Source: Candidatus Parcubacteria bacterium
GTDB taxonomy: Bacteria > Patescibacteriota > Minisyncoccia > UBA6257 > 2-01-FULL-56-20
Direction: 5' to 3'
DNA length: 64,000 nucleotides
Assembly: GCA_027324805.1 (NCBI GenBank)
Contig: DAHVRZ010000001.1
Location: 2,945-66,944 of the forward strand
Shown here: positions 1 through 64,000 of the stretch, piece by piece
How the letters are laid out: the number at the start of each line of letters is the position of its first letter
How positions within the stretch are numbered: the stretch's first letter is position 1
Made by a program: the position numbers and the translations under genes
The notes under the pieces: model-generated
Databases searched by the model: none
Told to the model about the DNA's origin: nothing
What the model saw: the letters and a program-made list of their open reading frames with translations, nothing else

Positions 1-1451
1 CTGCGCCGTTGCCGCGACGATCACATTCTGCCCTGCCGTGCCGCTGAAAGGAACGTTCTGCATCTGGCCCGCAAGCGTGGTGCTCACGGTCTGCATTGAA
101 TTCAGTGTTATGCCCGGATCGGTGACAAGCTGGGAATACGTGAACTGCACGGAGCCGCCTGCGCCACCCGTCCCGCCCCCTACGGAGGTCGTAAGATGCA
201 TAATATACGTTCCATTCTCCGGGAGAGTGCTCGTTACCATCATTGCGCCGGCGCCGGTCCATCCCGACCACAATATCGTCGAGCCGTCCGGTTCCACGAT
301 CGACCATGCCGATCCGTTGCCGCTCCAGAATACGCCAGACTGGTTCGATGCCGCGATGCTTACGTTATTGCCCGCCGTGCCGGTAAAGGTCACATTCGAT
401 GTCTGGCCGGGAAGCACGCTGTAACTCATGGGCGTATTAAGAGTCATTGAGGTCGTCGTCGGCGTGGTTAGGGTGAATGTCGCCGCCCCGACGCCGCTCG
501 GCATAGTGACATTGAATGTGTAAGTTCCCGTCGTCGGCGTGGTCGTCGCTACCGCGTACGGGCCGTATCCCGTGATGCTCGATGCAATCGTGTGGCCGCT
601 CGGATCAACGATGCTGATGGTCGCCCCGTTGCCGCTCCAATAGACGCCGCTCTCGTACGTTCCCGCGATCGTTACGGGGACGCCCGAAGTGCCGGCGAAG
701 GTGAGATTGATCGGCGTGCCGTTCGTACTCGAAACATTGATCGGTGTGCTGTACTGGATGCCGTACACGATAGGACCGCTCGAAGTGCCGCTCGCAACGT
801 TCGCGATCGATGCGCAGGACGGCGTACTCGATACGATATCGATCGGGAGCAGGTTGAGGGATGTCCCCTTCTCGTACATGTCGGCGTATTGGCCCCCGTC
901 CCCGGCGGGTTGGCTTTGGCTTCCGCCCGCGCCATACTTCTGCGATTCGAGCGCGGCGGTCAGCTCGTACTGCGTACCGTTCGTCTCATAGGTATAAAAA
1001 AGGCACGAAGATGCCGCGTCGGTGGGATCCACGGGAAGGCTCGGGAGTGGATTCCCCGAGGATATCTTCGAAAAATTGAGAGGTAACCATCCCGTGCCGT
1101 TCACGGCCGTTGCGGTGCTCGATGCCGGGCAGTGATATACCCATGGCGAAGGAAGAGCGACGAGGCTAAGCCCCTGACACTGATCCCCCGCGGTGGTGGT
1201 CGCCGTCGGGTCCGGCATGGATACATAGACGGTGTTCGCCGCGCCCAGCGAACCAAGGCCGTCCGCCTCGTATACGCTTACCGCGTTCGTAAGCGTATTA
1301 AGGTCGGACAGGCGGTTCGAATCCCTTCCCTGCTTCATAAGCTCGGAGGGATTGAGGACGAGCACCACGACGACCGCAAGGATCGCGATGATGGCGATCA
1401 CAATGAGAAGCTCAATAAGAGTAAAACCGCCGCCGCGGTGCTTGTGCTGCA
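1..1451 (-). CDS. Large type IV pilin-like protein (prepilin-type N-terminal cleavage/methylation domain); partial, C-terminus lies beyond window start
   Basis: Minus-strand reading frame open to the window edge. N-terminus MQHKHRGGG/FTLIELLIVIAIIAILAVVVVL is a class-III (prepilin peptidase) signal followed by NPSELMKQGRDSNRLSDL. Long Ser/Thr/Gly/Asn-rich body. Paralogous to the pilin at 43586..44866. Confidence 0.8.
1372..1418. repeat. About 47-nt near-identical repeat (pilin N-terminal coding segment), copy A
   Basis: GCAAGGATCGCGATGATGGCGATCACAATGAGAAGCTCAATAAGAGT. Paired with 44741..44787. Confidence 0.7.
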
Positions 1452-1502
1452 TTCCTTTAATTATAAGCGATACCTCTTTATTTTCTGATATACTGAGGGC
1501 AT

Positions 1503-3077
1503 ATGGCGAAAAAAGTCATGGTGCTCGTCGTGCTCGACGGATGGGGCATCGGCAGAAACGACGAATCGAATCCGATTTATGTGACGAAGCCGCAGACGTT
1601 CGCACATCTCGACGCGACCTACCCCGTAACGAGCCTGCAGGCTTCGGGTATTTCGGTCGGTCTGCCATGGGGCGAGGTCGGCAACAGCGAAGTGGGGCAT
1701 CTCACGCTCGGTGCCGGCAAGGTGCTCTATCAGTATTATCCGAAGATCACCATGGCGATCAGCGACGGATCGTTCTTCCAAAATAACGTACTGAAGGACG
1801 CCTGCGCCCACGCGCGCGCGACGGGCGGCGCAATCAATTTCGCCGGACTCCTTTCGAAAGGCAACGTTCATGCGTCGCTCGAGCATCTCCTTGCCCTTAT
1901 AAAAATGGCGAAGGGTGAGGGCGTGCCGCACATCAATCTCCATCTTTTCGCCGACGGCAAGGATGTTGCGCCGCACACGCTCGAGGGATATCTCCGCGAA
2001 CTGCCGAAGGAACATCTCGCCACGCTCATCGGACGCTATTATGCAATGGATCGCGAGGGTAACTGGTCGCTCACGGAGACCGCATACCAGCTCATGACCG
2101 GCATGGGCGGCATCGGCAAGCCTGCGGAGAACGCCGATGCGACGGCGATCATCGAGGAGAGCTGTAAGGGAGGGCAGACCGAAGAATATCTTCCGGCGAT
2201 ACGCTTCGTGGACGGCACCGGTGCCGGCGCCACGGACCACGGGCACGTAAAGGACGGCGACTCCCTCTTTTTTTTCAACTACCGCGAGGACAGCATCCAG
2301 CAGCTCGCATCCTCATTCATTCTCCCGGACTTCAATAAATTCACCGTCATGCCGTTCAGAGATCTGCACGTGGCGACGATGACGCATTACAATGACGCGT
2401 TCAACGTACCGGTCGCCTTCCCCGCCGATACCGTAGAGAACCCGCTCGGCAAAGTGCTCTCCGATGCCGGACTTACCCAACTCCGCCTTGCGGAGACGTA
2501 TAAATACGCGCACGTCACCTACTTCTTCAACGGCTACCGCGAGCCGCCCTATCCCGGAGAGTTCCGCACGCTCATTCCCTCCCTCACCGAGCTTCATCCG
2601 GAACAACATCCGGAGATGATGGCGGGTGCGATCACCGATCGGCTCATCGAGGCGATCCGCGACCGCGCGTTCGATTTCATTCTCGTGAACTATGCGAACG
2701 GCGACACCATCGCGCACACGGCCGACTATCAGGCATCGCTCGCAACGGTGAAAGTGATTGACCGCGAGATAGGACGCCTGCTCGCCGCCGTTGGCGACGA
2801 TCAGGACACGATCATCGCCATCACCTCGGACCACGGCCACATCGAATCGATGATTGACGAGGCGACCGGCCTTCCAAGAAGCCAGCATGCCCCGAATCCG
2901 GTCCCCTTCTATCTTGTCGCTCCCCAGATCAAGGGCCGGCGCTTCGTGAACGCCGATAATCTCACGCAAGAGATGCTCGGCTCTCTCGCCGACGTCGCTC
3001 CCACACTCCTCGCGCTCATGGGACGCCCCGCACCCGCCGACATGACGGGCCGCAGCATCCTGGACGGACTCATTTAG
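1503..3077 (+). CDS. gpmI: 2,3-bisphosphoglycerate-independent phosphoglycerate mutase (iPGM), copy 1
   Basis: 524 aa. VLVVLDGWGIG...GNSEVGHLTLGAGKV and the C-terminal TSDHGH metal-binding region are typical of iPGM. Extended -10 TGaTATACT lies about 8 nt upstream of the ATG. Confidence 0.92.
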   Translation: MAKKVMVLVVLDGWGIGRNDESNPIYVTKPQTFAHLDATYPVTSLQASGISVGLPWGEVGNSEVGHLTLGAGKVLYQYYPKITMAISDGSFFQNNVLKDACAHARATGGAINFAGLLSKGNVHASLEHLLALIKMAKGEGVPHINLHLFADGKDVAPHTLEGYLRELPKEHLATLIGRYYAMDREGNWSLTETAYQLMTGMGGIGKPAENADATAIIEESCKGGQTEEYLPAIRFVDGTGAGATDHGHVKDGDSLFFFNYREDSIQQLASSFILPDFNKFTVMPFRDLHVATMTHYNDAFNVPVAFPADTVENPLGKVLSDAGLTQLRLAETYKYAHVTYFFNGYREPPYPGEFRTLIPSLTELHPEQHPEMMAGAITDRLIEAIRDRAFDFILVNYANGDTIAHTADYQASLATVKVIDREIGRLLAAVGDDQDTIIAITSDHGHIESMIDEATGLPRSQHAPNPVPFYLVAPQIKGRRFVNADNLTQEMLGSLADVAPTLLALMGRPAPADMTGRSILDGLI

Positions 3078-3104
3078 AAAATCCTTGCATGGGGATCACG
3101 CCGC

Positions 3105-3140
3105 GGCGCCGACACCCTTTTGGGTGCCGGCGCTTTTTCT
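3105..3140 (+). terminator. Rho-independent terminator after gpmI copy 1
   Basis: 12-bp GC-rich stem (GGCGCCGACACCC / GGGTGCCGGCGC, one mismatch), TTTT loop, then a T-tract. Confidence 0.7.
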
Positions 3141-3166
3141 TTTCAAGGGTCTGCTATAATTGAAAT

Positions 3167-3538
3167 ATGCACTGGCTCGCACGGTTGGTCCTTATTATTT
3201 GCGGGAATGTCTTCGCGCTCTGGCTTGCGAACACCTACGTGCCCGGTTTCGTGCTCAATACCACGAACTGGATCGCGCTCGCACTCATTGCCTTCATCTT
3301 TATCGTCCTTAATTTCCTCCTGAAGCCGCTTCTTACGCTTGCGCTCGGCCCCATCATCATCATCACCCTCGGACTCGGGCTCATTGTCGTTAATATGCTC
3401 ATCCTCTGGCTCCTCCCGCTCGTGCTGAATTCAATTGACTTCCTTAGGGGAAGTATTATAATCCAAGACATTCCAGCGCTCTTCCTCGCAACCCTCATCG
3501 TGAGCGCCGTAAATTTTATCATCCACCTCGCAAACTGA
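3167..3538 (+). CDS. Small 4-TM membrane protein, phage-holin-IV-like (DUF360 / Phage_holin_4_2 family)
   Basis: 123 aa with four hydrophobic helices. LxxLxxNxxALWLAxxxVPGF pattern typical of DUF360. Extended -10 TGCTATAAT ends 6 nt before the ATG (leaderless). Stop overlaps the secG start (TGAcATG). Confidence 0.7.
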   Translation: MHWLARLVLIICGNVFALWLANTYVPGFVLNTTNWIALALIAFIFIVLNFLLKPLLTLALGPIIIITLGLGLIVVNMLILWLLPLVLNSIDFLRGSIIIQDIPALFLATLIVSAVNFIIHLAN

Positions 3539-3539
3539 C

Positions 3540-3761
3540 ATGGTCATCGCCGTCATACAGATCATCCTTGCGGTCGCTATCATCGCGCTCATCCTCCTCC
3601 AGGAGCGCTCTTCCGGCATGTCCGGACTCCTCGGCGGAGGCGGCGACGGATATTACCAAACGCGCCGCGGGATGGAAAGATTTGTATTCTATTCGACAAT
3701 CGTCCTTTCCGTCGTGTTCGTCATTCTCGCGGTGTACCAGCTGTACGCCCAAGCTCACTAA
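3540..3761 (+). CDS. secG: Preprotein translocase subunit SecG
   Basis: 73 aa, two TM helices separated by a glycine-rich loop (LLQERSSGMSGLLGGGGDG), the classic SecG architecture. Confidence 0.8.
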   Translation: MVIAVIQIILAVAIIALILLQERSSGMSGLLGGGGDGYYQTRRGMERFVFYSTIVLSVVFVILAVYQLYAQAH

Positions 3762-3764
3762 ATA

Positions 3765-5540
3765 ATGTGGTTTAAAAAACTCTTCGCTGCATTCACGGGA
3801 AGGGAGCGCATGGCGTTCATGATCGCAAGCGCCGGCGCCGTCGTCTCGCTCATCGTCGTCATGGGGATCGTTATCGCCCAGGTGACGGAATCCGTCCCTG
3901 CGGCGGGCGGGCAATATACGGAAGGTATCGTCGGCCAACCGGAGTATGTGAACCCGGTGCTCGCCTCGTCCCCCACCGATGAGGATATCGTGCGGCTCGT
4001 CTTCCAGAATCTTTACGATATAGCGGACAGCATCACAGCCTCGCCCGACATGCGGACATGGACGGTGCACATCAAAGACGGCCTCACATGGCAGGATGGG
4101 CAGAAACTGACCGCGGACGATATCGTCTTCACGGTGCAATCAATCCAGGACCCGGATGCCGGTTCCCCGCTCTATGCAAGCTGGCAGAACGTGCAGGTAA
4201 GCCGCGAAAGCGAGCTTGAGGTCCAGTTCACATTGAATGCGCCATACGCATTCTTCGGCAATAGCCTTAAAAACCTTTACATACTTCCCAAGCATCTTTT
4301 CGCCGATACGCCTCCCGGCAATTGGCACCTTTCCGACTATAACCTGAAGCCTGTCGGCAGCGGCGCATATCGCTTCGTCTCCTACAGCAAAGACTCCGAT
4401 GGCTTCATCACTTCGTATAACCTTACCGCATGGAAAGGTACGAGTGGCCCGCATCCGCTTGTCCAGAATTTCGCCTTCAGGTTCTTCAATAACGACAATG
4501 CGCTCGTTGCGGCATTCAATAATGGCCAGATTGACGGATTCGGCGACGTTTCGACCCAGGATATCGCCACGATTGATCGCCCGTATAACCTCTTCTCGTG
4601 GCGCACCTCAAGCGCCTATGCCGTGTTCTTCAATACAAGCAACAACATCGCCCTCCAGGATCCGGCGGTGCGCCAGGCGCTCTCTATTGCGATTGATCGG
4701 AACGACCTTGTTGCGCAGGTATTCAACCAAAACGCCGGAGGTGCGACATCCGCCGACCTTTCCGGTAACAGCACAGTCACAGGCACCTTCGGCGCCGTTC
4801 CTGATTATGGTCCGATCCCGCCCGGTGCCCCGTATTACGTCCCTTCCTCCAATGACGTATCCGCGGTATCGCTTTCCACCTCCACCGCCACCACTACTGC
4901 TTCCCCCACCCCCGAAACACCCTCCTCTGACGAAGCGACTGCCATGGGACTTCTCGACAACGCCGGCTGGACGGTGAGCTCGAGCACCGGCTTCCGCGCG
5001 AAAACCATTCACGGCAACACGATCCCGCTCGCCATCACCCTTACCGTTCCCGACATCCCATTCCTTACGAAAACCGCCGATTACCTCTCGAACGCGTGGC
5101 ACTCGATCGGCGTGCAGGTGAATATAACAACCGACTCGCCGAGCGATATTGCCGCAAACACGATCAAAAACCGCGACTACGAAGCGCTCCTCTTCGGCGA
5201 AACGCTTGGCCCAAGCTCCGACCTCTATTCGTTCTGGGATTCTTCCCAGCGGTTTTACCCGGGACTGAACCTCGCGATCTACGGAACTTCCCAGGTTGAT
5301 GCGAATATCGAGACAGCGCGTGCGGCGACAAGCACCGACCATACGGCGGCCGATCTCGCCGTGGCGCAACAGGATATCGAAAACGACTATCCGGCCGTGT
5401 TCCTTTATTCCCCGAACTACCTTTATGCGGCCGACAAAACACTCCAAGGCGTCACGACGAGCGACATGCTCTTCGATCCTGCAAACCGATTCCTGGATGT
5501 AGGCGGGTGGTATCTCAATACCTCGAGAGTGTTCAAGTAG
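3765..5540 (+). CDS. ABC transporter substrate-binding protein, family 5 (OppA/DppA-like), membrane-anchored
   Basis: 591 aa. N-terminal TM anchor then an SBP_bac_5-like body (family signature around PVGSGAYRFVSY). No permease genes adjacent (orphan SBP). Confidence 0.8.
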   Translation: MWFKKLFAAFTGRERMAFMIASAGAVVSLIVVMGIVIAQVTESVPAAGGQYTEGIVGQPEYVNPVLASSPTDEDIVRLVFQNLYDIADSITASPDMRTWTVHIKDGLTWQDGQKLTADDIVFTVQSIQDPDAGSPLYASWQNVQVSRESELEVQFTLNAPYAFFGNSLKNLYILPKHLFADTPPGNWHLSDYNLKPVGSGAYRFVSYSKDSDGFITSYNLTAWKGTSGPHPLVQNFAFRFFNNDNALVAAFNNGQIDGFGDVSTQDIATIDRPYNLFSWRTSSAYAVFFNTSNNIALQDPAVRQALSIAIDRNDLVAQVFNQNAGGATSADLSGNSTVTGTFGAVPDYGPIPPGAPYYVPSSNDVSAVSLSTSTATTTASPTPETPSSDEATAMGLLDNAGWTVSSSTGFRAKTIHGNTIPLAITLTVPDIPFLTKTADYLSNAWHSIGVQVNITTDSPSDIAANTIKNRDYEALLFGETLGPSSDLYSFWDSSQRFYPGLNLAIYGTSQVDANIETARAATSTDHTAADLAVAQQDIENDYPAVFLYSPNYLYAADKTLQGVTTSDMLFDPANRFLDVGGWYLNTSRVFK

Positions 5541-5634
5541 GTTGCTGGATGTTTTTCGGGGACGGTGCGCGAATGTCTTGCGTGCCTAGACGCTCGACGC
5601 CTTCGTGTCTCCATGGCTCCCCTCAAAGTATCCA

Positions 5635-6825
5635 TCAACCCACTTCGCGTCTGCTTGACTCATTTCCGATTCCCATTGCGGCGAAAACGGCGAGAGCGGA
5701 TACGGCAATGAAGAACGCGAACACGAACGCATACGACGAGTCTATCGTCCAAAGCCATCCCGCAATCGCCGATGCAGGAAGGTACACGAGGCCCGTTGCA
5801 AAATTGTAAAGTCCGATAGCGCTGCCGCGCCGTTCGCGCTCAAGATCGGCAATGAACGCTTTGCTCTGCGCTTCATCGATGCTGTAAAAGATGCCGAAGG
5901 CGATGAAAAGCACTACAACCTCCCACTTCGCGTGCGCGAACACGAACCCCGCCGACATTACGGCGTACACGGCATAGCTCAGCATGATCACGGCCCGGCG
6001 GCCGATCCGGTCCCCAAGTGCGCCCATGGGAGCTGATGCAACCACGAACGCGGCGTTGAAGAGGGCGTAGAGGAGAACGACGTCGGCTATGGAAAATCCG
6101 ACGTTATATGCCTTGAGAAGGAGAAAGCTGAAACTGAAATACGCGAGCGAGAACATGCCCGCCGGAATGAGATAACGCTTGAAGCCCGGGTCAAGCGTCC
6201 TCCACGCTTTGAAAATGTTATCTCGCTCATGCGGAATTCCGTGCCGTCCTTTTATGGCAAGAAGTACGACCACCGCGACGGCGGCAACGACCGCCGCCGC
6301 AACAAAGAGCACTTTGAATGCGTGTTCACTTTGTCCCATCCAGGAAAGGAGCGCGAACGCAAGCAGCGGCCCTGCGACCGCACCGGTCTTGTCGAGCGCT
6401 TTATGCACGCCGAACGACCAGCCGCGATTCCCCTCTGCGGCGACGTCGGCAAGCCAAGCGTCGCGCGGAGGACCCCGAAAGCTCTTGCCTAAACGTTCGA
6501 CGACCCGGAAAAGCGCAAGCAGAGAAACGGTGTCCGCGACGGTCAGGAAGAATTTCGCGAGAGCTGAAAAGCCGTACCCGATAACGGCAAGGGACTTCCG
6601 GTCGCCGGTGCTGTCCGAGAGCCATCCGGAGATATAATCGAGCGACGATGCGGAAAAATCCGCCAATCCTTCAACCACGCCAAGGAGCGCAGCGGACGCT
6701 CCCGTTATCACCGTGAAAAAGACGGAGAACACGGAGAAGATCGCCTCGGAGCTCACGTCGGTGAGCAAGCTCACCGCTCCGAGCTTCACGACGTCCGGGT
6801 GGACGCCGAACAATGGCTTTTTCAT
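5635..6825 (-). CDS. MFS transporter
   Basis: 396 aa, about 12 predicted TM helices. MFS motif-like GxLxDRxGRR (GALGDRIGRRAV). Confidence 0.8.
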   Translation of the reverse strand: MKKPLFGVHPDVVKLGAVSLLTDVSSEAIFSVFSVFFTVITGASAALLGVVEGLADFSASSLDYISGWLSDSTGDRKSLAVIGYGFSALAKFFLTVADTVSLLALFRVVERLGKSFRGPPRDAWLADVAAEGNRGWSFGVHKALDKTGAVAGPLLAFALLSWMGQSEHAFKVLFVAAAVVAAVAVVVLLAIKGRHGIPHERDNIFKAWRTLDPGFKRYLIPAGMFSLAYFSFSFLLLKAYNVGFSIADVVLLYALFNAAFVVASAPMGALGDRIGRRAVIMLSYAVYAVMSAGFVFAHAKWEVVVLFIAFGIFYSIDEAQSKAFIADLERERRGSAIGLYNFATGLVYLPASAIAGWLWTIDSSYAFVFAFFIAVSALAVFAAMGIGNESSRREVG

Positions 6826-6982
6826 GAGACTTTATTTATCCTTTATATGGTAACTCCGATGGCGATGTAGCGCATATACGGCGCAACGGCTCGTAGATTG
6901 ACTTTCTGCCGGCTCCCGTGCTATGATTGTCCCATCAGGATAGCTTCTCCTTCGTTTGATTGGTTTTTTTCGGCTTTGACGG

Positions 6983-7066
6983 GCTGGGATGGCGGAACTG
7001 GCAGACGCACTGGCTTCAGGTGCCAGCGATCGCAAGATCATAGGAGTTCGACTCTCCTTCCCAGCA
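6983..7066 (+). tRNA. tRNA-Leu (anticodon CAG), class II with long variable arm
   Basis: Acceptor stem GCTGGGA/TCCCAGC (7 bp). Anticodon stem CTGGC/GCCAG with loop TTCAGGT. Variable arm GATC-GCAA-GATC. T-arm AGGAG TTCGACT CTCCT. Discriminator A. CCA not encoded. Confidence 0.85.
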
Positions 7067-7091
7067 CAAATCCACTGTTTTTATAAAATCA

Positions 7092-7493
7092 ATGTCCGAT
7101 TGCATCTTCTGTAAGATCGCAGCGCACGAGATCCCCGCCCATATCATATGGGAAAGCGACAGGTTCGTTGCGTTCGCCGACATACGACCCGTGAATCCAG
7201 GCCATCTTTTGATAATCCCCAAAGACCACGTCGAGGTCGTGTTCGCTATGGACGATGAGCGCTACGCCGAGGCGTTCGCCGCCGCAAAGACCCTTTCTGC
7301 ACCGCTCCGGCGCGCCACGGACGCGAAGCGGATCGGGATCGCCGTCGAAGGATTCGGGGTGGACCATGCCCATATCCATCTTATTCCCCTTCACGGACCG
7401 CACGAACTGAATCCCGACAGGGCACAGGCCGCGGATCCGAAAGACCTCGCGGAAATGGTGGAGAAGATAACATCGGAAATCAATAAAAATTAA
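7092..7493 (+). CDS. HIT family protein (histidine triad nucleotide hydrolase)
   Basis: 133 aa. N-terminal CIFCKI and the histidine triad HAHIHLIP. Confidence 0.85.
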   Translation: MSDCIFCKIAAHEIPAHIIWESDRFVAFADIRPVNPGHLLIIPKDHVEVVFAMDDERYAEAFAAAKTLSAPLRRATDAKRIGIAVEGFGVDHAHIHLIPLHGPHELNPDRAQAADPKDLAEMVEKITSEINKN

Positions 7494-7509
7494 CCAAGAA
7501 TCACTATTC

Positions 7510-9522
7510 ATGACAATCAGAAAAAATGAACATCAGACCGACGGTGTGCCGAGGAACGAAGATCGCCCCCGCACCCGACCGACGCCGCCGCCGATAAGGC
7601 CGCGGCCCGCGCGCACCCCCCTGCCTCCGCGGCCTTCCAACCCGCATTCTGCGGGCGGTGGGCCGAGCGGGAATGGCCCGCGCCCCTCGAACCCGCGGAC
7701 CGCTACAGGCGGACCGCGCCGCGGCGGCCAACGCCCTCCTATGGGAGGCGGCAATCGCGGCAGCATGCCTCCGAGGCACTCGGAGTCTTCCGTCGCATCC
7801 CACCGCAACAAAATGGGACCTCATCCGATGGTCGCGCCGGACGCGCGCGCAAAGGCGGATCCCGACGCGGTGCGCCTCGTGCCGCTCGGCGGCCTCGAAG
7901 AGATCGGGCGCAACTGCTCGTTCCTCGAATATAAGAACGAGATCATCATTATTGATATGGGCCTGCAGTTCCCCGAAGAGGAAACGCCGGGCATTGATTA
8001 CATCATCCCAAACACGCAGTACCTCGAAAAACATAAAGACAAAATCCAGGGGATCATCCTCACCCACGGCCACTACGACCACATCGGCGCCCTGCCGCAC
8101 GTTCTCGCGCGGCTCGGCAATCCCCCGATCTATGCCACGTCAATCACGAACGCCATCATCGAGAAGCGCCAGGATGATTTCCCGAACGCACCCAAAATGA
8201 AAGTGCAGATCGTGAAAAGCGGCATGGAGCTCAAGCTCTCGCAGAACTTCACGGCGCTCTTCTTCGGCGTGCCGCATACGATCCCGGAGACGACGGGCGT
8301 GATGCTCAAAACCCCGATCGGCAACATTGTGCACTTCGCCGACTTCCGCCTCGACTACGACGATGAAGGCAATCCGCACGGGCTCGAAGAATTCGAGAAG
8401 CTCGGCAAGATGGGCGTCCATACCTTCATGGTGGACAGCACCGCCGCGGAACGTCCCGGACATTCGGTCTCGGAGAAGACGGTGGAGAAGAACCTTGAAG
8501 AGATCTTCCGCGCAGCGGAGGGCCGCATCGTCGTCGCCACGTTCGCGTCGCTCATCACGCGCATCGCGGAGATCATGAAGATCGCGGAAAAGCTCGGCCG
8601 CAAGGTGGCCCTCAATGGCTACTCAATGAAGACAAACATCCAGATCGCCCAGGGACTCGGCTTCGTGAAAGTGAGGCCCGACACCATGATCCCGATCGAG
8701 GAAGTGAACAAGCTTAAAGACAACAAGGTGATGATCCTTTCGACGGGCGCGCAGGGCGAATCGAATGCCGGCCTCATGAAAATCATCAACGGCGAGCATC
8801 GCCACGTGAAAATCAAGAAAGGCGACACATTTGTGCTCTCTTCATCGGTCATCCCGGGCAACGAGCGCAGCGTACAAACGGTGAAGGATAACCTCGCCCG
8901 CCAGGGCGCGATCGTCTTCCACTCGGCGCTCGTGGACATCCACTCGTCCGGACACGCACCGAAAGGCGACATCAAGCTCGTGATCGAACTTCTCAAGCCC
9001 AAGTTCCTCATGCCGGTGCACGGCTATTACTTCATGCGCTCCGCGAACGGGATCACCGCGCGCGAAGCCGGCGTCCTGCCGGACAATGTGCGCCTGATGG
9101 ATAACGGCCAAGTGGCCGAGCTCACCAAAGATTCGTTCACAATCACCAAAGAGGAAGTCCCCGCATACTACGTGATGGTGGATGGCATCGGCGTGGGCGA
9201 CGTGGAAGAGGTCGTACTCCGCGACCGGCGCACGCTCGCCGCCGAAGGCATGATCGTGATCATCCTCACGATGGACCGCGACAAGGGCCGGCTCATCAAG
9301 AACCCGGACATCATCTCGCGCGGCTTCATCTACCTCAAGGAGCATCAGGATATCCTCGACGAGATCCGCAAACGCATCCGCTCGCTCCTCCAGCGCATCC
9401 CGAACTATCGCGACGTTGAAGCGGATTACATCAAAACGCTCGTACGCGACCAGGTCGGACAGTACCTCTATACGAGGACGAAGCGCCGGCCGATGATATT
9501 GCCGGTGATCATCGAGATCTAG
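7510..9522 (+). CDS. rnj: Ribonuclease J (MBL/beta-CASP), with a 100-aa Pro/Arg/Gly-rich N-terminal low-complexity extension (start uncertain; alternative ATG near 7813)
   Basis: Conserved RNase J core begins VRLVPLGGLEEIGRNCSFLEY...ILTHGHYDHIGALP (MBL HxHxDH motif). The first about 100 codons encode PRPRTRPTPPPIRPRPARTPLPP... with third-position GC still high, consistent with coding. Confidence 0.85.
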   Translation: MTIRKNEHQTDGVPRNEDRPRTRPTPPPIRPRPARTPLPPRPSNPHSAGGGPSGNGPRPSNPRTATGGPRRGGQRPPMGGGNRGSMPPRHSESSVASHRNKMGPHPMVAPDARAKADPDAVRLVPLGGLEEIGRNCSFLEYKNEIIIIDMGLQFPEEETPGIDYIIPNTQYLEKHKDKIQGIILTHGHYDHIGALPHVLARLGNPPIYATSITNAIIEKRQDDFPNAPKMKVQIVKSGMELKLSQNFTALFFGVPHTIPETTGVMLKTPIGNIVHFADFRLDYDDEGNPHGLEEFEKLGKMGVHTFMVDSTAAERPGHSVSEKTVEKNLEEIFRAAEGRIVVATFASLITRIAEIMKIAEKLGRKVALNGYSMKTNIQIAQGLGFVKVRPDTMIPIEEVNKLKDNKVMILSTGAQGESNAGLMKIINGEHRHVKIKKGDTFVLSSSVIPGNERSVQTVKDNLARQGAIVFHSALVDIHSSGHAPKGDIKLVIELLKPKFLMPVHGYYFMRSANGITAREAGVLPDNVRLMDNGQVAELTKDSFTITKEEVPAYYVMVDGIGVGDVEEVVLRDRRTLAAEGMIVIILTMDRDKGRLIKNPDIISRGFIYLKEHQDILDEIRKRIRSLLQRIPNYRDVEADYIKTLVRDQVGQYLYTRTKRRPMILPVIIEI

Positions 9523-9523
9523 C

Positions 9524-9550
9524 AAAAACCGCCCCTACGGGGCGGTTTTT
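9524..9550. terminator. Bidirectional rho-independent terminator between convergent rnj and histidine phosphatase genes
   Basis: AAAAACCGCCCC-TAC-GGGGCGGTTTTT: perfect 7-bp GC stem flanked by an A-tract and a T-tract. Confidence 0.85.
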
Positions 9551-10209
9551 GTATTCTCCTCGGCGAGGTGGGCGTGGTCGTTGTAGATCCATACATTCCA
9601 CCTCGACCCTTCGCCGGATTTTTTTTCGCGGTATCGCAGGACGGTGAGTCCTGTGTTCTCCGTCTCCGACATTTTCTGGAATCTCCTGAACGCCTCGCCC
9701 GAGAGCAGATCGCCAAGCAGGATGCGCGCCGTGAGCGCGCGGAGGAAATAGCCATGGGTCACGACAAGCACCGACCGTTCCGGCCTTTCCTCGAGGAACA
9801 CCATCGCCTTTTCCGCGCGGGCCATGATGTCGTCGAAATTCTCTCCGTCCGCCACGCGCACCCCGGGCGTGTAGAGCGTCTCGTTCCACTCCCGCCAGAG
9901 CCTTGCCGCCTCTTCGTCGGTATGCGGGCTGCCGTTCACCCTTGCGGGCTTCATCCGCTCCACAAAAAGCGCCGATTCCTCCGGCCGCTTCCCCGTCGCC
10001 TTGGCGATCGCTTCCGCAGTCTCCGCGGCGCGGCGGTACGGGCTCGTTATGAACGCCTCGAAGGCGATGCTCCGCGCCCGCGCGGCGATCATCTCCGCCT
10101 GCTTCCGACCGCGGTCGCTGAGCGGCGAATCCGGCGACTGGAAGACGGGCGACACATTGTCCGCACTCTCCCCATGCCGCACGAAGTAGACTGTTTTCGC
10201 GGTGGACAT
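9535..10209 (-). CDS. Histidine phosphatase family protein (phosphoglycerate mutase-like branch)
   Basis: 224 aa. RHGE catalytic motif (VYFVRHGESADN), second motif SPYRRAAETA, C-terminal VVTHG catalytic His. Leaderless-type promoter (TGGTATGAT) just upstream. Confidence 0.85.
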   Translation of the reverse strand: MSTAKTVYFVRHGESADNVSPVFQSPDSPLSDRGRKQAEMIAARARSIAFEAFITSPYRRAAETAEAIAKATGKRPEESALFVERMKPARVNGSPHTDEEAARLWREWNETLYTPGVRVADGENFDDIMARAEKAMVFLEERPERSVLVVTHGYFLRALTARILLGDLLSGEAFRRFQKMSETENTGLTVLRYREKKSGEGSRWNVWIYNDHAHLAEENTKTAP

Positions 10210-10274
10210 ATTAATTCCATCATACCAAAACCGGTGCGTGCCGCGCGAATGGGCGGCATGATATAATCCATATT

Positions 10275-11261
10275 ATGAAACCTGTCCTTGTCTCCGGAAT
10301 CCAGCCGAGCGGAAAATTGCACATAGGCAACTATCTCGGCGCCCTCAAAAACTTCACCGGCCTCCAAAACTCGGAGGATTATCAGTGCTATTTCTTCATC
10401 GCCGACCTGCACTCGATCACGGAGGCGTTTGATCCGAAAGAAAAGCGGAAGCAGATCATCGAACTGTGCGCCGATTATCTCGCCGCCGGCCTCGACCCCA
10501 AGAAGTCCGTGCTCTTCATCCAATCGAAAGTCGCGGCGCATAGCGAGCTTTCGTGGATACTCAATACAATCACGCCCATGGGTGAACTAGAGCGCATGAC
10601 GCAGTTCAAGGATAAATCCCTTCGGCAAGAGGAGAACATCAACGCAGGGCTATTCGATTACCCGGTGCTCATGGCGGCGGACATCATCCTTTACGACGCT
10701 CGCACGGTACCCGTAGGCGACGACCAGCTCCAGCACCTCGAGCTCACGCGCACGCTCGCGCGCAAGTTCAATGCGAAGTTCGGCCAGACGTTCATCGAAC
10801 CTAAGGGCCTGCTTACGAAGACCCCGCGCGTGATGTCGCTCAAGGATCCGACCAAGAAGATGTCGAAGTCGCAGCCGGAGGGATGCCTCTTCCTCGATGA
10901 CGAGCCGGAGGCGATAAAGGCGAAGGTATCGCGCGCCGTGACGGATTCAGGGACGGCCATCGCGTACGATCCGGAGCACCGACCCGGCCTCGCGAACCTG
11001 CTCGAGATCTATGCCGCCCTCACCCATCTCGAACCGCGCGCCATCGCGGCGGAGTTCGACGGAGAGAGCTATGCCGAGCTCAAGCGGAAGCTCGCGGCGC
11101 TCGTCGCGGGACACTTCGCAGAATTCCGCATGAAGAAGAAAAAACTGCTCGCCTCCCCCGCCACGGTCATGAAGGTTTTCGATGCAGGATCGAAGAAAGC
11201 CACCAAGATCGCTGATGCAAAAATCGCCGAGGTTAAAAAGAAAGTCGGATTCGTGGCTTAG
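10275..11261 (+). CDS. trpS: Tryptophanyl-tRNA synthetase
   Basis: 328 aa. Class I motifs: HIGN (HIGH variant) near the N-terminus and KMSKS. Extended -10 TGATATAAT ends 7 nt before the ATG (leaderless). Confidence 0.92.
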   Translation: MKPVLVSGIQPSGKLHIGNYLGALKNFTGLQNSEDYQCYFFIADLHSITEAFDPKEKRKQIIELCADYLAAGLDPKKSVLFIQSKVAAHSELSWILNTITPMGELERMTQFKDKSLRQEENINAGLFDYPVLMAADIILYDARTVPVGDDQLQHLELTRTLARKFNAKFGQTFIEPKGLLTKTPRVMSLKDPTKKMSKSQPEGCLFLDDEPEAIKAKVSRAVTDSGTAIAYDPEHRPGLANLLEIYAALTHLEPRAIAAEFDGESYAELKRKLAALVAGHFAEFRMKKKKLLASPATVMKVFDAGSKKATKIADAKIAEVKKKVGFVA

Positions 11262-11264
11262 CGC

Positions 11265-14200
11265 TTAAATCTTCCTAAGGCCGATCCAGGCCTCCTGCCC
11301 TTCCATCTTTGCCGTTTCTTCGGCAAGGAATTTTTCTCCGTGTTTGTATTCGACGCGCGCGGCGCCGATCTCCGTCATGAATATCTTTTCATTGTGCACG
11401 AGGGCCTGTGCCGCTTCCGCCGGCAGTGACGCCATCGCGATGATCTTGTCCCTCGGCGAAAGTCCCGCCTTCTGGCGCAGTTCCTGGAACATGCGCACCG
11501 CTTCCCGGAGGAGGCCCTCCCGGCGAAGTTCCGGCGTGATCACAGTATCGAGCACCGGCTCCTTCGCTTTCGCGTTCACGATCACTTTTTTCACATTCAC
11601 TTCTTCCGCAAGGATCGCCTCAAGCTCTTTGCTTAATTTCACATTCACCGTGACCGAAGCGAGCGGCTGGCGAACCTTGATCCCCGCCTCCGCGCGCTTC
11701 GCGAGGCCCGCGGCCGCCGATTCCCGCACTACCGCCATTTCCGCAATTAGCTTTTTGCCTGCCGCGGGGAGTTTTGGCGCCTTGGGCCATGTTTCAAGAT
11801 GGACCGACTCCTTCATACCGCCGAGCGCGGCGTAGAGCCCTTCGCTCATGAACGGCGTGAATGGCGCCATCATTGCGACGACAGAGAGGAGGGTATGGCG
11901 AAGCGTCGCCGATGCGGCCTTATGATCCGCAGCGGTCGTCGGTTTTTGAAGACGGCGGCGCGAACGGCGGATATACCATCGGGAAAGATCATCCACGATC
12001 GCATCGAGCTCAAGCGCCGCTTCCCGGATCTCATAGCGGTCGAGTTTCGCCGTTACGGACGCCGCCGTTTCATCGAGCCGCGCGAGGATCCAGCGGTCGA
12101 GCACATTCTTCGGGTTCGCCTTCCGGCCGGCAACCGCAGGCGCGAGCTTCGCCCCCCTGTCCGCATACGTCTTCCAGAACACGAATGAGTTATAGACGAT
12201 GAGATGGGTGCGGCGGAACGCTTTTGCAATCTCGTTCTCGTCGAAATTCTTCGGCTCGCCGAACGGCGAACCGGTATAGAAGTACCAGCGGACGGCGTCC
12301 ACGCCGTATTTATCAATCACCGCAAACGGCTCCACGATATTACCCTTCGACTTCGACATTTTTTTGCCGAACTTGTCATTGATGAGACCGAACGTGATCA
12401 CATTGCGGTACGGCGCTTTGTGGCCGAGCGCGGTCGCGATCGCCATGAGCGTATAGAACCACCCGCGCGTCTGGTCCATGCCTTCGGCAATGTAATCCGC
12501 GGGATATTCGAGGCCGGACAGCGTTTTTATATTCGTCTTCGGAAGGGAGAAGGGATAATGGGCCTGCGCATAGGGCATCGCGCCGGAATCGTACCAGACG
12601 TCCGCCACCTCGCGCACACGCCTCATCGTCCCATGGGCGTTCTTTTTTGCGCACGCGGCACACGGGAATGCGATCTCGTCCACGAAAGGCCGATGGAGAT
12701 CAACTTCGCCGCTATCGTTGCGCGGCACGGTTTTCAGATGGAGTTCGCGCACATCGGCAAATCCGATGAATGCGCCTTTTTTTTCTTTGGCGCCGCGCTT
12801 CTCCATCTCTTCGATCGCACGCTTCTCGCTCCACCCTTCGGCCGTCTGGAAGAGCGCCCAGGCAGGATACTCATGAGTCACGACCAGGATGTTCTTTCCT
12901 TCATATTGCTTCTCGCAATCCTCAAGGAACTTCCATACTCGCGAACGTACGTCGCGCACCGACTCGCCTCCTTCGGGACGCTTCTCAAAGCGCGATTCGA
13001 GCGTCGGGAAGAATTCGCGGTACTTCTCGTCACGGAGACCCGTAAGCGACGGGCCAAGATGGATCTCTTCGAGCCGCTTATCGGCCGTACATTCCTTCGC
13101 CGGCACGCCGAGCTCCTTCATCGCAATCTCTGCGGTCTCGGACGTGCGCTCGATGTCGGAATGGATGATGAGGTCGATCTTCTCCCTCCTCTTCTTGAGC
13201 GCCGCCGCGAATGCCTTTGCCGACCGGGCGGCCTCTTTCTTTCCGCGCGGAGTGAGCTTGAGATATTTACGCTGGCCGGAATCGAGGATATCGAAAATGT
13301 TGCTCTCCGCCTCGCCATGGCGCATCACCCAGTAGCGGTTCTTGGAACCGCCCGCAAGCTGCGAAAGTTCGTCCATGCTCCCCACCACCTCCTTGTGACC
13401 GCACCCGGCGCATTCCCATACCGGCAGAGGCGCGCCCCAGTAGCGTTCGCGCGAGAGGTTCCAATCCTTCACTTCCCGGATCCATTCGCCGAAGCGGCCC
13501 TTCTTTACGTGGGCCGGCATCCAGTTCACGGAGGCGTTGTTCGCCTGAAGCTCTTTGCGCAGCCTGGACATTGCGATGAACCACGAGGTGCGCGCGTAAT
13601 AAAGCACCGGCGTACCGCACCGCCAGCAGAACGGATATTCGTGTGCGTACGGTTCCGTGCGGAGGAAATTACCGTGCGCTTTGAGATGCTCGAGCACCGC
13701 CTGTTCGGTCTCCTTCGCCTTGGCGTACATGCCCGCAAGCATCGGCACGTCCTTTGTGAACTTACCCTCGTCATCCACGGTATGGTGTTCCGGCAGGCCC
13801 TCCTTCTTTCCAAGCGCGTAGTCGTCCTCGCCATACATCACGGCCGTGTGCACCACGCCCGTGCCGTCGGTCGTCGTCACGAACGACGCCGGATATACCT
13901 TGTATGATTTCGGCGATCTCAATTTCTCCACATCGAAGAGCGGCTCGTATTCAAGGCCGACGAGCTGTTCGCCTTTCACCGCCCAAAACTTTCCCGCGCC
14001 TTCCAGTCCGAGACTCGCGATCCGATCCGTTGCCGCAATCAGATATTCGTCCCCGACCTCCACCGCGCGATACTCGATCTTCGGCCCGACCGCGAGCGCC
14101 ACGTTGCCCGGCAAGGTCCACGGCGTCGTCGTCCACGAAAGGATGTATATCGTATCGGAGGGCTGTATGACGTGGCTTCCGATCTTCTGCCCCGGCTTCA

Positions 14201-14882
14201 GTTTGAACTTCACATATACCGACGTATCGGTCACTTCCTGGTAGCCCTGTGCGAGCTCGTGCGACGAAAGCGCGGTTCCGCATCGGGTACACCACGGCAC
14301 CACCTTGTGGCCTTTATAGAGCAGATCGCGCTTTGCGAGCCGGGACAGGCTCCACCAGATGGATTCGATGTATTCCGGCGCGTAGGTCACGTACGCGTTC
14401 TTGAGATCCAGCCAATAACCGATGCGGCGGGTCATGCGCTCCCACTCGTCTTTATAGATCCAGACTTGCTCCTTTGCAGCCTCGTTGAACCTCTTGATGC
14501 CATATTGTTCGATGTCGCGCTTCGTTTTGAAGCCGAGCGCTTTTTCGGCAGCCATCTCGACAGGAAGGCCGTGCGTATCCCATCCCGCCCGGCGCGGAAC
14601 ATGGTATCCCTGCATGGTCTTGTAGCGAAGGACGACGTCTTTAACGACGCGGGAGAGCACGTGATGGATGCCGGGCTTGCCATTCGCATACGGAGGCCCT
14701 TCGTAAAACACGAACTCCTTCGAACCCTTCTTCTTCGCGAGGGATTTCTCGAAAATATGCCGCTCATCCCAGAATGCGAGCACTTTTTCTTCCGTACCGG
14801 GAAGATTGAATCCGTCACCGAGGAAATCGGGCGCACTTTTGGATGAAAGTGGCACTGCTTTACGTCGCTGTTTTTTGGGCAT
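11265..14882 (-). CDS. ileS: Isoleucyl-tRNA synthetase (type 2-like) carrying an inserted histidine-phosphatase domain
   Basis: 1205 aa. HHVLSR(HIGH-like)...KMSKS. CP1 editing domain present. Zn-knuckle region WECAGCG ... FPCAACAK is interrupted by about 210 aa (approx residues 513-722; nt approx 12717..13346) with an intact RHGE, SDIERTSETA and VVTHEY histidine-phosphatase signature. Confidence 0.9.
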   Translation of the reverse strand: MPKKQRRKAVPLSSKSAPDFLGDGFNLPGTEEKVLAFWDERHIFEKSLAKKKGSKEFVFYEGPPYANGKPGIHHVLSRVVKDVVLRYKTMQGYHVPRRAGWDTHGLPVEMAAEKALGFKTKRDIEQYGIKRFNEAAKEQVWIYKDEWERMTRRIGYWLDLKNAYVTYAPEYIESIWWSLSRLAKRDLLYKGHKVVPWCTRCGTALSSHELAQGYQEVTDTSVYVKFKLKPGQKIGSHVIQPSDTIYILSWTTTPWTLPGNVALAVGPKIEYRAVEVGDEYLIAATDRIASLGLEGAGKFWAVKGEQLVGLEYEPLFDVEKLRSPKSYKVYPASFVTTTDGTGVVHTAVMYGEDDYALGKKEGLPEHHTVDDEGKFTKDVPMLAGMYAKAKETEQAVLEHLKAHGNFLRTEPYAHEYPFCWRCGTPVLYYARTSWFIAMSRLRKELQANNASVNWMPAHVKKGRFGEWIREVKDWNLSRERYWGAPLPVWECAGCGHKEVVGSMDELSQLAGGSKNRYWVMRHGEAESNIFDILDSGQRKYLKLTPRGKKEAARSAKAFAAALKKRREKIDLIIHSDIERTSETAEIAMKELGVPAKECTADKRLEEIHLGPSLTGLRDEKYREFFPTLESRFEKRPEGGESVRDVRSRVWKFLEDCEKQYEGKNILVVTHEYPAWALFQTAEGWSEKRAIEEMEKRGAKEKKGAFIGFADVRELHLKTVPRNDSGEVDLHRPFVDEIAFPCAACAKKNAHGTMRRVREVADVWYDSGAMPYAQAHYPFSLPKTNIKTLSGLEYPADYIAEGMDQTRGWFYTLMAIATALGHKAPYRNVITFGLINDKFGKKMSKSKGNIVEPFAVIDKYGVDAVRWYFYTGSPFGEPKNFDENEIAKAFRRTHLIVYNSFVFWKTYADRGAKLAPAVAGRKANPKNVLDRWILARLDETAASVTAKLDRYEIREAALELDAIVDDLSRWYIRRSRRRLQKPTTAADHKAASATLRHTLLSVVAMMAPFTPFMSEGLYAALGGMKESVHLETWPKAPKLPAAGKKLIAEMAVVRESAAAGLAKRAEAGIKVRQPLASVTVNVKLSKELEAILAEEVNVKKVIVNAKAKEPVLDTVITPELRREGLLREAVRMFQELRQKAGLSPRDKIIAMASLPAEAAQALVHNEKIFMTEIGAARVEYKHGEKFLAEETAKMEGQEAWIGLRKI

Positions 14883-15016
14883 TATCCCTATAAATTAGCA
14901 GATTTTCCGCTTATTTTCCACGTCGCCAGAGAAACGGCCGCAACATGGGCGAATAAAAAATGCCTCGCATCGACGAACGATGCAAGGCAGATGACCTCCA
15001 ATAATCCCGCGACGGA

Positions 15017-15415
15017 TCATTCCGACACGACGAAGATCGATCCTTCGATTTTTGTGATGCGCTCGATGGCGGACCTCGGGATGGCGATCTTGTACGGCAC
15101 ATCGGCGAAGCCGCGTCCTTTGAGCACTACCGCAACGACGGGCTGCATTCCTGCCACCTTCCGGAGCAGGCGGACGGGAAGTGGCGGATGGATCCGAACC
15201 TTCCACCCCTTATTCAACATCAGGGCCTTTCCTGCTCCCGGAAGGAACGCTTCCTTCGGAACCTTGATACCCCCGATGCGGCACACACCCGGATCGGCGA
15301 AATTCGGCTGTTCCCAGAACGTTATCTCGCGCGTGACCATCTCGATGACGGACACCCTCCGCGCCGGCCGAACACTTTCGATGCCGGCCACGCCTACCAA
15401 CGTCAAATCGGCCAT
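15017..15415 (-). CDS. Hypothetical protein (conserved position between argS and ileS)
   Basis: 132 aa from the ATG preceded by a strong SD (GGAGGGGG, short spacer). The longer ORF to 15469 lacks an RBS. No recognisable motif. Confidence 0.5.
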   Translation of the reverse strand: MADLTLVGVAGIESVRPARRVSVIEMVTREITFWEQPNFADPGVCRIGGIKVPKEAFLPGAGKALMLNKGWKVRIHPPLPVRLLRKVAGMQPVVAVVLKGRGFADVPYKIAIPRSAIERITKIEGSIFVVSE

Positions 15416-15480
15416 ATACCCCCTCCGCAGGCCGCCGCATATCGGCGGTTCACTGCCTGGAAAGAGCATACCGTGGGACG

Positions 15481-17280
15481 CTATATCTTTTCAAGTGTGA
15501 CGATGCCGAGAAGACCGAGGCCCGTACGTAAAATATCCGCAGCTGCGGAAGCAAGCGCAAGGCGGGCCGCGCGCCGTTCGGTATCCTCATCCTTCAGGAT
15601 CGGCGTCGTCTCGTAGAATTTGTTCGCCGCGACGGCGAGCTTGTAGCAATATGCCGCGACGGCGCTTGGCGCGAGGCGCGCCGCCGCGCGCGCAACGATA
15701 TCAGGGAATTCCGCCATCCTCCTGATGAGCGCGAGTTCGCTCTCCGTGCCGATCTTCCCGGTGGCCGCACCGCCATCAATGCCGTTTGCAATGGCTCTTT
15801 CCACGTCACTATCAAATTCTTCGCGTGCCTTCCGTAAAATGCTTCGCAAACGCGCATAGGCATACTGGAGATACGGACCCGCATCTCCTTCGAATGAAAG
15901 GGATTTTTCAAAATCAAAAACGATGTCCTGTCCCGGATTCTGCTTGAGTATCGAATATTTTATCGCGCCGACCGCGATCGCCTCGGTCGCCGCCGCCCTC
16001 TCTTCTTCGCCGAGCGCGCTCCGCTCGCTCACCTTTTCCGCGAGGCGCTCCTTAACCTGACCGAGGAGCGCTTCCGCCGTGATCACGTCGCCGGTACGCG
16101 ATGACATCTTCCCCGTCGGTAGACGGAGCATCCCGTGGGGCATGTGCCGCGTGCGCTCCGCCACTTCCGGAGGCAAGACGAGCGACATCACCGCAAGAAG
16201 CACCCTGAAATAATCCACGATCTCGTTCCCGGTTACGACAACGGAAAGATCGAGCGGATACTCCTCGAACTTCTTCTTATTGAGGCCGAGCTCTTTCGCT
16301 TCGTACGTCGGAAGTCCCCGCGAGTTCACGAACACGCGCGTGTGAAGGCCGTACTTTTCTCCGGGAAACACCACCGCGCCGTCGCTCTTTTCGAATATCC
16401 CTCTCCCAAGGCCGTCATCCACCACATCGAGGCCCGGCGATGCCATTTCGCTTTCGAAATAATAGCGTTCGAACTTCGTGCCGAGGCGCGCATACAGCAT
16501 CTCGAAATATTCAAGGCTCCACGCGCGGCCGGCGGCGTACAATCCGTTCACTTCATCGTTCTTCTTCGCATAGATCTCCTCGTTCAAGGCATCGATCTCG
16601 CCCCGCGTCTCGAGCCCATCCTCATATGCCCGCGCGCCGTATGCGTACGCTTCGCCAAGGAATGCCATTTTGAGGCCAATATCATCGCCTTCGCCCGGCA
16701 TCACTTTTCCGATTCGCCGCATCCCCCACACCGCTTTCGCAACGTGGAGCCCGACATCGCCTTGATAGTTTGCACGGATCACCTTCGCACCCGCCGCCTC
16801 GTAGAGGCGCGCAAACGATTCGCCGATCGTATTGCTCATAAGATGACCTATGTGAAACAGTTTGAACGGATTAGGATCGGTGAATTCGACCATGACGGCC
16901 TTCCCCTTCATGCCATCGTTCGTGCCGTATACCGAACCGCCGTGGGCGCCGCGCCGCACCGCGACCGCGATCGAGGCGAACTCCATGCGCCACGCATCGT
17001 CGCTCATCCAAAAATTCACGAAACCCGGGGCGGCCGCCTCTGCTTTTTCGAAGAATCCTGCCGGTGCCGATACTCGCACCTTCTCCGCGATCTCCGCTGC
17101 GAGATCCATCGGTTTCATGCCGCGTTCCTTTGCAAACCGCATCGCCGCGTTCGTGGAAAAATGGCCTTGCGTTGCGGCGTCGTCAGGTACCGATAGCTCC
17201 CCTGCCGGCGCTGCGTTTCCGGCAATGCCGAGGGCTTCTTCCACCATCCCGGCGATTTTTGCTTTCATGGACATCTCCAT
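15481..17280 (-). CDS. argS: Arginyl-tRNA synthetase
   Basis: Class I HIGH motif (LFHIGHLMSNTIGES) and DALK-type anticodon-binding domain. Start placed at the MEMSMK cluster (17280/17274/17268); the upstream 34 codons of the ORF lack support. Confidence 0.88.
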   Translation of the reverse strand: MEMSMKAKIAGMVEEALGIAGNAAPAGELSVPDDAATQGHFSTNAAMRFAKERGMKPMDLAAEIAEKVRVSAPAGFFEKAEAAAPGFVNFWMSDDAWRMEFASIAVAVRRGAHGGSVYGTNDGMKGKAVMVEFTDPNPFKLFHIGHLMSNTIGESFARLYEAAGAKVIRANYQGDVGLHVAKAVWGMRRIGKVMPGEGDDIGLKMAFLGEAYAYGARAYEDGLETRGEIDALNEEIYAKKNDEVNGLYAAGRAWSLEYFEMLYARLGTKFERYYFESEMASPGLDVVDDGLGRGIFEKSDGAVVFPGEKYGLHTRVFVNSRGLPTYEAKELGLNKKKFEEYPLDLSVVVTGNEIVDYFRVLLAVMSLVLPPEVAERTRHMPHGMLRLPTGKMSSRTGDVITAEALLGQVKERLAEKVSERSALGEEERAAATEAIAVGAIKYSILKQNPGQDIVFDFEKSLSFEGDAGPYLQYAYARLRSILRKAREEFDSDVERAIANGIDGGAATGKIGTESELALIRRMAEFPDIVARAAARLAPSAVAAYCYKLAVAANKFYETTPILKDEDTERRAARLALASAAADILRTGLGLLGIVTLEKI

Positions 17281-17473
17281 TTTTGTTTGATATAACATGG
17301 ACGGGGAGCACGCAGGATGATCGTACGGCGGCAGCCATCTCTCGTCCTCGTCCTGAAGACGAATGCCTCCGTGCCCTGCCACTCCCCTTTATTTTCTTGA
17401 GGATACCTTAAAAACGGGGCCCTCACAATGATACAGAACCCGTTGTCGCGGGTTTTTCATCTATAATGAACCT

Positions 17474-17923
17474 ATGGAACCCTCATCCGCCCCCATCGCC
17501 GAGAACCGCCGTGCGCGGTTCGATTACGAAATAAAGGAAGCGCTCGAGGCGGGCATCGAGCTCGCCGGTTTCGAGGTGAAGAGCGCCAAGGCCGGCGCAT
17601 TCCAGATCGCGGGATCGCATGTGCTCATACGCGGCGGCGAAGCGTGGCTCGTGAATGCGCATATCCCGCCGTATCAGCCCAAGAATACGCCTCCCGATTA
17701 TGAAGAGGATCGCGCGCGGCGTCTGCTTCTTTCGAGCGCGGAGATCAAACGCCTGGAGGGCATCCTCCGCGACAAAATCCTGCACGCCGTCCCGCTGAAA
17801 GCCTATCTGAAGCACGGCCTCATCAAGCTTGAGGTGGCGGTGGCCCGCTCGCGGCGCAAATCCGACAAGCGCGACGTGCTCAAAAAACGCGCGCACCACC
17901 GCGAAATGCGGGAGGTGAAATAG
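17474..17923 (+). CDS. smpB: SsrA-binding protein SmpB
   Basis: 149 aa. IAENRRARFDYEI N-terminus and basic C-terminal tail typical of SmpB. Partner tmRNA found at 37590..37901. Confidence 0.9.
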   Translation: MEPSSAPIAENRRARFDYEIKEALEAGIELAGFEVKSAKAGAFQIAGSHVLIRGGEAWLVNAHIPPYQPKNTPPDYEEDRARRLLLSSAEIKRLEGILRDKILHAVPLKAYLKHGLIKLEVAVARSRRKSDKRDVLKKRAHHREMREVK

Positions 17924-17926
17924 ATA

Positions 17927-18712
17927 TTATTGCGCGGTCGAGGTGACCCCGATCGTCGAAGTGCCGTTCGTCGGCGCACCGGTCGCGGCCGTTCCGCCTG
18001 CGGCGGCAATCGCCTGGTTGATCACGGTCTCGAAATTGCTCGCGCTCGTGGGATTCGGGATCTGCTGAAGATTCACGAAGAACGTCGGCGTATGGTTGAG
18101 CTTGGCCGCATTGCCGCCATTGATGTCGTTCTGTATCTTATCCGCCACCTGCGACGAGTTCATCGCCGCATCGAACTGCGCCACGTTCAGTCCGATGGAT
18201 TGCGCATAGCCATTCAGATACTGTGAAGTGACCTGTGCCGGAGCGAGATTTGCATTCGTGGACCATTCCTGCTGCTTCGCGTAGAGGAGATTATGCATCG
18301 CCCAATACTTCGCCGGACCGCCGAGCACTCCCGCCGCCTCGGCCGCCTGGGACCCGACCATCGCGAACGGGTGGATGGTGGTCAGCGGATAGTTCCTGAA
18401 CACGAAGAGGAGATTGCTGCTGTCGTTATTGACGATCTGCTGTACGATCGATTCGTAATCGCCGCATGCGGGGCATTCAAAATCACCGTACTCGATGAGC
18501 GTCACTTTGGCGTTCGGATTGCCGATCACGTGGTCGGACGACGTTATTGCGGGCGCCGTCGAGGATACGAACCCATCGCTATTCGCCGCGGTTGTCCCTC
18601 CCGAACTCGACGAGAGCGCACCGGCGATGATGACGGCCGCCGTTACGACGACAATGAATCCCACAATGAACCATGCGGTCGTTCTGTTATAACCCGATGA
18701 ATTATTGGCCAT
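17927..18712 (-). CDS. DsbA-family thiol:disulfide oxidoreductase, membrane-anchored
   Basis: TM anchor then thioredoxin fold with the CPAC active site (YGDFECPACGDY). Start at the internal ATG (18712), which has TATAAT 6 nt upstream (leaderless). The longer ORF starts 18766. Confidence 0.8.
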   Translation of the reverse strand: MANNSSGYNRTTAWFIVGFIVVVTAAVIIAGALSSSSGGTTAANSDGFVSSTAPAITSSDHVIGNPNAKVTLIEYGDFECPACGDYESIVQQIVNNDSSNLLFVFRNYPLTTIHPFAMVGSQAAEAAGVLGGPAKYWAMHNLLYAKQQEWSTNANLAPAQVTSQYLNGYAQSIGLNVAQFDAAMNSSQVADKIQNDINGGNAAKLNHTPTFFVNLQQIPNPTSASNFETVINQAIAAAGGTAATGAPTNGTSTIGVTSTAQ

Positions 18713-18798
18713 GCCACTATTATACACGTATGTCGCATATGAAAAAAGCCGCGGTCGCCATCGCATAGTGCGAGGCGCCGCGGCATGAATGCACCGAC

Positions 18799-19806
18799 TT
18801 ACAGGTCTTCCGGATCGAGGATCACCCTGAGCTGGTTCAGATATGGATCAAGGATATCCCCCGAGATCACCGCGGCGATCCTGCTGCCGTCACTGTTCGC
18901 GGGAATCTTTTTCAAAAGATCGTCCGGCATCTCTTCGATGAACCGGTCGGCCCCTACTATGACCGCACCGGTACTCAGTCCGACCTTGAGGCCGTACCGA
19001 AGCGCCTGGACGGTCTTTTGATACGGCCGGTAACGGGACACTTTGACATGGTGCGTTCCCGCTTTCCAGTCGAACAATATCTGATCCGGTCCAAGCCTCT
19101 TCTCCGAACGAACCGCGGGGATCGGCTCATCGTCCTCGGTCATCACTCCGACCACGAGAGTCTCGGGGGAATGCTCTTTGCAATACTCCCGTGCGCCAAG
19201 CAAGGTTCCCGTCGTTCCCATAGAGGCAACGATTAGTCCTATTTTCATACCCACCGCTTCCGCCTGTTCGAAGATCTGGCCGATGGTGATGTCGCGGTGC
19301 GCCTGCCAGTTCACATCGTCTCCATATTGGTCGAATACGATATGATATTCCTTCTTCCCCATCTCACGGGCAAGTTGGACGCCGGTCTTTTGTCCGGCGA
19401 TCTTCCTGGTCAACACCAATTCTCCGCCGTCATCTCCGATGACCCTCCTGATCAAGACCTGCTTCTCAATAGGGGTATCTTCGGGCATGAACACGATGAT
19501 CTTCACGCCATAGGCCCGTGCAGTGGCGGCGCCCGCCAGTCCTCCACCGCCCGACGAGTTCATCACCACCGTAGTGTCCTTGGTAAAGACTCCCTCTTTT
19601 GCCCGCTCGGCGAACCATCGATAGGTGGGGACTATCTTAAAGGTGTGAAGCGCCGATTCGGGGCCCATCATCTTCAAGAGCATCCGAACCTTCTTCGTTG
19701 GGTTGCCCGCCAGTGCATAAGGAAGCTCAACACAGGACGTGGGTTCGTGCTGTGCCATGTCCAGATAGTTCTTTGTTGCATCCGGACCGATAAAGATGTT
19801 CTTCAT
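18799..19806 (-). CDS. PLP-dependent enzyme, fold type II (cysteine synthase / Trp-synthase-beta superfamily)
   Basis: 335 aa. Gly-rich phosphate-binding loop NSSGGGGLAGAATARAYG. Putative lysine-containing NPTKK segment near the N-terminus. Substrate unknown. Confidence 0.7.
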   Translation of the reverse strand: MKNIFIGPDATKNYLDMAQHEPTSCVELPYALAGNPTKKVRMLLKMMGPESALHTFKIVPTYRWFAERAKEGVFTKDTTVVMNSSGGGGLAGAATARAYGVKIIVFMPEDTPIEKQVLIRRVIGDDGGELVLTRKIAGQKTGVQLAREMGKKEYHIVFDQYGDDVNWQAHRDITIGQIFEQAEAVGMKIGLIVASMGTTGTLLGAREYCKEHSPETLVVGVMTEDDEPIPAVRSEKRLGPDQILFDWKAGTHHVKVSRYRPYQKTVQALRYGLKVGLSTGAVIVGADRFIEEMPDDLLKKIPANSDGSRIAAVISGDILDPYLNQLRVILDPEDL

Positions 19807-19888
19807 AATTATTACCTCTCTTTGAGTAGCCGGTTCGTACTAACCCCATTCTGCCCTCCGCGCCGTGGAATTGTCAATAATTTCCTGA

Positions 19889-20962
19889 TTATTGCTTCTT
19901 CCTCACGATGCAGAACGGCGTCATCTCATCGGACTGGCCGAGTGGATTATCGCGGAAAAGCTTGCCGATGAACTCTTCGGAAATGGCGCGCGACGACTTG
20001 CCGAGCGAAAAAGCGCCGCGGTAGTTCGCGTCCAAAATCACCGCCTCACATCCGAGCGTTTTTTTAATCCGCTTCGCGCTGCCGTTCGAATCGTTCGGCG
20101 CGAGCTTCACGGAATGCGCGTATTCGAGGATGAGGAACGACATGGGGCAGTCCACCGACTTTGCGCGCTTGCCGCAGATGCGGTAGAACATGCCCTTGAT
20201 GCCGAATGGCCGCGTGACGGCCGACACTGCCGCAGCGAAGATGGCGCGCGGATATCCTGCTTCGCTTATAAAGGCTTCCATGGCAATCGATGTGCCGTGT
20301 CCGAAACCGCGAAACTGTTCCGTGCCATAGTAATTCCCTACGCGCCCTCCGAGGAAGCGTGCGAGCATTGAAGGCTTCACCATACTCATATCCACCACCC
20401 GGCCCTGCGTTATCGTGAGCGCTTTTTCGCTCACATAGAGGACGTCGCCCGGTTTCACATACGGCTTCACATATTCCTCGATGATCGGCAGGATATCCGT
20501 ATCCTTTGTTGTGATGACGCGCGTCTTCACCGGAAGGCGCTCATATACCACCCCGTCCACATCGATATCGATCTGCTTTCCCGGGTTCGGAGCGAAATCG
20601 CCGGAAGGCTTACGCTCCTTGAGCGCGACAGCGTCGTCTTCGAACGAAACTTTTTCTCCGCGGAACAATGCGAAAAGCTTTTCGGCCACACTCCAGATCA
20701 TTTCATGGCTTTGCCCGATCTTCGCGCGCGCCTTGAGTAGCTCCGTCGCCTCCATCCAGAGAATATGCGCCTCGTCGATCCTCGCGTGTGCGAACGATGC
20801 CTCTGCAACGATGGTCCCGGCCGCATCGTTCTTCCCGTTATCCGCAACCGCCCTCACTGCCGCACCGCCATCTTCGCGCGGCATATATACGATCGTAAGC
20901 CCCGTCCGCTCCTTCATATCCAAGTACGCCTGCGATTGCTCCGCTATTTTTGTGTGCGCCAT
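19889..20962 (-). CDS. CofE-like protein (F420-0:gamma-glutamyl ligase family fold) with about 135-aa N-terminal domain of unknown function
   Basis: Residues about 140-357 align to CofE: GDVLYVSEKALTITQGRVVDMSMVKPS versus CofE GDVIVIAETVVSKSEGRVVDL, and GSAKRIKKTLGCEAVILDANYRG versus CofE ESAKKIREEIKKLTGKDVAVIITDTQGR. No F420 genes nearby. Confidence 0.65.
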   Translation of the reverse strand: MAHTKIAEQSQAYLDMKERTGLTIVYMPREDGGAAVRAVADNGKNDAAGTIVAEASFAHARIDEAHILWMEATELLKARAKIGQSHEMIWSVAEKLFALFRGEKVSFEDDAVALKERKPSGDFAPNPGKQIDIDVDGVVYERLPVKTRVITTKDTDILPIIEEYVKPYVKPGDVLYVSEKALTITQGRVVDMSMVKPSMLARFLGGRVGNYYGTEQFRGFGHGTSIAMEAFISEAGYPRAIFAAAVSAVTRPFGIKGMFYRICGKRAKSVDCPMSFLILEYAHSVKLAPNDSNGSAKRIKKTLGCEAVILDANYRGAFSLGKSSRAISEEFIGKLFRDNPLGQSDEMTPFCIVRKKQ

Positions 20963-21097
20963 AATAGAGGCATCATATCACGCTCCCGCGGGTCACGCAT
21001 CTTTTTCCCGCCGTAAAACATTGCTTTATTCTTTAAAATGTTTTATAATTTCTCCAGTTGCTGCCCTTAAACACAGCGGCAAACAATGGAGGAGAAA

Positions 21098-21904
21098 ATG
21101 GGATTCTTTTATATGCCAGGAGAGATGTGCATGGCCGAATTCGTTCAGCCTCGCGTCACCGGTGCAGACCTCAACTACCAGGGATCGATCACCATCGATC
21201 GGGAAGCGCTCGATGTTTCGGGCCTGCTCCCCGGCCAGATGGTCTATATCGACAACGTAGTGCGCAGGGGTCCATCATGGCGCACTTACATCGTCCCCGG
21301 CGAACCCGGGAAAGGCGAAATCATCATGAACGGGCCGCCGGCCTATCACTTCAAAAAAGGCGATCCTGTCACGATCCGCGGAAGCGCCTTCATTCCCTTC
21401 GGGGATATGCCGAGCATGGCCCATGGCCATACGAAGGTATATTTCTCCCAGGGCGAAAGGGTGCCGAATCGCGTAAAGCGCCTGGAGCATATTCCAATCC
21501 CCGCCACACACTGGCGGCAGATGTGCATCAGCAAACTCCACCGTCTTGTGATCACGGGGACTTCCCCTGAAGGACCCGAAGAGCTTGTGGTGGACGGCGA
21601 CATCCTTGATGCCGCGGGATTTCCCCCGGGGATCGAGGTGCAGTTCACCAGCTTGCGCGACGGCGTCCTTCGCCGGACGTGCGTGCAGGCAGGCCCTCGC
21701 GGAACAGGTGCCGCCGAAATCCATGGATCCGGCGCGCAGTACATCGCAGCCGGAGTGAGAGTGGTCACACTTGCGGAAGTTTTGCTTCCTTACGAGGATG
21801 CCGCAAAAGTCCACGGACCCCAGGTCGCATTCTTCGACGAATCCCGGACCGACCGCAACATCATCCGAGAAGTGAAGATTGGATGGCGGCCAGCCTCCTC
21901 TTAA
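21098..21904 (+). CDS. Tandem (duplicated) aspartate-1-decarboxylase-like protein: two PanD-like double-psi beta-barrel domains fused
   Basis: Domain 1 (QPRVTGADLNYQGSITID...WRTYIV) keeps the Gly-Ser pro-enzyme cleavage site and the Arg/Thr-Tyr residues. Domain 2 (KLHRLVITGTSPEGPEE...LDAAG...NGAAA...PQVAFFDE) keeps KLHR but has Glu in place of the pyruvoyl Ser. Start ambiguous (ATGs at 21086, 21098, 21113, 21131; SD-supported at 21098 and 21131). Confidence 0.7.
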   Translation: MGFFYMPGEMCMAEFVQPRVTGADLNYQGSITIDREALDVSGLLPGQMVYIDNVVRRGPSWRTYIVPGEPGKGEIIMNGPPAYHFKKGDPVTIRGSAFIPFGDMPSMAHGHTKVYFSQGERVPNRVKRLEHIPIPATHWRQMCISKLHRLVITGTSPEGPEELVVDGDILDAAGFPPGIEVQFTSLRDGVLRRTCVQAGPRGTGAAEIHGSGAQYIAAGVRVVTLAEVLLPYEDAAKVHGPQVAFFDESRTDRNIIREVKIGWRPASS

Positions 21905-21931
21905 TACCGATTTATTCGGGTATGCAATCGG

Positions 21932-21962
21932 GCCCGCCATCATATTCCGGCGGGCTTTTTCT
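21932..21962 (+). terminator. Rho-independent terminator after the PanD-like gene
   Basis: GCCCGCC...GGCGGGC stem followed by TTTTTCTTTTC. Confidence 0.6.
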
Positions 21963-21986
21963 TTTCACTATTCTCACCGTACAAAA

Positions 21987-22025
21987 ATGCGGCCCACCGT
22001 CATTCCGGTGTGCCGCATTTCTTTT
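21987..22025. terminator. Bidirectional terminator between convergent PanD-like and AI-2E genes
   Basis: AAAAATGCGGCCCACCG-TCATTC-CGGTGTGCCGCATTTCTTTT. Compound stem with an A-tract upstream and a T-tract downstream. Confidence 0.7.
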
Positions 22026-22094
22026 ATCTAAAATATGCCGCGAATCCGCCATTGGACGGCGAGGGGTATTTCCCGCGGCAACCCGATTGCAGTA

Positions 22095-23144
22095 TCACTT
22101 TCGCGTCGCCGTCAATCCTCTCCTCTTCCGCTTGATATTACGCCCTGCAAGTACGGGATACACGTCGAGAAGTGCAATGAGGAGGCCGAGCGCGAGCGGA
22201 CCGAGAAGGATACCGAGGGGACCGAAGAACGATATCCCGCCGACCACGCTGAAAAGGACGAGAAGCGGATGGATATTCGCCTTACGACCGATGAGCCGCG
22301 GCCGGAGATAGTTTTCTATGAACAATCCGACAGCGCCGATCCATATAAACAGTCCGACCGCATCCGCATAGTGATGCCCGACCGCAAGCGCTATCATTCC
22401 GGGGACGACAACGAGGTACGTACCGAAAAGTGGAATGAAGGATGCAAACGCAGTGATGACGCCCCAGAAAATACCGCTCGGCAGGCCGAACATGAAAAAT
22501 CCGACGCCTCCCGCGATGCCGTAGAGCGCCGCGATGAAGAGGGATCCGCGGATGATGGAGCTCATAACAACGCGAAGACGCCCGATCAGATTCGCGGTAT
22601 CATTGCGCGAGAGCGGACTGCGCGCGATGATCGCTTCACGCAAACGCTCGCCGTCCCTCAAAAAATAAAAGAGCGCGAAGAATGAAAGGAGTACCGAGAA
22701 AAGCACGCCTGCAATGCTTGAAAAAAGCGACCCAACGCTTCCCACCACCCATCCGAAAAACTGCTGGAGATATGCATTGAGATCGGCCGCAAGCGCCGGG
22801 TTCGTCACGGACAGGCGCGCATCGAGATACTGCAGCACCGGAGACCCTTTCCCGGATGTGAGCGCGCCGTAAAGCGAGGACGCCTCGCCCACGAGTTGCC
22901 AGCCAATAAGCGCGAGCGGTGTAAGCACGATGAGGATCGTGAGGAGCACCACGAGGAGCGCCGCACCGTTCGCATCCTGCGGGATCTTTTTTACGAGCCA
23001 GTTATAGAGCGGCTGGAAAAGCACCGCGAAAGTGATGCCGAGCACGATAGCGTTCAATTCCGGAAGGAAAATGAGCGCGACAAGCACCGCGGCAAGGGCG
23101 ATCGCCGCCAGAAAAATATAACTTTCAATATTCTCCCGTTCCAT
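22095..23144 (-). CDS. AI-2E family transporter (PerM/UPF0118)
   Basis: 349 aa, 7-8 TM helices. Family-typical layout and charged C-terminal tail. Confidence 0.8.
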   Translation of the reverse strand: MERENIESYIFLAAIALAAVLVALIFLPELNAIVLGITFAVLFQPLYNWLVKKIPQDANGAALLVVLLTILIVLTPLALIGWQLVGEASSLYGALTSGKGSPVLQYLDARLSVTNPALAADLNAYLQQFFGWVVGSVGSLFSSIAGVLFSVLLSFFALFYFLRDGERLREAIIARSPLSRNDTANLIGRLRVVMSSIIRGSLFIAALYGIAGGVGFFMFGLPSGIFWGVITAFASFIPLFGTYLVVVPGMIALAVGHHYADAVGLFIWIGAVGLFIENYLRPRLIGRKANIHPLLVLFSVVGGISFFGPLGILLGPLALGLLIALLDVYPVLAGRNIKRKRRGLTATRK

Positions 23145-23149
23145 TAAAA

Positions 23150-23461
23150 TCAGCCGTGAAGCTTGCCTCCTTGCGACGCCGAACCATCGTCGCCAGCTCC
23201 ATCCTTCTTATGTATGTCGAACGGCGAACCACCGGCCCTCGCGCGCTTGCTGAAAAAGAACAGATAAAAGATCTCGAGGATGCCGAGCGTGTTTACGACA
23301 AGCAGGATAACGAACCACCATCTGCTTTCCTCGTGCGCGGCGCGCCAAAGCGCGAGACCTTTCCATACGAAGCTCCATACCACGATGGCAAGAAATGTAA
23401 GATTACCCGCCGTTCCCGCGAGTCCCGTCTGTCCCGACCAGAGATCGAGTAGTTGCTTCAT
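23150..23461 (-). CDS. Small two-TM membrane protein (DUF5652-like)
   Basis: 103 aa. WKGLALWRAA...WWFVILLVVNTLGILEIFYLFFF motif. Immediately downstream of the AI-2E gene. Confidence 0.55.
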   Translation of the reverse strand: MKQLLDLWSGQTGLAGTAGNLTFLAIVVWSFVWKGLALWRAAHEESRWWFVILLVVNTLGILEIFYLFFFSKRARAGGSPFDIHKKDGAGDDGSASQGGKLHG

Positions 23462-23550
23462 AGTTCCATTGTATCACATTCGATTTTGCATTCCGGGCAT
23501 ATTCCGTCCGCAGGCCGACATGCCTTTTTGTCTGGTATACTGAATCCGAT

Positions 23551-24831
23551 ATGAGATTCAGCCGCAAGACAAAAAAATTGCTCGGCATTGCCGGACCAGG
23601 GGTAATCACGGGGGCCGCGGACGATGACCCGTCGGGGATCGCCACCTACTCGCAGACCGGCGCGCAATTCGGCTACGGCCAGCTTTGGACGGCGGCGTTT
23701 CTACTCCCCTTCATGACAGCGGTGCAGGAAGCGGTTGCACGTATTGGTGCAGTGACGGGCAAGGGCGTCGCCGCGATCGTCAAACAGCATTATCGAAAGG
23801 AGGTACTTTGGGGTGTTATCGCGCTCGTTCTCGTTGCGAACACGATCAATATCGGCGCCGACCTCGGCGCGATGGCGGCGGCGGCACGGCTTGTCGTTCC
23901 CGGTATCCCCTTCGCCATATTCACACTTTTCTTTACCGTAGTCATTCTTCTTCTTGAGATATTCGTCTCCTACAAACGATACGCTCGCATTCTTAAATGG
24001 CTCGCCCTCGCCCTTCTCGCCTATGTTGCGACCGCGCTCATCGTCGCGGAACCCTGGGGTACGCTCCTTCGGGCAACGTTCGTACCGCATATTGATTTCA
24101 GTTTCGCGTTCCTCTTTATCATCACCGGCGTTTTCGGTACGACGATCTCTCCATATATGTTCTTCTGGGAAGCGTCCGAAGAGGTCGAGGAGGAGGAGGA
24201 GCGAAAAATGACCCGCAAGGATGCCCCGCCGCGTCTCACAAAAGGCTTCCTCCGCAAGCTCCGCCTCGACAACTTCGTGGGCATGCTTTCCTCCGAAGTC
24301 ACCACGTGGTGCATCATTGTCGTCGGCGCGACGGTGCTCAATGCCCACGGCGTCACCAATATCGCAACCTCGGCCGATGCTGCGCGCGCACTCGAACCTC
24401 TCGTTCGGACCTTTCCCAACGCAGGCTTCATCGCAAAACTGCTTTTCTCCATCGGCATCCTCGGACTCGGCTTCCTCGCCGTTCCCGTATTGTCCGCCTC
24501 CGCATCCTATGCGGTCGCCGAGGCGATGAACTGGCGCGAAGGGCTCAACCGGAAGTTCAAACGAGCGCACGGCTTTTACGGAGTGATCACCATTGCCACG
24601 CTCATCGGACTTATGATCAACTTCGTCGGCATCGACCCCGTGAAAGCGCTTGTCTTCACCGCCGTAGCAAACGGCGTTGCCGCCGTACCGCTTATTTTCG
24701 TCATCGGAAAGATCGCCGGCGACGGCCGGATTATGGGCGAACACAAGAGCGGATGGCTTTCGAATATCTTTGTGTGGGCAACCTTCATTATTATGGGCGC
24801 TGCAGCGATCGCCATGTTCGCCACGCTCTAA
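23551..24831 (+). CDS. mntH: NRAMP-family divalent metal (Mn2+/Fe2+) transporter
   Basis: 426 aa. GPGVITGAADDDPSGIATYSQTGAQFGY is the NRAMP consensus. Extended -10 TGGTATACT lies about 9 nt upstream (near-leaderless). Confidence 0.9.
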   Translation: MRFSRKTKKLLGIAGPGVITGAADDDPSGIATYSQTGAQFGYGQLWTAAFLLPFMTAVQEAVARIGAVTGKGVAAIVKQHYRKEVLWGVIALVLVANTINIGADLGAMAAAARLVVPGIPFAIFTLFFTVVILLLEIFVSYKRYARILKWLALALLAYVATALIVAEPWGTLLRATFVPHIDFSFAFLFIITGVFGTTISPYMFFWEASEEVEEEEERKMTRKDAPPRLTKGFLRKLRLDNFVGMLSSEVTTWCIIVVGATVLNAHGVTNIATSADAARALEPLVRTFPNAGFIAKLLFSIGILGLGFLAVPVLSASASYAVAEAMNWREGLNRKFKRAHGFYGVITIATLIGLMINFVGIDPVKALVFTAVANGVAAVPLIFVIGKIAGDGRIMGEHKSGWLSNIFVWATFIIMGAAAIAMFATL

Positions 24832-24854
24832 GCAAACCTTCCTTGCGGCACATA

Positions 24855-24883
24855 TTGACGCCGAAAAAAGAACGTCCTACTAT
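24855..24883 (+). promoter_or_regulatory. Sigma-70-type promoter for the small ORF at 24929
   Basis: TTGACG - 17 nt - TACTAT, followed about 40 nt later by SD GGGAGGA and a GTG start. Confidence 0.6.
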
Positions 24884-24928
24884 GGAGTGCAGATTCACCG
24901 CAGTCCATCATCACGGGAGGATTCACAA

Positions 24929-25267
24929 GTGAACGTACAGCCCAGTAAACGCGGCAAGCAATTGCTTCCAACGTCCCTGTTCTCAACGCAGCATCTCGGC
25001 TTCCTCATGATGCTTCATGGGGAAATCAAAAAAGCGGCCTCGCCACAGGAAAAAGAGGTCGCCCAAAACCGCTATGTTTCACATCTCACGAACTCGCTTC
25101 GTGCCGCAACGACGCTGGAGGCTGTCAGGCAGCTGAATGGGCTTCCCTGTCCCAACGAGAAGCTGAAGCGCCAGCTCAAGAACAAGCTTTGCCAGCTGGA
25201 GCACGGCTTCGTGATGCCGCCACAATCGCAAGCCGCCCGCTCCCTCGCCGCGCAGTTCGCCTCCTGA
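24929..25267 (+). CDS. Hypothetical small protein (112 aa), GTG start
   Basis: SD GGGAGGA 7 nt upstream of the GTG. Own promoter and a strong terminator downstream. The upstream part of the track ORF (from 24677) overlaps mntH out of frame and is rejected. Confidence 0.55.
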   Translation: MNVQPSKRGKQLLPTSLFSTQHLGFLMMLHGEIKKAASPQEKEVAQNRYVSHLTNSLRAATTLEAVRQLNGLPCPNEKLKRQLKNKLCQLEHGFVMPPQSQAARSLAAQFAS

Positions 25268-25289
25268 CCTCCAATCATCCTATCCAAAA

Positions 25290-25312
25290 GGACCGAGTCC
25301 CCCACTCGGTCC
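25290..25312. terminator. Bidirectional rho-independent terminator (small ORF / pyk)
   Basis: AAAAGGACCGAGT-CCCCC-ACTCGGTCCTTTGCTCT. 9-bp stem, A-tract upstream and T-tract downstream. Confidence 0.85.
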
Positions 25313-25381
25313 TTTGCTCTATCTAGAGTATTGCGGGCCTTCCCAGCCTGTTATCAAGACCTTCCGTTTCCGCTAATGGCA

Positions 25382-26416
25382 CTACCAATCACCGAGAGGA
25401 TTCGGGCGTTCGAATTCCGACGATTCTGCCTGGGCAACGATGCGCTCCATCATTGTGAGCGCTTCGAGCGGGAACTTGCCGCTCGCCGTCTCATCGGAAA
25501 GCATGACGGCATCCGTACCGTCCCATACCGCATTCGCCACGTCGCTCACTTCGGCGCGCGACGGGCGCGGGCTGTTCACCATAGACATGAGCATCTGCGT
25601 CGCCGTGATGCTCCCTTTGCCATGCCAGCTTGCATGGCGGATGAGGTTCTTCTGGATGAACGGCAGACGCTCCGGAGCGATCTCAATGCCGAGGTCGCCG
25701 CGTGCGATCATGATCGCATCGGAAGCGAGAATGATCTCGTCGATATTCTTGAGTGCGAGCGCCGTTTCGATCTTTGCGACGATCTTCGCTTTCGGCCCGA
25801 CAAGCCTACGCAATTCGTGCACGTCCGCCGCCGTCTGCACGAACGAAATCGCGAACAGCTTCACGCCCTGCTTGAGCGCGAACTTCACATCCTTTATATC
25901 CTTGGCGGTAAGGCCGGAGTTAGAAAGTTTGGTGTCGGGAAGGTTCACCCCTTTGCGCGAATAGAGCCTGCCGCCGCGGACGACGCGCGCGGTAATGCGC
26001 CGGCCGGTAATGCGCGCAACAACAAGCTCCATATCCCCGTTCGCCAAATAAATGCGTTCACCCGGCTTCATATCCTTATGAAGCCGCGGACTGTCTATGA
26101 AAATAACGCGGCCCTCTTTGTCGGTATCGCTCTTCTGGGTCGAGAAGGCCACCGTGTCGCCCTCCGTAAGCATCCGTCCCTCCGCCGGCAATTCGCCGAC
26201 ACGGATGCGCGGGCCCTGGAGATCCTGCATGATCGCCACTTTGCGGCCCGTCTTACGCGCCGCAGTATTGATCCTTTTTTTATATTTGGCAAAGTTCTCT
26301 TCCGTGCAATGGGAAAAATTGACGCGCGCGATATCCATTCCAGCCTTCAGGAATTTTTCGATCGTCTCCTGTGAGTCCGAAACCGGCCCTATCGTGGCTA
26401 TTATTTTGGTGCGCAT
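25382..26416 (-). CDS. pyk: Pyruvate kinase, short form lacking the C-terminal allosteric domain
   Basis: Start at MRTKIIATIGP (ATG 26416) with extended -10 TGATATAAT 7 nt upstream (leaderless). NFSH and MIARGDLG motifs present. About 344 aa versus about 470 aa for canonical PK. Confidence 0.88.
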   Translation of the reverse strand: MRTKIIATIGPVSDSQETIEKFLKAGMDIARVNFSHCTEENFAKYKKRINTAARKTGRKVAIMQDLQGPRIRVGELPAEGRMLTEGDTVAFSTQKSDTDKEGRVIFIDSPRLHKDMKPGERIYLANGDMELVVARITGRRITARVVRGGRLYSRKGVNLPDTKLSNSGLTAKDIKDVKFALKQGVKLFAISFVQTAADVHELRRLVGPKAKIVAKIETALALKNIDEIILASDAIMIARGDLGIEIAPERLPFIQKNLIRHASWHGKGSITATQMLMSMVNSPRPSRAEVSDVANAVWDGTDAVMLSDETASGKFPLEALTMMERIVAQAESSEFERPNPLGDW

Positions 26417-26929
26417 GGGTCCTATTATATCACCGATCGGCTCTCGTGTCGCGGTCGTCATCGCCTCCAAAATCCGAATTTGATATTATGAATACAGGAG
26501 GGGACCATGAAATTCCTGACCATGATACCCGAGCCGGACCGGTCGGCGGTGCGCCTGTGCGGCAATGAGTACGATATAACCCTGAAACAGATAGGAAACT
26601 CCCTGCAGATGAAGCGGGTGGAGATGCAGATCATCACCGGCGAGCATTGCATCAATCGCGTGAATCCCCGGCGGATCCCGTCATCCCTTGTTTCGCTCGG
26701 CACGGCGTGGGGAAACGAATTGTTCGAGTGTGTACAGGAGGCACTCATGCACAATCCCCGCATATTCGATCGGGCGGCCGCTTATGCCGTCGAATCATCC
26801 GCCTCCCCTTCCGAATCTCCCCTCGCGGTCACTCTTTTCGAGTACCGGGGCAGATGAACGCCATCCATGAACCGCGGCTTCCCCAGCGCGGTTCTTTTTT
26901 TGGAAGAGCTCATCGTTTATACTATGCGC

Positions 26930-28246
26930 ATGAACATAAAAACCATTCGCGCGCGGCAGATCCTTGATTCGCGCGGCAACCCAACCGTGGAGGCGGACGT
27001 TATTTTGGAAAACGGCGCAACGGGACGCGCGGCGGTCCCTTCCGGCGCTTCGACGGGCAGCCACGAGGCGATCGAACTTCGCGACGGCAATCCAAAACTC
27101 TACGGAGGGAAGGGCGTATTGAACGCGGTGGCGAACGCACAAAGCGAGATTGCGGCCGCGGTCACCGGCATGGATGCCGAGGATCAGAAAGCGCTCGACG
27201 AAAAGATGATCGCGCTCGACGGCACTCCGAACAAATCGCGGCTTGGCGCGAATGCGATCCTCGCGGTCTCGCTTGCATCCGCCAAAGCGGCGGCGGCGGC
27301 GAAGGGCGTCCCTTTTTTTGAGCACGTGAACGGACTCGGACGTGCGGCTGGCATCGCCGATGACGGCGGCGGCGCGACGCTTCCCGTGCCGATGATGAAC
27401 ATCATAAACGGCGGCAGGCACGCGGCCGGTTCGACCGATATCCAGGAATTCATGATCATTCCCGCCGGAGCGACGACATTCTCCGATGCGCTCCGCATGG
27501 GCACCGATATTTTCCATGCATTGAAGAAAGTGCTCGCGGGCAAGGGCTATGGCACGACGGTCGGCGACGAAGGCGGCTACGCGCCATCCGTAAAAGGAGG
27601 CAACGCCGAAGCGCTCGACCTTATCGGCGCAGCCGTATCCGCCGCAGGCTACACGCTCGGCACGGACGTCATGCTCGCGCTCGATGTTGCGGCATCGGAA
27701 CTCCGCGATCCTTCCTTTAATAACGGCGCCGGCGGCTATCGCCTTGCCACCGAAGACCGCTCGCTCTCGACCGACGAGATGATCGCCTGGCTCAAAGCGC
27801 TCGCAGAGAAATATCCGATCGCCTCCATCGAGGACGGCCTCGGCGAGGACGACTGGGCCGGATGGACCTCGATGACCGCCGCCATCCCACGACAGCTCGT
27901 CGGCGACGATCTCCTTGTTACGAATACCGAATTCCTTTCGCGCGCCATCGGCGAAAAGGCGGGCAACGCGATCCTCATCAAGCCGAACCAGATCGGCACG
28001 CTCACCGAAACGATCGCCGCGATAAAAATGGCGAAAGATGCGGGCTGGCGCACCATCATTTCTCACCGCTCCGGCGAAACGGAGGATGTGACGATCGCCC
28101 ACCTTGCCGTCGGGCTCGGCACGGGACAGATCAAGACCGGCTCGCTCTCGCGCACCGACCGCGTGGCGAAATACAACGAACTGCTCCGCATCGAAGAGAC
28201 TCTCGGCGCAAAAGCAACCTATCCCGGCAAGAAGATTTATGGATAA
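26930..28246 (+). CDS. eno: Enolase (phosphopyruvate hydratase)
   Basis: [25 protein letters not shown]-terminus. TATACT hexamer 6 nt upstream of this ATG (the ORF also has ATGs at 26924 and 26867). Stop overlaps the gpmI copy 2 start (ATGGATAA). Confidence 0.92.
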
Positions 28247-29825
28247 GATCAGGCCCGTAGCCCTGATCATCCTCGACGGCTGGGGTCACCGGGAAGACGC
28301 CTCTCATAACGCCATCGCCAAAGCACGCACGCCCTTCTTTGATTCGCTCCTTGCGCGCTATCCGCACACGCTTCTCGACGCGAGCGAGGAATACGTCGGC
28401 CTGCCGCACGGCCAGATGGGCAACAGCGAGATCGGCCATATGACGATGGGGGCCGGACAGGTCATTGACGTCGATCTCGTGAAGATCAACAAGGCCGCCG
28501 AGCACGGAGCATTTTCGACGAATCCCGCTTTCACCGAGCTCTTCGACCATGTGAAACGCCACGATGCCACCCTGCATGTGATGGGGCTTGTCGGCACGGG
28601 CGGCGTACATAGCCATCAGAACCATCTTCATGCATTCCTCCGCGCCGCGAAAGCGACAGGTATAACGAAGGTCGCCGTTCACGCAATTACCGATGGGCGC
28701 GATCTTCCTCCGCAAAGCGCCGCAAACCATCTCCGCGAACTCGAGGCGCTCCTCGCCGATCTCGGCATCGGCTTCATTGCCACCATGGGCGGCCGTTTCT
28801 ATGCCATGGACCGCGATAAGAACTGGGACCGCGTCGGGAAGGCCGAAGCGGCGGTCTTTGAAGGCAATGCTGCCCGGCGCGAATCCCGCACGCCGTCCGC
28901 AGTACTCGAAGAGTTATATAAAGAGGGCGTGATGGATGAACACCTTGAACCGGTCGTATTCCTCGACGGCATCGGCAGGAATGGAGCGGCGGGCGACGGG
29001 GGTGCAGCGTGGACGATCGGCGCGCACGACGGCGTTTTCTTCTTCAACTTCCGCCCCGACCGGGCACGCCAGATGACGGAGCGGTTCCTTGCGCACAGGA
29101 ATCCGCTCGATCTCTTCATTGTCACGCTCACCGAATACGACAAAACGCTCACTGCCGCCGGCGCTCACGTGGCATTCCCGCAAAGCCGTGCCACAACCTC
29201 GCTTGCAGCTGAGATCGCGGCCGGCGGACTCACGCAGGCGCACATCGCCGAAACGGAAAAGTATGCGCATGTCACCTATTTTTTCAATGGAGGCAACGAA
29301 GCGCCGCACAAGGGCGAACGATTCTATCTTATCGAGAGCCGCAAAGACGTTGCAACGCACGACCTTGCGCCCGAAATGCGAGCAAAGGAGATCGCGGATA
29401 CGGCAATCGAACGTATCGCCGCAGGTGATGATTTTCTCGTGGTGAATTTCGCGAACGCCGATATGGTCGGCCATACGGCAAACCGTCCGGCGATCGTGGC
29501 CGCGGTGGAAACCGTGGACCTCGAACTCCGGCGCATCGTGGATGCCATCCTCGCGCGCACCGGCGCGGCGATCGTAACGGCGGACCATGGCAATGCGGAA
29601 ATGAACAGAGATCCCGAGACCGGCGCACGCCACACCGCACATACCACGAATCTCGTCCCTTTTGTCGTCGCGTCAGACAACCCATTATTACATCTCCGTA
29701 CACGCGGCAGGACTGATGCCGGTCATGAAGCGTCAGGCACACTCGCCGATATCGCACCCACCATCCTCCATCTTCTCGGTCTTCCTGTTCCCGAAGGCAT
29801 GACGGGAAGAAACATGATCGAATAA
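28239..29825 (+). CDS. gpmI: 2,3-bisphosphoglycerate-independent phosphoglycerate mutase (iPGM), copy 2, translationally coupled to eno
   Basis: [20 protein letters not shown]...[15 protein letters not shown]. Roughly 35-40% identical to copy 1 by eye. Start ATG overlaps the enolase stop. Confidence 0.9.
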
Positions 29826-29828
29826 TAT

Positions 29829-29857
29829 AAAACCCCGCATTCCTGCGGGGTTTTATG
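29829..29857. terminator. Bidirectional rho-independent terminator
   Basis: AAAACCCCGCA-TTCC-TGCGGGGTTTTATG. Confidence 0.85.
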
Positions 29858-29865
29858 AATGCATC

Positions 29866-30195
29866 CTAGTCATCAGAACCACCCCCTCCGCCTTCATTGT
29901 CTCCCGGACGGCGGATAACGGGCGGAGGTGGAATTTGCGTCGAAGACGGGGCGATCGTCGAACCTGTCTGCGTTCCGGTTGTCGCCGGCGTAGTCGCGGC
30001 TTTGGATGGCGTCGCCGTTGCGGTTCCTGCCTTTTGCGCCGCATCCGACGCCGAACCTATGGCTTGCGACGGCACGGACGCGGGGACGACGACGGTATTC
30101 CCCTGCTGTAACATGGGCGCCGCGATAATGAGCGCACCAATAAGCAGGGCATTTACAAAGAACATCCAATTATCACCGGACCCTCTCATATTCAT
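29866..30195 (-). CDS. Small secreted or membrane-anchored low-complexity protein
   Basis: 109 aa. N-terminal hydrophobic helix then Thr/Ala/Pro/Gly-rich tail (ATTPATTGTQTGS...PPPPVIRRPG). Confidence 0.45.
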   Translation of the reverse strand: MNMRGSGDNWMFFVNALLIGALIIAAPMLQQGNTVVVPASVPSQAIGSASDAAQKAGTATATPSKAATTPATTGTQTGSTIAPSSTQIPPPPVIRRPGDNEGGGGGSDD

Positions 30196-30204
30196 CCTTA
30201 CATA

Positions 30205-31722
30205 TTACGCGAATCCCGGGAAAAAATCGCTCTTGATACGGAAGCGGGACACGCCCATATCCTTCAATGTTTTTTCGAACGCTTCGACCATCGCATGGGG
30301 GCCGGAGATGTAGAACGTGCGATCCCGATAATCCGGGATCTGCCTCATAATGAGGCCCGCATCGATCTTCCCTGCATACACCCCGGACGACGAAGCATTC
30401 CCGTCCGTCACGGCATACACCGTTCGCACGCCGAGCTCGGTCCGTGCCCTTTCGAGGATATCGCCATAAGCGATATCATCGGGTGCCTTGTTCGAATACA
30501 GCACTACGATATCGCGCTGTTCACCTTTGTCCAAAAGATAACGGATCATACTTCTGAACGGCGTGATGCCTATGCCTCCGGCAATGAATACAAGCTTTTT
30601 CTTTTTATTCCTCGGCAGAACAAATCCACCCGAAAGATGAGCCGCGGATATTCGGTCGCCCACCTTCATCGCCGCAAGCGTCTGTTTGAACGTGCTTGCC
30701 TTTGGATAGAACTTCACGCCGAGGCGCACGGTGCTCTCCGTCGGCGCCGACGCAAGCGTAAAGTATCGCCGATTGCCGCGATTGTCCGAACCATCGTGCG
30801 CAAGCGTCCACTCCATGTACTGACCCGGCGCGAACGAGAACCTTCTGTCAGGAGAGAACACAAAGTCGTACGCGTCATTCGCAGCTTCTTCAATGCGCTT
30901 CAGTGTAAGCATATAGCGTCCTTTAGGGCTTACGATATATGAAAAGATGTTTCCAATAAGGAGCGCGAGCTCCGGCGAGAGATAGAATCCCCCTATATTC
31001 ACATTCGGCGCAAAAAGGAATCCAACGAGTGCGCCGTACGCGATGCGCAATGGGCGATTCGGGGGCGTGGTGAGCGGCTCCGTGAGCATGATAAACGCGA
31101 AGAAAAAGAACGCCGAATGGATTATCGTCTGCACGATCGCGGTCCACGCATTCCCCTGCCCCGCGGTCACCGCGGACGTCACGAGCGCCACGAGTGCGAA
31201 GCTTGCCACAAGGTCCGTCCTCTGAATCTTGCGCACAACGAGCAATCCTCCGACAAGAACGAACGGAAGGAGCGCAAGATTGCCTCCGACCCACCACGTT
31301 GCGGCGCGGCCGATAAGCAGCGCGGAAAGTGCGGCACCGAATGCGGCGGGATTGAAAAGATGCCGCTTGCCGAGCGCAAAAAGATATTTCGATGCCATCG
31401 CCCAGACGGAAACGAAGATAAGGAATCCTATGCCGGCGGCATCGGTCGCAACGGCCGGCGGAATAATGAGCGCAAGGATGAACGCCGTGATGTATACGGA
31501 CTCGACATTCGTGACCGCATCGAACACTTTTGCAAAGATCCAATTTGCGGCGATGCATACGGCCATAATGACCGCCGCCGAGAAGACAAGCTCCGCGGGA
31601 CCGAACGGGAGGATACCGAAGAAACTGAACACAAATGCCGCTCCAAGGAGAACCTCAAGATAGTAGAGCACCAGACGATACATGGTCGTCCGATTCAGGA
31701 TATTATCGATCCATTTGGGCAT
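30205..31722 (-). CDS. Membrane flavoprotein oxidoreductase: polytopic N-terminal domain (RnfD/NqrB-like, LFNPAAF motif) fused to a ferredoxin-NADP-reductase-like FAD/NAD(P)H-binding module
   Basis: 505 aa. About 9 TM helices then RRYFTLAS (RxYS-type FAD motif) and GGIGITP (NAD(P)-binding GGxGxxP). Confidence 0.7.
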   Translation of the reverse strand: MPKWIDNILNRTTMYRLVLYYLEVLLGAAFVFSFFGILPFGPAELVFSAAVIMAVCIAANWIFAKVFDAVTNVESVYITAFILALIIPPAVATDAAGIGFLIFVSVWAMASKYLFALGKRHLFNPAAFGAALSALLIGRAATWWVGGNLALLPFVLVGGLLVVRKIQRTDLVASFALVALVTSAVTAGQGNAWTAIVQTIIHSAFFFFAFIMLTEPLTTPPNRPLRIAYGALVGFLFAPNVNIGGFYLSPELALLIGNIFSYIVSPKGRYMLTLKRIEEAANDAYDFVFSPDRRFSFAPGQYMEWTLAHDGSDNRGNRRYFTLASAPTESTVRLGVKFYPKASTFKQTLAAMKVGDRISAAHLSGGFVLPRNKKKKLVFIAGGIGITPFRSMIRYLLDKGEQRDIVVLYSNKAPDDIAYGDILERARTELGVRTVYAVTDGNASSSGVYAGKIDAGLIMRQIPDYRDRTFYISGPHAMVEAFEKTLKDMGVSRFRIKSDFFPGFA

Positions 31723-31729
31723 CGGATGA

Positions 31730-32314
31730 TTATGCTTTTGCCTGCGCGAGCGCCGAGGCGAGCGACTGCTGGAATGCCTGGCTCGTGAACGTCGCGCCCG
31801 AGACGATGTTCACGTTCGCGCTCTGGGCCGCAATGGCCTCCTGCGTGAGATAAGGCATCGCCTGCTCGTTGATGAAAACCGACGTGCTGTGCGTGTTCGG
31901 ATACTGGAGGAACTTCACGTCCGTCAGCTTGCCGCCCTGAACAACCGCCTCGACCTGGACCGTGCCGTAATAGGCATCCGCCTGGCCGCCGGTATAGGTT
32001 CCATCGGTATACTGCCCTTTTGGCTTCGGCGCTTGCGTCGGCGCCGGAGATGATGTCGCGCCGGAAGAGCTTCCGGATGGAGCTGCGGCACCCGAAGAAG
32101 ATTGACCCAAAGAGGCGGATGACCGGCTACCGGAAGGAGGGTTCCCCGCCGCCTGATTCCCCGAGGAGGAGGGCGCGGTCGTTGCCGTGCCGCTGTTCTC
32201 TGCGATCGCGGGCGTCGTTGCCGAGGGCGCCGTCGAAGCCGCTCCTTGGCCCATGAACACCATATAGAACGCGGAGGCCGCGATAAGTCCCAGTGAAACG
32301 AGGAATTTCTTCAT
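31730..32314 (-). CDS. Secreted FMN-binding domain protein (RnfG/NqrC-like)
   Basis: Start at MKKFLVSLGLIAASAF (signal peptide). Low-complexity Ser/Gly linker. C-terminal FMN_bind domain with the flavinylation motif VSGATFTS (Thr target of ApbE-type flavin transferase). Immediately upstream of, and co-directional with, the reductase gene. Confidence 0.75.
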   Translation of the reverse strand: MKKFLVSLGLIAASAFYMVFMGQGAASTAPSATTPAIAENSGTATTAPSSSGNQAAGNPPSGSRSSASLGQSSSGAAAPSGSSSGATSSPAPTQAPKPKGQYTDGTYTGGQADAYYGTVQVEAVVQGGKLTDVKFLQYPNTHSTSVFINEQAMPYLTQEAIAAQSANVNIVSGATFTSQAFQQSLASALAQAKA

Positions 32315-32427
32315 GGAATACGAAGGGTTTCTTTCCTGATAGTACGCAAGCAAACTCGGGTTTTATGCGTTACGCACTGTAATTCCCGCGCGGCGCGTAC
32401 TATCATTAAATATCATCAATCGGCACT

Positions 32428-33036
32428 ATGTCGAGTTTCGCGATTATGGCATACAACGATAACGCTACGGAAGAATCGCGGACCGAGAGCGCCGACGAAG
32501 CGCTTGTCCCCCTCGCGATAGCTGACGATCGCTATTTTGGGATACTCGTCGAACGCTACGAGACGAGGCTGCGGCGCTATATCATGCGTTTCATCAATTG
32601 CAGTCCCGAGGATGCCGAAGATATCGTGCAGGACACCTTCATCAACGTCTATCGCAATCTGAACGGTTTCGACACCGACCTCAAGTTTTCGTCGTGGCTG
32701 TATCGCATTGCCCATAATGAGGCAGTGAGCCACCTGCGTCGCATCACGGCGAGACCCGCAACGCCATGGGAGGACGACAAGCTCGAAGCACTCGCGTCGG
32801 ATGCCGATGTGGAGCGCGAGCTTCACAGGAAAATGGACGGCACCATAATCCGCGCAGCGGTCGATCGCCTCGATGCGAAATACAAAGAAGCGCTCGTTCT
32901 CCGTTACTTCGAGGATAAGAGCTACGAAGAAATATCGGACATCCTCCAGAAGCCGACGGGGAGCGTATCGTCGCTCATCACGCGGGCAAAACGCCTTCTC
33001 GTCAAAGAACTTAAAAAGGCCGCGACGGAACAATAA
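32428..33036 (+). CDS. ECF-family RNA polymerase sigma factor (sigma-70 regions 2 and 4)
   Basis: 202 aa. Region 2 IVQDTFINVYRNLNGF. Region 4 helix-turn-helix SYEEISDILQKPTGSVSSLITRAKRLL. Confidence 0.88.
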   Translation: MSSFAIMAYNDNATEESRTESADEALVPLAIADDRYFGILVERYETRLRRYIMRFINCSPEDAEDIVQDTFINVYRNLNGFDTDLKFSSWLYRIAHNEAVSHLRRITARPATPWEDDKLEALASDADVERELHRKMDGTIIRAAVDRLDAKYKEALVLRYFEDKSYEEISDILQKPTGSVSSLITRAKRLLVKELKKAATEQ

Positions 33037-33046
33037 CGACAACGCC

Positions 33047-33544
33047 ATGTCCGACACCAGCGAAAAAATACTCAAAGAGATCCATGAGCGCCACGTGACG
33101 CACCGGCCGAGGTGGCATTTCCTCATCAGAAATGCATCGGTCTTGACCGCACTCGCCGCCGCGATTTTCTTTGGCGCCCTTTCCATCAGCATCGAAGAGT
33201 CCGTGCTTGAAAAAGGATTCGGCATCGGCGGAGCGTTCGGCTTCAGTTCCGTAAAACTCCTCCTCCAGGGCGTCTCGCTGCTTTGGATCGCTTCCACCGC
33301 CATCTTCATCGTACTCGCATTTCTCAACCTCAGGCACGTAAGGGAAGGGTACCGTTGGCGCGCCTCGTGGATCGTCGTCGGCATCGTCGTCGTGGTGATA
33401 ACCTTCGGCCTCCTCTTCCGGCAGGAAGGGATCGGCGAGCGCGCGGAGTCGGCGCTCGAACGCAATTCGTTCTATAATGGAGCTTTCCACATCGACCACC
33501 CCAATGACGAACCCCAACAGCCGTACGGAGCAGGAAATCCATAA
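33047..33544 (+). CDS. Putative membrane anti-sigma factor
   Basis: 165 aa directly downstream of the ECF sigma gene (about 10-nt gap). Short cytoplasmic N-terminus then 3 TM helices. Confidence 0.5.
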   Translation: MSDTSEKILKEIHERHVTHRPRWHFLIRNASVLTALAAAIFFGALSISIEESVLEKGFGIGGAFGFSSVKLLLQGVSLLWIASTAIFIVLAFLNLRHVREGYRWRASWIVVGIVVVVITFGLLFRQEGIGERAESALERNSFYNGAFHIDHPNDEPQQPYGAGNP

Positions 33545-34004
33545 AGTATTCGACATCACACTCCTGCTTAAAGGACTCCACGCTTCCCTCGAGGTGCTCG
33601 GCGGGATCGCCCTTTACGCCGTGAGTGCCGGCGGCATCCTCAATCTTGCAAATGCGCTTTTCGGCGGCGAGATCGGCGAGGATCCGCACGACCCGATCGC
33701 CAACTATCTCCTCGGCCTCGCGCAGACATTCGGCGCGAATGACCGTTCATTCGCCGCATTCTATCTTCTCACCCACGGCATCGCGAACGGCCTCATCGTC
33801 ATCGCCCTTTGGCGCGAAGAGATCTGGGCCTATCCCATATCATTCGCGGTCCTCGGCTCGTTCATCGTCTACCAGCTTTACCTGCTCACGCTCGGCTTCT
33901 CCTGGTGGATCGTCGCCATCACCGTGCTCGACGCCGCCATCGTCGCGCTTGTATGGCATGAATACGGCGTACTCAAGACGCGGCGCGCCGCAACGCGGGG
34001 ATAA
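33504..34004 (+). CDS. Hypothetical polytopic membrane protein (start uncertain, 33477 or 33504)
   Basis: 4 TM helices. Overlaps the previous gene by at least 41 nt in another frame. Confidence 0.45.
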   Translation: MTNPNSRTEQEIHKVFDITLLLKGLHASLEVLGGIALYAVSAGGILNLANALFGGEIGEDPHDPIANYLLGLAQTFGANDRSFAAFYLLTHGIANGLIVIALWREEIWAYPISFAVLGSFIVYQLYLLTLGFSWWIVAITVLDAAIVALVWHEYGVLKTRRAATRG

Positions 34005-34059
34005 AAAATCCCCGTCCGACATTCCTGTCGAGCGGGGCCTCTTCTTATGCTCCTGTTTT

Positions 34060-34680
34060 TTAACGGATCTCATGCGCCATGCGTCGCAAGCCTCCGGCGC
34101 ACAGTTCGAAGTGCCTGGAAAGCTTTTTGAAGAGCGGCGCTTCGCCGGGGTTTTCGACCTCATCGAACAATGCAACGATGAGATAACTTTCCTTCCCCGT
34201 CTTCACAATCTCGACGGGATCCTTGGGCTGGTCCACCCACCGCGTGCGGGAACTCCTGAAACTTTCCGGAAATACGCCCGCAAGAAATAATGCATAATCG
34301 CCGATATGTTGGCGCACATTGCGTTCCTCGCCGAACGATGCCGCACTCCCCAGAATCGGATCAGCCCTTTCAATAAGGTTCTCCATTCTGATAATCGGTT
34401 TTCCGCCGGTGTCGCAGATGCTCCACAAACGGTCGCTCGCGCAAAATTCGGCGAGGACCCCTGCGACATACTCCTGCATCCGTTCGTCGCGCAACTCAAT
34501 GAATGGGCTGAACGCCTGCCGCACGATCGGGTTGAAAAATGGCTTCAAATAGTCCGCCGTCTGTTTCACGATCCCCTCCGAAGACGAAGTTTCGCCCTGT
34601 GTCCTTCTTTCTAAATACCGCAAAGGCAAAAAGGAAGCAAGCCGGCCACATGGTGCGATCCGGGTCCCGCTCCAAGACAT
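34060..34680 (-). CDS. Hypothetical protein (start uncertain)
   Basis: 206-aa ORF. The first ATG leaves only 23 nt to the divergent ATP-grasp gene, so an internal start is likely. No recognisable motif. Confidence 0.4.
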   Translation of the reverse strand: MSWSGTRIAPCGRLASFLPLRYLERRTQGETSSSEGIVKQTADYLKPFFNPIVRQAFSPFIELRDERMQEYVAGVLAEFCASDRLWSICDTGGKPIIRMENLIERADPILGSAASFGEERNVRQHIGDYALFLAGVFPESFRSSRTRWVDQPKDPVEIVKTGKESYLIVALFDEVENPGEAPLFKKLSRHFELCAGGLRRMAHEIR

Positions 34681-34703
34681 GCACGCGATGGTATAGTTGA
34701 ATC

Positions 34704-35660
34704 ATGCCGACGCGGAAGAATATCATCATCTGGATAAAATATTCCCAAAAGGAAATCTTCTCGCCGTACTATCATAAAGGCCCATCATATCTCGCCCTTC
34801 TCGGGGAGCTGTACGGACGCGGACACCGCGTATTCCTCTCGTTCGGCGCCGCGGATCTGCACGGAGAAGATGCCTTCTTTTCTCCGGCGGCGGAATACCG
34901 GGACGGCGCCCTGCAGGCGCCGGAGTCCGCAGATCCGGTCCGCGCCGATGTTATTTATAACCTGGGCAATATCCCTGCTATTCATGGGGTGTCGCCCATT
35001 ACGAACACGCCTGCGTTCAGGACATTTTTCGCCTCAAAGTATGCTGCTTATGAACTTCTGCGCGAATTCTTCCCCCGGACGATACGCGTGAAACGGAAAG
35101 AGGATCTTTCGGCGGCGCTCGCGCAATTGCCCAATGAACGTGCGGTATTCAAACCGGACACAGGCACGAATGGACGCGGTGTAACGATGATGAAAAGAGG
35201 CGGGACGGCATTCAACGAAGAAATGTGCGCGATCATCGCCGAACCGGGAGGCGCGATCCTTCAGGAATTCGTTGACACAGCGTCGGGCATCTCTGGCGCA
35301 TGCGATTCATATCACGATCTGCGCATTGTCGTTATGAACAGGGGGGTCATCGCGCTCACGCACGTGCGCATCCCCGAACCCGGCAGTCTTATCGCCAACT
35401 ACGCACAGGGTGCGACCATCCGCGAACTTTCGCCGGCGGATCTCCCCAAAAGCGTCCTTACACTTCACCGCGCCGTTTATGAAACGATCGCCGCACGATT
35501 CCCGAATCCGATGTATACGATGGATGCGGGCATCGGCGCGGATGGACGGCCTCTTCTCTTTGAGATCAACGGTACGACAGCATTCCCCTGGCCCGGATTC
35601 GCAGGGAAAGAATTCTTTATAAAAACCCTGGCAGAGCACCTTGAGAAGCAGATGCTATAA
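34704..35660 (+). CDS. ATP-grasp domain protein of unknown specificity (RimK/glutathione-synthetase-like fold)
   Basis: 318 aa. Central KPDTGTNGRGV (Lys plus Gly-rich ATP loop) and C-terminal LFEINGTTAFP resemble ATP-grasp enzymes. Extended -10 TGGTATAGT ends 6 nt before the ATG (leaderless). Confidence 0.6.
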   Translation: MPTRKNIIIWIKYSQKEIFSPYYHKGPSYLALLGELYGRGHRVFLSFGAADLHGEDAFFSPAAEYRDGALQAPESADPVRADVIYNLGNIPAIHGVSPITNTPAFRTFFASKYAAYELLREFFPRTIRVKRKEDLSAALAQLPNERAVFKPDTGTNGRGVTMMKRGGTAFNEEMCAIIAEPGGAILQEFVDTASGISGACDSYHDLRIVVMNRGVIALTHVRIPEPGSLIANYAQGATIRELSPADLPKSVLTLHRAVYETIAARFPNPMYTMDAGIGADGRPLLFEINGTTAFPWPGFAGKEFFIKTLAEHLEKQML

Positions 35661-35679
35661 GGCGATGGTCCGAAGGTTA

Positions 35680-36630
35680 TTAATAATAATTTGATCTAAT
35701 CTTCGCCCAAGTCTCCCCTCGTTTTTTCATATCTTCCAATTTACGCTTCGCGGCATTAAGAGTTTCGAAACTCATTAAATTATGGAATGCCTCCGATGAT
35801 GTCTTATCGCTAAATGGACTAACGGCCGCCAAAAGGGCTCCCGTGGCAGCCAGACTTCCATAACCAAGTTTTGATAATATCTTTTTCGCGCCAACTTGAT
35901 TATTGATAGTGTTCTCCAGTTCCCGGATCACCTCGAAGGCTTTTTGATATTCCTCCGTGCTGATAGGTTCCGAATGCCTCGTTTCAAAATTGAAGCGTTG
36001 ACCCTTATTCCATGTCTGCGCACCGGCTGCGACCCTCATCGCATTTGCCTCAGCGAGCGCATCGTCTTCATTCAACCGACCCCTATCTTCGGAGGGGATG
36101 CCGATACCCGACTTTTGGGCCTCTCTGCGCTGCCGCTCTTTTACTTCTCTATAGTGCTCAATGAGGAGCTGTCTGCTTATGGGGCTGCTTCCTGGATACC
36201 ATTCCACCTCCCCGCCTCGAGGCTGTACAAGTTGAAGCGATAACCCTCCATCCTCGGTTCTGCAAATATAAAAATCGGTCTTGTATCCGCGTTTTGCGTC
36301 TGCAATGAAGCGATCCGCAATTTCCTCAGGGGGCAGATCAAGATCCGTGAAATCCGCACTATCAATTTCGGAATATATCGGAGTCTCTTTCCCGTCAATG
36401 AGCGTTTTGGCGCCCCGATGCTCCAGAAAGGGTCCCGCTTCCTTTTTGTTTATAAATACTTCTCCGCCTTCTTGGCCTTCCATAAAAGATTGCCGCTTCC
36501 CCATTGCCGCTTCTTCGGATGTTTTGGAAAGTTCGTTCATCACACTTTTCGATGATGAATTTTCCACGCTTTCCTGGGCGCGTTGTTCGAGATCGTTCTT
36601 CCAATCTTCAAATTTTTCTTCCGATGCCAT
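35680..36630 (-). CDS. Hypothetical protein, low-GC segment
   Basis: 316 aa, acidic N-terminal half. Lies in an about 45-48% GC segment within a roughly 60% GC genome. Confidence 0.5.
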   Translation of the reverse strand: MASEEKFEDWKNDLEQRAQESVENSSSKSVMNELSKTSEEAAMGKRQSFMEGQEGGEVFINKKEAGPFLEHRGAKTLIDGKETPIYSEIDSADFTDLDLPPEEIADRFIADAKRGYKTDFYICRTEDGGLSLQLVQPRGGEVEWYPGSSPISRQLLIEHYREVKERQRREAQKSGIGIPSEDRGRLNEDDALAEANAMRVAAGAQTWNKGQRFNFETRHSEPISTEEYQKAFEVIRELENTINNQVGAKKILSKLGYGSLAATGALLAAVSPFSDKTSSEAFHNLMSFETLNAAKRKLEDMKKRGETWAKIRSNYY

Positions 36631-36763
36631 GGTTTAATGTTAGCACAATGAGGTGGAGCCGACCCGGACAGGTGGCAAACTCTGATCGCGGAGCTTTATA
36701 AAGCGCTCTTGCTCACGGGGTCGGATTTGGATTAAGGCAACGCAAACTCCTAGCCATCAACCT

Positions 36764-37069
36764 TTAATTCACCTTCCAGGGCGGAGAAAATTTTCCTTCC
36801 GTCGAGAGAACCTTTCCGCGCCTCCACGTATACCATGCCATCGGGAGAAGAATGATCACAGGGAACATCGCCACTAATAGCACAACAAACGTATGCAGGA
36901 GGAACGAAAAAAATAATCCTCCCAAGAAGATGATCACAGCGAACACAACGTAAATAATGGCATTGATTCTCATTTTCCAACCGTCTACCTTATAAACAGT
37001 AGAAACTACTTCTTGACCAACGCTCTCTGGTTGATTTTGCTGCTGCCCGTCGGGCTGTTGTGGATCCAT
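36764..37069 (-). CDS. Small membrane protein, low-GC segment
   Basis: 101 aa. Gln/Pro-rich N-terminus then two TM helices. Confidence 0.45.
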   Translation of the reverse strand: MDPQQPDGQQQNQPESVGQEVVSTVYKVDGWKMRINAIIYVVFAVIIFLGGLFFSFLLHTFVVLLVAMFPVIILLPMAWYTWRRGKVLSTEGKFSPPWKVN

Positions 37070-37073
37070 AAAT

Positions 37074-37526
37074 TTAGTGAGTGGCTGCGGTCGACGAAAT
37101 TCCCGCAGGCGTAGATGGGGGCATATCTTCGCAATGCCGTTTTACGGCAAAATAATACACGATGGCACCAATGATACCAAAAAGAAGAATAATGATTATC
37201 CAAAGTGCCTTATCATGGATCGGATGGCGGATGGCATGAACAAGCATCCATATCCAAAGGATCAGCGCAAGTATTGCGACCACGATGACAAACACGACTA
37301 TACCGAGTTCCAAACCAGCAACCCACGCTATCGGACCAAAAACTTGGCTACATGGCACAGGTTGGCCATTAACCATGCAATTCGACGAGGATGAGACTAT
37401 CGTCGTCTGGGCATGCGCTGCCAAAACACCCAACCAATTCATACAATCATTATAACACTCCCGGAAATCCAGTTTCCCTTCCGCCCAACTCCCCTCCTTC
37501 TGGGAGGAAATAGTCCAAATTGGCAA
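37074..37526 (-). CDS. Membrane protein with PLD-nuclease N-terminal-like (PLDc_N) motif, low-GC segment
   Basis: 150 aa. LWIWMLVHAIRHPIHDKALWIIIILLFGIIGAIVYYFAV resembles the cardiolipin-synthase N-terminal (PLDc_N) small-protein family. Confidence 0.5.
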   Translation of the reverse strand: MPIWTISSQKEGSWAEGKLDFRECYNDCMNWLGVLAAHAQTTIVSSSSNCMVNGQPVPCSQVFGPIAWVAGLELGIVVFVIVVAILALILWIWMLVHAIRHPIHDKALWIIIILLFGIIGAIVYYFAVKRHCEDMPPSTPAGISSTAATH

Positions 37527-37554
37527 ACTCGAAATAATGCACTATCCATAACGA

Positions 37555-37579
37555 AAATCGAACTCTTTTGGAGTTCGAT
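37555..37579 (-). terminator. Terminator hairpin immediately 3' of tmRNA
   Basis: Perfect 10-bp inverted repeat AATCGAACTC-TTTTG-GAGTTCGATT located 11 nt downstream of the tmRNA 3' end on the minus strand. Confidence 0.7.
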
Positions 37580-37589
37580 TCCGGGACTG

Positions 37590-37901
37590 TGGAGACGGGC
37601 GGAGTCGAACCGCCGTGTAATGATGGTGACGTGGGCCGTCTACGGGCGTAGTCTAAACGAGTTTAGGCAGAAATGGTCCTAGGTTCTCGCCCTGCGCATA
37701 GGGCCGTCTGCGCGAGGCCAGTCTCCTTGTATAAGACCGGTATCAGCTCAAGAGACCCGAACTGGCCGATCCCGAACTAGGCGAAAGCGAAGCTCGGAGC
37801 TGCAACTTTGGAGTTGGCAGTTATAGATTGTGCGGCGATTACGTCGCCGCCATCGGCCCGCAAACCCACGGAAGATCATTATCGAAGCCGGGTGCGTCCC
37901 C
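37590..37901 (-). ncRNA. ssrA: tmRNA (SsrA), standard one-piece form
   Basis: 5' GGGGACG pairs with 3' CGUCUCC-A, including the G3:U70 wobble (alanine identity). 3' tRNA-like T-arm GGCGG-UUCGACU-CCGCC. Internal tag reading frame GCC AAC UCC AAA GUU GCA GCU CCG AGC UUC GCU UUC GCC UAG gives (A)ANSKVAAPSFAFA*. 5' region GGGGACGCACCCGGCUUCGAUAAUGA resembles E. coli GGGGCUGAUUCUGGAUUCGAC. smpB present at 17474. Confidence 0.85.
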
Positions 37902-37962
37902 AATATTAAGATGCACATCCCCATGACAAATAACCGGATTCTCTAAAGGGAAATGCTTGGTT

Positions 37963-37991
37963 ATTATACTATATTTTTGAACTATTTGCAA
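37963..37991 (-). promoter_or_regulatory. Sigma-70 promoter driving the tmRNA precursor
   Basis: TTGCAA - 17 nt - TATAAT on the minus strand, about 60 nt upstream of the mature tmRNA 5' end (leader presumably removed by RNase P). Confidence 0.7.
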
Positions 37992-38070
37992 TTTACTCGC
38001 GCCAAGGAAACGGCCGCTCCTCCGGTGGTATAATAAAACTGCAAAGGTCGTAATACGGGCTTTCCTTATT

Positions 38071-38307
38071 ATGGACACCTCTTCAGTACCGGAACAGGGC
38101 ATGAAGCATGAGATGCACGGCACGATCTGCCGCCATCCCCGCCATAGAGCGGTTCCCATTCTCGCGATCATCATCGGATTAGAGTTTTTCCTTGCCGAGA
38201 TCGGCGTGCTCACGTGGGAGTTTGTGAATGTCACTTGGCCGCTTCTTCTCATCGTTGCCGGCATCGTCGGTCTTTCCGGCCATCACTATCATTATCACGA
38301 CCAGTAG
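38071..38307 (+). CDS. Possible small membrane protein (low confidence)
   Basis: 78-aa ORF with two hydrophobic helices and a His-rich C-terminus (HHYHYHDQ). No clear RBS. Overlaps the tmRNA promoter region on the opposite strand. Confidence 0.25.
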   Translation: MDTSSVPEQGMKHEMHGTICRHPRHRAVPILAIIIGLEFFLAEIGVLTWEFVNVTWPLLLIVAGIVGLSGHHYHYHDQ

Positions 38308-38355
38308 TCGCGATGGGTGTAAAAATAAAAACATCGTCACAGTGGACGATGTTTT

Positions 38356-38973
38356 TTATTTATCTGCCGGCTGTCCCTGGGGTTCGTCCTCTCCATCCTT
38401 CTCCTCCGCTACCTTCTGGATGTTGGCCCGCCTGAGAAGTTCCTGCTGAAGCCACTCCGCGAGATCTTTGTCGAGCGCCGGGAGGATACCCTCGCTGTCG
38501 TCCTCCCCCGGCCTCCCGACATCCTCATGTCCCGCGGTAAGGATCATGATTCTCGAGAGTCCCATCATTTGGAATGAAAGGTCGCGCTCGATGTCAACGT
38601 CCTGGATCTGGCGGTATGGAATGGCGATCTCTTCCTTTTCGAGAATGCCGCGCTTGATCTTCAGCGAATCTTCGCCCAGTGCAAATTTGTAATTTTTATA
38701 AACAAGCAATGAGACAAAAAAGACGAGGCCGAACATGACGACAAAAAGGATCGCGGAAATCCCCGCACCGATCATGGCATAGGCCGCAAGGTTGCCGAAA
38801 GGCGTTGCGGCGAGTGATTTCTGGGTTCCCATCACAAGGAACACCGCCGCAAGGATAAGGAACACTCCCGCGCCGTTCACACGCTCAAAAACGAATATCC
38901 AGAGGGTCTTCTTTCCCAGTGTGCGATACTGCTCTTCGGGAATTCCGGGATGCGTTATCGGTCCTTCTTCCAT
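38356..38973 (-). CDS. Bacterial PH-domain membrane protein (YdbS/DUF304, bPH_2)
   Basis: 205 aa from the internal ATG. Two TM helices then IKRGILEKEEIAIPYRQIQDVDIERDLSFQMMGLSRIMILTAG (bPH_2 signature). The longer track ORF (to 39627) overlaps infC and is rejected. Confidence 0.7.
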   Translation of the reverse strand: MEEGPITHPGIPEEQYRTLGKKTLWIFVFERVNGAGVFLILAAVFLVMGTQKSLAATPFGNLAAYAMIGAGISAILFVVMFGLVFFVSLLVYKNYKFALGEDSLKIKRGILEKEEIAIPYRQIQDVDIERDLSFQMMGLSRIMILTAGHEDVGRPGEDDSEGILPALDKDLAEWLQQELLRRANIQKVAEEKDGEDEPQGQPADK

Positions 38974-39021
38974 TTTGATTATTTTACCACACTCAAGTAC
39001 AATGGGATTTAAGGAACATCC

Positions 39022-39561
39022 ATAGATTATCCATCGGGTAAGTTTTCCACTCCCATTCCCAAACCCCGCATCAACAGCCAAATAACAGCCCCCGAACTCC
39101 GCGTGATCGGAGAGGACGGAGCAAATCTCGGTGTCATGCCTCGCAACGAGGCTCTTAAGCTCGCCCGCCCGGACGACGGGGTTGACCTTATTGAGATCTC
39201 CGCAAACGCCAACCCGCCCGTCGTGCGGCTCATGAACTACGATAAGTTCCGCTACGAGGAAGAAAAGCGGGTCAAGAAAGAGCGGCTTGCCCAAAAAGGC
39301 ATCGCCTTGAAGACGGTGCAGATCAGCGCCCGCGCTGCCGAGAATGACCTTATGGTCCGCGTGCGACAGGTGGAGAAGTTCTTCGGACAGGGACATCCTG
39401 TCGAGATCACCATGCGTCTCCGCGGCCGCGAAAAGCGGAATCGTGATTTTGCCATGCAGAAGCTTCACGACTTTCTCAAGCTCCTGCCCATGGAATACAA
39501 GAAGCTCGGTGAACCCCGCTTCCTCGGCAACGGCCCCGCCGTCCAGATAGCAAAAAAATAA
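39022..39561 (+). CDS. infC: Translation initiation factor IF-3, non-AUG start (ATA at 39022 or ATT at 39055)
   Basis: Conserved N-terminal segment KPRINSQITAPELRVIGEDGANLGVM lies upstream of the first in-frame GTG (39103). In-frame ATA has SD AAGGA 6 nt upstream. IF-3 genes classically use AUU/AUA/AUC starts for autoregulation. C-terminal domain intact. Confidence 0.8.
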   Translation: MDYPSGKFSTPIPKPRINSQITAPELRVIGEDGANLGVMPRNEALKLARPDDGVDLIEISANANPPVVRLMNYDKFRYEEEKRVKKERLAQKGIALKTVQISARAAENDLMVRVRQVEKFFGQGHPVEITMRLRGREKRNRDFAMQKLHDFLKLLPMEYKKLGEPRFLGNGPAVQIAKK

Positions 39562-39626
39562 GACTTCTGGTGCATATTGACAATATAGCACTTTATGTGT
39601 TATTATTGTCCTAGGAGGGTAATTCA

Positions 39627-39827
39627 ATGTTCACAGCAAATCCGGCACTTCTCATGTCCGGAATGATTCTCTGTTTTGTGCTCTTACTGATCCGCAAGCC
39701 GCGGATCCTTGCCATGTGCCCCGGCATCTTTGGGGCAATGGTGTTCGGTGCCGGTATCTACGCCGCCATCAACTGGAGCCAGATAACAACCACAGGTCAG
39801 CAGTTCATCGCGACCTATCTTCGATAG
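39627..39827 (+). CDS. Small membrane protein (66 aa) encoded between infC and rpmI
   Basis: Strong RBS GGAGGG 7-8 nt upstream of the ATG. Two hydrophobic helices. Confidence 0.55.
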   Translation: MFTANPALLMSGMILCFVLLLIRKPRILAMCPGIFGAMVFGAGIYAAINWSQITTTGQQFIATYLR

Positions 39828-39858
39828 AAGTCTCGACCGCCGCCGAATCAGTCATCCA

Positions 39859-39892
39859 GGGCAGGAACCCCACGTTCCTGCCTTTCGTATTT
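39859..39892 (+). terminator. Intrinsic terminator/attenuator hairpin upstream of rpmI-rplT
   Basis: GGCAGGAAC-CCCAC-GTTCCTGCC followed by TTTCGTATTTT. Confidence 0.6.
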
Positions 39893-40085
39893 TATGACGG
39901 CCCTAATTGGCACACCGATTTCATATGGAAAGCTGCATGGATCGTGGGTTCGCGCCTTCCCCCGCCAGATACCGAGGGGCCGTTCGGGATTTGCATAATT
40001 CGAAATGGTGTGATATCCTCTTACCTATTGAGCAGGAGATGATCCCTCGACTCGAGGGATTTTTATAGAAAACCCCAAGAATTCC

Positions 40086-40256
40086 ATGCCCTCGAAAAGT
40101 TTGACCAAACGCATAAAGATCACGAAGAACGGGAAGATCGTCCGGCGCTCTATGGGCATCGATCATTTTAAGACGCGCAAAAGCACCAAAACCAACCGCA
40201 ATTCGCGGAAAATGGTCTCGCTCAATATCTCTCTTAAAAAACTTTTGAACTACTAA
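40086..40256 (+). CDS. rpmI: 50S ribosomal protein L35
   Basis: 56 aa, MPSKSLTKRIKITKNGKIVRR..., basic. Canonical infC-rpmI-rplT order. Confidence 0.8.
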   Translation: MPSKSLTKRIKITKNGKIVRRSMGIDHFKTRKSTKTNRNSRKMVSLNISLKKLLNY

Positions 40257-40260
40257 CGCC

Positions 40261-40608
40261 ATGCCGAGAGTCAAACGGGGCACCATCGCCAACAAGCGCC
40301 GCGCCAAGGTCCTCAAGCGGACCAAGGGATTCCGTTGGGGGCGCAAATCAAAAGAGCGCTATGCCAAGGAAGCCCTTCTCCACGCGGGCGCACATGCATT
40401 CCGCGGACGCAAGGAGAAAAAGCGCATCTATCGCCAGCTCTGGAATGTGAAAATCAACGCCGCGATCCGCGAGGAAGGAATGAGCTACAGCAAGTTCATC
40501 GCCGCACTCAAGAAGGCGAATATCGCCCTAGACCGCAAGATCCTCGCCGATCTCGCCGAGAACGAACCGGAGGTGTTCAAAAAAGTGGTTGGCTCGATAA
40601 AGAAATAA
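40261..40608 (+). CDS. rplT: 50S ribosomal protein L20
   Basis: 115 aa. MPRVKRGTIANKRRAKVLKRTKGFRWGRK... typical L20. Confidence 0.92.
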   Translation: MPRVKRGTIANKRRAKVLKRTKGFRWGRKSKERYAKEALLHAGAHAFRGRKEKKRIYRQLWNVKINAAIREEGMSYSKFIAALKKANIALDRKILADLAENEPEVFKKVVGSIKK

Positions 40609-40615
40609 AATAAAA

Positions 40616-40645
40616 ACCGCATCCTGAAGTGATGCGGTTTTTATT
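40616..40645. terminator. Bidirectional rho-independent terminator (rplT / NUDIX)
   Basis: AAAAACCGCATC-CTGAAGT-GATGCGGTTTTTATTTCTT. Confidence 0.85.
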
Positions 40646-41177
40646 TCTTCTCCTCCCGGACCGCCTTCTGCCGCTCCTGCCGGTGGGGCACCTGCGGCGG
40701 CCGCCGCCTCGGACGAAGAAAATCGTTCGCCTGCTTCAATACCTTCTTCGTGTCCACATACTTCTTGCCAATAACATTCATCGCATCGTGGTAAAGGAAC
40801 CAGCCGTAGCCGCTATGTTCGCGCGGGCGGATGATAATCTCCGCTTTGTGCGTCTCCGCAAGAAAAAGGATGACGGTGTCATAGATCCCCTGCGCCCCTA
40901 TTTTGAAATAGAAGCGCTCGTAGGCGCGGAAGTTCGGCATGATGCGCAGCTCGTTTTTTTTGATCCCCGTTTCCTCCTCGAGTTCCCGCAGAGCGGTGTC
41001 GATGCTCCTTTCGCCCGGCTCGAAGTGCCCTTTCGGGAAATTCCAATAATTGCCGCGGCGATAGAGAAGAAGGAATTTTATCCCGTCGCTCGTTTTGCGA
41101 TAAACGACAAACCCGGCCACCACCTGCTTTTTTGTGGGAATACGCTTGGACTCGTCGGGTCCTTTTGGTGATGACAT
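40641..41177 (-). CDS. NUDIX hydrolase
   Basis: Nudix box GHFEPGERSIDTALRELEEETGI (GX5EX7REUXEEXGU). Confidence 0.88.
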   Translation of the reverse strand: MSSPKGPDESKRIPTKKQVVAGFVVYRKTSDGIKFLLLYRRGNYWNFPKGHFEPGERSIDTALRELEEETGIKKNELRIMPNFRAYERFYFKIGAQGIYDTVILFLAETHKAEIIIRPREHSGYGWFLYHDAMNVIGKKYVDTKKVLKQANDFLRPRRRPPQVPHRQERQKAVREEKK

Positions 41178-41265
41178 GGGGTAATTCTACCATAAGCCCC
41201 TGCGTCGGGGGCACCTCTTTTCATTTTTAAATGATATGGTATAATATATCCAGGAGGGTTTGACT

Positions 41266-41748
41266 ATGGATGGTTCTTTGGGTGGCGTCCTGCTACTTGC
41301 CATATCGTTGCTCCTTTTTCTCTTTGTGCTGGAGATGACCCCTGCATCGCTCGATGAAATAAAAGAGGTCGCCGCCTCGATCGACGATCTGGAGGTTACC
41401 CGCTTTGCATCTTCCCCGGGAGATCCCCGCATAACCTTCATGGTCTGTGGATATTCCCCGCGGGGAGTATACCACTGCACATATACCATGCTTGCCCTTG
41501 CGGTCCATGGGGAGGAGCTTTTTGTCTCTGAAACAATCGTTGCGAACGTCGGCTTCATGAAGACGGGATCGCTTCATGCGGAGTTTCTCAACGACAAGCT
41601 CATGGAATGGGGGCGGAGCAAAGACGGGAAACAAAGGCCCATACCCGAAGACGAAGAGGCTGCGCTGCTTCTCGAAAACCTTCTTGGCATGGCGCGTTAC
41701 GCCGTCCGTCATCACTTGTCCGTTTCGATCATCGCGGCTTCATCGTAG
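41266..41748 (+). CDS. Hypothetical secreted/membrane-anchored protein
   Basis: SD GGAGGG 7 nt upstream of the ATG (the track starts at an in-frame TTG two codons earlier). TATAAT-type promoter (TGGTATAAT) about 20 nt further upstream. N-terminal hydrophobic segment. Confidence 0.55.
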   Translation: MDGSLGGVLLLAISLLLFLFVLEMTPASLDEIKEVAASIDDLEVTRFASSPGDPRITFMVCGYSPRGVYHCTYTMLALAVHGEELFVSETIVANVGFMKTGSLHAEFLNDKLMEWGRSKDGKQRPIPEDEEAALLLENLLGMARYAVRHHLSVSIIAASS

Positions 41749-41793
41749 CATTATGCACGATGGGGCCGCTTTTCTTTTTCCCCGCTTTCCGGC

Positions 41794-43554
41794 TCAATGC
41801 CCTTTCAACTTCTTGAGCATCGCCCCAAGCGGCCATGCATTCACAACATCGCTCCTGCACGCCCATCCACGGCGCGCCTGTGAGATGCCGTATTCAAGAT
41901 AGGCATAATGCGCAGTTGCGTGCGCGTCGGAATCTATTGAGAGACGGACGCCGGCCTCCACGCACTTGCGGATATATTCGTCCTTGAGGTCGGCCCGGTC
42001 CGGCAAGGCGTCTATCTCAAGCACCGTGCCGTTCTTTTTCGCCGCCGCTATGACCGCATCCATATCCACTTCGATAGGCGGGCGGCGATTGATGATGCGG
42101 TCGGTCGGATGGAAAAGAATGTCCACATGAGGATTCGCGATGGCGCGAAGCACGCGCTCTGTTTGTTCCTTTTTTGAAAGATTAAAGAACGAATGCACCG
42201 ATACGCCGACCACGTCGAGCTTTGCGAGTATCTCATCGGGCAGGTCGAGCGATCCGTCCTTCAGGATGTCGCACTCCGTTCCTTTTAATATTTTTATCTT
42301 TCCGCCAAGTTTTCTGTTTACCGCATCAATCTCCTTCCATTGCTCTTTGATGCGCACTTCGTCGAGCCCATGCGTCATAGCGAGCCGCTTCGTATGGTCC
42401 GTTATCGCGATATATTTCAGCCCGCGGGCCATCGCGGCGCGGGCCATCGCTTCGATGGAATCCGCCCCATCGGTCCAATTCGTCTGCACCTGAAGATCGC
42501 CCACGAGGTCGCTATAGCCGATGATCTTCGGCAGTTTATGCGCGAGCGCCGCCTGCACCTCTCCCGTATTCTCCCGCAGTTCCGGCTCGGGCCAATCCAT
42601 ACCCAGTATTTTGTATATTTCCTTTTCGTCGGCACCGGCCACACTCTTCCCTTTCACGCCATCCTTTATTCTGAAAAGGCCGTACTCATTGAGCGTGAAT
42701 CCCTTTTTGATCGCAAGCTGGCGGATTGCAACATTGTGATCCTTCGAACCGGTGAAATAATTGAGCGCCGCACCATAGGACTCCTTCGGCACCACCCGCA
42801 GATCAACGTTGATCCCCGGCCTTATTTTTATCGATGACTTCGTTTCTCCGTGCGCAATCACGCTCATCACACCCGGCATGGAAACAAACTTTTCCATGAT
42901 GGCTTTTGGGTTTGAAGAGGCGGCGAGAATATCTATATCGCCGACCGTCTCTTTCCGCCTGCGGGCCGAACCCGCCACAACCACCTTCTCCGCGCCCGGC
43001 ACAGAGGAAAGCGCCGCTTCAATCTCCCGTATTCGAGTCATCAGGGAACCCAGAACGAACCGCTGTCCGCTCCCCTTTGCAAACTCGATGCCTTTCAATA
43101 TCTTTTCCTCGCTTTTCTTCCCAAACCCCGGAAGCGTTGCTATCTTCCCTTCTTTCGCCGCTTTTTCAAGCTCCTTAAGATTCCTTATTCCAAGCTCTTT
43201 GTAAAGCCTCTGCACCGACTTCGGACCCATCCCCTCCACGCGGGCAAGCTCGTCGAGCCGCACCGGCGTCGCCTTTTTCAACTGTTCGTATTCCTTTACC
43301 TTCCCCGTATCCAAAAACTCGGCGATCTTTTCGGCGATACCCTGCCCGATACCGGGGATCTCCATGAGCGCTTTTTTGCCGCCCGCCGCGAACCTTTCCG
43401 CCATACTTTCCTCGAGTCCTTCCACCGTCATCGCCGCTTTTTCGTACGCGCGGGGTTTGAAAGGAACCTGCTGCATGGCAAGGTATTCCCCGATCTGACG
43501 GAGGATTTCCGCTATATCATGATTTGCGGGATATGCCCGTCGCGATGAGGCCAT
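41794..43554 (-). CDS. polX: DNA polymerase X family protein with C-terminal PHP (phosphoesterase) domain
   Basis: 586 aa. HhH motifs, Pol-beta nucleotidyltransferase signature GSARRRKETVGDIDIL, and a C-terminal PHP domain with His/Asp-rich motifs. Confidence 0.9.
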   Translation of the reverse strand: MASSRRAYPANHDIAEILRQIGEYLAMQQVPFKPRAYEKAAMTVEGLEESMAERFAAGGKKALMEIPGIGQGIAEKIAEFLDTGKVKEYEQLKKATPVRLDELARVEGMGPKSVQRLYKELGIRNLKELEKAAKEGKIATLPGFGKKSEEKILKGIEFAKGSGQRFVLGSLMTRIREIEAALSSVPGAEKVVVAGSARRRKETVGDIDILAASSNPKAIMEKFVSMPGVMSVIAHGETKSSIKIRPGINVDLRVVPKESYGAALNYFTGSKDHNVAIRQLAIKKGFTLNEYGLFRIKDGVKGKSVAGADEKEIYKILGMDWPEPELRENTGEVQAALAHKLPKIIGYSDLVGDLQVQTNWTDGADSIEAMARAAMARGLKYIAITDHTKRLAMTHGLDEVRIKEQWKEIDAVNRKLGGKIKILKGTECDILKDGSLDLPDEILAKLDVVGVSVHSFFNLSKKEQTERVLRAIANPHVDILFHPTDRIINRRPPIEVDMDAVIAAAKKNGTVLEIDALPDRADLKDEYIRKCVEAGVRLSIDSDAHATAHYAYLEYGISQARRGWACRSDVVNAWPLGAMLKKLKGH

Positions 43555-43585
43555 ACATCCATTCTACCGCATCGGGAGCACCGCG

Positions 43586-44866
43586 CTATCGTTCAGCATC
43601 ATACAGCGCCATAATCTCCGCCGGCGAAAGCGCACGACCATACACGCGGATATCATCTTCCCATCCGTTGAAAAGCTGCCCGCTGTACCCCGACCCAATA
43701 TAAATCGGGAGGTTGTTCGTATTGATAGGGGTGTTGTAGGCAACAGAAAACTGCTGGGAACCATTCAGATAAATCCGCCTATATGCTCCGTCGTAGACGC
43801 CACACGCGAACGTCCATGTGTTGGCATTGATTGCGGGAGTTCCGGAATCGCCGTAACCTGTATCGTTTACTGCAAAATAGATATGGCCCCCATTAATGTA
43901 GAGATACCACAGCGAATTGGACGCTCCGCCCCCGAACCCTTTTGTTATTGCCCGCTGGGCGACAGAGGTATTGTTTGGATATATCCAAACACATACGCTC
44001 ACGGAATTTGTGACGTTATAGGCCGATATGGCAGGCACGGAAATATATGTGGTCGCCCCATCGAATGCTCCCGCATACGATCCCACCTTACCTCCAATGT
44101 AGTAAGTGCCGTTTTGGCCGACCGCCGTGCCGATCCAAGCGCCATTGTTCCCGTTGATCCCCTCGAGCGCAACCGTACCCGATCCCTCGTTGAGCGGCCA
44201 ATATCCCACCAGCCCCGAAGGATTGTAAAGGAGGGATATTGAAGGGACGCCCGCGGAAATGATTTCTGGGAAAAGGCTTGTCTGCGGATTGTTCGCGTAG
44301 TTCTGTTTGTACTTTGAAGATTCGAAGTCCGCGGTGGCCTCATATTGAGATCCGCTCATGCCGTAGGAATAGAAGAGTCCGGAGGAGGTTTGATTCACGG
44401 GATCCACAGGGAGAGAACCAAATGGGGCACCGGCGGAGATCTGACTGAAATTAACAGGGAGCCATCCGGTACCGTTCGTGGCGCGGTATGTTGCGGAAGA
44501 GGCACAGTTCCATGACTGACCGGCACCCAGTGCTGGGAGGTCAAGATCCCCGCAGGTCGAAGAGCTGTCCGATATGGACACATATGCAAGGGAGGATGTT
44601 CCGAGGGAATACGAGGGTGTCCCCGAGAGGTCGGTTTGGTAAAGGTTCAGGGCGGAGCCGAGGGTTGCCATATCGGAGACCCGGTTTGCATCCCTCGATT
44701 GAGCGAGGAGCTGACTAGGATTCAAGACAAGGACTACAACAACCGCGAGGATCGCGATAATGGCGATCACAACAAGAAGCTCAATAAGAGTGAATGCGGA
44801 GCGGAAACGCGATGGCCGATCATTACATTCCGCCGCGCCAAGAAAGCGTATATATTTCATGTACAA
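43586..44866 (-). CDS. Type IV pilin-like protein with C-terminal LamG-like (concanavalin A-like lectin) domain
   Basis: N-terminal RSA/FTLIELLVVIAIIAILAVVVVLVLNPSQLL prepilin signal (Ala at -1). C-terminal about 200 aa GYWPLNEGSG...SLWYLYINGGHIYFAV...IRVYGRALSPAEI resembles Laminin_G_3. Confidence 0.8.
   Translation of the reverse strand: MYMKYIRFLGAAECNDRPSRFRSAFTLIELLVVIAIIAILAVVVVLVLNPSQLLAQSRDANRVSDMATLGSALNLYQTDLSGTPSYSLGTSSLAYVSISDSSSTCGDLDLPALGAGQSWNCASSATYRATNGTGWLPVNFSQISAGAPFGSLPVDPVNQTSSGLFYSYGMSGSQYEATADFESSKYKQNYANNPQTSLFPEIISAGVPSISLLYNPSGLVGYWPLNEGSGTVALEGINGNNGAWIGTAVGQNGTYYIGGKVGSYAGAFDGATTYISVPAISAYNVTNSVSVCVWIYPNNTSVAQRAITKGFGGGASNSLWYLYINGGHIYFAVNDTGYGDSGTPAINANTWTFACGVYDGAYRRIYLNGSQQFSVAYNTPINTNNLPIYIGSGYSGQLFNGWEDDIRVYGRALSPAEIMALYDAER
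44741..44787. repeat. About 47-nt near-identical repeat (pilin N-terminal coding segment), copy B
   Basis: GCGAGGATCGCGATAATGGCGATCACAACAAGAAGCTCAATAAGAGT matches 1372..1418 with 4 mismatches. Confidence 0.7.
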
Positions 44867-44883
44867 TCTTTTCCTGCCCCACT

Positions 44884-47361
44884 TTATTCCGCAACAAAAT
44901 CAAACGTATCATTCTGATATATGAGCTTTACCCTGTTCCCTTTGAGTACCTTCCTCCCAAGGATCGCCTGCGAGAGCGGCGCACGGACCTTCTCGTCGAT
45001 CACGCGGCGGAGCGGGCGGGCACCGTATGCCGGATCATAGCCGAGCTTCGCGATCTCCTTGAGCGCCTCCGGCGCGAAATCGAGATAGATACCCTTCTCC
45101 TTCATTATGGAAACCAGCTCTTGCACATTCAACTGCACGATCTTCATAAGATCATCCGGATCGAGGTTTTTGAAAATAATGATCTTCGAAAAACGATTGA
45201 GGAGCTCCGGTTTATATACATCCGTGAGGCGCGCCTTCACATACTCGGCGATCTGAGACATGGTCTCTCCCTGGCCAAGCGCCTGGTTGATGATATCGGA
45301 ATGCGCATTTGAGGTTGCGATGATGATCGTATTCGTAAAATCCACGACACGGCTCAGATTGTCGGTGAGCCGGCCGTCATCGAGGACCTGGAGGAAAAGA
45401 TTGAGGATATCGGGATATGCTTTCTCGAATTCATCGAGCAGGATAAGGCTGTAGGGCTTCGAGAGGACGGCATCGGTAAGTGCGCCGCGTACCGAACCGT
45501 CAGGCGAGCCGATGAAGCGGTAGAAGCTGGTCTTATCCTGGTATTCCGTCATATCGAAACGAACCATCATCTTCTCCGATCCGAACTGGATCTCGGCAAG
45601 TATCTTTGCGAGTTCGGTCTTGCCGACGCCGGTCGGCCCCACAAAGAGGAAACTCGCGATGGGACCGCCTTTACGCGTAAGGCCGGAGCGATATTCGCGG
45701 ATGGCATCCGCCACCGCCTTCACCGCCTCTTCCTGATCCACAAGCTTCCGGTGAATAAGATCCTCCATGTGAAGCAATTTCTCCGCTTCATCGCCTTCGG
45801 CCTCATGCATCGGGACGTTCACCCTTTCCTCGGCGACCGTGGTCACCCGTTCCGGACCGAGCCTTTTCTCACCGCGCCGTTCCGCGTCTACGAGTGCACT
45901 CTTCAAAAGCTCTTCCGCGCTCGAAGGGAGGAATTTATCATGCATATACTTCTTGGCGAGCATCACGGCGCGTTTGATCGCACCAAAACTTATTTCGATA
46001 TCCGATTCATCCTCGAGAAGTACGCTTTCATACGTGAGCACACGCTCCGCCTCCTCTTCCGTAATCTCGGCCACCGGAATCGTTTCAAAAATGGCAACGA
46101 AGTCGCTTCGCGGTTCGATGAGCTGTTTGAACTCGCGCGGATAGGTCGAGCCGACGACGGGAAACCGATTTTCCATAATAATGGGCATCAGGGCGTCGGC
46201 GGCGGAAAGATATGCGGTTCCCGAAGTGCGTACCAGATTATGGAGATCGGGGATATAAAGAATGACATTGCCCGCCTCGAGTATCTCTTCCACGATCATT
46301 TTGAGCCGCGCTTCAAGTTCCTCGGGTGCCGCGCCGGCAACGAGACTCGACAAATGGAGTCCCACCAGCCGTCGGTCAAAGAGCCCGCTCGGCACGTTAT
46401 CCTTTACAAGCGCGAGCGCGAGGTGATGTATGATCGATTCCTTGCCGATACCCGGCTCGCCGATGAGGATCGCATTGGGATTGACGGGCCTCGCGAGTGT
46501 CTCGATGAGCCTCCCGTATTCCGCGCCGTGGCCGATGAGGAATCCTGTTTGCCCGTTGCGGGCAAGGTCGGTATAATCGGTGCCATAATGGTCGAGCGTC
46601 GGCGTCGGACGCGCGGTCCATGCACGGTTCATTACACGATGCTTCGCCACGCGATGTGTGCCGATGCCAAAACCGCCGAGGGCACGCGGCAGTCGATGGA
46701 ACCACCCGTGACTCACGAGCGATCCAAAAAGGAGTGCGCGTTCCAGGTCACCCGGTTCGATCGAGAACTGATTGAAGAGACGATCCATCGCATCGCCTCC
46801 CGCCTTCGGAAGGGCCGAGAAAAGGTCCGGCGCAGTGATGAATTCGTGACCCGCCTTCACCGCTTGGGCGAATGCCGCCGTAAGGAGCGCTTCGATCGTC
46901 CGGATGGTCTCCTCCCTCGATGCCTTACCGGCAGGTCGATCCGGTGCATCCGACTCATTGAACAATGCGTCGAGCTTCGTCTTGAAATCCTCCGGCTTCA
47001 CATCGAGACGTCGCAGGCCTTCCGCGATTACCGGCGACTCAAAGAGTCGCCGCGCAAGTTCAAGGGAAAAATCCTTCTTTGTGATGCTGCTGCGGTCAAG
47101 CGCACGATCAATAGCCCCGAACGCCGCAGGCGATGTCACGCGGGAGAGATTCACCCTCCCGTCGCCGAACGATATCTCCGATATCGGCATATCCCCTTGA
47201 CCACGATGGACGACCAGGTCACCCGAGAAAAGAAGAAGGAACAGCCCGATCCACACCAAAAAGTGAATGCCCGAAAAAAGGAATGCGAACATCGCCGCCA
47301 CGAGGACAACGCCGACGATCCAGCTTGCCACGCGGACAATCATACGGCCCCCGACCGTCAT
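44884..47361 (-). CDS. Membrane-anchored Hsp100/Clp-family AAA+ ATPase (ClpC/ClpB-like) with degenerate first nucleotide-binding domain
   Basis: Two N-terminal TM helices then Clp_N-like repeats. D1 Walker A GEPGIGKES and Walker B ILYIPDLH are degenerate. D2 Walker A GPTGVGKT and Walker B LILLDEFEKA are intact. No IGF/IGL ClpP loop and no long M-domain. The track ORF extends to 47418, overlapping the upstream gene. Confidence 0.85.
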   Translation of the reverse strand: MTVGGRMIVRVASWIVGVVLVAAMFAFLFSGIHFLVWIGLFLLLFSGDLVVHRGQGDMPISEISFGDGRVNLSRVTSPAAFGAIDRALDRSSITKKDFSLELARRLFESPVIAEGLRRLDVKPEDFKTKLDALFNESDAPDRPAGKASREETIRTIEALLTAAFAQAVKAGHEFITAPDLFSALPKAGGDAMDRLFNQFSIEPGDLERALLFGSLVSHGWFHRLPRALGGFGIGTHRVAKHRVMNRAWTARPTPTLDHYGTDYTDLARNGQTGFLIGHGAEYGRLIETLARPVNPNAILIGEPGIGKESIIHHLALALVKDNVPSGLFDRRLVGLHLSSLVAGAAPEELEARLKMIVEEILEAGNVILYIPDLHNLVRTSGTAYLSAADALMPIIMENRFPVVGSTYPREFKQLIEPRSDFVAIFETIPVAEITEEEAERVLTYESVLLEDESDIEISFGAIKRAVMLAKKYMHDKFLPSSAEELLKSALVDAERRGEKRLGPERVTTVAEERVNVPMHEAEGDEAEKLLHMEDLIHRKLVDQEEAVKAVADAIREYRSGLTRKGGPIASFLFVGPTGVGKTELAKILAEIQFGSEKMMVRFDMTEYQDKTSFYRFIGSPDGSVRGALTDAVLSKPYSLILLDEFEKAYPDILNLFLQVLDDGRLTDNLSRVVDFTNTIIIATSNAHSDIINQALGQGETMSQIAEYVKARLTDVYKPELLNRFSKIIIFKNLDPDDLMKIVQLNVQELVSIMKEKGIYLDFAPEALKEIAKLGYDPAYGARPLRRVIDEKVRAPLSQAILGRKVLKGNRVKLIYQNDTFDFVAE

Positions 47362-47398
47362 CCGCAGACGCGGATCGTCGAGATAGAGCGAGGAAGGA

Positions 47399-47773
47399 TC
47401 AAAAGGTCTTTGCCGCATAATAAAGGGTTATAAAGGGGATTATGAGCCAAATCGCATATATAAAAAGAAAACAGACGGCAATCACGAGATAGGCGAACAA
47501 CCCGACAATAATGCGGCCTGTCCGGAAGATAAAACCCAGAATGCGTCCTACAAATGTGTAGTCCTTATAGAGTGGTTCAAAGAGGTGCCGAAGCGTCACC
47601 CGGAGCGCAAGCGACCGGTCGGCCGAAGCGATTGCCGCCATAAACCTCCTCCCGAATGCACGGGAGCCGTCGATATACCAATGATGGAAAAACTCGAATA
47701 TCCGGTAGAAAAAGCGTCCCGCGAGGTACGTCACACTGAAATCCATATCATAATCATAAATCCCAAGCTCCAA
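47399..47773 (-). CDS. Possible membrane protein upstream of the Clp ATPase (low confidence; TTG or internal ATG start)
   Basis: 124-aa ORF with two C-terminal hydrophobic helices. Overlaps the clp-like start region. Confidence 0.3.
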   Translation of the reverse strand: MELGIYDYDMDFSVTYLAGRFFYRIFEFFHHWYIDGSRAFGRRFMAAIASADRSLALRVTLRHLFEPLYKDYTFVGRILGFIFRTGRIIVGLFAYLVIAVCFLFIYAIWLIIPFITLYYAAKTF

Positions 47774-48430
47774 TTAGAACAGGCTCCCCTGCCGGATATC
47801 GCGGGCGCTGCCATTCTCCGTTTTTTCGAACGGCGCCGCAGTGACTTTTGATTCCACGGCCGGAGGCAGCTCGGTCGCCAGCTTCCCCGCAAGCACTGCG
47901 GGTATCTTTTTGAAATCTTCGCGAAGCACCTTCATCATTTCCGTTGAGCGAAGCGCCGCCGCAGGGTGATATACCGGAAACACGATACGACCATCGATCC
48001 GGAGCGGCCGTCCATGATCGCGCGTCATCTTGGCCGTCGGTACGAAATAGTTCATGGCAAAGCGCCCGAGAGTCACAATAAGTCCCGGCGCGATAATGGC
48101 GATCTGACGCGTAAGATAGGGTTGGTATGCTTCGATCTCCGCAGGGGACGGATCGCGATTCTCGGGCGGCCGGCGCTTCACAATATTCGTTATATACACA
48201 TCCTCGCGCTTCCATCCGAGTCCGCGGATCATGTCGTCGAGCAGCTGTCCGCCGCGTCCGACGAACGGACGCTTGAGCCGATCTTCGTTCGCCCCGGGCG
48301 CTTCGCCGATGAACATCACCGCACAGCTCACACTCCCTTCGCCGAATACGAGATTTGCCGGCCCTAAAGGAAGCGATGTGTCGCCGGCCATCTCTTCCTC
48401 AAGCGCCCCAAGCTCCGCAGCTTTATCCAT
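47774..48430 (-). CDS. udg: Uracil-DNA glycosylase, family 4
   Basis: GEAPGANEDRLKRPFVGRGGQLL family-4 UDG motif. Start at MDKAAELG with TATAAT 6 nt upstream (leaderless). Confidence 0.88.
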   Translation of the reverse strand: MDKAAELGALEEEMAGDTSLPLGPANLVFGEGSVSCAVMFIGEAPGANEDRLKRPFVGRGGQLLDDMIRGLGWKREDVYITNIVKRRPPENRDPSPAEIEAYQPYLTRQIAIIAPGLIVTLGRFAMNYFVPTAKMTRDHGRPLRIDGRIVFPVYHPAAALRSTEMMKVLREDFKKIPAVLAGKLATELPPAVESKVTAAPFEKTENGSARDIRQGSLF

Positions 48431-48473
48431 TCTTCTATTATAAGGAATCGTACCCCGCTTCAAAAGCGATCGG

Positions 48474-49145
48474 CTATTTGAATGCAGGCCGCCTGATCAC
48501 CTCTATCACCTTTCCATTCACAAAAAAGTCATCGTCCGCGCCCACATAGATCGGCGCAAAATCCTCCGTCGAATCGGATACAAGAACGATCTGATTGTGT
48601 GCGGCGTCTTTATGAAACCGCTTCACGTTGGCGGCTCCGTCGATCACCGACAAGACCACGTCACCGTCGTGCGGCGTACGATCGTCAGCATCCACTATGA
48701 GATAATCGCCGTTATTGATCGCCTCCCCGTGGACTTTCGCCTGGTTCATTGAAAAGCCGTCCGCGCGCACCGCGAAAAGTCCTTTATTATTCTGCCTGTG
48801 CACCAGCGAATTCGATACGCGGAGATATCCCGCCACATTTTCTTCGGCCAAAACCTCCGCCGGACCGCAGTTCGCCACGCCGACGATGGGAATCTGAAGA
48901 AGACGTTTCCCATTTTCCAAAAAGCCGCCTATCCAGCCCTCCTTCGGCTTTTCTATCGTGCCATTGACGCGATCGATCTTCAGGAGGCCCCTTTTTTCGA
49001 GCTGCTGGAGATGATGTTTTATCTTCTGCGCCGATCGGTCCCCCACAAGCTCTCCTATTTCCCGTAAAGAAAGGCTGGAAATATTGCGATTTTTTGCGAG
49101 GCGCAGGAGTTTTTCCTGTATGGGATGGAGTTTTTGGGTTTCCAT
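48474..49145 (-). CDS. lexA: LexA repressor (SOS regulator, S24 peptidase)
   Basis: N-terminal winged HTH. C-terminal S24 domain with the catalytic Ser motif (ADGFSM) and Lys (VKRF). Predicted Ala-Gly cleavage site (VANCGPAE). Confidence 0.9.
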   Translation of the reverse strand: METQKLHPIQEKLLRLAKNRNISSLSLREIGELVGDRSAQKIKHHLQQLEKRGLLKIDRVNGTIEKPKEGWIGGFLENGKRLLQIPIVGVANCGPAEVLAEENVAGYLRVSNSLVHRQNNKGLFAVRADGFSMNQAKVHGEAINNGDYLIVDADDRTPHDGDVVLSVIDGAANVKRFHKDAAHNQIVLVSDSTEDFAPIYVGADDDFFVNGKVIEVIRRPAFK

Positions 49146-49182
49146 GATTTTGTGGGTTTTTAGTCCTTGCTTCGATTATACC

Positions 49183-49195
49183 ATAGCCTATGGGA
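49183..49195. promoter_or_regulatory. Candidate LexA operator: perfect palindrome CCATAG-C-CTATGG abutting the lexA -10
   Basis: The 13-nt palindrome lies directly upstream of the lexA -10 on the lexA strand (plus-strand attata at 49176..49181). A second inverted repeat TGTCAA-N6-TTGACA sits at 49201..49218. Confidence 0.45.
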
Positions 49196-49212
49196 CATCT
49201 GTCAATAGTTCT

Positions 49213-49248
49213 TGACACTTGACAATCCCCAGTGACCCGAGTAGGATG
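49213..49248 (+). promoter_or_regulatory. Divergent sigma-70-type promoter (TTGACA x2 - 17 nt - TAGGAT) reading away from lexA
   Basis: TTGACACTTGACAA then 17 nt then TAGGAT. Overlaps the inverted repeats shared with the lexA promoter region. Confidence 0.45.
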
Positions 49249-49459
49249 GAGTGGTAAAGATCACTTCGGGCAATTCCTCGCGAACCATAAAGGTCGTTCA
49301 ACCACCAACCTCATACCCTCCCACTATCACCATGAAGACCATTCGTATGGGCAATAACTTCATAACCTTCTGGTCATTCAAGAAAACAGACCCACAGCCC
49401 GCGCGCGGCTTCAGGTTCTTCTTCCTCTAGGACGGACTATGTCTTCATTTTTACGATAA

Positions 49460-49490
49460 ATACCGTCGGCCGTCCGACGGTATTTTCTTT
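49460..49490 (+). terminator. Rho-independent terminator closing the about 210-nt transcript from the 49213 promoter
   Basis: ATACCGTCGG-CCGT-CCGACGGTAT (10-bp perfect stem) followed by TTTCTTTGTCC. Confidence 0.6.
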
Positions 49491-49576
49491 GTCCTTGTTT
49501 TTTATCAATATAAATGTTATAATATTTCCAGAACTTCCTACCCTTTCTTTCCATAAAAAGACCACGAGGAGATAGT

Positions 49577-49942
49577 ATGCACCCATTTCCCGCCTTTCGG
49601 CGCACGTTCACCGCATGGAGACATCGCATTGCCCGCCTGCCCCGATCCCTCTCCGTAAGGTTCGAATGGGAGCTTTGTTACGGGGCATGGTCGCCCGGAC
49701 CCGGCGGACGGCGCAAACTATTCACTCACATCCTCCGCCATAGCCTTCGGGATCTCGCTCTCATGTGCGCGATCTCCGATGGATCGCTCCGCGAGGAAGC
49801 GCTCCGCATCTATCATCGCGAGATAGCTTTCTTTCGGAAAGCCCATCTGCCGTTCAAGCGGCGCTGGGAGGACCCAAGGGCATTCCTTCGGGCCATAGGA
49901 TACGACCCTCGCTCCGGAAAGCCGTTTACAGCGCACCGCTGA
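49577..49942 (+). CDS. Hypothetical Arg-rich protein (121 aa)
   Basis: SD GGAGA 4 nt upstream of the ATG. Extended -10 TGTTATAAT promoter about 45 nt upstream. Confidence 0.45.
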   Translation: MHPFPAFRRTFTAWRHRIARLPRSLSVRFEWELCYGAWSPGPGGRRKLFTHILRHSLRDLALMCAISDGSLREEALRIYHREIAFFRKAHLPFKRRWEDPRAFLRAIGYDPRSGKPFTAHR

Positions 49943-50018
49943 TCGATTCTCCCGCGAGCACATTACCATCCGCCCCCGCGTTACCGCCGGGGCAATTTTT
50001 ATCCTTTTTTGGAGAGTA

Positions 50019-50046
50019 TTGACAAAATACGTATAAAATGTATAAT
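50019..50046 (+). promoter_or_regulatory. Consensus sigma-70 promoter upstream of the 50109 ORF
   Basis: TTGACA - 16 nt - TATAAT. Followed by palindromes AGATCGTTTAGATCT (about 50054..50068) and GGCCTTAAAGGCC (50077..50089) in the 5' UTR. Confidence 0.65.
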
Positions 50047-50108
50047 TATACTTAGATCGTTTAGATCTCATTTCAAGGCCTTAAAGGCCAGAAAGCGAGG
50101 GCCGCTCA

Positions 50109-50831
50109 ATGCAGCCCATTTTCCAAGCATGCAAGGCAGGAGTACAAGACGGCCGCGCTCGTTGCCGCAACGAGCAGGGCAAATGCTCAATTCACCACAG
50201 TATGAATTGGGCGCGGGCACCCCGCCCCGACGTTGTCCTTTTGAAGGTCAACGTCAACGAGAAGCGCGAACGCCGCCTCTCCGCAGCCGGCGTTCCGTAC
50301 CAGTCCCGTTCGTATGATCGGGCCTTACAGCTCGAACAGCAACGGGTGGCGAGTGCCCAATCCTTGGGGCGCAATGCGTATGCGGTGCGGGAACTCTCGC
50401 ATCGTGATTCACATCACACGCCCGAAGCCGCCGATACCGGCTGCCCAGTATTCGGCAAGAGCGGGCTCGCCGAGATGAACGTCGAGGCAGTAACCCTTGT
50501 GTGTGAACTCTTCAATGCGGGTTTCGTCCTCACCGGCGGACACCTTCTGAAAAGGGAGCACAAGCCGCCCGTACGGCTGGTGCTGGAATTCAGCAAGTCG
50601 TCCGCAAAACCGGAAGTTGGAAAATTTCCGTGGGGGGAGGTCGATTCGCTCCTTGCAACCACCTTCAACCAGGTGGATGTGTGGGCAAACGAACGCAGCG
50701 GCGATGGCAAGGTAGTTCACACCGTGAACTGCGGGAAACGCGATGACAACACCAAGCCCAAGACCCGTCTTCATTACGCCGACGGCGACTGGGATATTGA
50801 AGAGTTGCTCCCCGCGACCTCCGCGGTATAG
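50109..50831 (+). CDS. Hypothetical protein (240 aa; start may be internal)
   Basis: Long ORF downstream of a consensus promoter. Weak SD (GCGAGGG). No recognisable domain. Confidence 0.5.
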   Translation: MQPIFQACKAGVQDGRARCRNEQGKCSIHHSMNWARAPRPDVVLLKVNVNEKRERRLSAAGVPYQSRSYDRALQLEQQRVASAQSLGRNAYAVRELSHRDSHHTPEAADTGCPVFGKSGLAEMNVEAVTLVCELFNAGFVLTGGHLLKREHKPPVRLVLEFSKSSAKPEVGKFPWGEVDSLLATTFNQVDVWANERSGDGKVVHTVNCGKRDDNTKPKTRLHYADGDWDIEELLPATSAV

Positions 50832-50924
50832 CCCTCGCTTTCAGATCACAGACAACCGGCCGGACATTGCTCACGCGATGCCCGGCCGTTCTTCTTTTTA
50901 TAATATTCCCGATCTCCGGGGTTT

Positions 50925-52364
50925 TTATTCGGCCCCCTCTCCTGCTTCTCTATCCGCCTCGCGACGATCGAGCACCGTTTTGAACCGCTCAAGCACCCCC
51001 GTAAGCGAACCCGTGCCGAGCATCTCCTTCACATCCACATTTTCGGTCGAAATGCCGGGGACCACGGGCAGGCCCGACGCCAACGAAAAGAGATTCATAA
51101 GGAAGCTGGTGGCATACGACCCCTTCGGCAAAAAGAATGATATCGCGCCCACGCGGCCTTCGAACGAAGCTTTGCCCATTGCTATCTTCTGCAATGTGGC
51201 GCAGCGCCGCGATTCCACGCGCACGAACGGAAAATCCTTCCATGAGCGCGTCGGGAGCACTACGCCGTCCTCTTCGAGAAATTCGGCGTAGGGCTTCCAA
51301 TCCGCCGGATTGAATGAGGTAAGGAATGACAGAGAAAGCGGCACTTCGCCGGATCCTATCAATGCCGAAAGTTTTTTATTGAACAGAAAACTATCATATG
51401 CATAGAACCATAGACGCACCTGGTCCTGCACTTCATGCAGCGCACCAAGGAAATCATCCGGCTTATCGATAAGATGCGCGACGAAGGACCTCTCAATGCC
51501 GAAGTGATACGGGAACCTGTCCACTATTTCCCAGATGCTTTTCCAATCACCCCATTTCTTTTCGATATCCCCGCGCAGCGCCGCAAAATACGGAAGTTCC
51601 CTTTCCGAACGGTGCGTCAGGAACATCTTTATAACCTCTTCGTATTTCCCCTGCACAAGCAACCGGCCGAGAATGTGCGATATGAGCCGCGGGGTTCCGA
51701 AGCGTTGAAGGTAGAAAAAATTCCAAAATCCTTCTTCTTTTGCTATCGCAACCTGCTCGTTCAGAAAATCTTTCACCGCCGCGCCGGGCGGCTCCGCGAA
51801 CCGAAGCGCGATCGTGAACTCGTTCCCCTTAAGATCGCCGTTCGCCACCACTCCCTTGCCGCGCCTCACCCCGTTCAGGAAAAAATTCTCCCGGTCGAGA
51901 CGGGAAAATGCGCCGGGATCCGCGAGGCCGCGGACACTGATCGCCTGCGAGGTGAGCGCGACACGATCTTTGACGCCGGCGAAGCCGATATTCTTTTCGT
52001 CGATCCCAAGCGCGTGCGCAAGCTCCGCCTTTGCCTCGAGCGTGGATATGCCCACCTTCACGAGATCCGCGTAATACGTGGCGCCGTCACCCTCCTGCAC
52101 CGACCCGCCCCCGGCGACATCTTCCAGACGCGCCTCATGAAGATTCCCTTCACGGTCGATCTCCTCCACCACGAAATCCTGCGGCATCAGTTTCAAATAC
52201 GCGACCGGTCTCCCCTGCGGAAGACCTTCGATGCCGACCGAGCGGAGGACCGCATCGTCATCCACCATGGGGGTCCGGATGAAATCCTTCGGAACGCGCA
52301 TACGCTCCGCTTCGAACAACATTCTTTCGCGGTCGCGGTCTTCTTGGGTGATCTGCATCGCCAT
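50925..52364 (-). CDS. truD: tRNA pseudouridine synthase TruD/Pus7 family
   Basis: 479 aa. IGFAGVKDRVALTSQ matches the TruD catalytic-Asp motif GxKDxxAxTxQ. Confidence 0.8.
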   Translation of the reverse strand: MAMQITQEDRDRERMLFEAERMRVPKDFIRTPMVDDDAVLRSVGIEGLPQGRPVAYLKLMPQDFVVEEIDREGNLHEARLEDVAGGGSVQEGDGATYYADLVKVGISTLEAKAELAHALGIDEKNIGFAGVKDRVALTSQAISVRGLADPGAFSRLDRENFFLNGVRRGKGVVANGDLKGNEFTIALRFAEPPGAAVKDFLNEQVAIAKEEGFWNFFYLQRFGTPRLISHILGRLLVQGKYEEVIKMFLTHRSERELPYFAALRGDIEKKWGDWKSIWEIVDRFPYHFGIERSFVAHLIDKPDDFLGALHEVQDQVRLWFYAYDSFLFNKKLSALIGSGEVPLSLSFLTSFNPADWKPYAEFLEEDGVVLPTRSWKDFPFVRVESRRCATLQKIAMGKASFEGRVGAISFFLPKGSYATSFLMNLFSLASGLPVVPGISTENVDVKEMLGTGSLTGVLERFKTVLDRREADREAGEGAE

Positions 52365-52414
52365 TAAGGCAATTATGGCATATTTGTACTCCCGGCAGGA
52401 ATACTATGCATCCT

Positions 52415-52489
52415 TGGTGCTCCCGCGTGGAATCGAACCACGATCACCTCCTTCGGAGGGAGATATTCTATCCATTGAACTACGAGAGC
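52415..52489 (-). tRNA. tRNA-Arg (anticodon CCG), CCA encoded
   Basis: Acceptor GCUCUCG/CGGGAGC (one G:U). Anticodon stem UCUCC/GGAGG with loop CUCCGAA. T-arm CGUGG-UUCGAUU-CCACG. 3' ACCA present. Confidence 0.85.
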
Positions 52490-52496
52490 TCGCTCA

Positions 52497-53606
52497 TCAA
52501 TGTACTACAAAAATGACGATCTCGTAAACCGCGGCGGCGGCGAAGATGATCGCTATACCATCCAGGAGGACCTTCTCTCGCGGCGCGAGGATGAGCATCC
52601 GCCGGCCGACAGTTATGATGAGGAGATATTGCGCGCTTATGAACACGCCGCCTGCAACGCTCACGATCGCCAGAAAATTCGTAAATCCTGCGATCACCGC
52701 CGCAAGCGGAATAAATATGATTGCCGCACGGGAACCCAAAGTGTTCCATCCAAGGTCCTTTTCGAATACGTTCTTCAGTTCGCGGGCCATCGGGAGAGAC
52801 ACCACGCATGCCGCCGCGAGACCCAAAATCGCAATGATGTCCTTTCTCCATACGGGCCATCCCGCGATGCCCGAAATCGTATCGGCGGCAACCTGACCGG
52901 CACTGCCGATCGCGCCGAGGGCGAAAAGCCAATAGAGCAATGCGGCGAAGGCGGTTCCGCCGGCAAGCACCCAGAACATCGCGAAGGGGCGGGAAACATC
53001 CCTCCCGCGGACAACCTCATATACCTGTTCCACGCTTGTCCACCCTGCAAGAGCGAAAATCACCGCCCCAAACGGCAGGAAGAACTCCCGCGGCGCAGCG
53101 AAAGGAATGTTCGCAAGGGCAAGCTCGGGCCTTCCTGAAAAGAAGATGAAAAATATCGCACAAGCGATAAGTATGATGCCGCCGACCTCGAGCCAAGCGA
53201 TCCTGCCTCCGCTCCTCCACGCAAGGAAGGCCAGGACGGCCCAGAACGCAGCAAGCGCGGCAGCCGGGGGAATACCCGGGAAAAGGATCAACAGGAAATG
53301 CGCGCCGAGCACGAGATAGGCGACAAACCCGAGAAGCAGGCCTATCACGATCGCCGCGAGGCCGACAAAGAATCCGACTGCCCCGAGATGCCGACGCGCG
53401 AGACCAAGCAGACGTTCCTTTTCCCCTTCGGCGGCAAGCGTTCTCAGATATATAGTGTGCGCGACGGATATGGCAGCGATGAGTCCCACGAACCAGACAA
53501 GAGAAACGACCCATCCGGACCGTTGGATAATGTACGGCAGCGCGAAAACACCCTCCCCTATGGTCGCCGCCGCAACGATCGCCGCGATTTCGATCCTTTT
53601 ATCCAT
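52497..53606 (-). CDS. Polytopic integral membrane protein (putative transporter/flippase-like)
   Basis: 369 aa, about 10-11 TM helices. No diagnostic motif. Confidence 0.6.
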   Translation of the reverse strand: MDKRIEIAAIVAAATIGEGVFALPYIIQRSGWVVSLVWFVGLIAAISVAHTIYLRTLAAEGEKERLLGLARRHLGAVGFFVGLAAIVIGLLLGFVAYLVLGAHFLLILFPGIPPAAALAAFWAVLAFLAWRSGGRIAWLEVGGIILIACAIFFIFFSGRPELALANIPFAAPREFFLPFGAVIFALAGWTSVEQVYEVVRGRDVSRPFAMFWVLAGGTAFAALLYWLFALGAIGSAGQVAADTISGIAGWPVWRKDIIAILGLAAACVVSLPMARELKNVFEKDLGWNTLGSRAAIIFIPLAAVIAGFTNFLAIVSVAGGVFISAQYLLIITVGRRMLILAPREKVLLDGIAIIFAAAAVYEIVIFVVH

Positions 53607-53611
53607 CCGCC

Positions 53612-54268
53612 TTATCCGTTTGCCTTCTTCGCAGTCCGCAGTTTCGCCTCATCCACCACAACATCCTTCTCTTCCTCGTGCACGCGTGCGAGCACTTTGT
53701 CCACGAGCGACTTCGGATCGGGATCGAAAACCACCTTGCCCATACCCCGATGCGCGATCTTCAGGATATGTTCGATTTCATCGCTCTCTCCGCCGCTGCC
53801 GAGGAGCACGCCTTGCGGCTTCTTGTCCTCAAACGCAATCGTGAACTCGTTCAGCGTGCCGACGCGCCCGAATATGGTGATCACCGCGTCCGCGGCGCGG
53901 GTGAGGAGCAGGTTGCGGCCGGAATAATCAAATCCGGTATAAATAATAAGGTCGTGATATTCCACGGGGAGCCGATAGGTCTTCACGTGTGCGAGTTTCG
54001 ATACTGCCGGGGAAAGCCCTATCACGATGCCGCCTTCCTCTTTGGCACCCTTCGCGGCCCAAAACGGAATACCCGTCGTAGCTCCCGTCACGAGCACCGC
54101 ACCGCGTTTCGCCACCTGGCGCCCGACCTCCATTGCTTTCTCTATCGTCCCCGCGGGCGCAAAGGTCGTGTCCGCCGCTCCGGAGATGCACACTTTATAT
54201 TTAAGATAGGTCTTGCCGAGCTCCGAGAGAAGTTTTTTCTTTGATGTCGTCTGTTTTGTTTTCGCCAT
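53612..54268 (-). CDS. LOG/TIGR00725-family Rossmann-fold protein with Lys-rich N-terminal tail
   Basis: KVCISGAADT...VLVTGATTGIPFWAAKGAKEEGGIVIGLSP pattern of the LOG/DprA-like (SLOG) superfamily. Start at MAKTKQ; the longer ORF begins 54334. Confidence 0.65.
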   Translation of the reverse strand: MAKTKQTTSKKKLLSELGKTYLKYKVCISGAADTTFAPAGTIEKAMEVGRQVAKRGAVLVTGATTGIPFWAAKGAKEEGGIVIGLSPAVSKLAHVKTYRLPVEYHDLIIYTGFDYSGRNLLLTRAADAVITIFGRVGTLNEFTIAFEDKKPQGVLLGSGGESDEIEHILKIAHRGMGKVVFDPDPKSLVDKVLARVHEEEKDVVVDEAKLRTAKKANG

Positions 54269-54323
54269 GTTTATTTTTTTGATTTTTTTATCGGAGTCGG
54301 GGATACGGCTGCGGGGGGACGTC

Positions 54324-55670
54324 TCACAGTTCAACTGTTTCTCCCTGTTTCGGCACCTCCGCCGAGACGCCCAGGATTTCGGTTATTTTTCCGGCGAGAG
54401 CGATGCTCGACGGCCCTTCGCCCTGCACCACCCATGCCTTCTTGAGACCCTTCATGGCGCCCACCCACTCGACAAGATGCGGCTGGTCGGCATGCGCGGA
54501 GTAGCCGGGAATATTCACGCGGTGCGCACGCACGGGAATCGTCTCGCCGAAAATGCGCACCTCCTGCATGCCCTCGAGGATCTGCCGTCCCATCGATCCG
54601 GTCGCTTGATATCCCACAAAAACAATCGTACTTTTCGGATCGGGAAGGTAGCGCATTTCGTGATGAAGAATACGGCCGCCGTTCGACATGCCCGAACCCG
54701 CAATGATGATCTTCGGCGGCTTCACGCCGTTGATTTCCTTTGACTGCTCCGTTGTCAGCGTCAGTGTAAGGCCGGGAAAATTCAAAATATCATCGCCCGT
54801 TATCTTTTCTTCTTCTTTGATCGCATTATTGAAATAATCCTCGTGCTTTTTATATACCTCGGTCACCTTGATGGCGAGAGGGCTGTCTATGTAAACAGGA
54901 ACCCTCGGAATTTCGTTTTTTTCGAAAAGCTCATGAAGCACATAGAGCAGGTCCTGGGTGCGCTCCATCGCAAACGAGGGGATCATAAGCGTACCGCCGT
55001 CGTGCACGGTGTCCACAATCGTCTTCCGCAGGATCTCCACGCGCTTCGGCACGTCGTCGTGCACACGGTCTCCATAAGTCGATTCGACAAGGCAATAATC
55101 GGCGGCGGGAACGGTTTCCGTCGCTTTGATGATCGGCGCCGGCGAGTTGCCGAGATCACCGGAGAATACGATCATTTTGCCCTCGGCCTCAACATGAATG
55201 ATTGCGGAGCCGAGAATATGCCCTGCATCGTACAGTTCGACAGTGAACGGCCCTATTGTAACTTTTTCGTGATAACCAAGGCCGTGCCAGTGCCGCATCA
55301 CGTTCTCGATATCCTCATTGTTATAGAGCGGCGGCCTCCCTTCGCGCTTCGCTTCATCGTTGAGGAGATGCTCGGAATCGACCAGCATGAGCTCGGCAAA
55401 ATCCTGTGTGGCGGTGGTGGAGTAGATCACGCCTTTAAACCCCGATTTTACGAGCGTCGGCAGGCGGCCAATATGATCAAGGTGTGCGTGCGTCGTGAAG
55501 ACCGCCTCGACCGAACCCGCTTCATACGGGAGCGGCTCGAAGTTTTCGCGTTCGGCATAGTGGCTCCCTTGATGGAGGCCGCAATCGATCATAATCCTCG
55601 TCGCGCCGGATTCGAGAATATAGTTTGCTCCCGTCGCTTCACTGCAGCCGCCATAAAAAGTGAGCTTCAT
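54324..55670 (-). CDS. MBL-fold beta-CASP RNA-metabolising hydrolase (second RNase J/CPSF-like enzyme)
   Basis: 448 aa. HAHLDH metal motif and beta-CASP motifs (ESTYGD, ...YSAHAD). Confidence 0.85.
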   Translation of the reverse strand: MKLTFYGGCSEATGANYILESGATRIMIDCGLHQGSHYAERENFEPLPYEAGSVEAVFTTHAHLDHIGRLPTLVKSGFKGVIYSTTATQDFAELMLVDSEHLLNDEAKREGRPPLYNNEDIENVMRHWHGLGYHEKVTIGPFTVELYDAGHILGSAIIHVEAEGKMIVFSGDLGNSPAPIIKATETVPAADYCLVESTYGDRVHDDVPKRVEILRKTIVDTVHDGGTLMIPSFAMERTQDLLYVLHELFEKNEIPRVPVYIDSPLAIKVTEVYKKHEDYFNNAIKEEEKITGDDILNFPGLTLTLTTEQSKEINGVKPPKIIIAGSGMSNGGRILHHEMRYLPDPKSTIVFVGYQATGSMGRQILEGMQEVRIFGETIPVRAHRVNIPGYSAHADQPHLVEWVGAMKGLKKAWVVQGEGPSSIALAGKITEILGVSAEVPKQGETVEL

Positions 55671-55707
55671 ATGCTCATTATAAACCTCAAACCCCCGAAT
55701 GAGTAAG

Positions 55708-56235
55708 TCAGGCCCCCCTCAACAGCTCCCGATCCATAAGAGATCCCATATCCTTCATACGATCAAGGAATACCACGCCGTTCAGATGGTCCGTCTCGTG
55801 CTGTATAATCCGCGCGAGGAGTCCCTCCGCCCGCAGCGTGAATTTCTTCCCATCAAGTCCATACGCCGTCACTGTTACGATATAAGACCGCCGCACAGCC
55901 CCAAAAAGTCCGCCGTGCGACACGCTTCCGCACCCTTCGTAATCAATCGCTTGTTTCCGGGAAACCGCCACGATCCGCGGATTGACGAATACCCGCACAG
56001 GGTCCTCCGTTTTAGGGTTCCTGGTTCTTGTCTGCCGGATCTCCGTGACGAATATCCTCTTATTGATCCCTATCTGGGGCGCGGCCATCCCGACAAGGTT
56101 ATAGCTCCGCATGGAATCGATAAGGTCGCGTGCGATCTTCTTCGTCGACGGCGACGATGCCGATGCGAGCGCCACGGACCTCGCCCTGATCGCCGGATCC
56201 CCTATTTGCGTTGCTGGTTTGATCGCCATATCCAA
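55708..56235 (-). CDS. def: Peptide deformylase
   Basis: GMAAPQIG, EGCGS and QHETDHLNG (HExxH) motifs. Confidence 0.92.
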   Translation of the reverse strand: MDMAIKPATQIGDPAIRARSVALASASSPSTKKIARDLIDSMRSYNLVGMAAPQIGINKRIFVTEIRQTRTRNPKTEDPVRVFVNPRIVAVSRKQAIDYEGCGSVSHGGLFGAVRRSYIVTVTAYGLDGKKFTLRAEGLLARIIQHETDHLNGVVFLDRMKDMGSLMDRELLRGA

Positions 56236-56248
56236 AAATCGTTTTTAT

Positions 56249-57565
56249 TCAGTGTCCGGCCATTTTTATCCGCATCGCATCTTCGAATGCCGACCGCTCG
56301 CTCCATGGCACCTTTCGGCCATTCGCCACATGGATCCATTCCTCGCTTCCCTTCCCCGTGCCGATGATCACATCACCCTCGCGGGCAAGATCGAACGCTT
56401 TATGCACCGCCTCCGCACGGTCCATGATCCGCAGGGTGTGCGCCATTTTCCCCGGGTCCTCGTCGCGTATGCCCTTTTCAACCTCGTTCACTATCTCCTC
56501 AGGGTCCTCGTCATATGGATCCTCGTCTGTGAGAATGATCTCATCGCACCACCGCGCCGCGACCGCGCCCATCGCCGGACGTTTCCATTTATCGCGCCCG
56601 CCGCCCGCCGATCCGAGGAGCGCGATGAGGCGCGGATGCGGGTGATCTTTGGTCGGTTTCGGCTTCACTGCGCGGTATGCCGCCTCGAGCGATTCCGGCG
56701 TGTGGGCGTAATCCACCACCGCCGTCCAGCCGTTCGCGCGGATAAATTCCATCCGTCCGGGTACGCCTTTGAAGTTGAGTATGGCTTTTTCGATCGTCGC
56801 GTCGTCTATGCCAAGCCTCCGCCCGATCGCCGCCGCAACGGCGATGTGCTCAATGTTAAAATCGCTCAAAATGAATGTTTCGGCCGCCGTACCTTTTCCG
56901 TTCAATGTTCTGCGCGCAGCCTCGATGCGCGGCAGGCAATCCTTAAGGAACTCGTCTTCTTTTGAATAGTTCACCGGAACGTTCGGGGGTGCCGCAAGCT
57001 CATTAAAGAAGAAGTTATATTCCCCGTCATCACGATTAAGGAACACCTCGCCGCCCCTCTTCAGGACATACTGCAGGAAGGAAAGTTTTGCCGCGCGATA
57101 TTTTTCATACGATCCATGCGACTCGATATGCTCCGGGTGGATGTTGGTGATCACTCCCATATGCCATTTGACGAACCGGTGGCGGTGCGCCGCGACGCCC
57201 TGCGACGTCACCTCAACGAGCGCATAATCGCACTTTATGCGCGCCGCTTTGTGGAGGAAATCTTGGATGTAGGCGCGGCCCGGCATCGAGTTGCCGGTGC
57301 GGTTCTTCGCGCTCCGATCCCCGATCTTTATGCGGAGCGATGAAAGAAGCGCTGTTTTTTTTCCGGCAGCCTCAAGAATCGCGTTTATGAGTTCGAGCGT
57401 CGTCGTCTTCCCTTTTGTTCCCGTCACGCCGATCGTCACCACCTCACTGCTTGGATGGCGGTACAGCGCGGCCCCCGTCCACGCCCAAAGGAAATGATAC
57501 GCGGACGATGCGCCGGGAAGGTTGTAGAAGAATTTTACAAGGCGGTGCTCTTTGAGATTCGGCAT
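56249..57565 (-). CDS. murE: Mur ligase family, MurE-like (UDP-MurNAc-L-Ala-D-Glu:diamino acid ligase)
   Basis: GVTGTKGKTTT P-loop, DYAHTPESL and GSAGGGRDKWKRP motifs. The first track ATG is a TTG (57604), so start placed at the MPNLKEH ATG. Confidence 0.8.
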   Translation of the reverse strand: MPNLKEHRLVKFFYNLPGASSAYHFLWAWTGAALYRHPSSEVVTIGVTGTKGKTTTLELINAILEAAGKKTALLSSLRIKIGDRSAKNRTGNSMPGRAYIQDFLHKAARIKCDYALVEVTSQGVAAHRHRFVKWHMGVITNIHPEHIESHGSYEKYRAAKLSFLQYVLKRGGEVFLNRDDGEYNFFFNELAAPPNVPVNYSKEDEFLKDCLPRIEAARRTLNGKGTAAETFILSDFNIEHIAVAAAIGRRLGIDDATIEKAILNFKGVPGRMEFIRANGWTAVVDYAHTPESLEAAYRAVKPKPTKDHPHPRLIALLGSAGGGRDKWKRPAMGAVAARWCDEIILTDEDPYDEDPEEIVNEVEKGIRDEDPGKMAHTLRIMDRAEAVHKAFDLAREGDVIIGTGKGSEEWIHVANGRKVPWSERSAFEDAMRIKMAGH

Positions 57566-57611
57566 TCTTGCCCGTATTTTAGACCTTATACAAAAATATT
57601 CCAACTTGGAT

Positions 57612-58205
57612 TCATGTTTTTGCGTTCAAAATTTTAAGCGCCGCCTTCAGCCGCTCCTCTGCGCCTTTCATATCGGCATCCACCCTTCCAAGCGCTGCCC
57701 GCGCCTCATCGCGGCGATAACCGAGGCCGGTGAGCGCCTCCACAAGGTCCGAATCGGTTTCCATTTTTTCCACCATAGATCCCGAGTGCGTTGATTCCAC
57801 TTTCGTCTTTAATTCAAGGATCACGCGTTCGGCCGTCTTTCTGCCGATCCCCGCGGCACGGGTAAGGAGGTCCGGTCGGTTCTCCTTGATCGCCGCGGCG
57901 AGCTCGTCGAGGGGCCCCGTATCGAGGATTGCGAGTGCCGACTTCGGGCCCACGCCCGATACGCCGATCAGCATTTCGAAGAAATCGCGTTCCGCTTCCG
58001 AAGAAAAGCCGTATAAGTCGAGTGCATCCTCTTTCACGTGAAGATGCGAGAAAAGCGCCACACTCCCCGCGTTCTCGCCGCCTACGGCCGGAAGCGCCGC
58101 AATCGTCGCTTTGCTTGCAGAAAGCTTTAATCCCACGCCACCCGCCTCCACAACGACAAAGCTTTCCCCTTTGAATGCCAATTTCCCGGAAACGCTGTAG
58201 ATCAT
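57612..58205 (-). CDS. ruvA: Holliday junction DNA helicase RuvA
   Basis: 197 aa. Domain I OB fold. HhH pair (LIGVSGVGPKSALAIL, AAGIGRKTAERVILEL). C-terminal domain III. Confidence 0.9.
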   Translation of the reverse strand: MIYSVSGKLAFKGESFVVVEAGGVGLKLSASKATIAALPAVGGENAGSVALFSHLHVKEDALDLYGFSSEAERDFFEMLIGVSGVGPKSALAILDTGPLDELAAAIKENRPDLLTRAAGIGRKTAERVILELKTKVESTHSGSMVEKMETDSDLVEALTGLGYRRDEARAALGRVDADMKGAEERLKAALKILNAKT

Positions 58206-58278
58206 ACGCTTATTATAAACTTGGCCCGCCTAAAACATAGCCCTTGCAAAAACACAGCTTTCCTTTATAATAGTTCCC

Positions 58279-58554
58279 ATGCCGATAACCAGCTCAGCCA
58301 AGAAGGCTCTCCGCCAGAACGTCACCCGCCGCAAACGGAATGTTGTAAAAAAGGATACTTACAAGAAAGCCGTCACGGACTATCGCAAACTCATCATCGC
58401 AAAGAAGTTCGACGAAGCCGCGAAGGCATTCCCCGCGGTATTCAAGGCCCTCGATAAGGCCGCCAAGACGAAGGTGATCGAAAAGAACAAGGCAAGCCGC
58501 CTTAAGTCCCGCCTCGCTCAGCTCACCAGCAGATCGACCAAGGCTTCTTCGTAG
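58279..58554 (+). CDS. rpsT: 30S ribosomal protein S20
   Basis: 91 aa. PITSSAKKALRQNVTRRKRN... typical S20. Promoter TTGCAA-17-TATAAT with the ATG 7 nt after the -10 (leaderless). Confidence 0.9.
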   Translation: MPITSSAKKALRQNVTRRKRNVVKKDTYKKAVTDYRKLIIAKKFDEAAKAFPAVFKALDKAAKTKVIEKNKASRLKSRLAQLTSRSTKASS

Positions 58555-59312
58555 TCCACCTTACCCGACTTGACCGCAAGGTCATACTCCGCCATGTGCG
58601 GAGTTTTTTCTTGCCACTGGGCGGCAAGGATATTGAAAATCTTCGCCGGAGGGTCCGAAAGGGCGAGCATGGACTCGAAGGCATAGAGTCGGCTGCGAAG
58701 ATCGAGACTTTTGAGACCGTTCATCAGTGCCCAGTAATTCGGCGCCACCTCGAGATCAAATTCAATAAGATCGTTTTTTTCTATCATCTTCGCACCGCGT
58801 GCAGCGGAAAATCCCGCAAGCTTCTCGAGCTCCGTAACAAGACCCCAGGTATCCCCTTGGAATACGTTTGCGAGAAGCTGCGCTGCCGCCGGAGCGAGGT
58901 TCGCGCCGCGTTCCTTTGCAGCTGCCTTTATAAACGCAAGCCACTCCGCTCCCGTGAGAGCGTCGAATTTCTGTGAAATCGCCGGCTTTTCAAGAAGGAA
59001 TGCGAGCGCCTTCACTGGTTTGTCTTTTTCGGAGAGAAGGATGGTGCTTTCTTTTGTTTCGAGGAACGGTTTAAGGAACTTTGCGAGCTGTTTTGCTTCG
59101 AGTTCGAATGCATTTTCAACCAGCACGAGCTTCGGCACGTCGAAAAGCGACCGTGTCCTCAGGAATTCCTCCGCCGCCGTCTGCATATTCTTATTTTCAA
59201 AATCGAACGCTTCGAGGCCCATAGCCGAACGCTTTTTGACGAATTCCGCGATCACGGCGCGTTTCTTTTCCGTCCGCCGGTAGTCGTCGTGGCCGTAAAG
59301 AAAAACGATCAT
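58518..59312 (-). CDS. holA: DNA polymerase III delta subunit (short form)
   Basis: 264 aa. MIVFLYGHDDYRR N-terminus and overall HolA-like helical architecture. Tail-to-tail overlap with rpsT (about 37 nt). Confidence 0.7.
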   Translation of the reverse strand: MIVFLYGHDDYRRTEKKRAVIAEFVKKRSAMGLEAFDFENKNMQTAAEEFLRTRSLFDVPKLVLVENAFELEAKQLAKFLKPFLETKESTILLSEKDKPVKALAFLLEKPAISQKFDALTGAEWLAFIKAAAKERGANLAPAAAQLLANVFQGDTWGLVTELEKLAGFSAARGAKMIEKNDLIEFDLEVAPNYWALMNGLKSLDLRSRLYAFESMLALSDPPAKIFNILAAQWQEKTPHMAEYDLAVKSGKVDYEEALVDLLVS

Positions 59313-59397
59313 ACCGTAAGGATAGTTCGTTTATCCACAAAATCAAATTGCGAATGTCGTCCATGCGGCATTACTATGAATATCAGGAGGGACCACG

Positions 59398-59730
59398 ATG
59401 GTTTCCTATTTCATCCCCATCTCCCCCGAACTCGCCGCGGCAGCGCGCCGCGAAGTATTCAGGGCGCACATCTCATCATTAACACTGCAGGAAAAGTTCT
59501 GCTTTGAAGGCGATTTTAAAAGGGTCGCCGCCTGGATAGGCCTCGGATGTCCAAGAGTTAAATGGCCCGAGCTCCGCAACGATCTTATCCGCGTCTCAAG
59601 CCGCCTCCGCAACATTGCGAACCTGACATCCGCCGAAAAGGATGCGATGGAACGCCTGTTCCGGGAATCGATTAAGCAGGAACCCGACTTCAAAATCGTA
59701 CGAATGCTCTGGGCTTATATTGAGGCCTGA
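59398..59730 (+). CDS. Hypothetical protein (110 aa)
   Basis: SD GGAGGG 7 nt upstream of the ATG. Confidence 0.5.
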   Translation: MVSYFIPISPELAAAARREVFRAHISSLTLQEKFCFEGDFKRVAAWIGLGCPRVKWPELRNDLIRVSSRLRNIANLTSAEKDAMERLFRESIKQEPDFKIVRMLWAYIEA

Positions 59731-59741
59731 TGATAAAAATC

Positions 59742-59770
59742 GGCGATCGCCCCCGCGATCGCCTTTTCTA
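59742..59770. terminator. Bidirectional terminator (hypothetical / pyrG)
   Basis: GGCGATCGC-CCCC-GCGATCGCC then TTTTCTATTT. Confidence 0.75.
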
Positions 59771-61492
59771 TTTCCCTTTTTCTTTATCGGCCGCGGCACG
59801 GCGTTCGCCGGCTACCTTCACGAATTCACGGAAGAGCGGATTGGGGCGCATGGGCCGCGACTTGAGCTCGGGATGGAACTGCGCACCCGCAAAGAACGGA
59901 TGGATCTTTTTGGGAAGCTCCATTACTTCCATAAGCCGCCGCGACGGTGATTGTCCGGAGAAGACGATGCCCGCGCGTTCCAGCCGCTTCACGAACACCG
60001 GATTCACCTCGAAACGATGGCGGTGTCTTTCGCTGATCCTCGTCACGCCATAGGCGCGTTCCGCGATCGTTCCTTTCTTGAGCACGGCAGGATAAGCGCC
60101 GAGACGCATCGTCGCGCCATACTTCTTTTCCGCTATAAGCTTCTTCTGCTCCAGGAGAATGTCTATGACGGGATGCTTTGTTGCCGGATTGATCTCTGTC
60201 GTGTTCGCGTCCTTCCAGCCAAGCACATTGCGCGCAATTTCGATCGTGGCAAGTTGCATGCCATAACAAAGCCCTAAATATGGGATCTTCCGCTCGCGGC
60301 AGTAACGGATCGCCTCCAGCTTTCCCTCCACTCCTCTCGCGCCGAAACCGCCGGGGACGATGACTCCGTCGTATAAATCGAGTTCGCTCAGATTCTCCGC
60401 GGCGACAGCAGCCGCCTTCGCCACACTTTCCTTCGCCCCCCCAGCTCTGGTTGCGCGCACTTCGAAATCCTCCGAATCGATCCAGTGGATCTGAGGTTTG
60501 AACCCCCAGTGCGCTGCAGCATGTCTGATTGCTTCAATAACAGAAAGATACGAATCGGCAAGCACAAACTTTCCGCTCGAGAAATATTTGCCCACAATAC
60601 CAATATTCACCGGCTGCGTCGCTCCGTCCATGCGCTCCACGAGCGCGCGCCATTCCTTAAGGTCTTTCTTTGGCGGACGGAGGTCGAGCTTCGCAAGGAT
60701 CTTGTTCCCGAAATTATCCTTTTCAAAATTAATGGGGATGTCATAGATATCGTCCACATCCGGCGCGGAGATGACATCTTCCTCGCTCACACTGCAATTG
60801 AATGCGATCTTCTCTTTCCGCTTCTCGTCGATGGGATACTTCGCCCGCGCGAGAATGAAATCGGGCTGGAGGCCGACGCTGTTCAACGCACGCACCGCAT
60901 GCTGGGTGGGCTTGGTCTTCAGCTCATTGTCGTCATTCATTATCGGAAGGTGGCTCACGAGAATGAGCACGACGTCCTTCGGAAATTTTATCTTCAGCAT
61001 ACGCACCGCTTCGAGAAACAGAATGTTCTCATACTCACCTGCGGTACCCCCGATTTCCGTGATCGCTATCTTCGCCTTCGCGAGTTCCGCCGCCTTGCGT
61101 ATCCGCTCGATCACCTCCATTGGAATATACGGGACCACGCTCACTGAGCGACCGCCGTAACCCATGCTGCGCTCACGCTCAATCACGGTCTTATAGACGC
61201 TGCCCGTTGTCATATAGTTCACGCCCGAAAGATCCCTATCGAGGAAGCGTTCGTAGTTCCCCATATCCTGATCGCACTCCGTACCGTCATCCAAAACAAA
61301 AACCTCACCGTGCTCGGTGGGGTTCATGGTGCCGGCGTCCACATTGACGTATGGATCGATCTTGAGGGACGTCACCTCGATCCCGCGGGACTGCAGAATC
61401 TTTGCTATAGAGGATGAAGCGACCCCTTTCCCGACACCCGACATCACTCCTCCGACGACAAAAATGAATTTTGTGTTCGGGGAAGCGCTCAT
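59768..61492 (-). CDS. pyrG: CTP synthase
   Basis: N-terminal FIFVVGGVMSGVGKG synthetase motif. C-terminal glutamine amidotransferase (GLCYGMQL). TATAAT 7 nt upstream of the ATG at 61492 (leaderless). Confidence 0.92.
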   Translation of the reverse strand: MSASPNTKFIFVVGGVMSGVGKGVASSSIAKILQSRGIEVTSLKIDPYVNVDAGTMNPTEHGEVFVLDDGTECDQDMGNYERFLDRDLSGVNYMTTGSVYKTVIERERSMGYGGRSVSVVPYIPMEVIERIRKAAELAKAKIAITEIGGTAGEYENILFLEAVRMLKIKFPKDVVLILVSHLPIMNDDNELKTKPTQHAVRALNSVGLQPDFILARAKYPIDEKRKEKIAFNCSVSEEDVISAPDVDDIYDIPINFEKDNFGNKILAKLDLRPPKKDLKEWRALVERMDGATQPVNIGIVGKYFSSGKFVLADSYLSVIEAIRHAAAHWGFKPQIHWIDSEDFEVRATRAGGAKESVAKAAAVAAENLSELDLYDGVIVPGGFGARGVEGKLEAIRYCRERKIPYLGLCYGMQLATIEIARNVLGWKDANTTEINPATKHPVIDILLEQKKLIAEKKYGATMRLGAYPAVLKKGTIAERAYGVTRISERHRHRFEVNPVFVKRLERAGIVFSGQSPSRRLMEVMELPKKIHPFFAGAQFHPELKSRPMRPNPLFREFVKVAGERRAAADKEKGK

Positions 61493-61541
61493 GTGCATTA
61501 TTATACACGAGACAAATCCAGGACTGCAAATTGCTTTCTCC

Positions 61542-62939
61542 CTAGAATAAATCCGCCGCGCTCACTTCGTGTTTCGGCACCAAATTCGGATCTGTTGGAA
61601 TGGCGAGAGAGATGGTCGTTCCCCGTCCAAGTTCCGATTCTGCCCAGATCTGGCCTCCATGGGCCTCAACGATCCCTTTGGCCATATAAAGGCCGAGTCC
61701 GGAACCCTCCGTTTGCGCTTTTACGGCATTGTTGGCACGGTAAAACTTACTGAACAGCTTCGCAACCGATTCCGGAGGAATGCCGATGCCCGTATCCCTC
61801 ACGCTTACCACGAGATACGGCTTATCCTGCAGGCGATCTACCTTTACCGTTATCTCGCCGTTCTCGACATTGTAGCGGATGGCATTCTCAAGAATGTTCG
61901 TGAGCGCAATGGAGAGTCTCTTGGGATCGATCATCACCATCGGAAGCTCCCCCGAAGGTCTATCAAGATAGATCTTCACCCCCGCCTTGCGCGCCGCAGG
62001 AAGAACTCCCGCGAGCACGCCATTCACATACTGCAGAAGGTCGGTGCTTTCGAACGAATATCCCATCTGCCCATCCTCCATCTTCGCGATGCTCAATAGG
62101 TCTTCAATGCGCGCGAGAAGATTTTGGCTCGCTGCGGCAGCCGTCTGAGCGATCATTTTGTCGGTTTCATTCAGCTCCTGTGCCTGCGTAAGCGACTGGA
62201 GTGCCCAGTTAATATCCGTCACCGGACCGCGAAGCTGGTGCGAGGCCACCGTGACAAACTCGTCTTTTGATCGCAGCGCGGAAATCTGCGGTGTGCGGTC
62301 GCGGATGATCTTTACAAATGCAATCGTGCGCCCATTCTCGTCCGCAACGGGCGCCGTTGATATCCGGAGTTCAAGCTCCGGATCCGTAAGCGAAACATCC
62401 GCCACCTGCGGCACCTCCCCTTCGGCGCTCTTCGGTACGACGCGCGGGGCGAGCGACGGGAAAATCACCTGCGCAAGCGTCCTCCATCCTCCCGACGACT
62501 CCGCGTCGCGCGGGGAAAGCACGTGCCCGATCGCAGCGGAAGCGTCGATCCCGAACAATTTTTCGGCCGCATGATTGAAGAAGCTTATCCGAAAATCGCC
62601 CCCGTACATTATGAGTGAATCTTCAATCGCCCCCATGATGCTTTTTATCTCGCCCTGGCCGCCCGATGCGAGCTCGGCAACACTCCGCCGCTTCGACGTC
62701 CGGAGCGCCACAAAGAAAAGGGCTGCGATGGAAAGAAGGGCCGCCACCTCCCCGATCATGAATGGCAAGGGCATCCCTCCGGCGGCTGCAATCCCGACAG
62801 CAACCACAACCGCCACAATAAAGAGCCATGCCGCAAGCGGCAGCGGCGCACCGGCCGTTTTTTTAGATGTAGATTCTGCTTTTGCCAATGCCTTAATGAT
62901 ACCCCAAACTATCCCATTAAAACAGCGCTTTTTGCCCAT
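61542..62939 (-). CDS. Sensor histidine kinase (2 TM - PAS - HisKA - HATPase_c); start uncertain
   Basis: H-box VASHQLRGPVTDI. G-boxes GSGLGLYMAKGIVEAHGGQIW. The long ORF to 63047 overlaps the upstream gene by 130 nt, so an internal ATG (62939) is preferred. Confidence 0.8.
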   Translation of the reverse strand: MGKKRCFNGIVWGIIKALAKAESTSKKTAGAPLPLAAWLFIVAVVVAVGIAAAGGMPLPFMIGEVAALLSIAALFFVALRTSKRRSVAELASGGQGEIKSIMGAIEDSLIMYGGDFRISFFNHAAEKLFGIDASAAIGHVLSPRDAESSGGWRTLAQVIFPSLAPRVVPKSAEGEVPQVADVSLTDPELELRISTAPVADENGRTIAFVKIIRDRTPQISALRSKDEFVTVASHQLRGPVTDINWALQSLTQAQELNETDKMIAQTAAAASQNLLARIEDLLSIAKMEDGQMGYSFESTDLLQYVNGVLAGVLPAARKAGVKIYLDRPSGELPMVMIDPKRLSIALTNILENAIRYNVENGEITVKVDRLQDKPYLVVSVRDTGIGIPPESVAKLFSKFYRANNAVKAQTEGSGLGLYMAKGIVEAHGGQIWAESELGRGTTISLAIPTDPNLVPKHEVSAADLF

Positions 62940-63888
62940 CCGCCATACCGGAACCCTGCCCGTTTCCCCTCTTTTCCTTCCCGGAAGCCTGCTTTGCACC
63001 CGAAACTCCCGCATCGCTTTCGTATATCCTTTTAAGCAACGTCGCAAATCCCATGGTTATAAAATATTCCTCGATGTGCTTGTCTTTTATATCGGCATGC
63101 GGCGCAAGATCCCCGATCGGCGGAATCACGATAGGCACGTGCCGCTCGAGCACCACGAGATCACGCGACTGTTCGGCCGCGGCGCGATGGGGCGTGATCT
63201 TTTTTTCGAGCATCGCATCTTCGCCATGTGCGGCGGTATCAAGTATCTTATCGAGTGATCCGAATTTCTGCAGAAGCTCTACTGCGGTCTTCGGCCCGAT
63301 GCCCGGTACGCCTTTTATATTGTCCGATGCGTCCCCAACGAGCGCTTTATAGTCCACCATCTGCCCCGGCGTGACGCCAAACTTTTCCTTTACGGACGCC
63401 TCGTCATAGATCATCGTATCGCTCACCCCTTTGATGAATGTCTGCACGAACACGTGGCCGTCTTCGACCAGCTGGAGCGTATCGCGATCGCCCGTAAGGA
63501 TAACCACCTTCACTCCCTCCTCCCGACGGAACCGTTCCGCGAATGTCGCAATAAGGTCGTCGGCCTCATACCCCGGAGCTTCGAACGTGGGGATGCCGAA
63601 TGCGGCGAAGAGCGCATGCGCTTCCACGATCTGCGCAATGAGTTCATTGGGCGCGGGGGGGCGTTGGGCTTTGTACTCGGCATATTTCTGTTCACGGAAT
63701 GTTGGCTCGGGCCGATCAAAGAGTGCCACGGCATAGTCGGGCCGATCCTCGCGCCAAAGCTTCAATAAGATACTCGCTATACCGTAAATCGCCCCGCTCG
63801 GCCTCCCGTCCGGCGCCGTGAATGGCGGTATCGCGTGGAACGACCTATGGATGATCGAATTTGCGTCGATGAGGAGCAGTTTTTTCAT
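62917..63888 (-). CDS. Stand-alone 5'-3' exonuclease (Pol I N-terminal / FEN-like domain)
   Basis: 323 aa. LLLIDANSIIHRSFHA, EADDLIA and GIGPKTAVELL (H3TH) motifs. No polymerase domain in the same ORF. Confidence 0.88.
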   Translation of the reverse strand: MKKLLLIDANSIIHRSFHAIPPFTAPDGRPSGAIYGIASILLKLWREDRPDYAVALFDRPEPTFREQKYAEYKAQRPPAPNELIAQIVEAHALFAAFGIPTFEAPGYEADDLIATFAERFRREEGVKVVILTGDRDTLQLVEDGHVFVQTFIKGVSDTMIYDEASVKEKFGVTPGQMVDYKALVGDASDNIKGVPGIGPKTAVELLQKFGSLDKILDTAAHGEDAMLEKKITPHRAAAEQSRDLVVLERHVPIVIPPIGDLAPHADIKDKHIEEYFITMGFATLLKRIYESDAGVSGAKQASGKEKRGNGQGSGMADGQKALF

Positions 63889-64000
63889 AAAATCTTTATC
63901 TTTCGCACACCTTCTTTTTTATCATACTCGAATTTTATCCGGGTCGCGCCGCGCGGTATCGCATCTTTTATGCGCTCGCCCCACTCTATGAGCACTATGT
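63885..64000 (-). CDS. C-terminal fragment of an unidentified gene running off the window end
   Basis: Open minus-strand frame ending ...GATRIKFEYDKKEGVRKIKIL*, whose TGA overlaps the ATG of the exonuclease gene (ATGA). Confidence 0.35.
   Translation of the reverse strand, partial: IVLIEWGERIKDAIPRGATRIKFEYDKKEGVRKIKIL

Follow-up and report, generated by a model that had tools for sequence, protein, structure and literature searches.

To our knowledge, respiratory chains are generally held to be absent from CPR/Patescibacteria, and the locus analysed here raises the question of whether such a cell could pass electrons from NAD(P)H to its surface. If real, a widespread and conserved outlet of this kind would revise views of CPR redox balance and of host or mineral interaction. 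The locus lies in a 64-kb stretch of DNA from a Candidatus Parcubacteria bacterium (the window), in which a reading of the sequence alone had described a secreted FMN_bind protein, a fused membrane reductase and, divergent from them, a sigma factor with a membrane partner. Every one of these features was recovered in place.

The fusion protein and its FMN_bind partner

30205..31722, minus strand: fusion gene, 505 aa, RnfD/NqrB-like membrane domain plus FNR-like FAD/NAD(P)H module
30919..31722, minus strand: membrane domain, residues 1-268, about ten helices, N-in/C-in (Pfam, Foldseek, RsxD alignment)
30205..30918, minus strand: FNR-type module, residues 269-505, predicted cytoplasmic (Pfam, NCBIfam, PDB)
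30748..30771, minus strand: RRYFTLAS, residues 318-325, FAD motif RxY[ST]
30559..30579, minus strand: GGIGITP, residues 382-388, NAD(P)H motif GGxGxxP
31730..32314, minus strand: FMN_bind gene, 194 aa, PF04205, predicted exported
32249..32314, minus strand: predicted signal peptide or type-II anchor, MKKFLVSLGLIAASAFYMVFMG (from sequence; the pattern recurs in related partner proteins)
31781..31801, minus strand: flavinylation motif SGATFTS, residues 172-178 (alignment of related partners)

The FMN_bind gene is the upstream one, with 7 nt between its stop codon and the start of the fusion gene. In the fusion protein NQR2_RnfD_RnfE (PF03116) scored 43.9 bits (cut-off 27.7) and NAD_binding_1 (PF00175) 54.1 bits (2.9e-14, cut-off 22), which bears out the proposed joining of an RnfD/NqrB-like domain to an FNR-like module in one 505-aa protein and supplies the HMM confirmation of the N-terminal domain that the sequence-only reading had called for. 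The 194-aa ORF matched PF04205 with 35.4 bits (1.7e-08, cut-off 22). Since these curated thresholds were exceeded and the fusion protein has more than 7,600 homologues, the profile matches at the locus are not due to chance. The conservation of residues 6-13 among the homologues supports the 505-aa start.

The membrane domain carries the motifs IIPPA, LFNPAAF (residues 122-128, 31339..31359) and TEPLTTPP (31060..31083). It matched nothing in the PDB in a single-sequence search, its profile found RnfD there weakly (E=0.013), and TIGR01946 (rnfD, NCBIfam) gave the fusion protein 21 bits against a cut-off of 207. We modelled the domain on its own, the fold search with the full-length model having returned FNR-family matches only; the structure models were of moderate confidence (pLDDT 70-76). 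With the membrane-domain model, the best 14 PDB matches in Foldseek were all RnfD/NqrB and the others were not significant.

Alignment to E. coli RsxD was colinear except for the loop bearing the flavinylated T187, which is deleted. The outer loop of about 72-75 residues that carries covalent FMN in RnfD/NqrB is thus missing from the window's membrane domain, and no [ST][GQ]A[ST] motif was found in residues 1-268 of the fusion. The riboflavin contacts of NqrB, T162/N200/N203/D346 (PMC9325719), map via RsxD to T79/H121/N124/E215, two of them identical, one changed from D to E and one from N to H, all polar, and these four residues are invariant across 25 homologues. By our own reading of helix and charge positions in the predicted secondary structure, the site of the deleted loop would face outside and the FNR module inside.

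These results bear on the possibility, named beforehand as a test, that the membrane domain is an unrelated transporter and not a redox protein, fused to a reductase by chance. A weak, non-significant fold match to a urea transporter (rank 25, E=1.4) speaks for it, but the significant fold matches were solely to RnfD/NqrB, the riboflavin-site positions are invariant, and its gene is tightly linked in operons with FMN_bind and ApbE, so that we consider a transporter barely credible.

NCBIfam placed residues ~270-505 in the FNR/flavohemoprotein-reductase family. Both the RxY[ST] and the GGxGxxP motif are intact, the C-terminal end is DFFPGFA, and the fusion protein has a single Cys in total and no Fe-S domain. 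While the FNR-like FAD/NAD(P)H module stood as described, its comparison with the NqrF flavin domain had to be loosened: the flavohemoprotein profile matched at 2.3e-27 versus 8.3e-09 for NqrF (NCBIfam), with a PDB ranking that agrees, indicating a generic reductase of flavohemoglobin/PDR type and not NqrF specifically.

The FMN_bind protein consists of an N-terminal signal or anchor, an S/A/P/G-rich linker (~25-100) and the FMN-binding domain (~106-191). Its MKKFLVSLGLIAASAFYMVFMG segment contains no Cys (no lipobox) and no twin-arginine, and a hydropathy threshold was passed within the first 60 residues by 63 of 84 partner ORFs. The ATG at 32314 is favoured over a TTG at 32353 because the homologues begin MKKxLLS. 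From its sequence, the partner is predicted to be anchored N-in with its domain outside the membrane.

The PF04205 match and the located SGATFTS confirm the description of this protein directly upstream of the fusion. The context of the motif, QSANVNIVSGATFTSQAF, is conserved across related partner proteins, the family motif around the site being QSANV[DNS]x[VI]SGA[TS]x[TS]SxAF, and Thr175 is the predicted FMN-phosphoester site. BLAST found no similarity between E. coli RsxG and this protein; PDB entry 8p2a ("FMN-binding domain-containing protein") matched at E=1.9e-13, with SGATFTS aligned to AVSGATYTS. The 8p2a structure is a solved covalent-FMN domain, and the window's domain is likewise compact (~85 residues).

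It is likely, in our judgement, that the pair is an electron exporter fed by NAD(P)H and equivalent to the half of an RNF/NQR complex on the NADH side, pared down to two proteins. In the cytoplasmic FNR module of the fusion protein, FAD would take up electrons from NAD(P)H; the next carrier would be a flavin bound non-covalently in the cytoplasmic half of the RnfD/NqrB-like domain, and the last one FMN held covalently on Thr175 of the exported FMN_bind protein, which would dock where RnfD and NqrB bear their own flavinylated loop. The Thr175-FMN would in turn reduce an extracytoplasmic acceptor, for which Fe(III), oxygen, a flavin or quinone in solution and a redox enzyme of the envelope are candidates. 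A fermentative CPR cell would thereby gain an outlet that regenerates NAD(P)+, or reducing power at its surface.

Electron transfer in such a module might also be coupled to Na+ or H+ translocation, an addition compatible with the explanation just given, by which a CPR cell would possess a minimal ion pump of respiratory type. The membrane domain has its homologues, NqrB and RnfD, in complexes that pump Na+, and E74, D170, E215 and E251 are invariant and lie in or near membrane helices. However NqrD/E or RnfA/E, which are tied to conformational coupling in current NQR structural work, are absent. Moreover the centre of NqrB holds riboflavin and not a channel (PMC9325719), and we regard a pump as unlikely.

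A second variation would run the electrons backwards, with an external donor feeding them into the FMN_bind protein and cytoplasmic NAD(P)+ receiving them. RNF is reversible, which would allow this. In NQR, too, the order of the flavins is inward, FMN-C and then FMN-B on the outside being followed by the riboflavin on the inner side (PMC9325719). Uphill NAD(P)+ reduction is unlikely, however, since there is no ion-motive coupling partner, and FNR-fusion designs such as NOX/FRE export electrons (a structural analogy). The predicted direction from NAD(P)H to an extracytosolic flavin holds, both published family analyses (PMC8238504, PMC11334425) proposing this same outward mechanism, and the reverse is in our view very improbable.

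ApbE in the window and in related loci

The export path set out above calls for an FMN covalently attached to Thr175. The earlier statement that no ApbE flavin transferase is visible was correct: none was found across the 64 kb in six frames, whether by tblastn or with a profile HMM of the relatives' ApbEs, nor among the 37 window ORFs in a Pfam scan, and the best 120 of about 8,000 matches to an ApbE profile included none on the window's contig. For this organism, covalent flavinylation is therefore no more than a prediction, which counts against the preferred explanation.

The two flavin genes occur together far beyond the window, as the proposed check of co-conservation revealed, with FMN_bind adjoining the fusion in 70 of 78 species-level loci. 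The family comprises about 350 clusters at 50% identity that match the membrane domain at E<=1e-30, and it spreads over Patescibacteria, Chloroflexota and some Alphaproteobacteria. The order FMN_bind-ApbE-fusion was present in 65 of the 78 species-level relatives (83%), while five, a minority that includes the window, have no ApbE between the two genes. The compression into two genes that the sequence-only reading proposed is thus seen in the window, but because most relatives hold a signal-less ApbE between both genes, the two-gene form is a derived minority and not the rule.

Loss of ApbE from the operon in this lineage means that the FMN_bind protein may lack covalent flavin. The module might then be decaying, weakened or repurposed, or might work without covalent flavin, its FMN_bind protein perhaps unflavinylated or binding flavin non-covalently. 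Such a state would fit the absence of ApbE from the window, the lack of one in the ±10 kb around the loci of L001, L052 and L082, relatives that are ApbE-less as well, and its retention inside the operon by 65 of the 78. Set against this, neither gene is disrupted, their identity to the genes of the closest relatives is 76-81%, and none of the ApbE-less clusters has lost the SGA[TS] motif. In addition the ApbE of another relative, L012, has moved 4 kb away from the module, making relocation a known outcome, and the window's 64 kb are part of a contig of at least 224 kb. We consequently hold decay or loss of the covalent flavin to be unlikely, and keep the two-protein electron exporter as the preferred explanation.

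A signal peptide was absent from all 74 ApbEs found in related loci. ApbEs without export signals are hard to reconcile with flavinylation outside the cell, which again counts against the preferred explanation, and they pose a concrete, testable question, namely where flavinylation happens. A more speculative account, which we think unlikely, is that flavinylation leaves the textbook extracytosolic route, either with a cytosolic ApbE acting before export or with ApbE-less genomes like this one working without covalent flavin. For an otherwise fermentative CPR cell, the module would then be the chief outlet for reoxidising NAD(P)H, perhaps with ion coupling, and an ECF sigma factor devoted to it would turn it on in response to the envelope or the host surface.

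The divergent sigma operon and other neighbours

32332..32410, no strand: divergent intergenic region with two inverted GCGTACTATCA boxes
32428..33036, plus strand: ECF sigma factor gene, divergent from the flavin operon (Pfam, NCBIfam)
33044..33544, plus strand: multi-pass membrane protein, 166 aa, anti-sigma candidate by position
33477..34004, plus strand: DUF2127 membrane protein, third gene of the sigma operon (PF09900, 4.3e-27)
29866..30195, minus strand: small single-pass membrane ORF, 109 aa, low-complexity tail, no Pfam family

The divergent ECF sigma factor was as described, matching TIGR02937 at 2.4e-32 (111.8 bits, cut-off 42.9) as well as Sigma70_r2 (1.6e-18) and Sigma70_r4_2 (3.2e-14) in Pfam; it consists of regions 2 and 4 only, in about 200 aa, which places it in group 4 (ECF). 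Orthologues lie beside the module in L001, L040, L068 and L078 (35-38% identity) and in L006 (80%); the linkage exists in at least five lineages with differing gene orders, several of them distant. It concerns only about 10% of the loci, and two-component systems are found near others.

The gene for the 166-aa protein starts 8 nt past the sigma gene, and its L006 orthologue is 72% identical. The earlier label "anti-sigma-like" fits its position and a short shared N-terminal motif only, and no anti-sigma family was matched: searches of Pfam and NCBIfam returned no family and no anti-sigma domain (ASD/ZAS). Only about 25 cytoplasmic residues precede its first membrane helix, and the arrangement ILKEI..RPRWHF followed by a membrane helix is common to this protein and the sigma partners of L001, L040, L068 and L078, which are 236-251 aa long with an additional C-terminal domain. 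An iterated HMM of the 166-aa protein drifted to DUF5666-type secreted proteins, and the resulting locus counts were not used. DUF2127 as the third gene of the sigma operon was found elsewhere only in the 81% relative L006. Taken together with the ECF sigma factor, the membrane partner probably controls expression upon an envelope signal.

The GCGTACTATCA boxes between the two operons are inverted and 47 nt apart, each ~25-30 nt upstream of one start codon, and L006 keeps the pair and the 47-nt spacing as GCGTATAAT / ATAATACGC. They are candidate -10 elements of back-to-back promoters, to which we assign no particular sigma factor. An ECF-type -35/-10 promoter was also considered in this region: CGTA-type boxes are present, and since the spacing to any AAC-type -35 element is ~13 nt rather than 16-17 nt, none was assigned. 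A sigma-70 promoter scan of the divergent intergenic region returned nothing.

On the other side, the 109-aa ORF starts 10 nt after the fusion gene. A small membrane ORF is kept in this position in L006 and L007, with 54% identity over the membrane segment, and small ORFs in L004 and L011 have similar N-termini; it is possible that this ORF is a third component of the module. The module's neighbour genes are glycolytic or regulatory. An Nramp gene 5.4 kb off was rejected as an iron-reduction partner, three glycolysis genes lying between and the synteny being limited to the closest relative.

Comparison with known systems

By its sequence features, the locus belongs to the NQR/RNF-like flavin-based transmembrane electron-transfer systems, with a predicted role in electron export. 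The two-gene reading from NAD(P)H to an external flavin is not new, having been published already for such systems, which were predicted from genomes by Méheust et al. 2021, eLife (PMC8238504) and modelled by Huang et al. 2024, mSystems (PMC11334425); for the window itself the result is a correct annotation and not a discovery. In the literature on these systems we found no experiments or biochemistry for any member, and CPR papers looked through for RnfD, NqrB or ApbE yielded no mention of them. What is new here is the detail: the missing flavinylated loop, the kept riboflavin-site positions, the signal-less ApbEs, the ApbE-less minority and the sigma linkage. Neither a signal-less ApbE nor regulator linkage is mentioned in the published NQR/RNF-like descriptions that we found.

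Méheust et al. define the systems by an N-terminal PF03116 and a C-terminal PF00175 in one protein, with a gene for a signal-peptide FMN_bind protein or ApbE within five genes (PMC8238504), and Huang et al. by a membrane domain without the flavinylation threonine conserved in NqrB/RnfD (PMC11334425). The window's fusion has both domains above cut-offs, an FMN_bind gene 7 nt off with a predicted hydrophobic signal or anchor, no flavinylation threonine in its membrane domain, and the flavinylation motif on its partner protein. It shares with these systems the fusion, the adjoining exported FMN_bind protein, the occurrence in CPR and the proposed one-way flow from NAD(P)H to the outside, and differs from them in lacking the ApbE that 83% of relatives have between the genes and in its pairing with genes for an ECF sigma factor and for a membrane protein.

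The NADH-side half of RNF (RnfC to RnfD to RnfG) has the same RnfD-type fold with its IPP, FNPA and T[DE]P motifs, an FMN_bind partner outside the membrane and a flavin-to-flavin path across it. Unlike RNF, the window has no RnfA/B/C/E among its 37 ORFs (Pfam) and hence not the RnfABCDGE set; an FNR module takes the place of RnfC, and the flavinylated loop of RnfD (T187 in E. coli RsxD) is deleted. Without a ferredoxin side, the path is not semicircular, nor is ion coupling evident.

With Na+-NQR (NqrB, NqrC, NqrF) it shares the four polar riboflavin-contact positions, an FNR-type NADH module and a predicted covalent-FMN partner. Na+-NQR itself, however, has six subunits (NqrA-F), 2Fe-2S centres and an NqrB bearing covalent FMN, of which the window contains only the B-like domain, FMN_bind and FNR, lacking NqrA/D/E, the 2Fe-2S centres and any known quinone site. 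The FNR module is no nearer to NqrF than to flavohemoglobin reductases, and electrons are proposed to cross the B-type domain in the reverse direction.

NOX/FRE oxidases such as SpNOX likewise join a membrane conduit to a C-terminal FNR-type dehydrogenase and send electrons outwards from NAD(P)H, and the dehydrogenase domains match structurally, but their six-helix bis-haem domain is unrelated to the ten-helix, predicted flavin-binding RnfD/NqrB fold, and neither Pfam nor the fold search found a ferric-reductase bis-haem domain (PF01794) in the fusion. Listeria flavin-based EET (Ndh2, EetA/B, PplA, FmnB) uses a quinone pool, a type-II NADH dehydrogenase and an extracytosolic ApbE homologue, FmnB, in contrast to the present module, and has in common with the proposed scheme a terminal FMN_bind carrier at the surface, flavinylated by an ApbE-type enzyme. 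No simpler derivative of the RNF/NQR flavin wire is known than this family, which makes it a tractable model, with just two proteins, for electron transfer from flavin to flavin across a membrane.

The flavin gene pair and its surroundings

Pfam and NCBIfam searches recovered this region exactly as the sequence-only reading had described it, with an FMN_bind protein beside an RnfD/NqrB-FNR fusion and an ECF sigma factor and a membrane protein transcribed divergently:

30205..31722, minus strand: fusion ORF, 505 aa; N-terminal half NQR2_RnfD_RnfE (43.9 bits; Pfam gathering threshold 27.7), C-terminal half FNR-type NAD-binding (Pfam PF00175, 2.9e-14)
31730..32314, minus strand: FMN_bind ORF, 194 aa (PF04205, 35.4 bits against 22), ending 7 nt upstream of the fusion ORF
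32428..33036, divergent from the flavin genes: ECF sigma factor (TIGR02937, 2.4e-32)
33044..33544, divergent from the flavin genes: multi-pass membrane protein, 166 aa, with no family match in Pfam or NCBIfam
sigma-factor side, divergent from the flavin genes: DUF2127 protein

The top NCBIfam matches of the fusion's C-terminal half were flavohemoprotein, Hcr, PaaE and BenC reductases. Downstream of the fusion gene, after a gap of 10 nt, begins a 109-aa single-pass membrane ORF that keeps its position in close relatives and may be a third component.

Méheust et al. 2021 (PMC8238504) had already described this architecture as the 'NQR/RNF-like system', defining it as a PF03116-PF00175 fusion within a flavinylation-associated cluster and finding it in 127 clusters, mainly from Actinobacteria and CPR; the sequence-only reading had therefore independently re-derived a published prediction. 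Our literature search returned no experimental work on the system, and our search of the CPR literature returned no mention of it. The sequence-only observation and its interpretation both hold, and the system is of a kind already known and still uncharacterised. The chief points of interest left are the lack of ApbE, the flavin transferase, in the window and the lack of a signal peptide on the ApbE of its relatives.

The named best homologues came from Paceibacterota and Minisyncoccia MAGs, and the gene content is typical of Patescibacteria/CPR (aminoacyl-tRNA synthetases, glycolysis genes, RNase J, a pilin-like protein). Several other genes of the window were recorded. A 1205-aa IleRS-type synthetase (11265..14882, minus strand) carries an inserted His_Phos_1 (histidine phosphatase/PGAM-like) domain at residues 518-688 (Pfam 2e-28), close to a stand-alone His_Phos_1 gene (9535..10209, minus strand). 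There are apparently two copies of cofactor-independent phosphoglycerate mutase within 64 kb of a small genome, one confirmed by Pfam (1503..3077, plus strand) and one (~28230..29825, plus strand) assigned from its syntenic orthologue, annotated by Pfam, in L006, the locus of an 81% relative; this second copy belongs to a pyruvate kinase-enolase-iPGM group adjoining the flavin module. An Nramp divalent-metal transporter (23551..24831, plus strand) lies 5.4 kb from the module and in the same relative position in L006; any connection with ferric reduction by the module is speculative. The PanD (aspartate decarboxylase) ORF (21086..21904, plus strand) has 272 aa with the Pfam domain at residues 13-101 only, reflecting either a long C-terminal extension or a mis-called ORF. 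Finally, one protein (43586..44866, minus strand) joins a pilin-type methylation motif (N_methyl) at its N-terminus to a Laminin_G_3/concanavalin-like lectin domain; it may be a pilus-tip adhesin, in line with an episymbiotic lifestyle.

Predicted flavin sites of the fusion and its partner

The membrane domain showed weak sequence similarity to solved RnfD (profile E=0.013) and aligned with E. coli RsxD, an RnfD-type subunit, in hhalign at E=7e-05. When residues 1-268 were modelled with AlphaFold (pLDDT 70, pTM 0.70) and the model was compared with PDB folds, the top 14 matches were all RnfD/NqrB chains (probability 1.0, TM 0.58-0.71), with lower-ranking matches at E>0.6. RnfD and NqrB thus gave the only significant fold matches; the unrelated transporter family that would have counted against the sequence-only reading was not among them.

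The MAFFT alignment with RsxD was colinear, with the motifs IPP, FNPA, GG..(R/Q)K and T(D/E)P in common. However, the stretch from FNPA to the GGVWLLWQK helix spans ~105 residues in RsxD, including the flavinylated T187, and 30 in the window protein; the outer loop bearing covalent FMN in RnfD/NqrB is deleted. No [ST][GQ]A[ST] motif was found in the membrane domain, and a flavinylation site is likewise missing from this domain across the NQR/RNF-like family (Huang et al. 2024, PMC11334425). From helix positions and charged loops taken as inside (KRH 119-121, RKIQR 164-168, KGR 267-269) we read ten helices with both termini in, which would place the deleted-loop site outward and the FNR module in the cytoplasm.

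The riboflavin of V. cholerae NqrB lies in the subunit's cytoplasmic half, where T162, N200, N203 and D346 hydrogen-bond it (PMC9325719). RsxD and NqrB aligned here at an unchanging offset of +81, with TDP paired with TDP, and combining this alignment with the RsxD-window one mapped these residues to T79, H121, N124 and E215, all invariant in 25 homologues (62-81% identity). This two-step mapping, which is not a structure, speaks for a flavin held non-covalently in the membrane domain.

The FMN_bind partner begins with MKK and a hydrophobic N-terminus, followed by an S/A/P/G-rich linker, and carries SGATFTS at residues 172-178; its IVSGATFTS aligned to AVSGATYTS of the solved FMN-binding domain 8p2a. 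Across partner proteins of related loci, an N-terminal MKKxLLS plus helix pattern and QSANV[DNS]x[VI]SGA[TS]x[TS]SxAF near the C-terminus recur. BLAST against E. coli RsxG showed no similarity, and the proposed likeness to NqrC thus holds at the Pfam-family level only.

ApbE and regulators in related loci

Scanning species-representative genomes yielded 80 loci (42-68% identity), annotated with purpose-built HMMs, from Patescibacteria (Paceibacterota, Saccharibacteria, Peregrinibacteria and others), Chloroflexota/Ktedonobacteria and some Alphaproteobacteria (Kaistia, Mesorhizobium). Where the fusion ORF was complete (78 loci), the order was FMN_bind-ApbE-fusion in 65, the stop of ApbE overlapping the start of the fusion, and FMN_bind directly before the fusion in five, one of which had ApbE 4 kb off on the opposite strand; the remainder were partial or stand-alone. 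In L076 (11521-12707), a stand-alone fusion gene for which no FMN_bind partner was detected precedes genes for a DsbA-like thioredoxin and for a membrane protein that, from our reading of its sequence alone, may be VKOR-like. In this lineage the arrangement hints at a connection with thiol redox outside the cytoplasm.

The ApbE-less minority includes the window, where none was found across the 64 kb, as the sequence-only reading had it, along with L006 and L001 (a 65% relative). SGA[TS] is kept in every ApbE-less cluster, which argues that flavinylation persists there.

The 74 ApbEs of related loci (loci L004-L089), most encoded between the FMN_bind and fusion genes (for example L004:9267-10004 and L011:9264-10004), are all ~245 aa and start 5-8 residues ahead of the first core strand (MKxTRxIMGMPxTVE). 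They look catalytically intact, with KGWA, GGDI, ATSG and EADRxATA conserved and PF02424 scoring 2e-37. None has a signal peptide, a lipobox or a clear membrane segment anywhere, nor a hydrophobic N-terminal segment (0/74) even with the ORF extended to the first possible start. A signal-less ApbE facing a presumed substrate with an export signal is a topological puzzle, discussed in neither Méheust et al. 2021 nor Huang et al. 2024. ApbEs that work in the cytosol are known, acting on substrates that are themselves cytosolic, such as Klebsiella fumarate reductase. Possible explanations are flavinylation before export, another role for ApbE, or an unexpected topology.

Orthologues of the sigma factor lie beside the module in L001, L040, L068 and L078 (35-38% identity, E 1e-30 to 1e-36) and in L006 (80%), co-directional in some loci and divergent in others, in ApbE-containing and ApbE-less clusters alike. 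Downstream of sigma in the first four, the membrane proteins have the short N-terminal motif of the window's 166-aa protein plus an additional C-terminal domain. An ECF sigma factor of any kind occurred within 4.5 kb of the module in 8/78 loci; the linkage is real, though a minority arrangement. A histidine kinase and OmpR-type response regulator lay within a few kb in ~20/83 loci (L016, L018, L020, L022, L027, L036, L040, L058, L071, L079, L082 and others), suggesting that envelope signals commonly control the module, through differing regulators. Between the divergent sigma and FMN_bind genes lie two inverted GCGTACTATCA boxes with a spacing of 47 nt; boxes and spacing are kept in L006, and the pair would fit back-to-back promoters.

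Small secreted or anchored DUF5666-domain proteins were also seen ~2 kb or less from the module in roughly ten lineages (L006:8972-9679, L012:11579-12358, L054:8177-8623, L029, L032, L047 and others), and the C-terminal domain of the anti-sigma-like partners in L001, L040, L068 and L078 is beta-rich and resembles them; the window has neither such a protein nor this domain.

Proposed electron route and known systems

Méheust et al. 2021 proposed unidirectional transfer from NAD(P)H to extracytosolic FMN, and an AlphaFold-Multimer model of a Ktedonobacter pair placed the partner's FMN site close to an apparent non-covalent flavin site (Huang et al. 2024). In the best-supported reading, which we consider probable, NAD(P)H would reduce the FAD of the FNR module; a flavin bound non-covalently in the riboflavin position of NqrB would take up the electrons and hand them to the FMN attached covalently at Thr175 of the exported partner, which would dock in place of the lost RnfD loop. 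That FMN would then reduce an external acceptor. Here we infer the cofactors, the direction of flow, the acceptor, any ion coupling and the control by sigma. Compared with RNF, the module would correspond to its NADH-side half, with the FNR module standing in for RnfC; NOX/FRE enzymes are analogous in design, but their membrane conduit is unrelated.

Follow-up and report, generated by a model that had tools for sequence, protein, structure and literature searches.

Does the minus strand between positions 37,555 and 37,991 of this Candidatus Parcubacteria contig carry a working tmRNA gene (ssrA), and does its structure or its tag peptide set it apart from known members of the family? The original prediction, made from the letters of the sequence, had described an unannotated tmRNA gene here, complete with a promoter, a terminator and a tag. 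It was followed up with a gene finder, a covariance-model search, a comparison with related tmRNAs and a codon analysis of the tag frame. The locus lies within a stretch of 64,000 nucleotides (64 kb), which we refer to as the window. We conclude that the locus is almost certainly a functional, chromosomal, one-piece tmRNA gene of a Patescibacteria (CPR) genome, which is probably Parcubacteria- or Paceibacteria-like. It is a complete, ordinary housekeeping gene for the ribosome-rescue RNA that bacteria have universally, and each of its structural peculiarities has a precedent. The gene deserves annotation in this genome, and ssrA and smpB together constitute the standard ribosome-rescue system in the organism.

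The gene, its tRNA-like domain and its flanking signals

The program ARAGORN reported three genes in the window, one of them a minus-strand tmRNA (37589..37901) with the tag ANSKVAAPSFAFA*. The Rfam tmRNA covariance model RF00023 matched 37587..37901 of the same strand with 111.7 bits (E 7.9e-43) relative to a gathering cut-off of 47 bits, and the match spanned model positions 1-374 of 374 and was not truncated. Both searches returned a full-length gene with exactly the tag that had been predicted. The anatomy of the gene, its conservation, the covariation of its stems, the selection on the C terminus of its tag and the presence of smpB are observations on the sequence. The features of the gene and its surroundings are as follows.

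37963..37991, minus strand: sigma-70-type promoter with -35 box TTGCAA (37991..37986), 17-nt spacer and -10 box TATAAT (37968..37963)
37902..37962, minus strand: 61 nt from the -10 box to the mature G1, in which transcription would start and which would include some 55 nt of 5′ leader; U at position -1
37590..37901, minus strand: mature tmRNA body from G1 to discriminator A312, as given by ARAGORN, RF00023 and 93-94% pairing across relatives
37895..37901, minus strand: 5′ strand of the acceptor stem, GGGGACG, pairing with CGUCUCC (37597..37591), the G3:U alanine identity pair included (tmRNA positions 1-7 / 305-311)
37598..37614, minus strand: T-arm, GGCGG-UUCGACU-CCGCC, from the sequence and RF00023 (tmRNA positions 288-292 / 300-304)
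37777..37818, minus strand: tag frame, from the resume codon GCC (37818..37816) to UAG (37779..37777)
37556..37580, minus strand: perfect 10-bp hairpin, AAUCGAACUC-CAAAA-GAGUUCGAUU, 10 nt past the discriminator and followed by UUCGUUAU
17474..17923, plus strand: smpB, encoding the obligatory protein partner of tmRNA

It had also been stated that no open reading frame explains this region. Two mechanically called frames do overlap it (37839..38264, minus strand, and 37413..37682, plus strand), and to that extent the statement was too broad. The former, a 141-aa frame lying over the 5′ end of the gene, was rejected as spurious because no family matched it and a conserved small gene lies on the opposite strand.

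To place the gene among its relatives, a collection of species-representative genomes was scanned for exact copies of the tRNA-like domain's 3′ half, which gave 49 loci. A scan of metagenome contigs relied on a PK2-region pattern that does not depend on this domain, and it gave 80 more. When ARAGORN was run over these loci, 77 family tmRNAs were obtained, including the one in the window, with lengths of 306-328 nt and a median of 314 nt. Genes for tmRNAs of about 310 nt with a similar tag occur in assemblies labelled Candidatus Parcubacteria, Paceibacterota, Minisyncoccia, Saccharibacteria, Patescibacteria group or simply 'bacterium'. The remaining family members come from other assemblies and metagenome contigs. 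Two closed chromosomes, OY970175.1 and OY970382.1, are among the genomes of the relatives. The closest tmRNAs are those of locus L008 (DAIEHA010000008.1, Candidatus Parcubacteria bacterium), which is 94% identical, and locus L030 (JAKABL010000002.1), which is 93% identical. These two and a third Patescibacteria relative, L085, share the architecture and the promoter motif of the window gene, with only small sequence differences in L008 and L030. The L030 locus also has a bPH-type open reading frame upstream, and it shares a small membrane protein with the window.

The pairings of the acceptor stem and the T-arm, on which the original prediction had staked itself, hold on the exact sequence and are intact or covary in 66 relatives. 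The G3:U pair was found in 66/66, and acceptor pairs 4-6 covary (GC/AU/UA, AU/GC and CG/UA, respectively). The T-arm is 99.4% paired over the 66 sequences, has three covarying pairs and occurs in the variants GGCGG/CCGCC, GAGGG/CCCUC and GGCAG/CUGCC. One detail of the predicted acceptor pairing needed correction: of the 3′ segment given as CGUCUCCA, the last A is the unpaired discriminator and does not belong to the stem.

The 3′ CCA is not encoded in the window, where the gene reads ...CUCCA-CAG with a single C after the discriminator A; among the relatives, CCA is encoded in some and absent from the gene in others. Genes for tRNA-like RNAs commonly lack an encoded CCA, and its absence is no bar to membership in the tmRNA family. 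Because it is absent from the gene, CCA must be added after transcription, so that function would depend on a CCA-adding enzyme; no gene for such an enzyme was seen within the 64-kb window. The smpB gene had been predicted at 17474, and its identity was borne out by matches of its product to Pfam PF01668 (E 4.1e-43) and to the NCBIfam SmpB equivalog NF003843 (153.6 bits, with a cut-off of 130).

The predicted promoter is present and agrees with the consensus at 10/12 positions. A motif of the form TTGCnn-17-(R)TAGTATAAT is kept upstream of the tmRNA in four to five relatives (among them L030, L008, L085 and L116), the flanking sequences of which diverge. Since the motif is kept while its surroundings diverge, we take TTGCAA-17-TATAAT to be a real promoter. 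A second promoter-like element, TTGTCA-16-AATATT (37929..37902), abuts G1 and was rejected as the tmRNA promoter because transcription from it would begin inside the acceptor stem. Between the -10 box and G1 lie 56-61 nt in the window, L030, L008 and L116, but only about 10 nt in L085 and L056. A leader of such variable length must be removed, presumably by RNase P, which acts on other tmRNAs in this way (PMC3985003).

Downstream of the gene, the perfect 10-bp hairpin that the original prediction had called a terminator is present, and the 61-nt stretch containing it has a folding energy of -19.4 kcal/mol (z = -3.5). It was not called as an intrinsic terminator by a consensus scan, however, because its U-tract is weak. 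L030 has kept the hairpin, whereas L085, L056 and L008 each have an unrelated one at the corresponding place. The presence of different hairpins at the same place in relatives fits a role in termination or 3′ processing, and the element is probably one or the other.

Secondary structure and pseudoknots

The secondary structure was drawn manually, guided by the sequence and the alignment, and its 86 pairs were counted on an alignment of 15 sequences and on a MAFFT alignment of 66 sequences. It was found that standard pairs occupy 94.4% of the cells in the former and 93.2% in the latter. When the 3′ partners were slid by 1-3 columns as a control, 34-43% of the cells were paired, and 0/500 shuffles reached the observed values. 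Changes on both sides of a pair were seen in 42/86 pairs with 15 sequences and in 56/86 pairs with 66 sequences. In addition to the acceptor stem and the T-arm, the following elements were distinguished.

tmRNA positions 21-46 / 255-284: helix 2, in three sections, supported by the alignments
37832..37855, minus strand (tmRNA positions 47-70): PK1, compact, with a hairpin 52-57/65-70 and a second stem of 2-3 bp, 47-49/58-60
37772..37797, minus strand: helix 5 (105-109/126-130), the loop of which holds the stop codon at its 3′ end
37720..37771, minus strand (tmRNA positions 131-182): PK2, with a long hairpin 131-143/153-167 and loop 145-150 pairing with 177-182
37675..37718, minus strand (tmRNA positions 184-227): PK3, with a stem 184-192/205-213 and loop 197-203 pairing with 221-227
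37653..37666, minus strand: simple hairpin of 5 bp (236-240/245-249) that stands in for PK4

The comparison of pseudoknot content with related tmRNAs, which had been suggested as a check, showed PK2, PK3, a compact putative PK1 and a PK4 reduced to a hairpin. PK2 is 98-100% paired, with compensatory changes in both of its stems. The first stem of PK3 has compensatory changes in 9/9 pairs and the second in three pairs (66 sequences); the window sequence contains one C.A mismatch in PK3, at a pair that is U-A in L030. Helix 5 is paired in 100% of the cells of the 15-sequence alignment, with compensatory changes in 4/5 pairs.

The hairpin of PK1 is 90-93% paired and shows compensatory changes. 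Its crossing stem consists of two nearly invariant pairs and a third pair that forms in only 11/66 sequences; pair 47-60 changes from CG to UA in 3 sequences, and the window has an A.A mismatch in this stem. The formation of a PK1 pseudoknot, with a crossing stem of only 2-3 bp, is thus weakly supported.

In place of PK4, 5/5 pairs of the small hairpin covary in the 15-sequence alignment. The inner pairs of this hairpin were only 54% paired in the 66-sequence MAFFT alignment, a value that we discarded as an artefact of differing loop lengths: the segment between PK3 and helix 2d, which is 23-35 nt long, gave a single hairpin of 4-9 bp in 66/66 sequences when each was folded separately, and the stem sequences differ between clades.

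These two features account for the length of the RNA. A typical tmRNA is about 360 nt long (PMC8012679). With only a small hairpin for PK4 and with a compact PK1, the RNA of the window measures about 313 nt and falls some 50 nt short of the E. coli type. The replacement of PK4 by a hairpin also explains why, in the RF00023 alignment, 18 nt stand for 50 consensus positions; posterior probabilities were low over the pseudoknot region of that alignment. The number of pseudoknots is known to vary within the tmRNA family, and pk4 is replaced by a single helix in alpha-proteobacteria (PMC1168896).

The tag peptide and its possible protease

The internal frame that had been predicted, GCC AAC ... GCC UAG, is present at 37818..37777 and corresponds to the ARAGORN coding part 84-125. 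It encodes ANSKVAAPSFAFA through the codons GCC AAC UCC AAA GUU GCA GCU CCG AGC UUC GCU UUC GCC UAG. The frame lacks a start codon; it opens with GCC at tmRNA positions 84-86, and its UAG stop at 123-125 lies in the loop of helix 5, so that 13 residues are encoded, ending in SFAFA. The tags of L030 and L085 are exactly that of the window, and the tag of L008 is near-identical (ANSRVAAPSFAFA). In at least three close relatives, the tag was misread by ARAGORN.

Across the family, the tags are 12-17 residues long and are variations on the pattern AN(S/T/N)(K/N)VAAP(A/S)FA(F/Y)A. The last three residues of the 77 tags are AFA in 41, AYA in 32, AFV in 2 and AVA in 1, and the tag of L037 is a frame-shifted outlier; the last four are most often FAFA (38), FAYA (22), LAYA (9) or YAFA (3). 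The original prediction had singled out the tag for ending in AFA and not in the common LAA. This ending is indeed present, but it is not peculiar to the window, as 73/77 family members end in AFA or AYA. Both the short length of the RNA and the ...FAFA ending are the norm in the Patescibacteria lineage.

The conservation of the tag was evaluated at the codon level with 53 distinct tag frames, of which 49 open with GCC or GCA as the resume codon. The final alanine is kept in 51/53 frames, by way of GCG, GCC, GCT and GCA; position -2 is Phe or Tyr in 52/53, position -3 is Ala in 53/53, and position -4 is Phe, Leu or Tyr in 52/53. Because the terminal alanine uses all four GCN codons, the codon patterns indicate that purifying selection acts on the C terminus at the level of the peptide. 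They also argue well, if indirectly, for translation of the frame and for recognition of the C terminus of its product by something.

By analogy with the general biology of tmRNA, transcription, processing, charging, trans-translation and proteolysis at this locus may be pictured as follows. The gene would be transcribed from TTGCAA-17-TATAAT with a leader of about 55 nt, which RNase P would trim to G1. The 3′ end would be cut after the discriminator A and completed by the CCA-adding enzyme, and alanyl-tRNA synthetase would recognise the G3:U pair and attach alanine to the RNA. Together with SmpB and EF-Tu, the tmRNA would then enter ribosomes stalled on broken mRNAs and donate its alanine. 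The ribosome would resume on the internal frame at GCC, and the nascent chain would gain (A)ANSKVAAPSFAFA and end at UAG. The hydrophobic and aromatic ...FAFA-COOH end may mark the tagged protein for some ATP-dependent protease. Trans-translation as such is the established biology of the tmRNA family (PMC8012679).

Which protease this might be bears on how the tag end is interpreted. Most bacterial tags end in LAA and are read mainly by ClpXP, whereas the NYAFA tags of Mollicutes, which are without active ClpXP, are read mainly by Lon (PMC9382460, PMC8403727). The ends ...SFAFA and ...AFAYA bear a suggestive likeness to the Mollicutes motif, and Patescibacteria are also genome-reduced. It is conceivable, though in our estimate rather unlikely, that ...(F/L)A(F/Y)A-COOH acts as a degron adapted to Lon or FtsH and not to ClpXP, convergent with the NYAFA/NFAFA ends of Mollicutes; such an adaptation would follow from the premise of a reduced-genome lineage without ClpXP or with an altered form of it. 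Applied to the whole lineage, the proposal would be that Patescibacteria replaced the near-universal ...LAA degron with (F/L)-A-(F/Y)-A in a convergent switch from ClpXP to Lon/FtsH, as a second genome-reduced radiation to do so, and we regard this evolutionary scenario as tentative and doubtful to the same degree. The gene in the window would then be one typical case.

Beyond the Mollicutes precedent, the proposal draws on the family-wide tag ends described above, with their apparent peptide-level selection, and on the finding that no ClpX, ClpP or SspB gene occurs among the scanned open reading frames of the 64-kb window. A window of this size, however, gives the absence of clpXP no weight for the genome as a whole. 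The tags, at 13-14 residues, are also much shorter than the approximately 27 residues of Mollicutes tags, and a ClpX that had evolved together with the tag might still accept its terminal alanine and free carboxylate, which LAA tags have as well. A motif scan for Lon, ClpP, ClpX and FtsH over 0.86 Mb (the window and 131 loci) gave FtsH in L017 only, a result that has no bearing on the protease content of the genomes. The same scan picked up a chance 'IGF' at the C terminus of a Clp-like protein in L111. The window itself encodes a membrane-anchored ClpA/B-like AAA+ protein, which matched no NCBIfam equivalog above cut-off and the second AAA+ module of which is without an IGF-type loop.

In the literature on tmRNA, tags or Clp/Lon proteases in Patescibacteria, CPR or Parcubacteria, we found nothing on point, nor did we find a paper that takes up the A(F/Y)A end common to the tags of this Patescibacteria family. 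If the tag end does reflect a change of protease, it would be a case of convergent evolution in reduced genomes, and synthetic biology could obtain short orthogonal degradation tags from it. As it stands, the A(F/Y)A end across Patescibacteria is a minor curiosity that does not make the ssrA locus remarkable.

Origin of the gene and comparison with known tmRNAs

Two other accounts of the locus have to be weighed. Genes for tmRNA are well-known integration targets, and the gene might reside on a phage, a plasmid or an integrated island, or its 3′ end might have served as an integration site with foreign genes downstream. The GC content at 36-38 kb of the window is 0.49, compared to about 0.56 elsewhere, and the downstream open reading frames encode small membrane proteins or proteins of unknown type, as might be seen in such a case. 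Against this, blastn of the tmRNA with 50,697 phage records gave no match, the 3′ 22 nt of the tmRNA have no second copy in the window with up to 3 mismatches allowed, no integrase family was found among the downstream open reading frames scanned, and the first ~100 nt downstream, the hairpin included, are common to L030. The flanks also contain core housekeeping genes: the window encodes ArgRS, IleRS, RNase J, CTP synthase, a Mur ligase, pyruvate kinase, RuvA, peptide deformylase and LexA. We therefore consider a mobile origin very improbable and read the locus as a chromosomal ssrA gene because of its housekeeping flanks, the absence of a phage match and the absence of a repeat of the tmRNA 3′ end in the window.

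A decayed, non-functional relic, or a chance tRNA-like sequence beside a short open reading frame, is less probable still and can hardly be entertained. The low RF00023 posterior probabilities in the pseudoknot region, the 18 nt standing for 50 consensus positions and the two stem mismatches in the window sequence are what decay could leave behind. The shortened region, however, is a conserved trait of the family, and compensatory changes in the 66 relatives preserve every helix. The covariance-model score of 111.7 bits (E 8e-43) extends over the full model, the promoter and the tag are conserved, and smpB is intact. A functional chromosomal gene thus remains the reading that we adopt.

Compared to E. 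coli SsrA (363 nt, tag AANDENYALAA), the tmRNA of the window is alike in most respects. Its ends form a tRNA-like domain with G3:U, a T-arm and a discriminator A; it has helix 2, PK2 and PK3, with a putative PK1 before the resume codon, and SmpB is its partner. The tag frame opens with an alanine codon in place of a start codon, and the stop lies in the helix-5 loop. The window RNA differs in its length of 313 nt, in a PK4 that is a 5-bp hairpin, in a second stem of 2-3 bp in PK1, in a CCA that is not encoded, and in a tag that ends in FAFA, not LAA, before a single UAG stop. The strongly conserved tag end and the putative architecture of three pseudoknots are a modest point of wider interest, and standard tools find the gene.

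The tags of Mollicutes (Mesoplasma florum and Mycoplasma, ...NYAFA/...NFAFA) share with that of the window the aromatic-Ala-Phe-Ala end and the setting of a genome-reduced host (PMC9382460, PMC8403727). The window tag has 13 encoded residues compared to about 27 in Mollicutes (27 in M. pneumoniae, PMC8403727), and its upstream residues, ANSKVAAP, are unrelated. Dependence on Lon is known for the Mollicutes tags; for Patescibacteria it would be a conjecture, as would a lack of ClpXP.

A structural precedent for the shortened RNA is the alpha-proteobacterial tmRNA (Burks et al. 2005, PMC1168896), in which pk4 is likewise replaced by one helix ('helix 11'). Many of the alpha-proteobacterial RNAs are two-piece (permuted), whereas the window RNA is in one piece and belongs to an unrelated phylum, and for this reason the reduction of PK4 presumably arose independently in the two groups.

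Conservation and reading of the tag frame

Within the tag frame of the window's tmRNA gene (ssrA), a short stretch stood out in the comparison with related sequences.

37796..37806 (tmRNA positions 96-106), inside the tag frame: GUUGCAGCUCC, which codes for V-A-A-P

Across the larger tmRNA alignment of 66 relatives, this stretch was at least 90% conserved, with third codon positions included, whereas the codon of the C-terminal alanine was free to vary. Because third codon positions are conserved in the one place and the C-terminal alanine codon is variable in the other, these alignments suggest that the V-A-A-P part of the tag frame is under constraint at the RNA level. The stretch overlaps in part with the 5′ strand of helix 5.

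The tag itself was miscalled by ARAGORN in the three closest relatives, namely L008 (6421..6734), L030 (315..625) and L085 (368..680); an example is the tag AGREPRTISA, with the "coding part 205-237". In all three, UAUACUGCC lies ahead of the resume codon, the first of the tag frame, where UAUAACUGCC otherwise stands, and reading by hand gave the true tags as ANS(K/R)VAAPSFAFA. Therefore, automatic tag annotation is unreliable in the clade of these tmRNAs. A further relative differed within the tag frame.

L037, 6219..6546, minus strand: tmRNA with one surplus T in the tag frame (GCAGCUUCCGG)

The resulting tag is ANTKVAASGVRVCLIG, in comparison to ANTKVAAPAFAFA in the near-twin L014, and the extra T reflects either a mistake in the assembly or a genuine frameshift.

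Exact matches to the 3′ half (25 nt) of the tRNA-like domain also lie at L002 319-343 (Xanthomonas nasturtii) and L004 6082-6106, at neither of which was a tmRNA or tRNA called. In L004, the tmRNA gene probably extends past the end of the locus; the match in L002 could have arisen by chance or could be the remnant of an attachment site.

The ssrA leader and the divergent gene

The 5′ leader, from the conserved -10 box to the first nucleotide of the tmRNA, is 56-61 nt in the window (37902..37962, minus strand), L030, L008 and L116; in L085 and L056 it shrinks to about 10 nt. It follows that a block of about 45 nt was gained or lost among close relatives. On the other side of the ssrA promoter lies a divergent gene.

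38026..38034, plus strand: promoter-like TGGTATAAT, preceding the gene below
38071..38307, plus strand: His-rich small membrane protein of 78 aa, divergent from ssrA

No Pfam or NCBIfam family matched this protein, which is conserved in L030 (72% identity, 46 residues). Two elements ahead of its gene are conserved in the window, L030 and L008: an extended -10 box, which reads TGGTATAAT or TGGTATACT, and a AAAGGTCG box.

Other genes of the window

1503..3077 and 28104..29825, both plus strand: paralogous genes for cofactor-independent phosphoglycerate mutase (iPGM_N and Metalloenzyme domains)
6983..7067, plus strand: tRNA-Leu(CAG), found by ARAGORN
11265..14882, minus strand: isoleucyl-tRNA synthetase, 1205 aa (NCBIfam ileS, 858 bits)
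44884..47418, minus strand: ClpA/ClpB-like double AAA+ protein, 844 aa

In a focused Rfam scan, for which the cut-off is 29 bits, the tRNA-Leu(CAG) reached 49 bits; it is a real gene, and the failure of the whole-window Rfam scan to pick it up at the gathering threshold is a filter effect. The two phosphoglycerate mutase paralogues fall within 27 kb.

Residues ~518-688 of the isoleucyl-tRNA synthetase are an inserted domain of the histidine-phosphatase type (Pfam His_Phos_1, E 2e-28), which divides the synthetase match into two parts. Such an insertion into an essential enzyme is unusual.

The AAA+ protein fell under the cut-off of every NCBIfam equivalog. Its N-terminus is hydrophobic and probably membrane-spanning; the first Walker A motif is altered (GEPGIGKES), and the second AAA+ module lacks an IGF-type ClpP-binding loop. 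An orthologue that is 57% identical occurs in L111, starting at about 5209 (plus strand), and likewise lies a few kb from the tmRNA there.

Follow-up and report, generated by a model that had tools for sequence, protein, structure and literature searches.

A double-ring ATPase of the Hsp100 family and the small membrane protein encoded next to it are, in our reading, the two parts of a lineage-specific, membrane-bound AAA+ remodelling complex. The complex would work independently of ClpP and of Hsp70, with D2 as its source of power and D1 as a scaffold, and we lean towards this interpretation with modest confidence. The two genes lie in the window, by which we mean the whole 64-kb stretch of DNA that was analysed, and their features are collected in Table 1.

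Table 1. Positions in the window of the Hsp100 gene, its partner gene and the elements discussed in the text.
Feature	Positions	Strand	Basis
Membrane-anchored two-ring Hsp100-family ATPase, 844 aa	44884..47418 (incl. stop)	-	ORF list; Pfam, NCBIfam, PDB
Partner gene, orphan 115-aa membrane protein	47399..47746	-	directly upstream of Hsp100
N-terminal TM hairpin, residues 22-70 (TM1 ~22-47, 4-5-residue turn, TM2 ~52-70)	47209..47355	-	hydropathy, AlphaFold
Divergent Clp/Hsp100 N-domain, residues ~91-235, two four-helix repeats	46714..47148	-	AlphaFold, Foldseek, weak HMM matches
Signature linker, residues 244-276, P..LGGF ... H-R-[IV]-M-N-R-A-W-T-[SA]-R-P-T-P-x-L-D	46591..46689	-	family conservation
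D1 AAA+ module, residues ~277-540, predicted pseudo-ATPase	45799..46590	-	alignment to 1qvr, 6em8
D1 Walker A GEPGIGKES, residues 320-328, lysine retained, Glu for Mg-binding Thr/Ser	46435..46461	-	
D1 pore-loop-1 remnant LVAGAAP-EELEARL (ClpB: LLAGAKYRGEFEERL), tyrosine lost	46303..46344	-	alignment
D1 Walker B VILYIPDLH (ILYIPDLH = residues 386-393), canonical hhhhDE changed to hhhhPD	46240..46266	-	
D1 arginine-finger position DFVAIFE (ClpB: ALERRFQ), both arginines gone	46084..46104	-	alignment
D2 AAA+ module and ClpB_D2-small, residues ~545-844, predicted catalytically intact	44887..45786	-	Pfam, conservation
D2 pore-loop-1 GSPDGSVRGALT (ClpB: GAPPGYVGYEEGGQLT), tyrosine lost, 4 residues shorter	45475..45510	-	alignments
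D2 segment, residues 704-736, at the ClpP-docking site of ClpA, ClpC and ClpX	45211..45309 (start 45301..45309)	-	

The ATPase carries, in order, a transmembrane (TM) hairpin, a Clp N-domain, D1 and D2. Pfam assigned AAA_2 (residues 586-745, E=1e-47) and ClpB_D2-small (residues 752-831, E=4e-22), together with AAA_lid_9. The tandem AAA+ modules with a C-terminal ClpB_D2-small domain, seen in Pfam and in the full-length alignment to the ClpA, ClpB and ClpC structures, place the protein in class I of the Hsp100 proteins, and a search of the PDB returned ClpB, ClpC and ClpA chains at E=1e-113 to 1e-88. Every NCBIfam equivalog cutoff was missed by a wide margin, for example that of TIGR03346 (485.8 against 1232.1), and judged by such profiles the family matches no described subfamily model. 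Neither Pfam nor NCBIfam found a peptidase domain in the ORF, M41 metalloprotease included, so the protein is not an FtsH-type protease. An identical protein is present in the public protein collection (P0001).

The degenerate D1, the missing M-domain and the missing ClpP-docking loop are traits common to the three sets in which conservation was evaluated, each of them drawn entirely from Parcubacteria/Paceibacterota: 76 species genomes, 120 close homologues and 39 divergent representatives. At 50% identity the family comprises 283 representatives, each full-length one being 782-851 aa long with the same N-terminal module. It occurs in at least 202 species genomes, all those specifically named belong to Parcubacteria lineages, and the family is specific to Paceibacteria (Parcubacteria). 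Neither a membrane-anchored Hsp100 nor the present Paceibacteria family is described in the literature searched.

By hydropathy, residues 22-72 are the sole strongly hydrophobic stretch of the protein, and AlphaFold modelled the N-terminal region as a helical hairpin (helices 22-47 and 52-70, pLDDT 92-98). Across the family the median KD is 2.07 for TM1 and 1.59 for TM2, the latter with a minimum of 0.74. Roughly half of the members have a TM2 of no more than moderate hydrophobicity, so that the anchor could be re-entrant or monotopic. The hairpin is preceded by a conserved juxtamembrane motif, PR[LF][RK]M-T-x-x-G-R-x-x-V-R, of which M20, G24 and R25 are found in 76/76 genomes and R29 in 75/76. 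The first-pass annotation had placed two TM helices ahead of the Clp N-domain and taken the protein to be membrane-tethered; the hydropathy and the modelled hairpin bear this out, and the helices, which share the reading frame of the ATPase and recur in its homologues, are part of this ORF and not of its upstream neighbour. The Clp_N repeats that it described are recovered by fold and not by Pfam, which detected no Clp_N in the ORF at E<0.1. In Foldseek searches against the PDB, all of the top 50 matches were N-domains of ClpC, ClpB, ClpA or Hsp104, with target TM-scores of 0.58-0.75 for isolated N-domain chains, and a family profile run against the PDB gave weak matches to the ClpC, Hsp101 and ClpB N-domains (E=0.17-0.66). 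The linker to D1 is invariant at residues 260-268, 270, 272, 275 and 276 in 72-76 of the 76 genomes; its residues 247-264 are disordered in the isolated AlphaFold model (pLDDT <50).

D1 departs from a competent AAA+ ring (Walker A GK[T/S], Walker B hhhhDE, arginine fingers) at each of these elements. The Walker A lysine is retained in 75/76 genomes, and the next position is occupied by Glu in 70, Asp in five and Gly in one of the 76. In Walker B, the Pro is found in 75/76 and is followed by Asp (61), Glu (10) or Asn (4). The RR of the arginine-finger position is replaced by G[AIM] across the family, and the KYRG of pore loop 1 by [PA]P, with an aromatic residue in one of the 76. Conservation of D1 is 0.72-0.91 per 20-residue block, and because the altered residues are themselves near-invariant across the family, these features lie far beyond chance. 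As read from its sequence, D1 is under strong purifying selection while lacking any element required for ATP hydrolysis or substrate grip. The earlier assignment of D1 as a predicted pseudo-ATPase, made from the GK-E and P-D substitutions, was thus supported at both motifs and is extended by the loss of the arginine fingers. That these substitutions might be conventional for a described subfamily was true for the protein's own family only, at the frequencies given for GK-E and P-D; no described subfamily explains them, with all NCBIfam equivalogs missed and the literature search empty.

In D2, the seven catalytic residues K600, T601, D662, E663, N704, R742 and R801 are all kept in 76/76 genomes, and the conservation per block is 0.8-0.97. 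The D2 motifs had been called intact, which is correct for Walker A, Walker B, sensor-1, the arginine finger and sensor-2 but not for the GYVG of pore loop 1. At the tip of this loop, which reads GYVGYEEG in ClpB, YVGYEEG is replaced by three non-aromatic residues. The segment is 12 residues long in 75/76 genomes and holds an aromatic residue in one of the 76, whereas the pore-loop-2 region (DDGRLTD...R) is conserved. Neither ring therefore has the aromatic pore loop 1 (KYR in D1, GYVG in D2). Because the canonical tyrosines are gone from both rings, family-wide, classical threading is doubtful, and with it the name of unfoldase given in the first-pass annotation, though non-aromatic pore loops could yet translocate some substrates.

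Two further absences that had been noted, those of a ClpB-type M-domain and of a ClpP-docking loop, were upheld. In the alignment, nothing corresponds to ClpB residues 417-523 or to ClpC residues 420-461, so the coiled-coil M-domain in the D1 small domain, through which ClpB and Hsp104 couple to Hsp70, is missing. The docking tripeptide, searched as [ILVMA]G[FL] in the D2 segment at about residues 700-736, was found in 0/76 genomes; the segment has a fixed, ClpB-like length of 33, and a gap stands opposite the ClpC loop of 6em8, where ClpA, ClpC and ClpE carry [ILV]-G-[FL].

The partner protein has a cytosolic helical part with the motifs FFHHWY.DGSR and PLY.DY..IGRILG..FRT.R, followed by a 33-residue uncharged hydrophobic helix. 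Its gene lies directly upstream of the Hsp100 gene, on the same strand, in 80/80 genomes. The last 20 nt overlap the Hsp100 start in the window, and overlaps of 4-26 nt were seen in all five gene-called loci having the partner; judging from this arrangement, the two are probably translationally coupled. The partner is retained, as a recognisable homologue, beside Hsp100 proteins of 42% and as little as 36% identity. In one divergent member (L004), FtsEX lies upstream and the partner is missing from the surrounding 6 kb, so the coupling of the two proteins may not be absolute. The homologues of the partner are about 115 aa long and all labelled 'hypothetical'; nothing significant was found for it in Pfam, NCBIfam, PHROG or PADLOC, by HMM against the PDB, or by Foldseek against the PDB and BFVD. 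Structure prediction covered this protein and the N-terminal region of the Hsp100. That its membrane segment duplicates the Hsp100 hairpin was ruled out by comparison of the two. The partner gene was absent from the first-pass annotation, though it is the most informative context of the Hsp100. A promoter and terminator scan gave matches no commoner than in shuffled sequence.

Instead, the protein could be a classical threading machine that serves membrane proteins as a dislocase or quality-control unfoldase, comparable to Msp1 or the FtsH ATPase, with D2 pulling membrane or pilin-like proteins from the bilayer for handover to FtsH/Lon or for refolding. The N-terminal anchor would put the N-domain and the pore entrance at the membrane, the N-domain fold is the one used by ClpA, ClpB and ClpC to bind substrate or adaptor, D2 keeps its catalytic set and its pore-loop-2 region, and the tmRNA tagging system present in the window implies existing proteolysis pathways. 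Against this, neither ring retains its pore-loop-1 tyrosine in 75/76 genomes and the D2 loop has lost 4 residues, whereas a ClpB cryo-EM study describes substrate contact via conserved pore-loop interactions (PMC6546751); a protease domain and a ClpP loop are both lacking as well. We therefore keep the membrane-protein quality control proposed in the earlier annotation, in this threading form, as an unlikely explanation. The handling of pilins, which it had also suggested, was rejected as unsupported: the pilin/LamG neighbour (43586..44866) is particular to this genome, a small MFS-like gene takes its position in 40/66 relatives, and no pilus-assembly gene linked to the Hsp100 was found. Very improbable is a protease ATPase of the ClpC/ClpA kind that docks ClpP non-canonically. 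Source databases do name the homologues 'ATP-dependent Clp protease ATP-binding subunit ClpC/ClpA', the domain order without an M-domain is ClpA-like, the protein aligns to TIGR02639 in one unbroken stretch, and a conserved L-G-G-F motif lies in the linker between the N-domain and D1. However, the ClpA and ClpC equivalog cutoffs are far from reached (for ClpA, 427.9 against 993.15 with TIGR02639 and 324.6 against 1350 with PRK11034), the docking tripeptide is absent from a segment of ClpB-like length, LGGF is on the membrane-proximal side, at which docking of the ClpP barrel would be impossible, and a tyrosine-free pore would be ill suited for feeding a protease. By tblastn, neither the window nor any of 86 related loci, the longest of 22.6 kb, yielded a clpP gene; with ClpP, ClpS, ClpX and FtsH queries, window and loci matched nothing except D2 itself.

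A membrane-anchored motor for base-excision repair or the import of foreign DNA is suggested by the neighbouring genes, with UDG upstream in 52/72 loci, PolX and NUDIX downstream in 46/60 each and LexA adjoining the locus in the window, and by an Arg or His conserved in the shortened D2 pore loop of the core clade. We consider it quite improbable. Synteny among these small genomes extends over the entire region (RuvA, Mur ligase, beta-CASP, LDcluster4, permease ... L20, IF3), so the linkage to UDG, PolX and NUDIX is not specific to the gene pair, and DNA repair was rejected as its context. LexA is adjacent in just 4/62 loci, the Arg/His is not kept in divergent members, and Pfam detected no nucleic-acid-binding domain in the ORF. 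A ClpB/ClpC relic, decaying in a reduced genome and devoid of mechanical function, or else a membrane protein with a structural role only, would account for the further degeneration of D1 in divergent members, several of which have lost the P-loop lysine, and for one representative (P0230) in which D2 is degenerate as well. Such an explanation is hardly credible given the invariant catalytic residues and conserved blocks of D2, and full-length ORFs kept in at least 200 species alongside a conserved partner. A defence system was also rejected, PADLOC giving only partial generic matches to D2 (PDC-M37B, DolB) and none to the partner, as was a mobile element, with no relatives found on viral contigs and only the generic Clp family in PHROG.

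We thus return to the membrane-bound remodelling complex. It would be a two-gene Paceibacteria module, in which the 115-aa membrane protein is joined by a class-I Hsp100 anchored in the cytoplasmic membrane by its N-terminal hairpin, the hexamer lying with its N-domain face on the inner side of that membrane. D1 would serve as a non-hydrolysing assembly scaffold, which in the core clade may have remained able to bind nucleotide through its retained P-loop lysine, and D2 would be the only motor. Acting with, or on, its small partner, the Hsp100 would be an ATP-driven, membrane-associated remodeller, and neither a soluble disaggregase like ClpB nor a ClpP-feeding unfoldase like ClpA/C. Since the aromatic paddles are missing in both rings, a non-processive or non-threading conformational action, as in Torsin, would be likelier than hand-over-hand translocation of a polypeptide, and the role of the protein, as its motifs suggest, is probably other than classical protein unfolding. 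Membrane or membrane-proximal proteins are the most plausible class of substrate. A bolder proposal, which we put forward tentatively and hold to be possible but doubtful, is that the Hsp100 and its partner constitute a membrane-embedded, non-threading AAA+ machine and, with it, a functional class new to the Hsp100 proteins. Six TM hairpins and the partner helices would then form a membrane assembly, D1 and the invariant HRIMNRAW linker a fixed scaffold, and hydrolysis in D2 alone would drive gating, the assembly or disassembly of membrane complexes, or lipid/protein remodelling at the episymbiont envelope. Bacteria would on this view have their own version of the Torsin-cofactor principle, reached independently and starting from a ClpB/ClpC ancestor.

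How does this protein compare with known systems? With ClpB, ClpC and ClpA it is homologous over the N-domain fold, D1, D2 and D2-small, and the D2 Walker A, Walker B, sensor-1, arginine finger and sensor-2 are of identical type. It differs from them in its membrane anchor, its predicted dead D1 and the lack of a pore-loop-1 Tyr in either ring, and the invariant HR[IV]MNRAW linker and the small membrane partner (80/80) are particular to it. The M-domain is missing as in ClpA and unlike ClpB and ClpC, and the IGL/VGF loop is missing as in ClpB and unlike ClpA and ClpC. FtsH and Msp1/ATAD1 are single-ring AAA proteins of the classical clade with aromatic pore loops, FtsH having a protease domain in addition. 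They have in common with the present protein an N-terminal TM anchor that sets a hexameric ring at the membrane in a geometry for membrane-protein extraction; the present protein has two rings of the Hsp100 type and lacks both an aromatic pore loop 1 and a protease domain. NSF, p97 and Pex1/Pex6, which belong to a different AAA+ clade, likewise pair a motor ring with one that has a structural or assembly role, and the inactive rings generally bind ATP via intact P-loops. In the D1 described here, by contrast, the P-loop Thr, Walker B, the arginine fingers and the pore loop are all replaced. Plasmodium HSP101 is soluble, docks on EXP2/PTEX150 and threads cargo through active rings with canonical pore-loop tyrosines. 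Within the PTEX translocon, it offers an example of an Hsp100 at a membrane with membrane-pore partners (PMC6550532).

Torsin, an AAA+ protein of the HCLR clade, has no pore-loop motif, was judged unlikely to thread, and needs the membrane cofactors LAP1/LULL1 (PMC4999309). The present protein and Torsin with LAP1/LULL1 share the HCLR/Clp-D2 clade, the association with a membrane and the absence of a pore-loop consensus (PMC4999309). In contrast, Torsin, which acts in the eukaryotic ER and nuclear envelope, is a single, luminal AAA+ module whose arginine finger is supplied by the cofactor, whereas D2 here has its own R742, and the very small helical partner bears no relation to LAP1/LULL1. The likeness would be one of working principle only and not of system homology.

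Hsp100 proteins are soluble threading machines, their mechanism being defined by pore-loop tyrosines and by partnership with ClpP or Hsp70. The family described here has kept the D2 ATPase, dropped the pore tyrosines, the catalysis of D1, the M-domain and the ClpP loop, and gained an anchor and a partner. It is a natural experiment in what an Hsp100 ring does without threading. Hundreds of database entries that read 'ClpC/ClpA, ATP-dependent Clp protease subunit' are probably misannotated, and the family is a candidate for an envelope function peculiar to this lineage of ultra-small bacteria, which depend on hosts and whose membrane biology has been little explored.

The window encodes an Hsp100, a membrane-anchored ATPase with two rings (D1 and D2), and public collections hold the identical protein (P0001) on a 224-kb contig. 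Pfam recognised AAA_2 at residues 586-745 (E=1e-47), ClpB_D2-small at 752-831 and AAA_lid_9 at 454-540, with only weak P-loop matches in D1. The top-ranked NCBIfam models were ClpB, ClpA, ClpK/G and ClpV, all far under their curated cutoffs (485.8 vs 1232 for ClpB and 427.9 vs 993 for ClpA). The names ClpC or ClpA, which family proteins bear in public annotation, are contradicted by membership tests. The closest solved structures were T. thermophilus ClpB (E=1e-113), S. aureus ClpC (7e-111) and E. coli ClpA (2e-88). The alignment to ClpA was a single piece, and those to ClpB and ClpC fell into two, leaving ClpB 417-523 and ClpC 420-461 unpaired. Since these segments have no counterpart, the Hsp100 lacks an M-domain, as the first-pass annotation had proposed. 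Our literature search found no description of a membrane-anchored Hsp100 or a Paceibacteria family like this one. The family is an Hsp100 variant, apparently undescribed, with an unusual set of gains (membrane anchor, partner protein and signature linker) and losses (D1 catalysis, the pore-loop tyrosines of both rings, the M-domain and the ClpP loop).

Positions of the Hsp100 module and nearby features in the window and in loci of related genomes (L001, L003, L004)
Feature	Sequence	Position	Strand	Remark
Hsp100 ORF	window	44884..47418	-	844 aa
Family-signature linker, N-domain to D1	window	46591..46689	-	residues 244-276; conservation in 76 genomes
Partner ORF	window	47399..47746	-	115 aa counted from conserved ATG
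Family-4/5-type UDG	window	47774..48463	-	
LexA-like repressor (S24 peptidase + LexA DNA-binding domain)	window	48474..49145	-	directly upstream of UDG
Type IV pilin-like (N_methyl motif) and lectin-domain (Laminin_G_3/concanavalin-like) fusion protein	window	43586..44866	-	17 nt downstream of Hsp100
tmRNA gene	window	37589..37901	-	tag peptide ANSKVAAPSFAFA
SmpB-like ORF	window	17474..17923	+	
MFS-like membrane protein gene	L001	12525..13181	+	half-size, 218 aa
Retroelement-like pair / large serine recombinases	L003	20993..22389		
Retroelement-like pair / large serine recombinases	L001	17510..19096		
ftsE + ftsX	L004	4385..5987	+	upstream of Hsp100

D1 was analysed by residue-by-residue alignment to ClpB and ClpC and in three independent family sets, comprising 120 close homologues, 39 divergent representatives at 50% identity and, taken from species-representative genomes, 76 full-length ORFs. 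The Walker A motif, GxxGxGK[T/S] in ClpB and ClpC, is GxxGxGK-E in the family (Lys in 75/76; Glu in 70 and Asp in 5 of 76). Walker B changes from hhhhDE to hhhhPD (Pro in 75/76), the Arg fingers from ERRF to [VA]G[AMI]F, the sensor-2 region from LPDKAIDL to LPSSAEEL, and pore loop 1 from AGAKYRGEFEE to AGA[PA]P-EE (aromatic in 1/76). The GK-E and hhhhPD motifs and the loss of the Arg fingers are near-invariant in the 76 genomes, which bears out the earlier proposal of a pseudo-ATPase D1. Conservation of D1 was 0.72-0.91 per 20-residue block, on par with many catalytic domains. Among the 39 divergent representatives the P-loop was further decayed, with the lysine lost in several, and none regained the DE or the arginines. 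We infer a structural or assembly role for the D1 ring; in the core clade it is possible that D1 binds nucleotide without hydrolysing it.

The motifs of D2 are invariant, namely Walker A GPTGVGKT, Walker B LLDEFEKA, sensor-1 ATSN, Arg finger NRF and sensor-2 GARPLRR, and K600, T601, D662, E663, N704, R742 and R801 were each found in 76/76 species-representative genomes. On either side of pore loop 1 the alignment with ClpB is unambiguous (RIDMTEY/RFDMTEY, LIGAPPG/FIGSPDG and GQLTEAV/GALTDAV), and between these flanks SVR stands in the Hsp100 vs YVGYEEG in ClpB. The loop was four residues shorter in 75/76 genomes and aromatic-free in 75/76. The canonical pore-loop tyrosine is absent from D1 and D2 alike. 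The D2 motifs had been described as intact, which holds for the residues that hydrolyse ATP; those that grip the substrate are not intact, as the pore-loop-1 tip and its tyrosine are lost. In one divergent representative (P0230, 850 aa, 32% identity) D2 is degenerate too, with GPIGVGKK and LILLNNLEK, and judging from these motifs both rings of this copy seem to be dead.

By hydropathy, residues 22-72 are the sole hydrophobic stretch of the Hsp100. Residues 1-275 were modelled with AlphaFold from a 29-sequence family alignment (A2), with a mean pLDDT of 84. In the model, helices H22-47 and H52-70 form a hairpin (pLDDT 92-98), and residues 91-235 fold into a domain of eight helices. In a Foldseek search of the PDB, the top 50/50 matches were N-domains of ClpC, ClpC1, ClpB, ClpA, Hsp104 or Hsp101 (probability 1.0, identity 10-18%, target TM-scores 0.58-0.75 for isolated N-domain chains). 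Pfam found no Clp_N in the Hsp100, and the family HMM reached Clp N-domains in the PDB at E=0.17-0.66 only; the N-domain is scarcely visible to sequence methods alone. The Clp_N repeats noted on first reading were thus recovered by fold and not by Pfam. With a positively charged N-terminus and a turn of 4-5 residues, the hairpin should have its two ends in the cytoplasm, as the ATPase requires. TM1 was strongly hydrophobic in 76/76 genome-derived sequences (median KD 2.07) and TM2 more moderate (median 1.59, minimum 0.74), so a re-entrant anchor is possible in some members. The hairpin shares the reading frame of the ATPase and is kept in homologues; it is therefore not part of the upstream ORF, which carries a separate membrane segment, and the suggested membrane tethering stands. 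The linker between N-domain and D1 contains H-R-[IV]-M-N-R-A-W-T-[SA]-R-P-T-P-x-L-D in essentially 76/76 genomes, preceded by a conserved P..LGGF, and is the most invariant sequence in the N-terminal half. In the model of the N-terminal region alone, residues 247-264 came out disordered (pLDDT <50), and the linker may be an interface with D1, a neighbouring subunit or the partner. Its LGGF superficially resembles ClpP-docking tripeptides, yet lies on the membrane-proximal side.

The partner is an orphan membrane protein whose ORF overlaps that of the Hsp100 by 20 nt at its 3' end. All of its homologues are hypothetical proteins of about 115 aa from the same taxa as the Hsp100 family. An HMM made from these homologues located a copy just upstream of the Hsp100, in the same orientation, in 80/80 species-representative loci. 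It also recovered the partner in loci where the Hsp100 shares just 36% and 42% identity with the query (hhalign probabilities of 99.8% and 98.6%). The two genes overlap by 4-26 nt in all gene-called loci possessing the partner. Sequences bearing the pair include OY970358.1, OY970382.1, OY970354.1, OY970126.1 and CAVOJZ010000002.1. The lone exception seen was locus L004, where ftsE and ftsX directly precede a divergent Hsp100 (P0138, 48% identity) and no partner ORF occurs within 6 kb. The partner was modelled as a helical hairpin (pLDDT 83.5). Its cytosolic part is basic and aromatic-rich, with the motifs FFHHWY.DGSR and PLY.DY..IGRILG..FRT.R, and is followed by a 33-residue hydrophobic helix without charges. 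No match was found in Pfam, NCBIfam, PHROGs, PADLOC, the PDB (sequence or fold) or BFVD.

Of 1.84 billion representatives, 283 matched a family-specific N-terminal profile, 113 of them at E<=1e-30; the full-length ones were all of 782-851 aa, with no other architecture. Members are encoded in no fewer than 202 of some 185,600 species genomes, the specifically named carriers being Parcubacteria/Paceibacterota, Minisyncoccia, Liptonbacteria, Harrisonbacteria and Paceibacter, and no member was found on viral contigs. Many "binchicken" MAGs with a Paceibacteria-type Hsp100 (loci L009, L017, L030 and others) bear the title "uncultured Candidatus Saccharibacteria bacterium", a taxon label that is probably generic or wrong. 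The genes run in the order UDG (52/72), partner, Hsp100, MFS-like protein (40/66), PolX (46/60) and NUDIX (46/60), with L20 on the opposite strand. In most relatives the MFS-like gene begins 2 nt past the Hsp100 stop codon, and its product could belong to the module as a third component. In the window a pilin/LamG gene takes this place; as its adjacency is particular to this genome and not conserved, the idea that the Hsp100 handles pilins lost its footing. Some 5-10 kb downstream of the module, related genomes carry a diversity-generating-retroelement-like pair (reverse transcriptase and bAvd) and large serine recombinases.

No clpP, clpS, clpX or ftsH was found within the 64-kb window or any related locus fetched. 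The tmRNA tag of the window ends in ...FAFA, which we take to resemble the Mycoplasma/Mesoplasma-type tag (...YAFA). The latter is described in PMC8403727, with reference to Gur & Sauer 2008, as a tag that evolved to serve Lon where ClpXP is missing. The FAFA-type ending is an indirect hint that the organism of the window may likewise lack ClpXP. Around the tmRNA (34001..40000) the GC content is 0.49-0.53, vs 0.56-0.60 in the rest of the window.

Then, how might such an ATPase work? It combines an anchor and an N-domain with an inactive D1, an active D2 and an obligate partner, and pore-loop tyrosines, M-domain and ClpP loop are absent. In ClpB structures the substrate is contacted by pore-loop tyrosines, as PMC6546751 reports. 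Torsins are Clp-D2-like AAA+ proteins without the pore-loop motif, for which threading was judged unlikely and transmembrane cofactors are needed (PMC4999309). The Hsp100 family is likewise without pore-loop-1 tyrosines and has a membrane partner, as the cofactors of Torsin are transmembrane. On the strength of the ClpB contacts and the Torsin precedent we favour a conformational mechanism that is non-processive or does not thread. Taken as a whole, the reading of a membrane-bound, D2-driven remodeller that works in this way with or on its partner seems to us somewhat probable. We picture a hexamer whose N-domain face would lie against the membrane, with D1 as a scaffold and D2 as the only motor; it would need neither ClpP nor Hsp70. 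Its main rival, a classical membrane-protein dislocase that threads with non-aromatic loops, is a real but clearly weaker contender.

Other explanations fare worse. A DNA-related role would draw on the UDG, PolX and NUDIX neighbours and is improbable: the wider region (RuvA, Mur ligase, beta-CASP, LDcluster4, permease) is syntenic as well, so the gene order is read as general genome conservation rather than functional linkage, and LexA stands next to UDG in only 4/62 relatives. Coupling to ClpP is very improbable, since the D2 segment matching the ClpP-docking site of ClpA, ClpC and ClpX has a fixed, ClpB-like length and contains [ILVMA]G[FL] in 0/76 genomes, just as the first-pass annotation had noted no IGF/L loop, and the LGGF of the linker is on the wrong side of the protein, proximal to the membrane. 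That the protein is a functionless relic is hardly credible; the decay of the D1 P-loop in divergent members and the degenerate D2 of P0230 speak for it, but the complete retention of the D2 catalytic residues (76/76) speaks against it.
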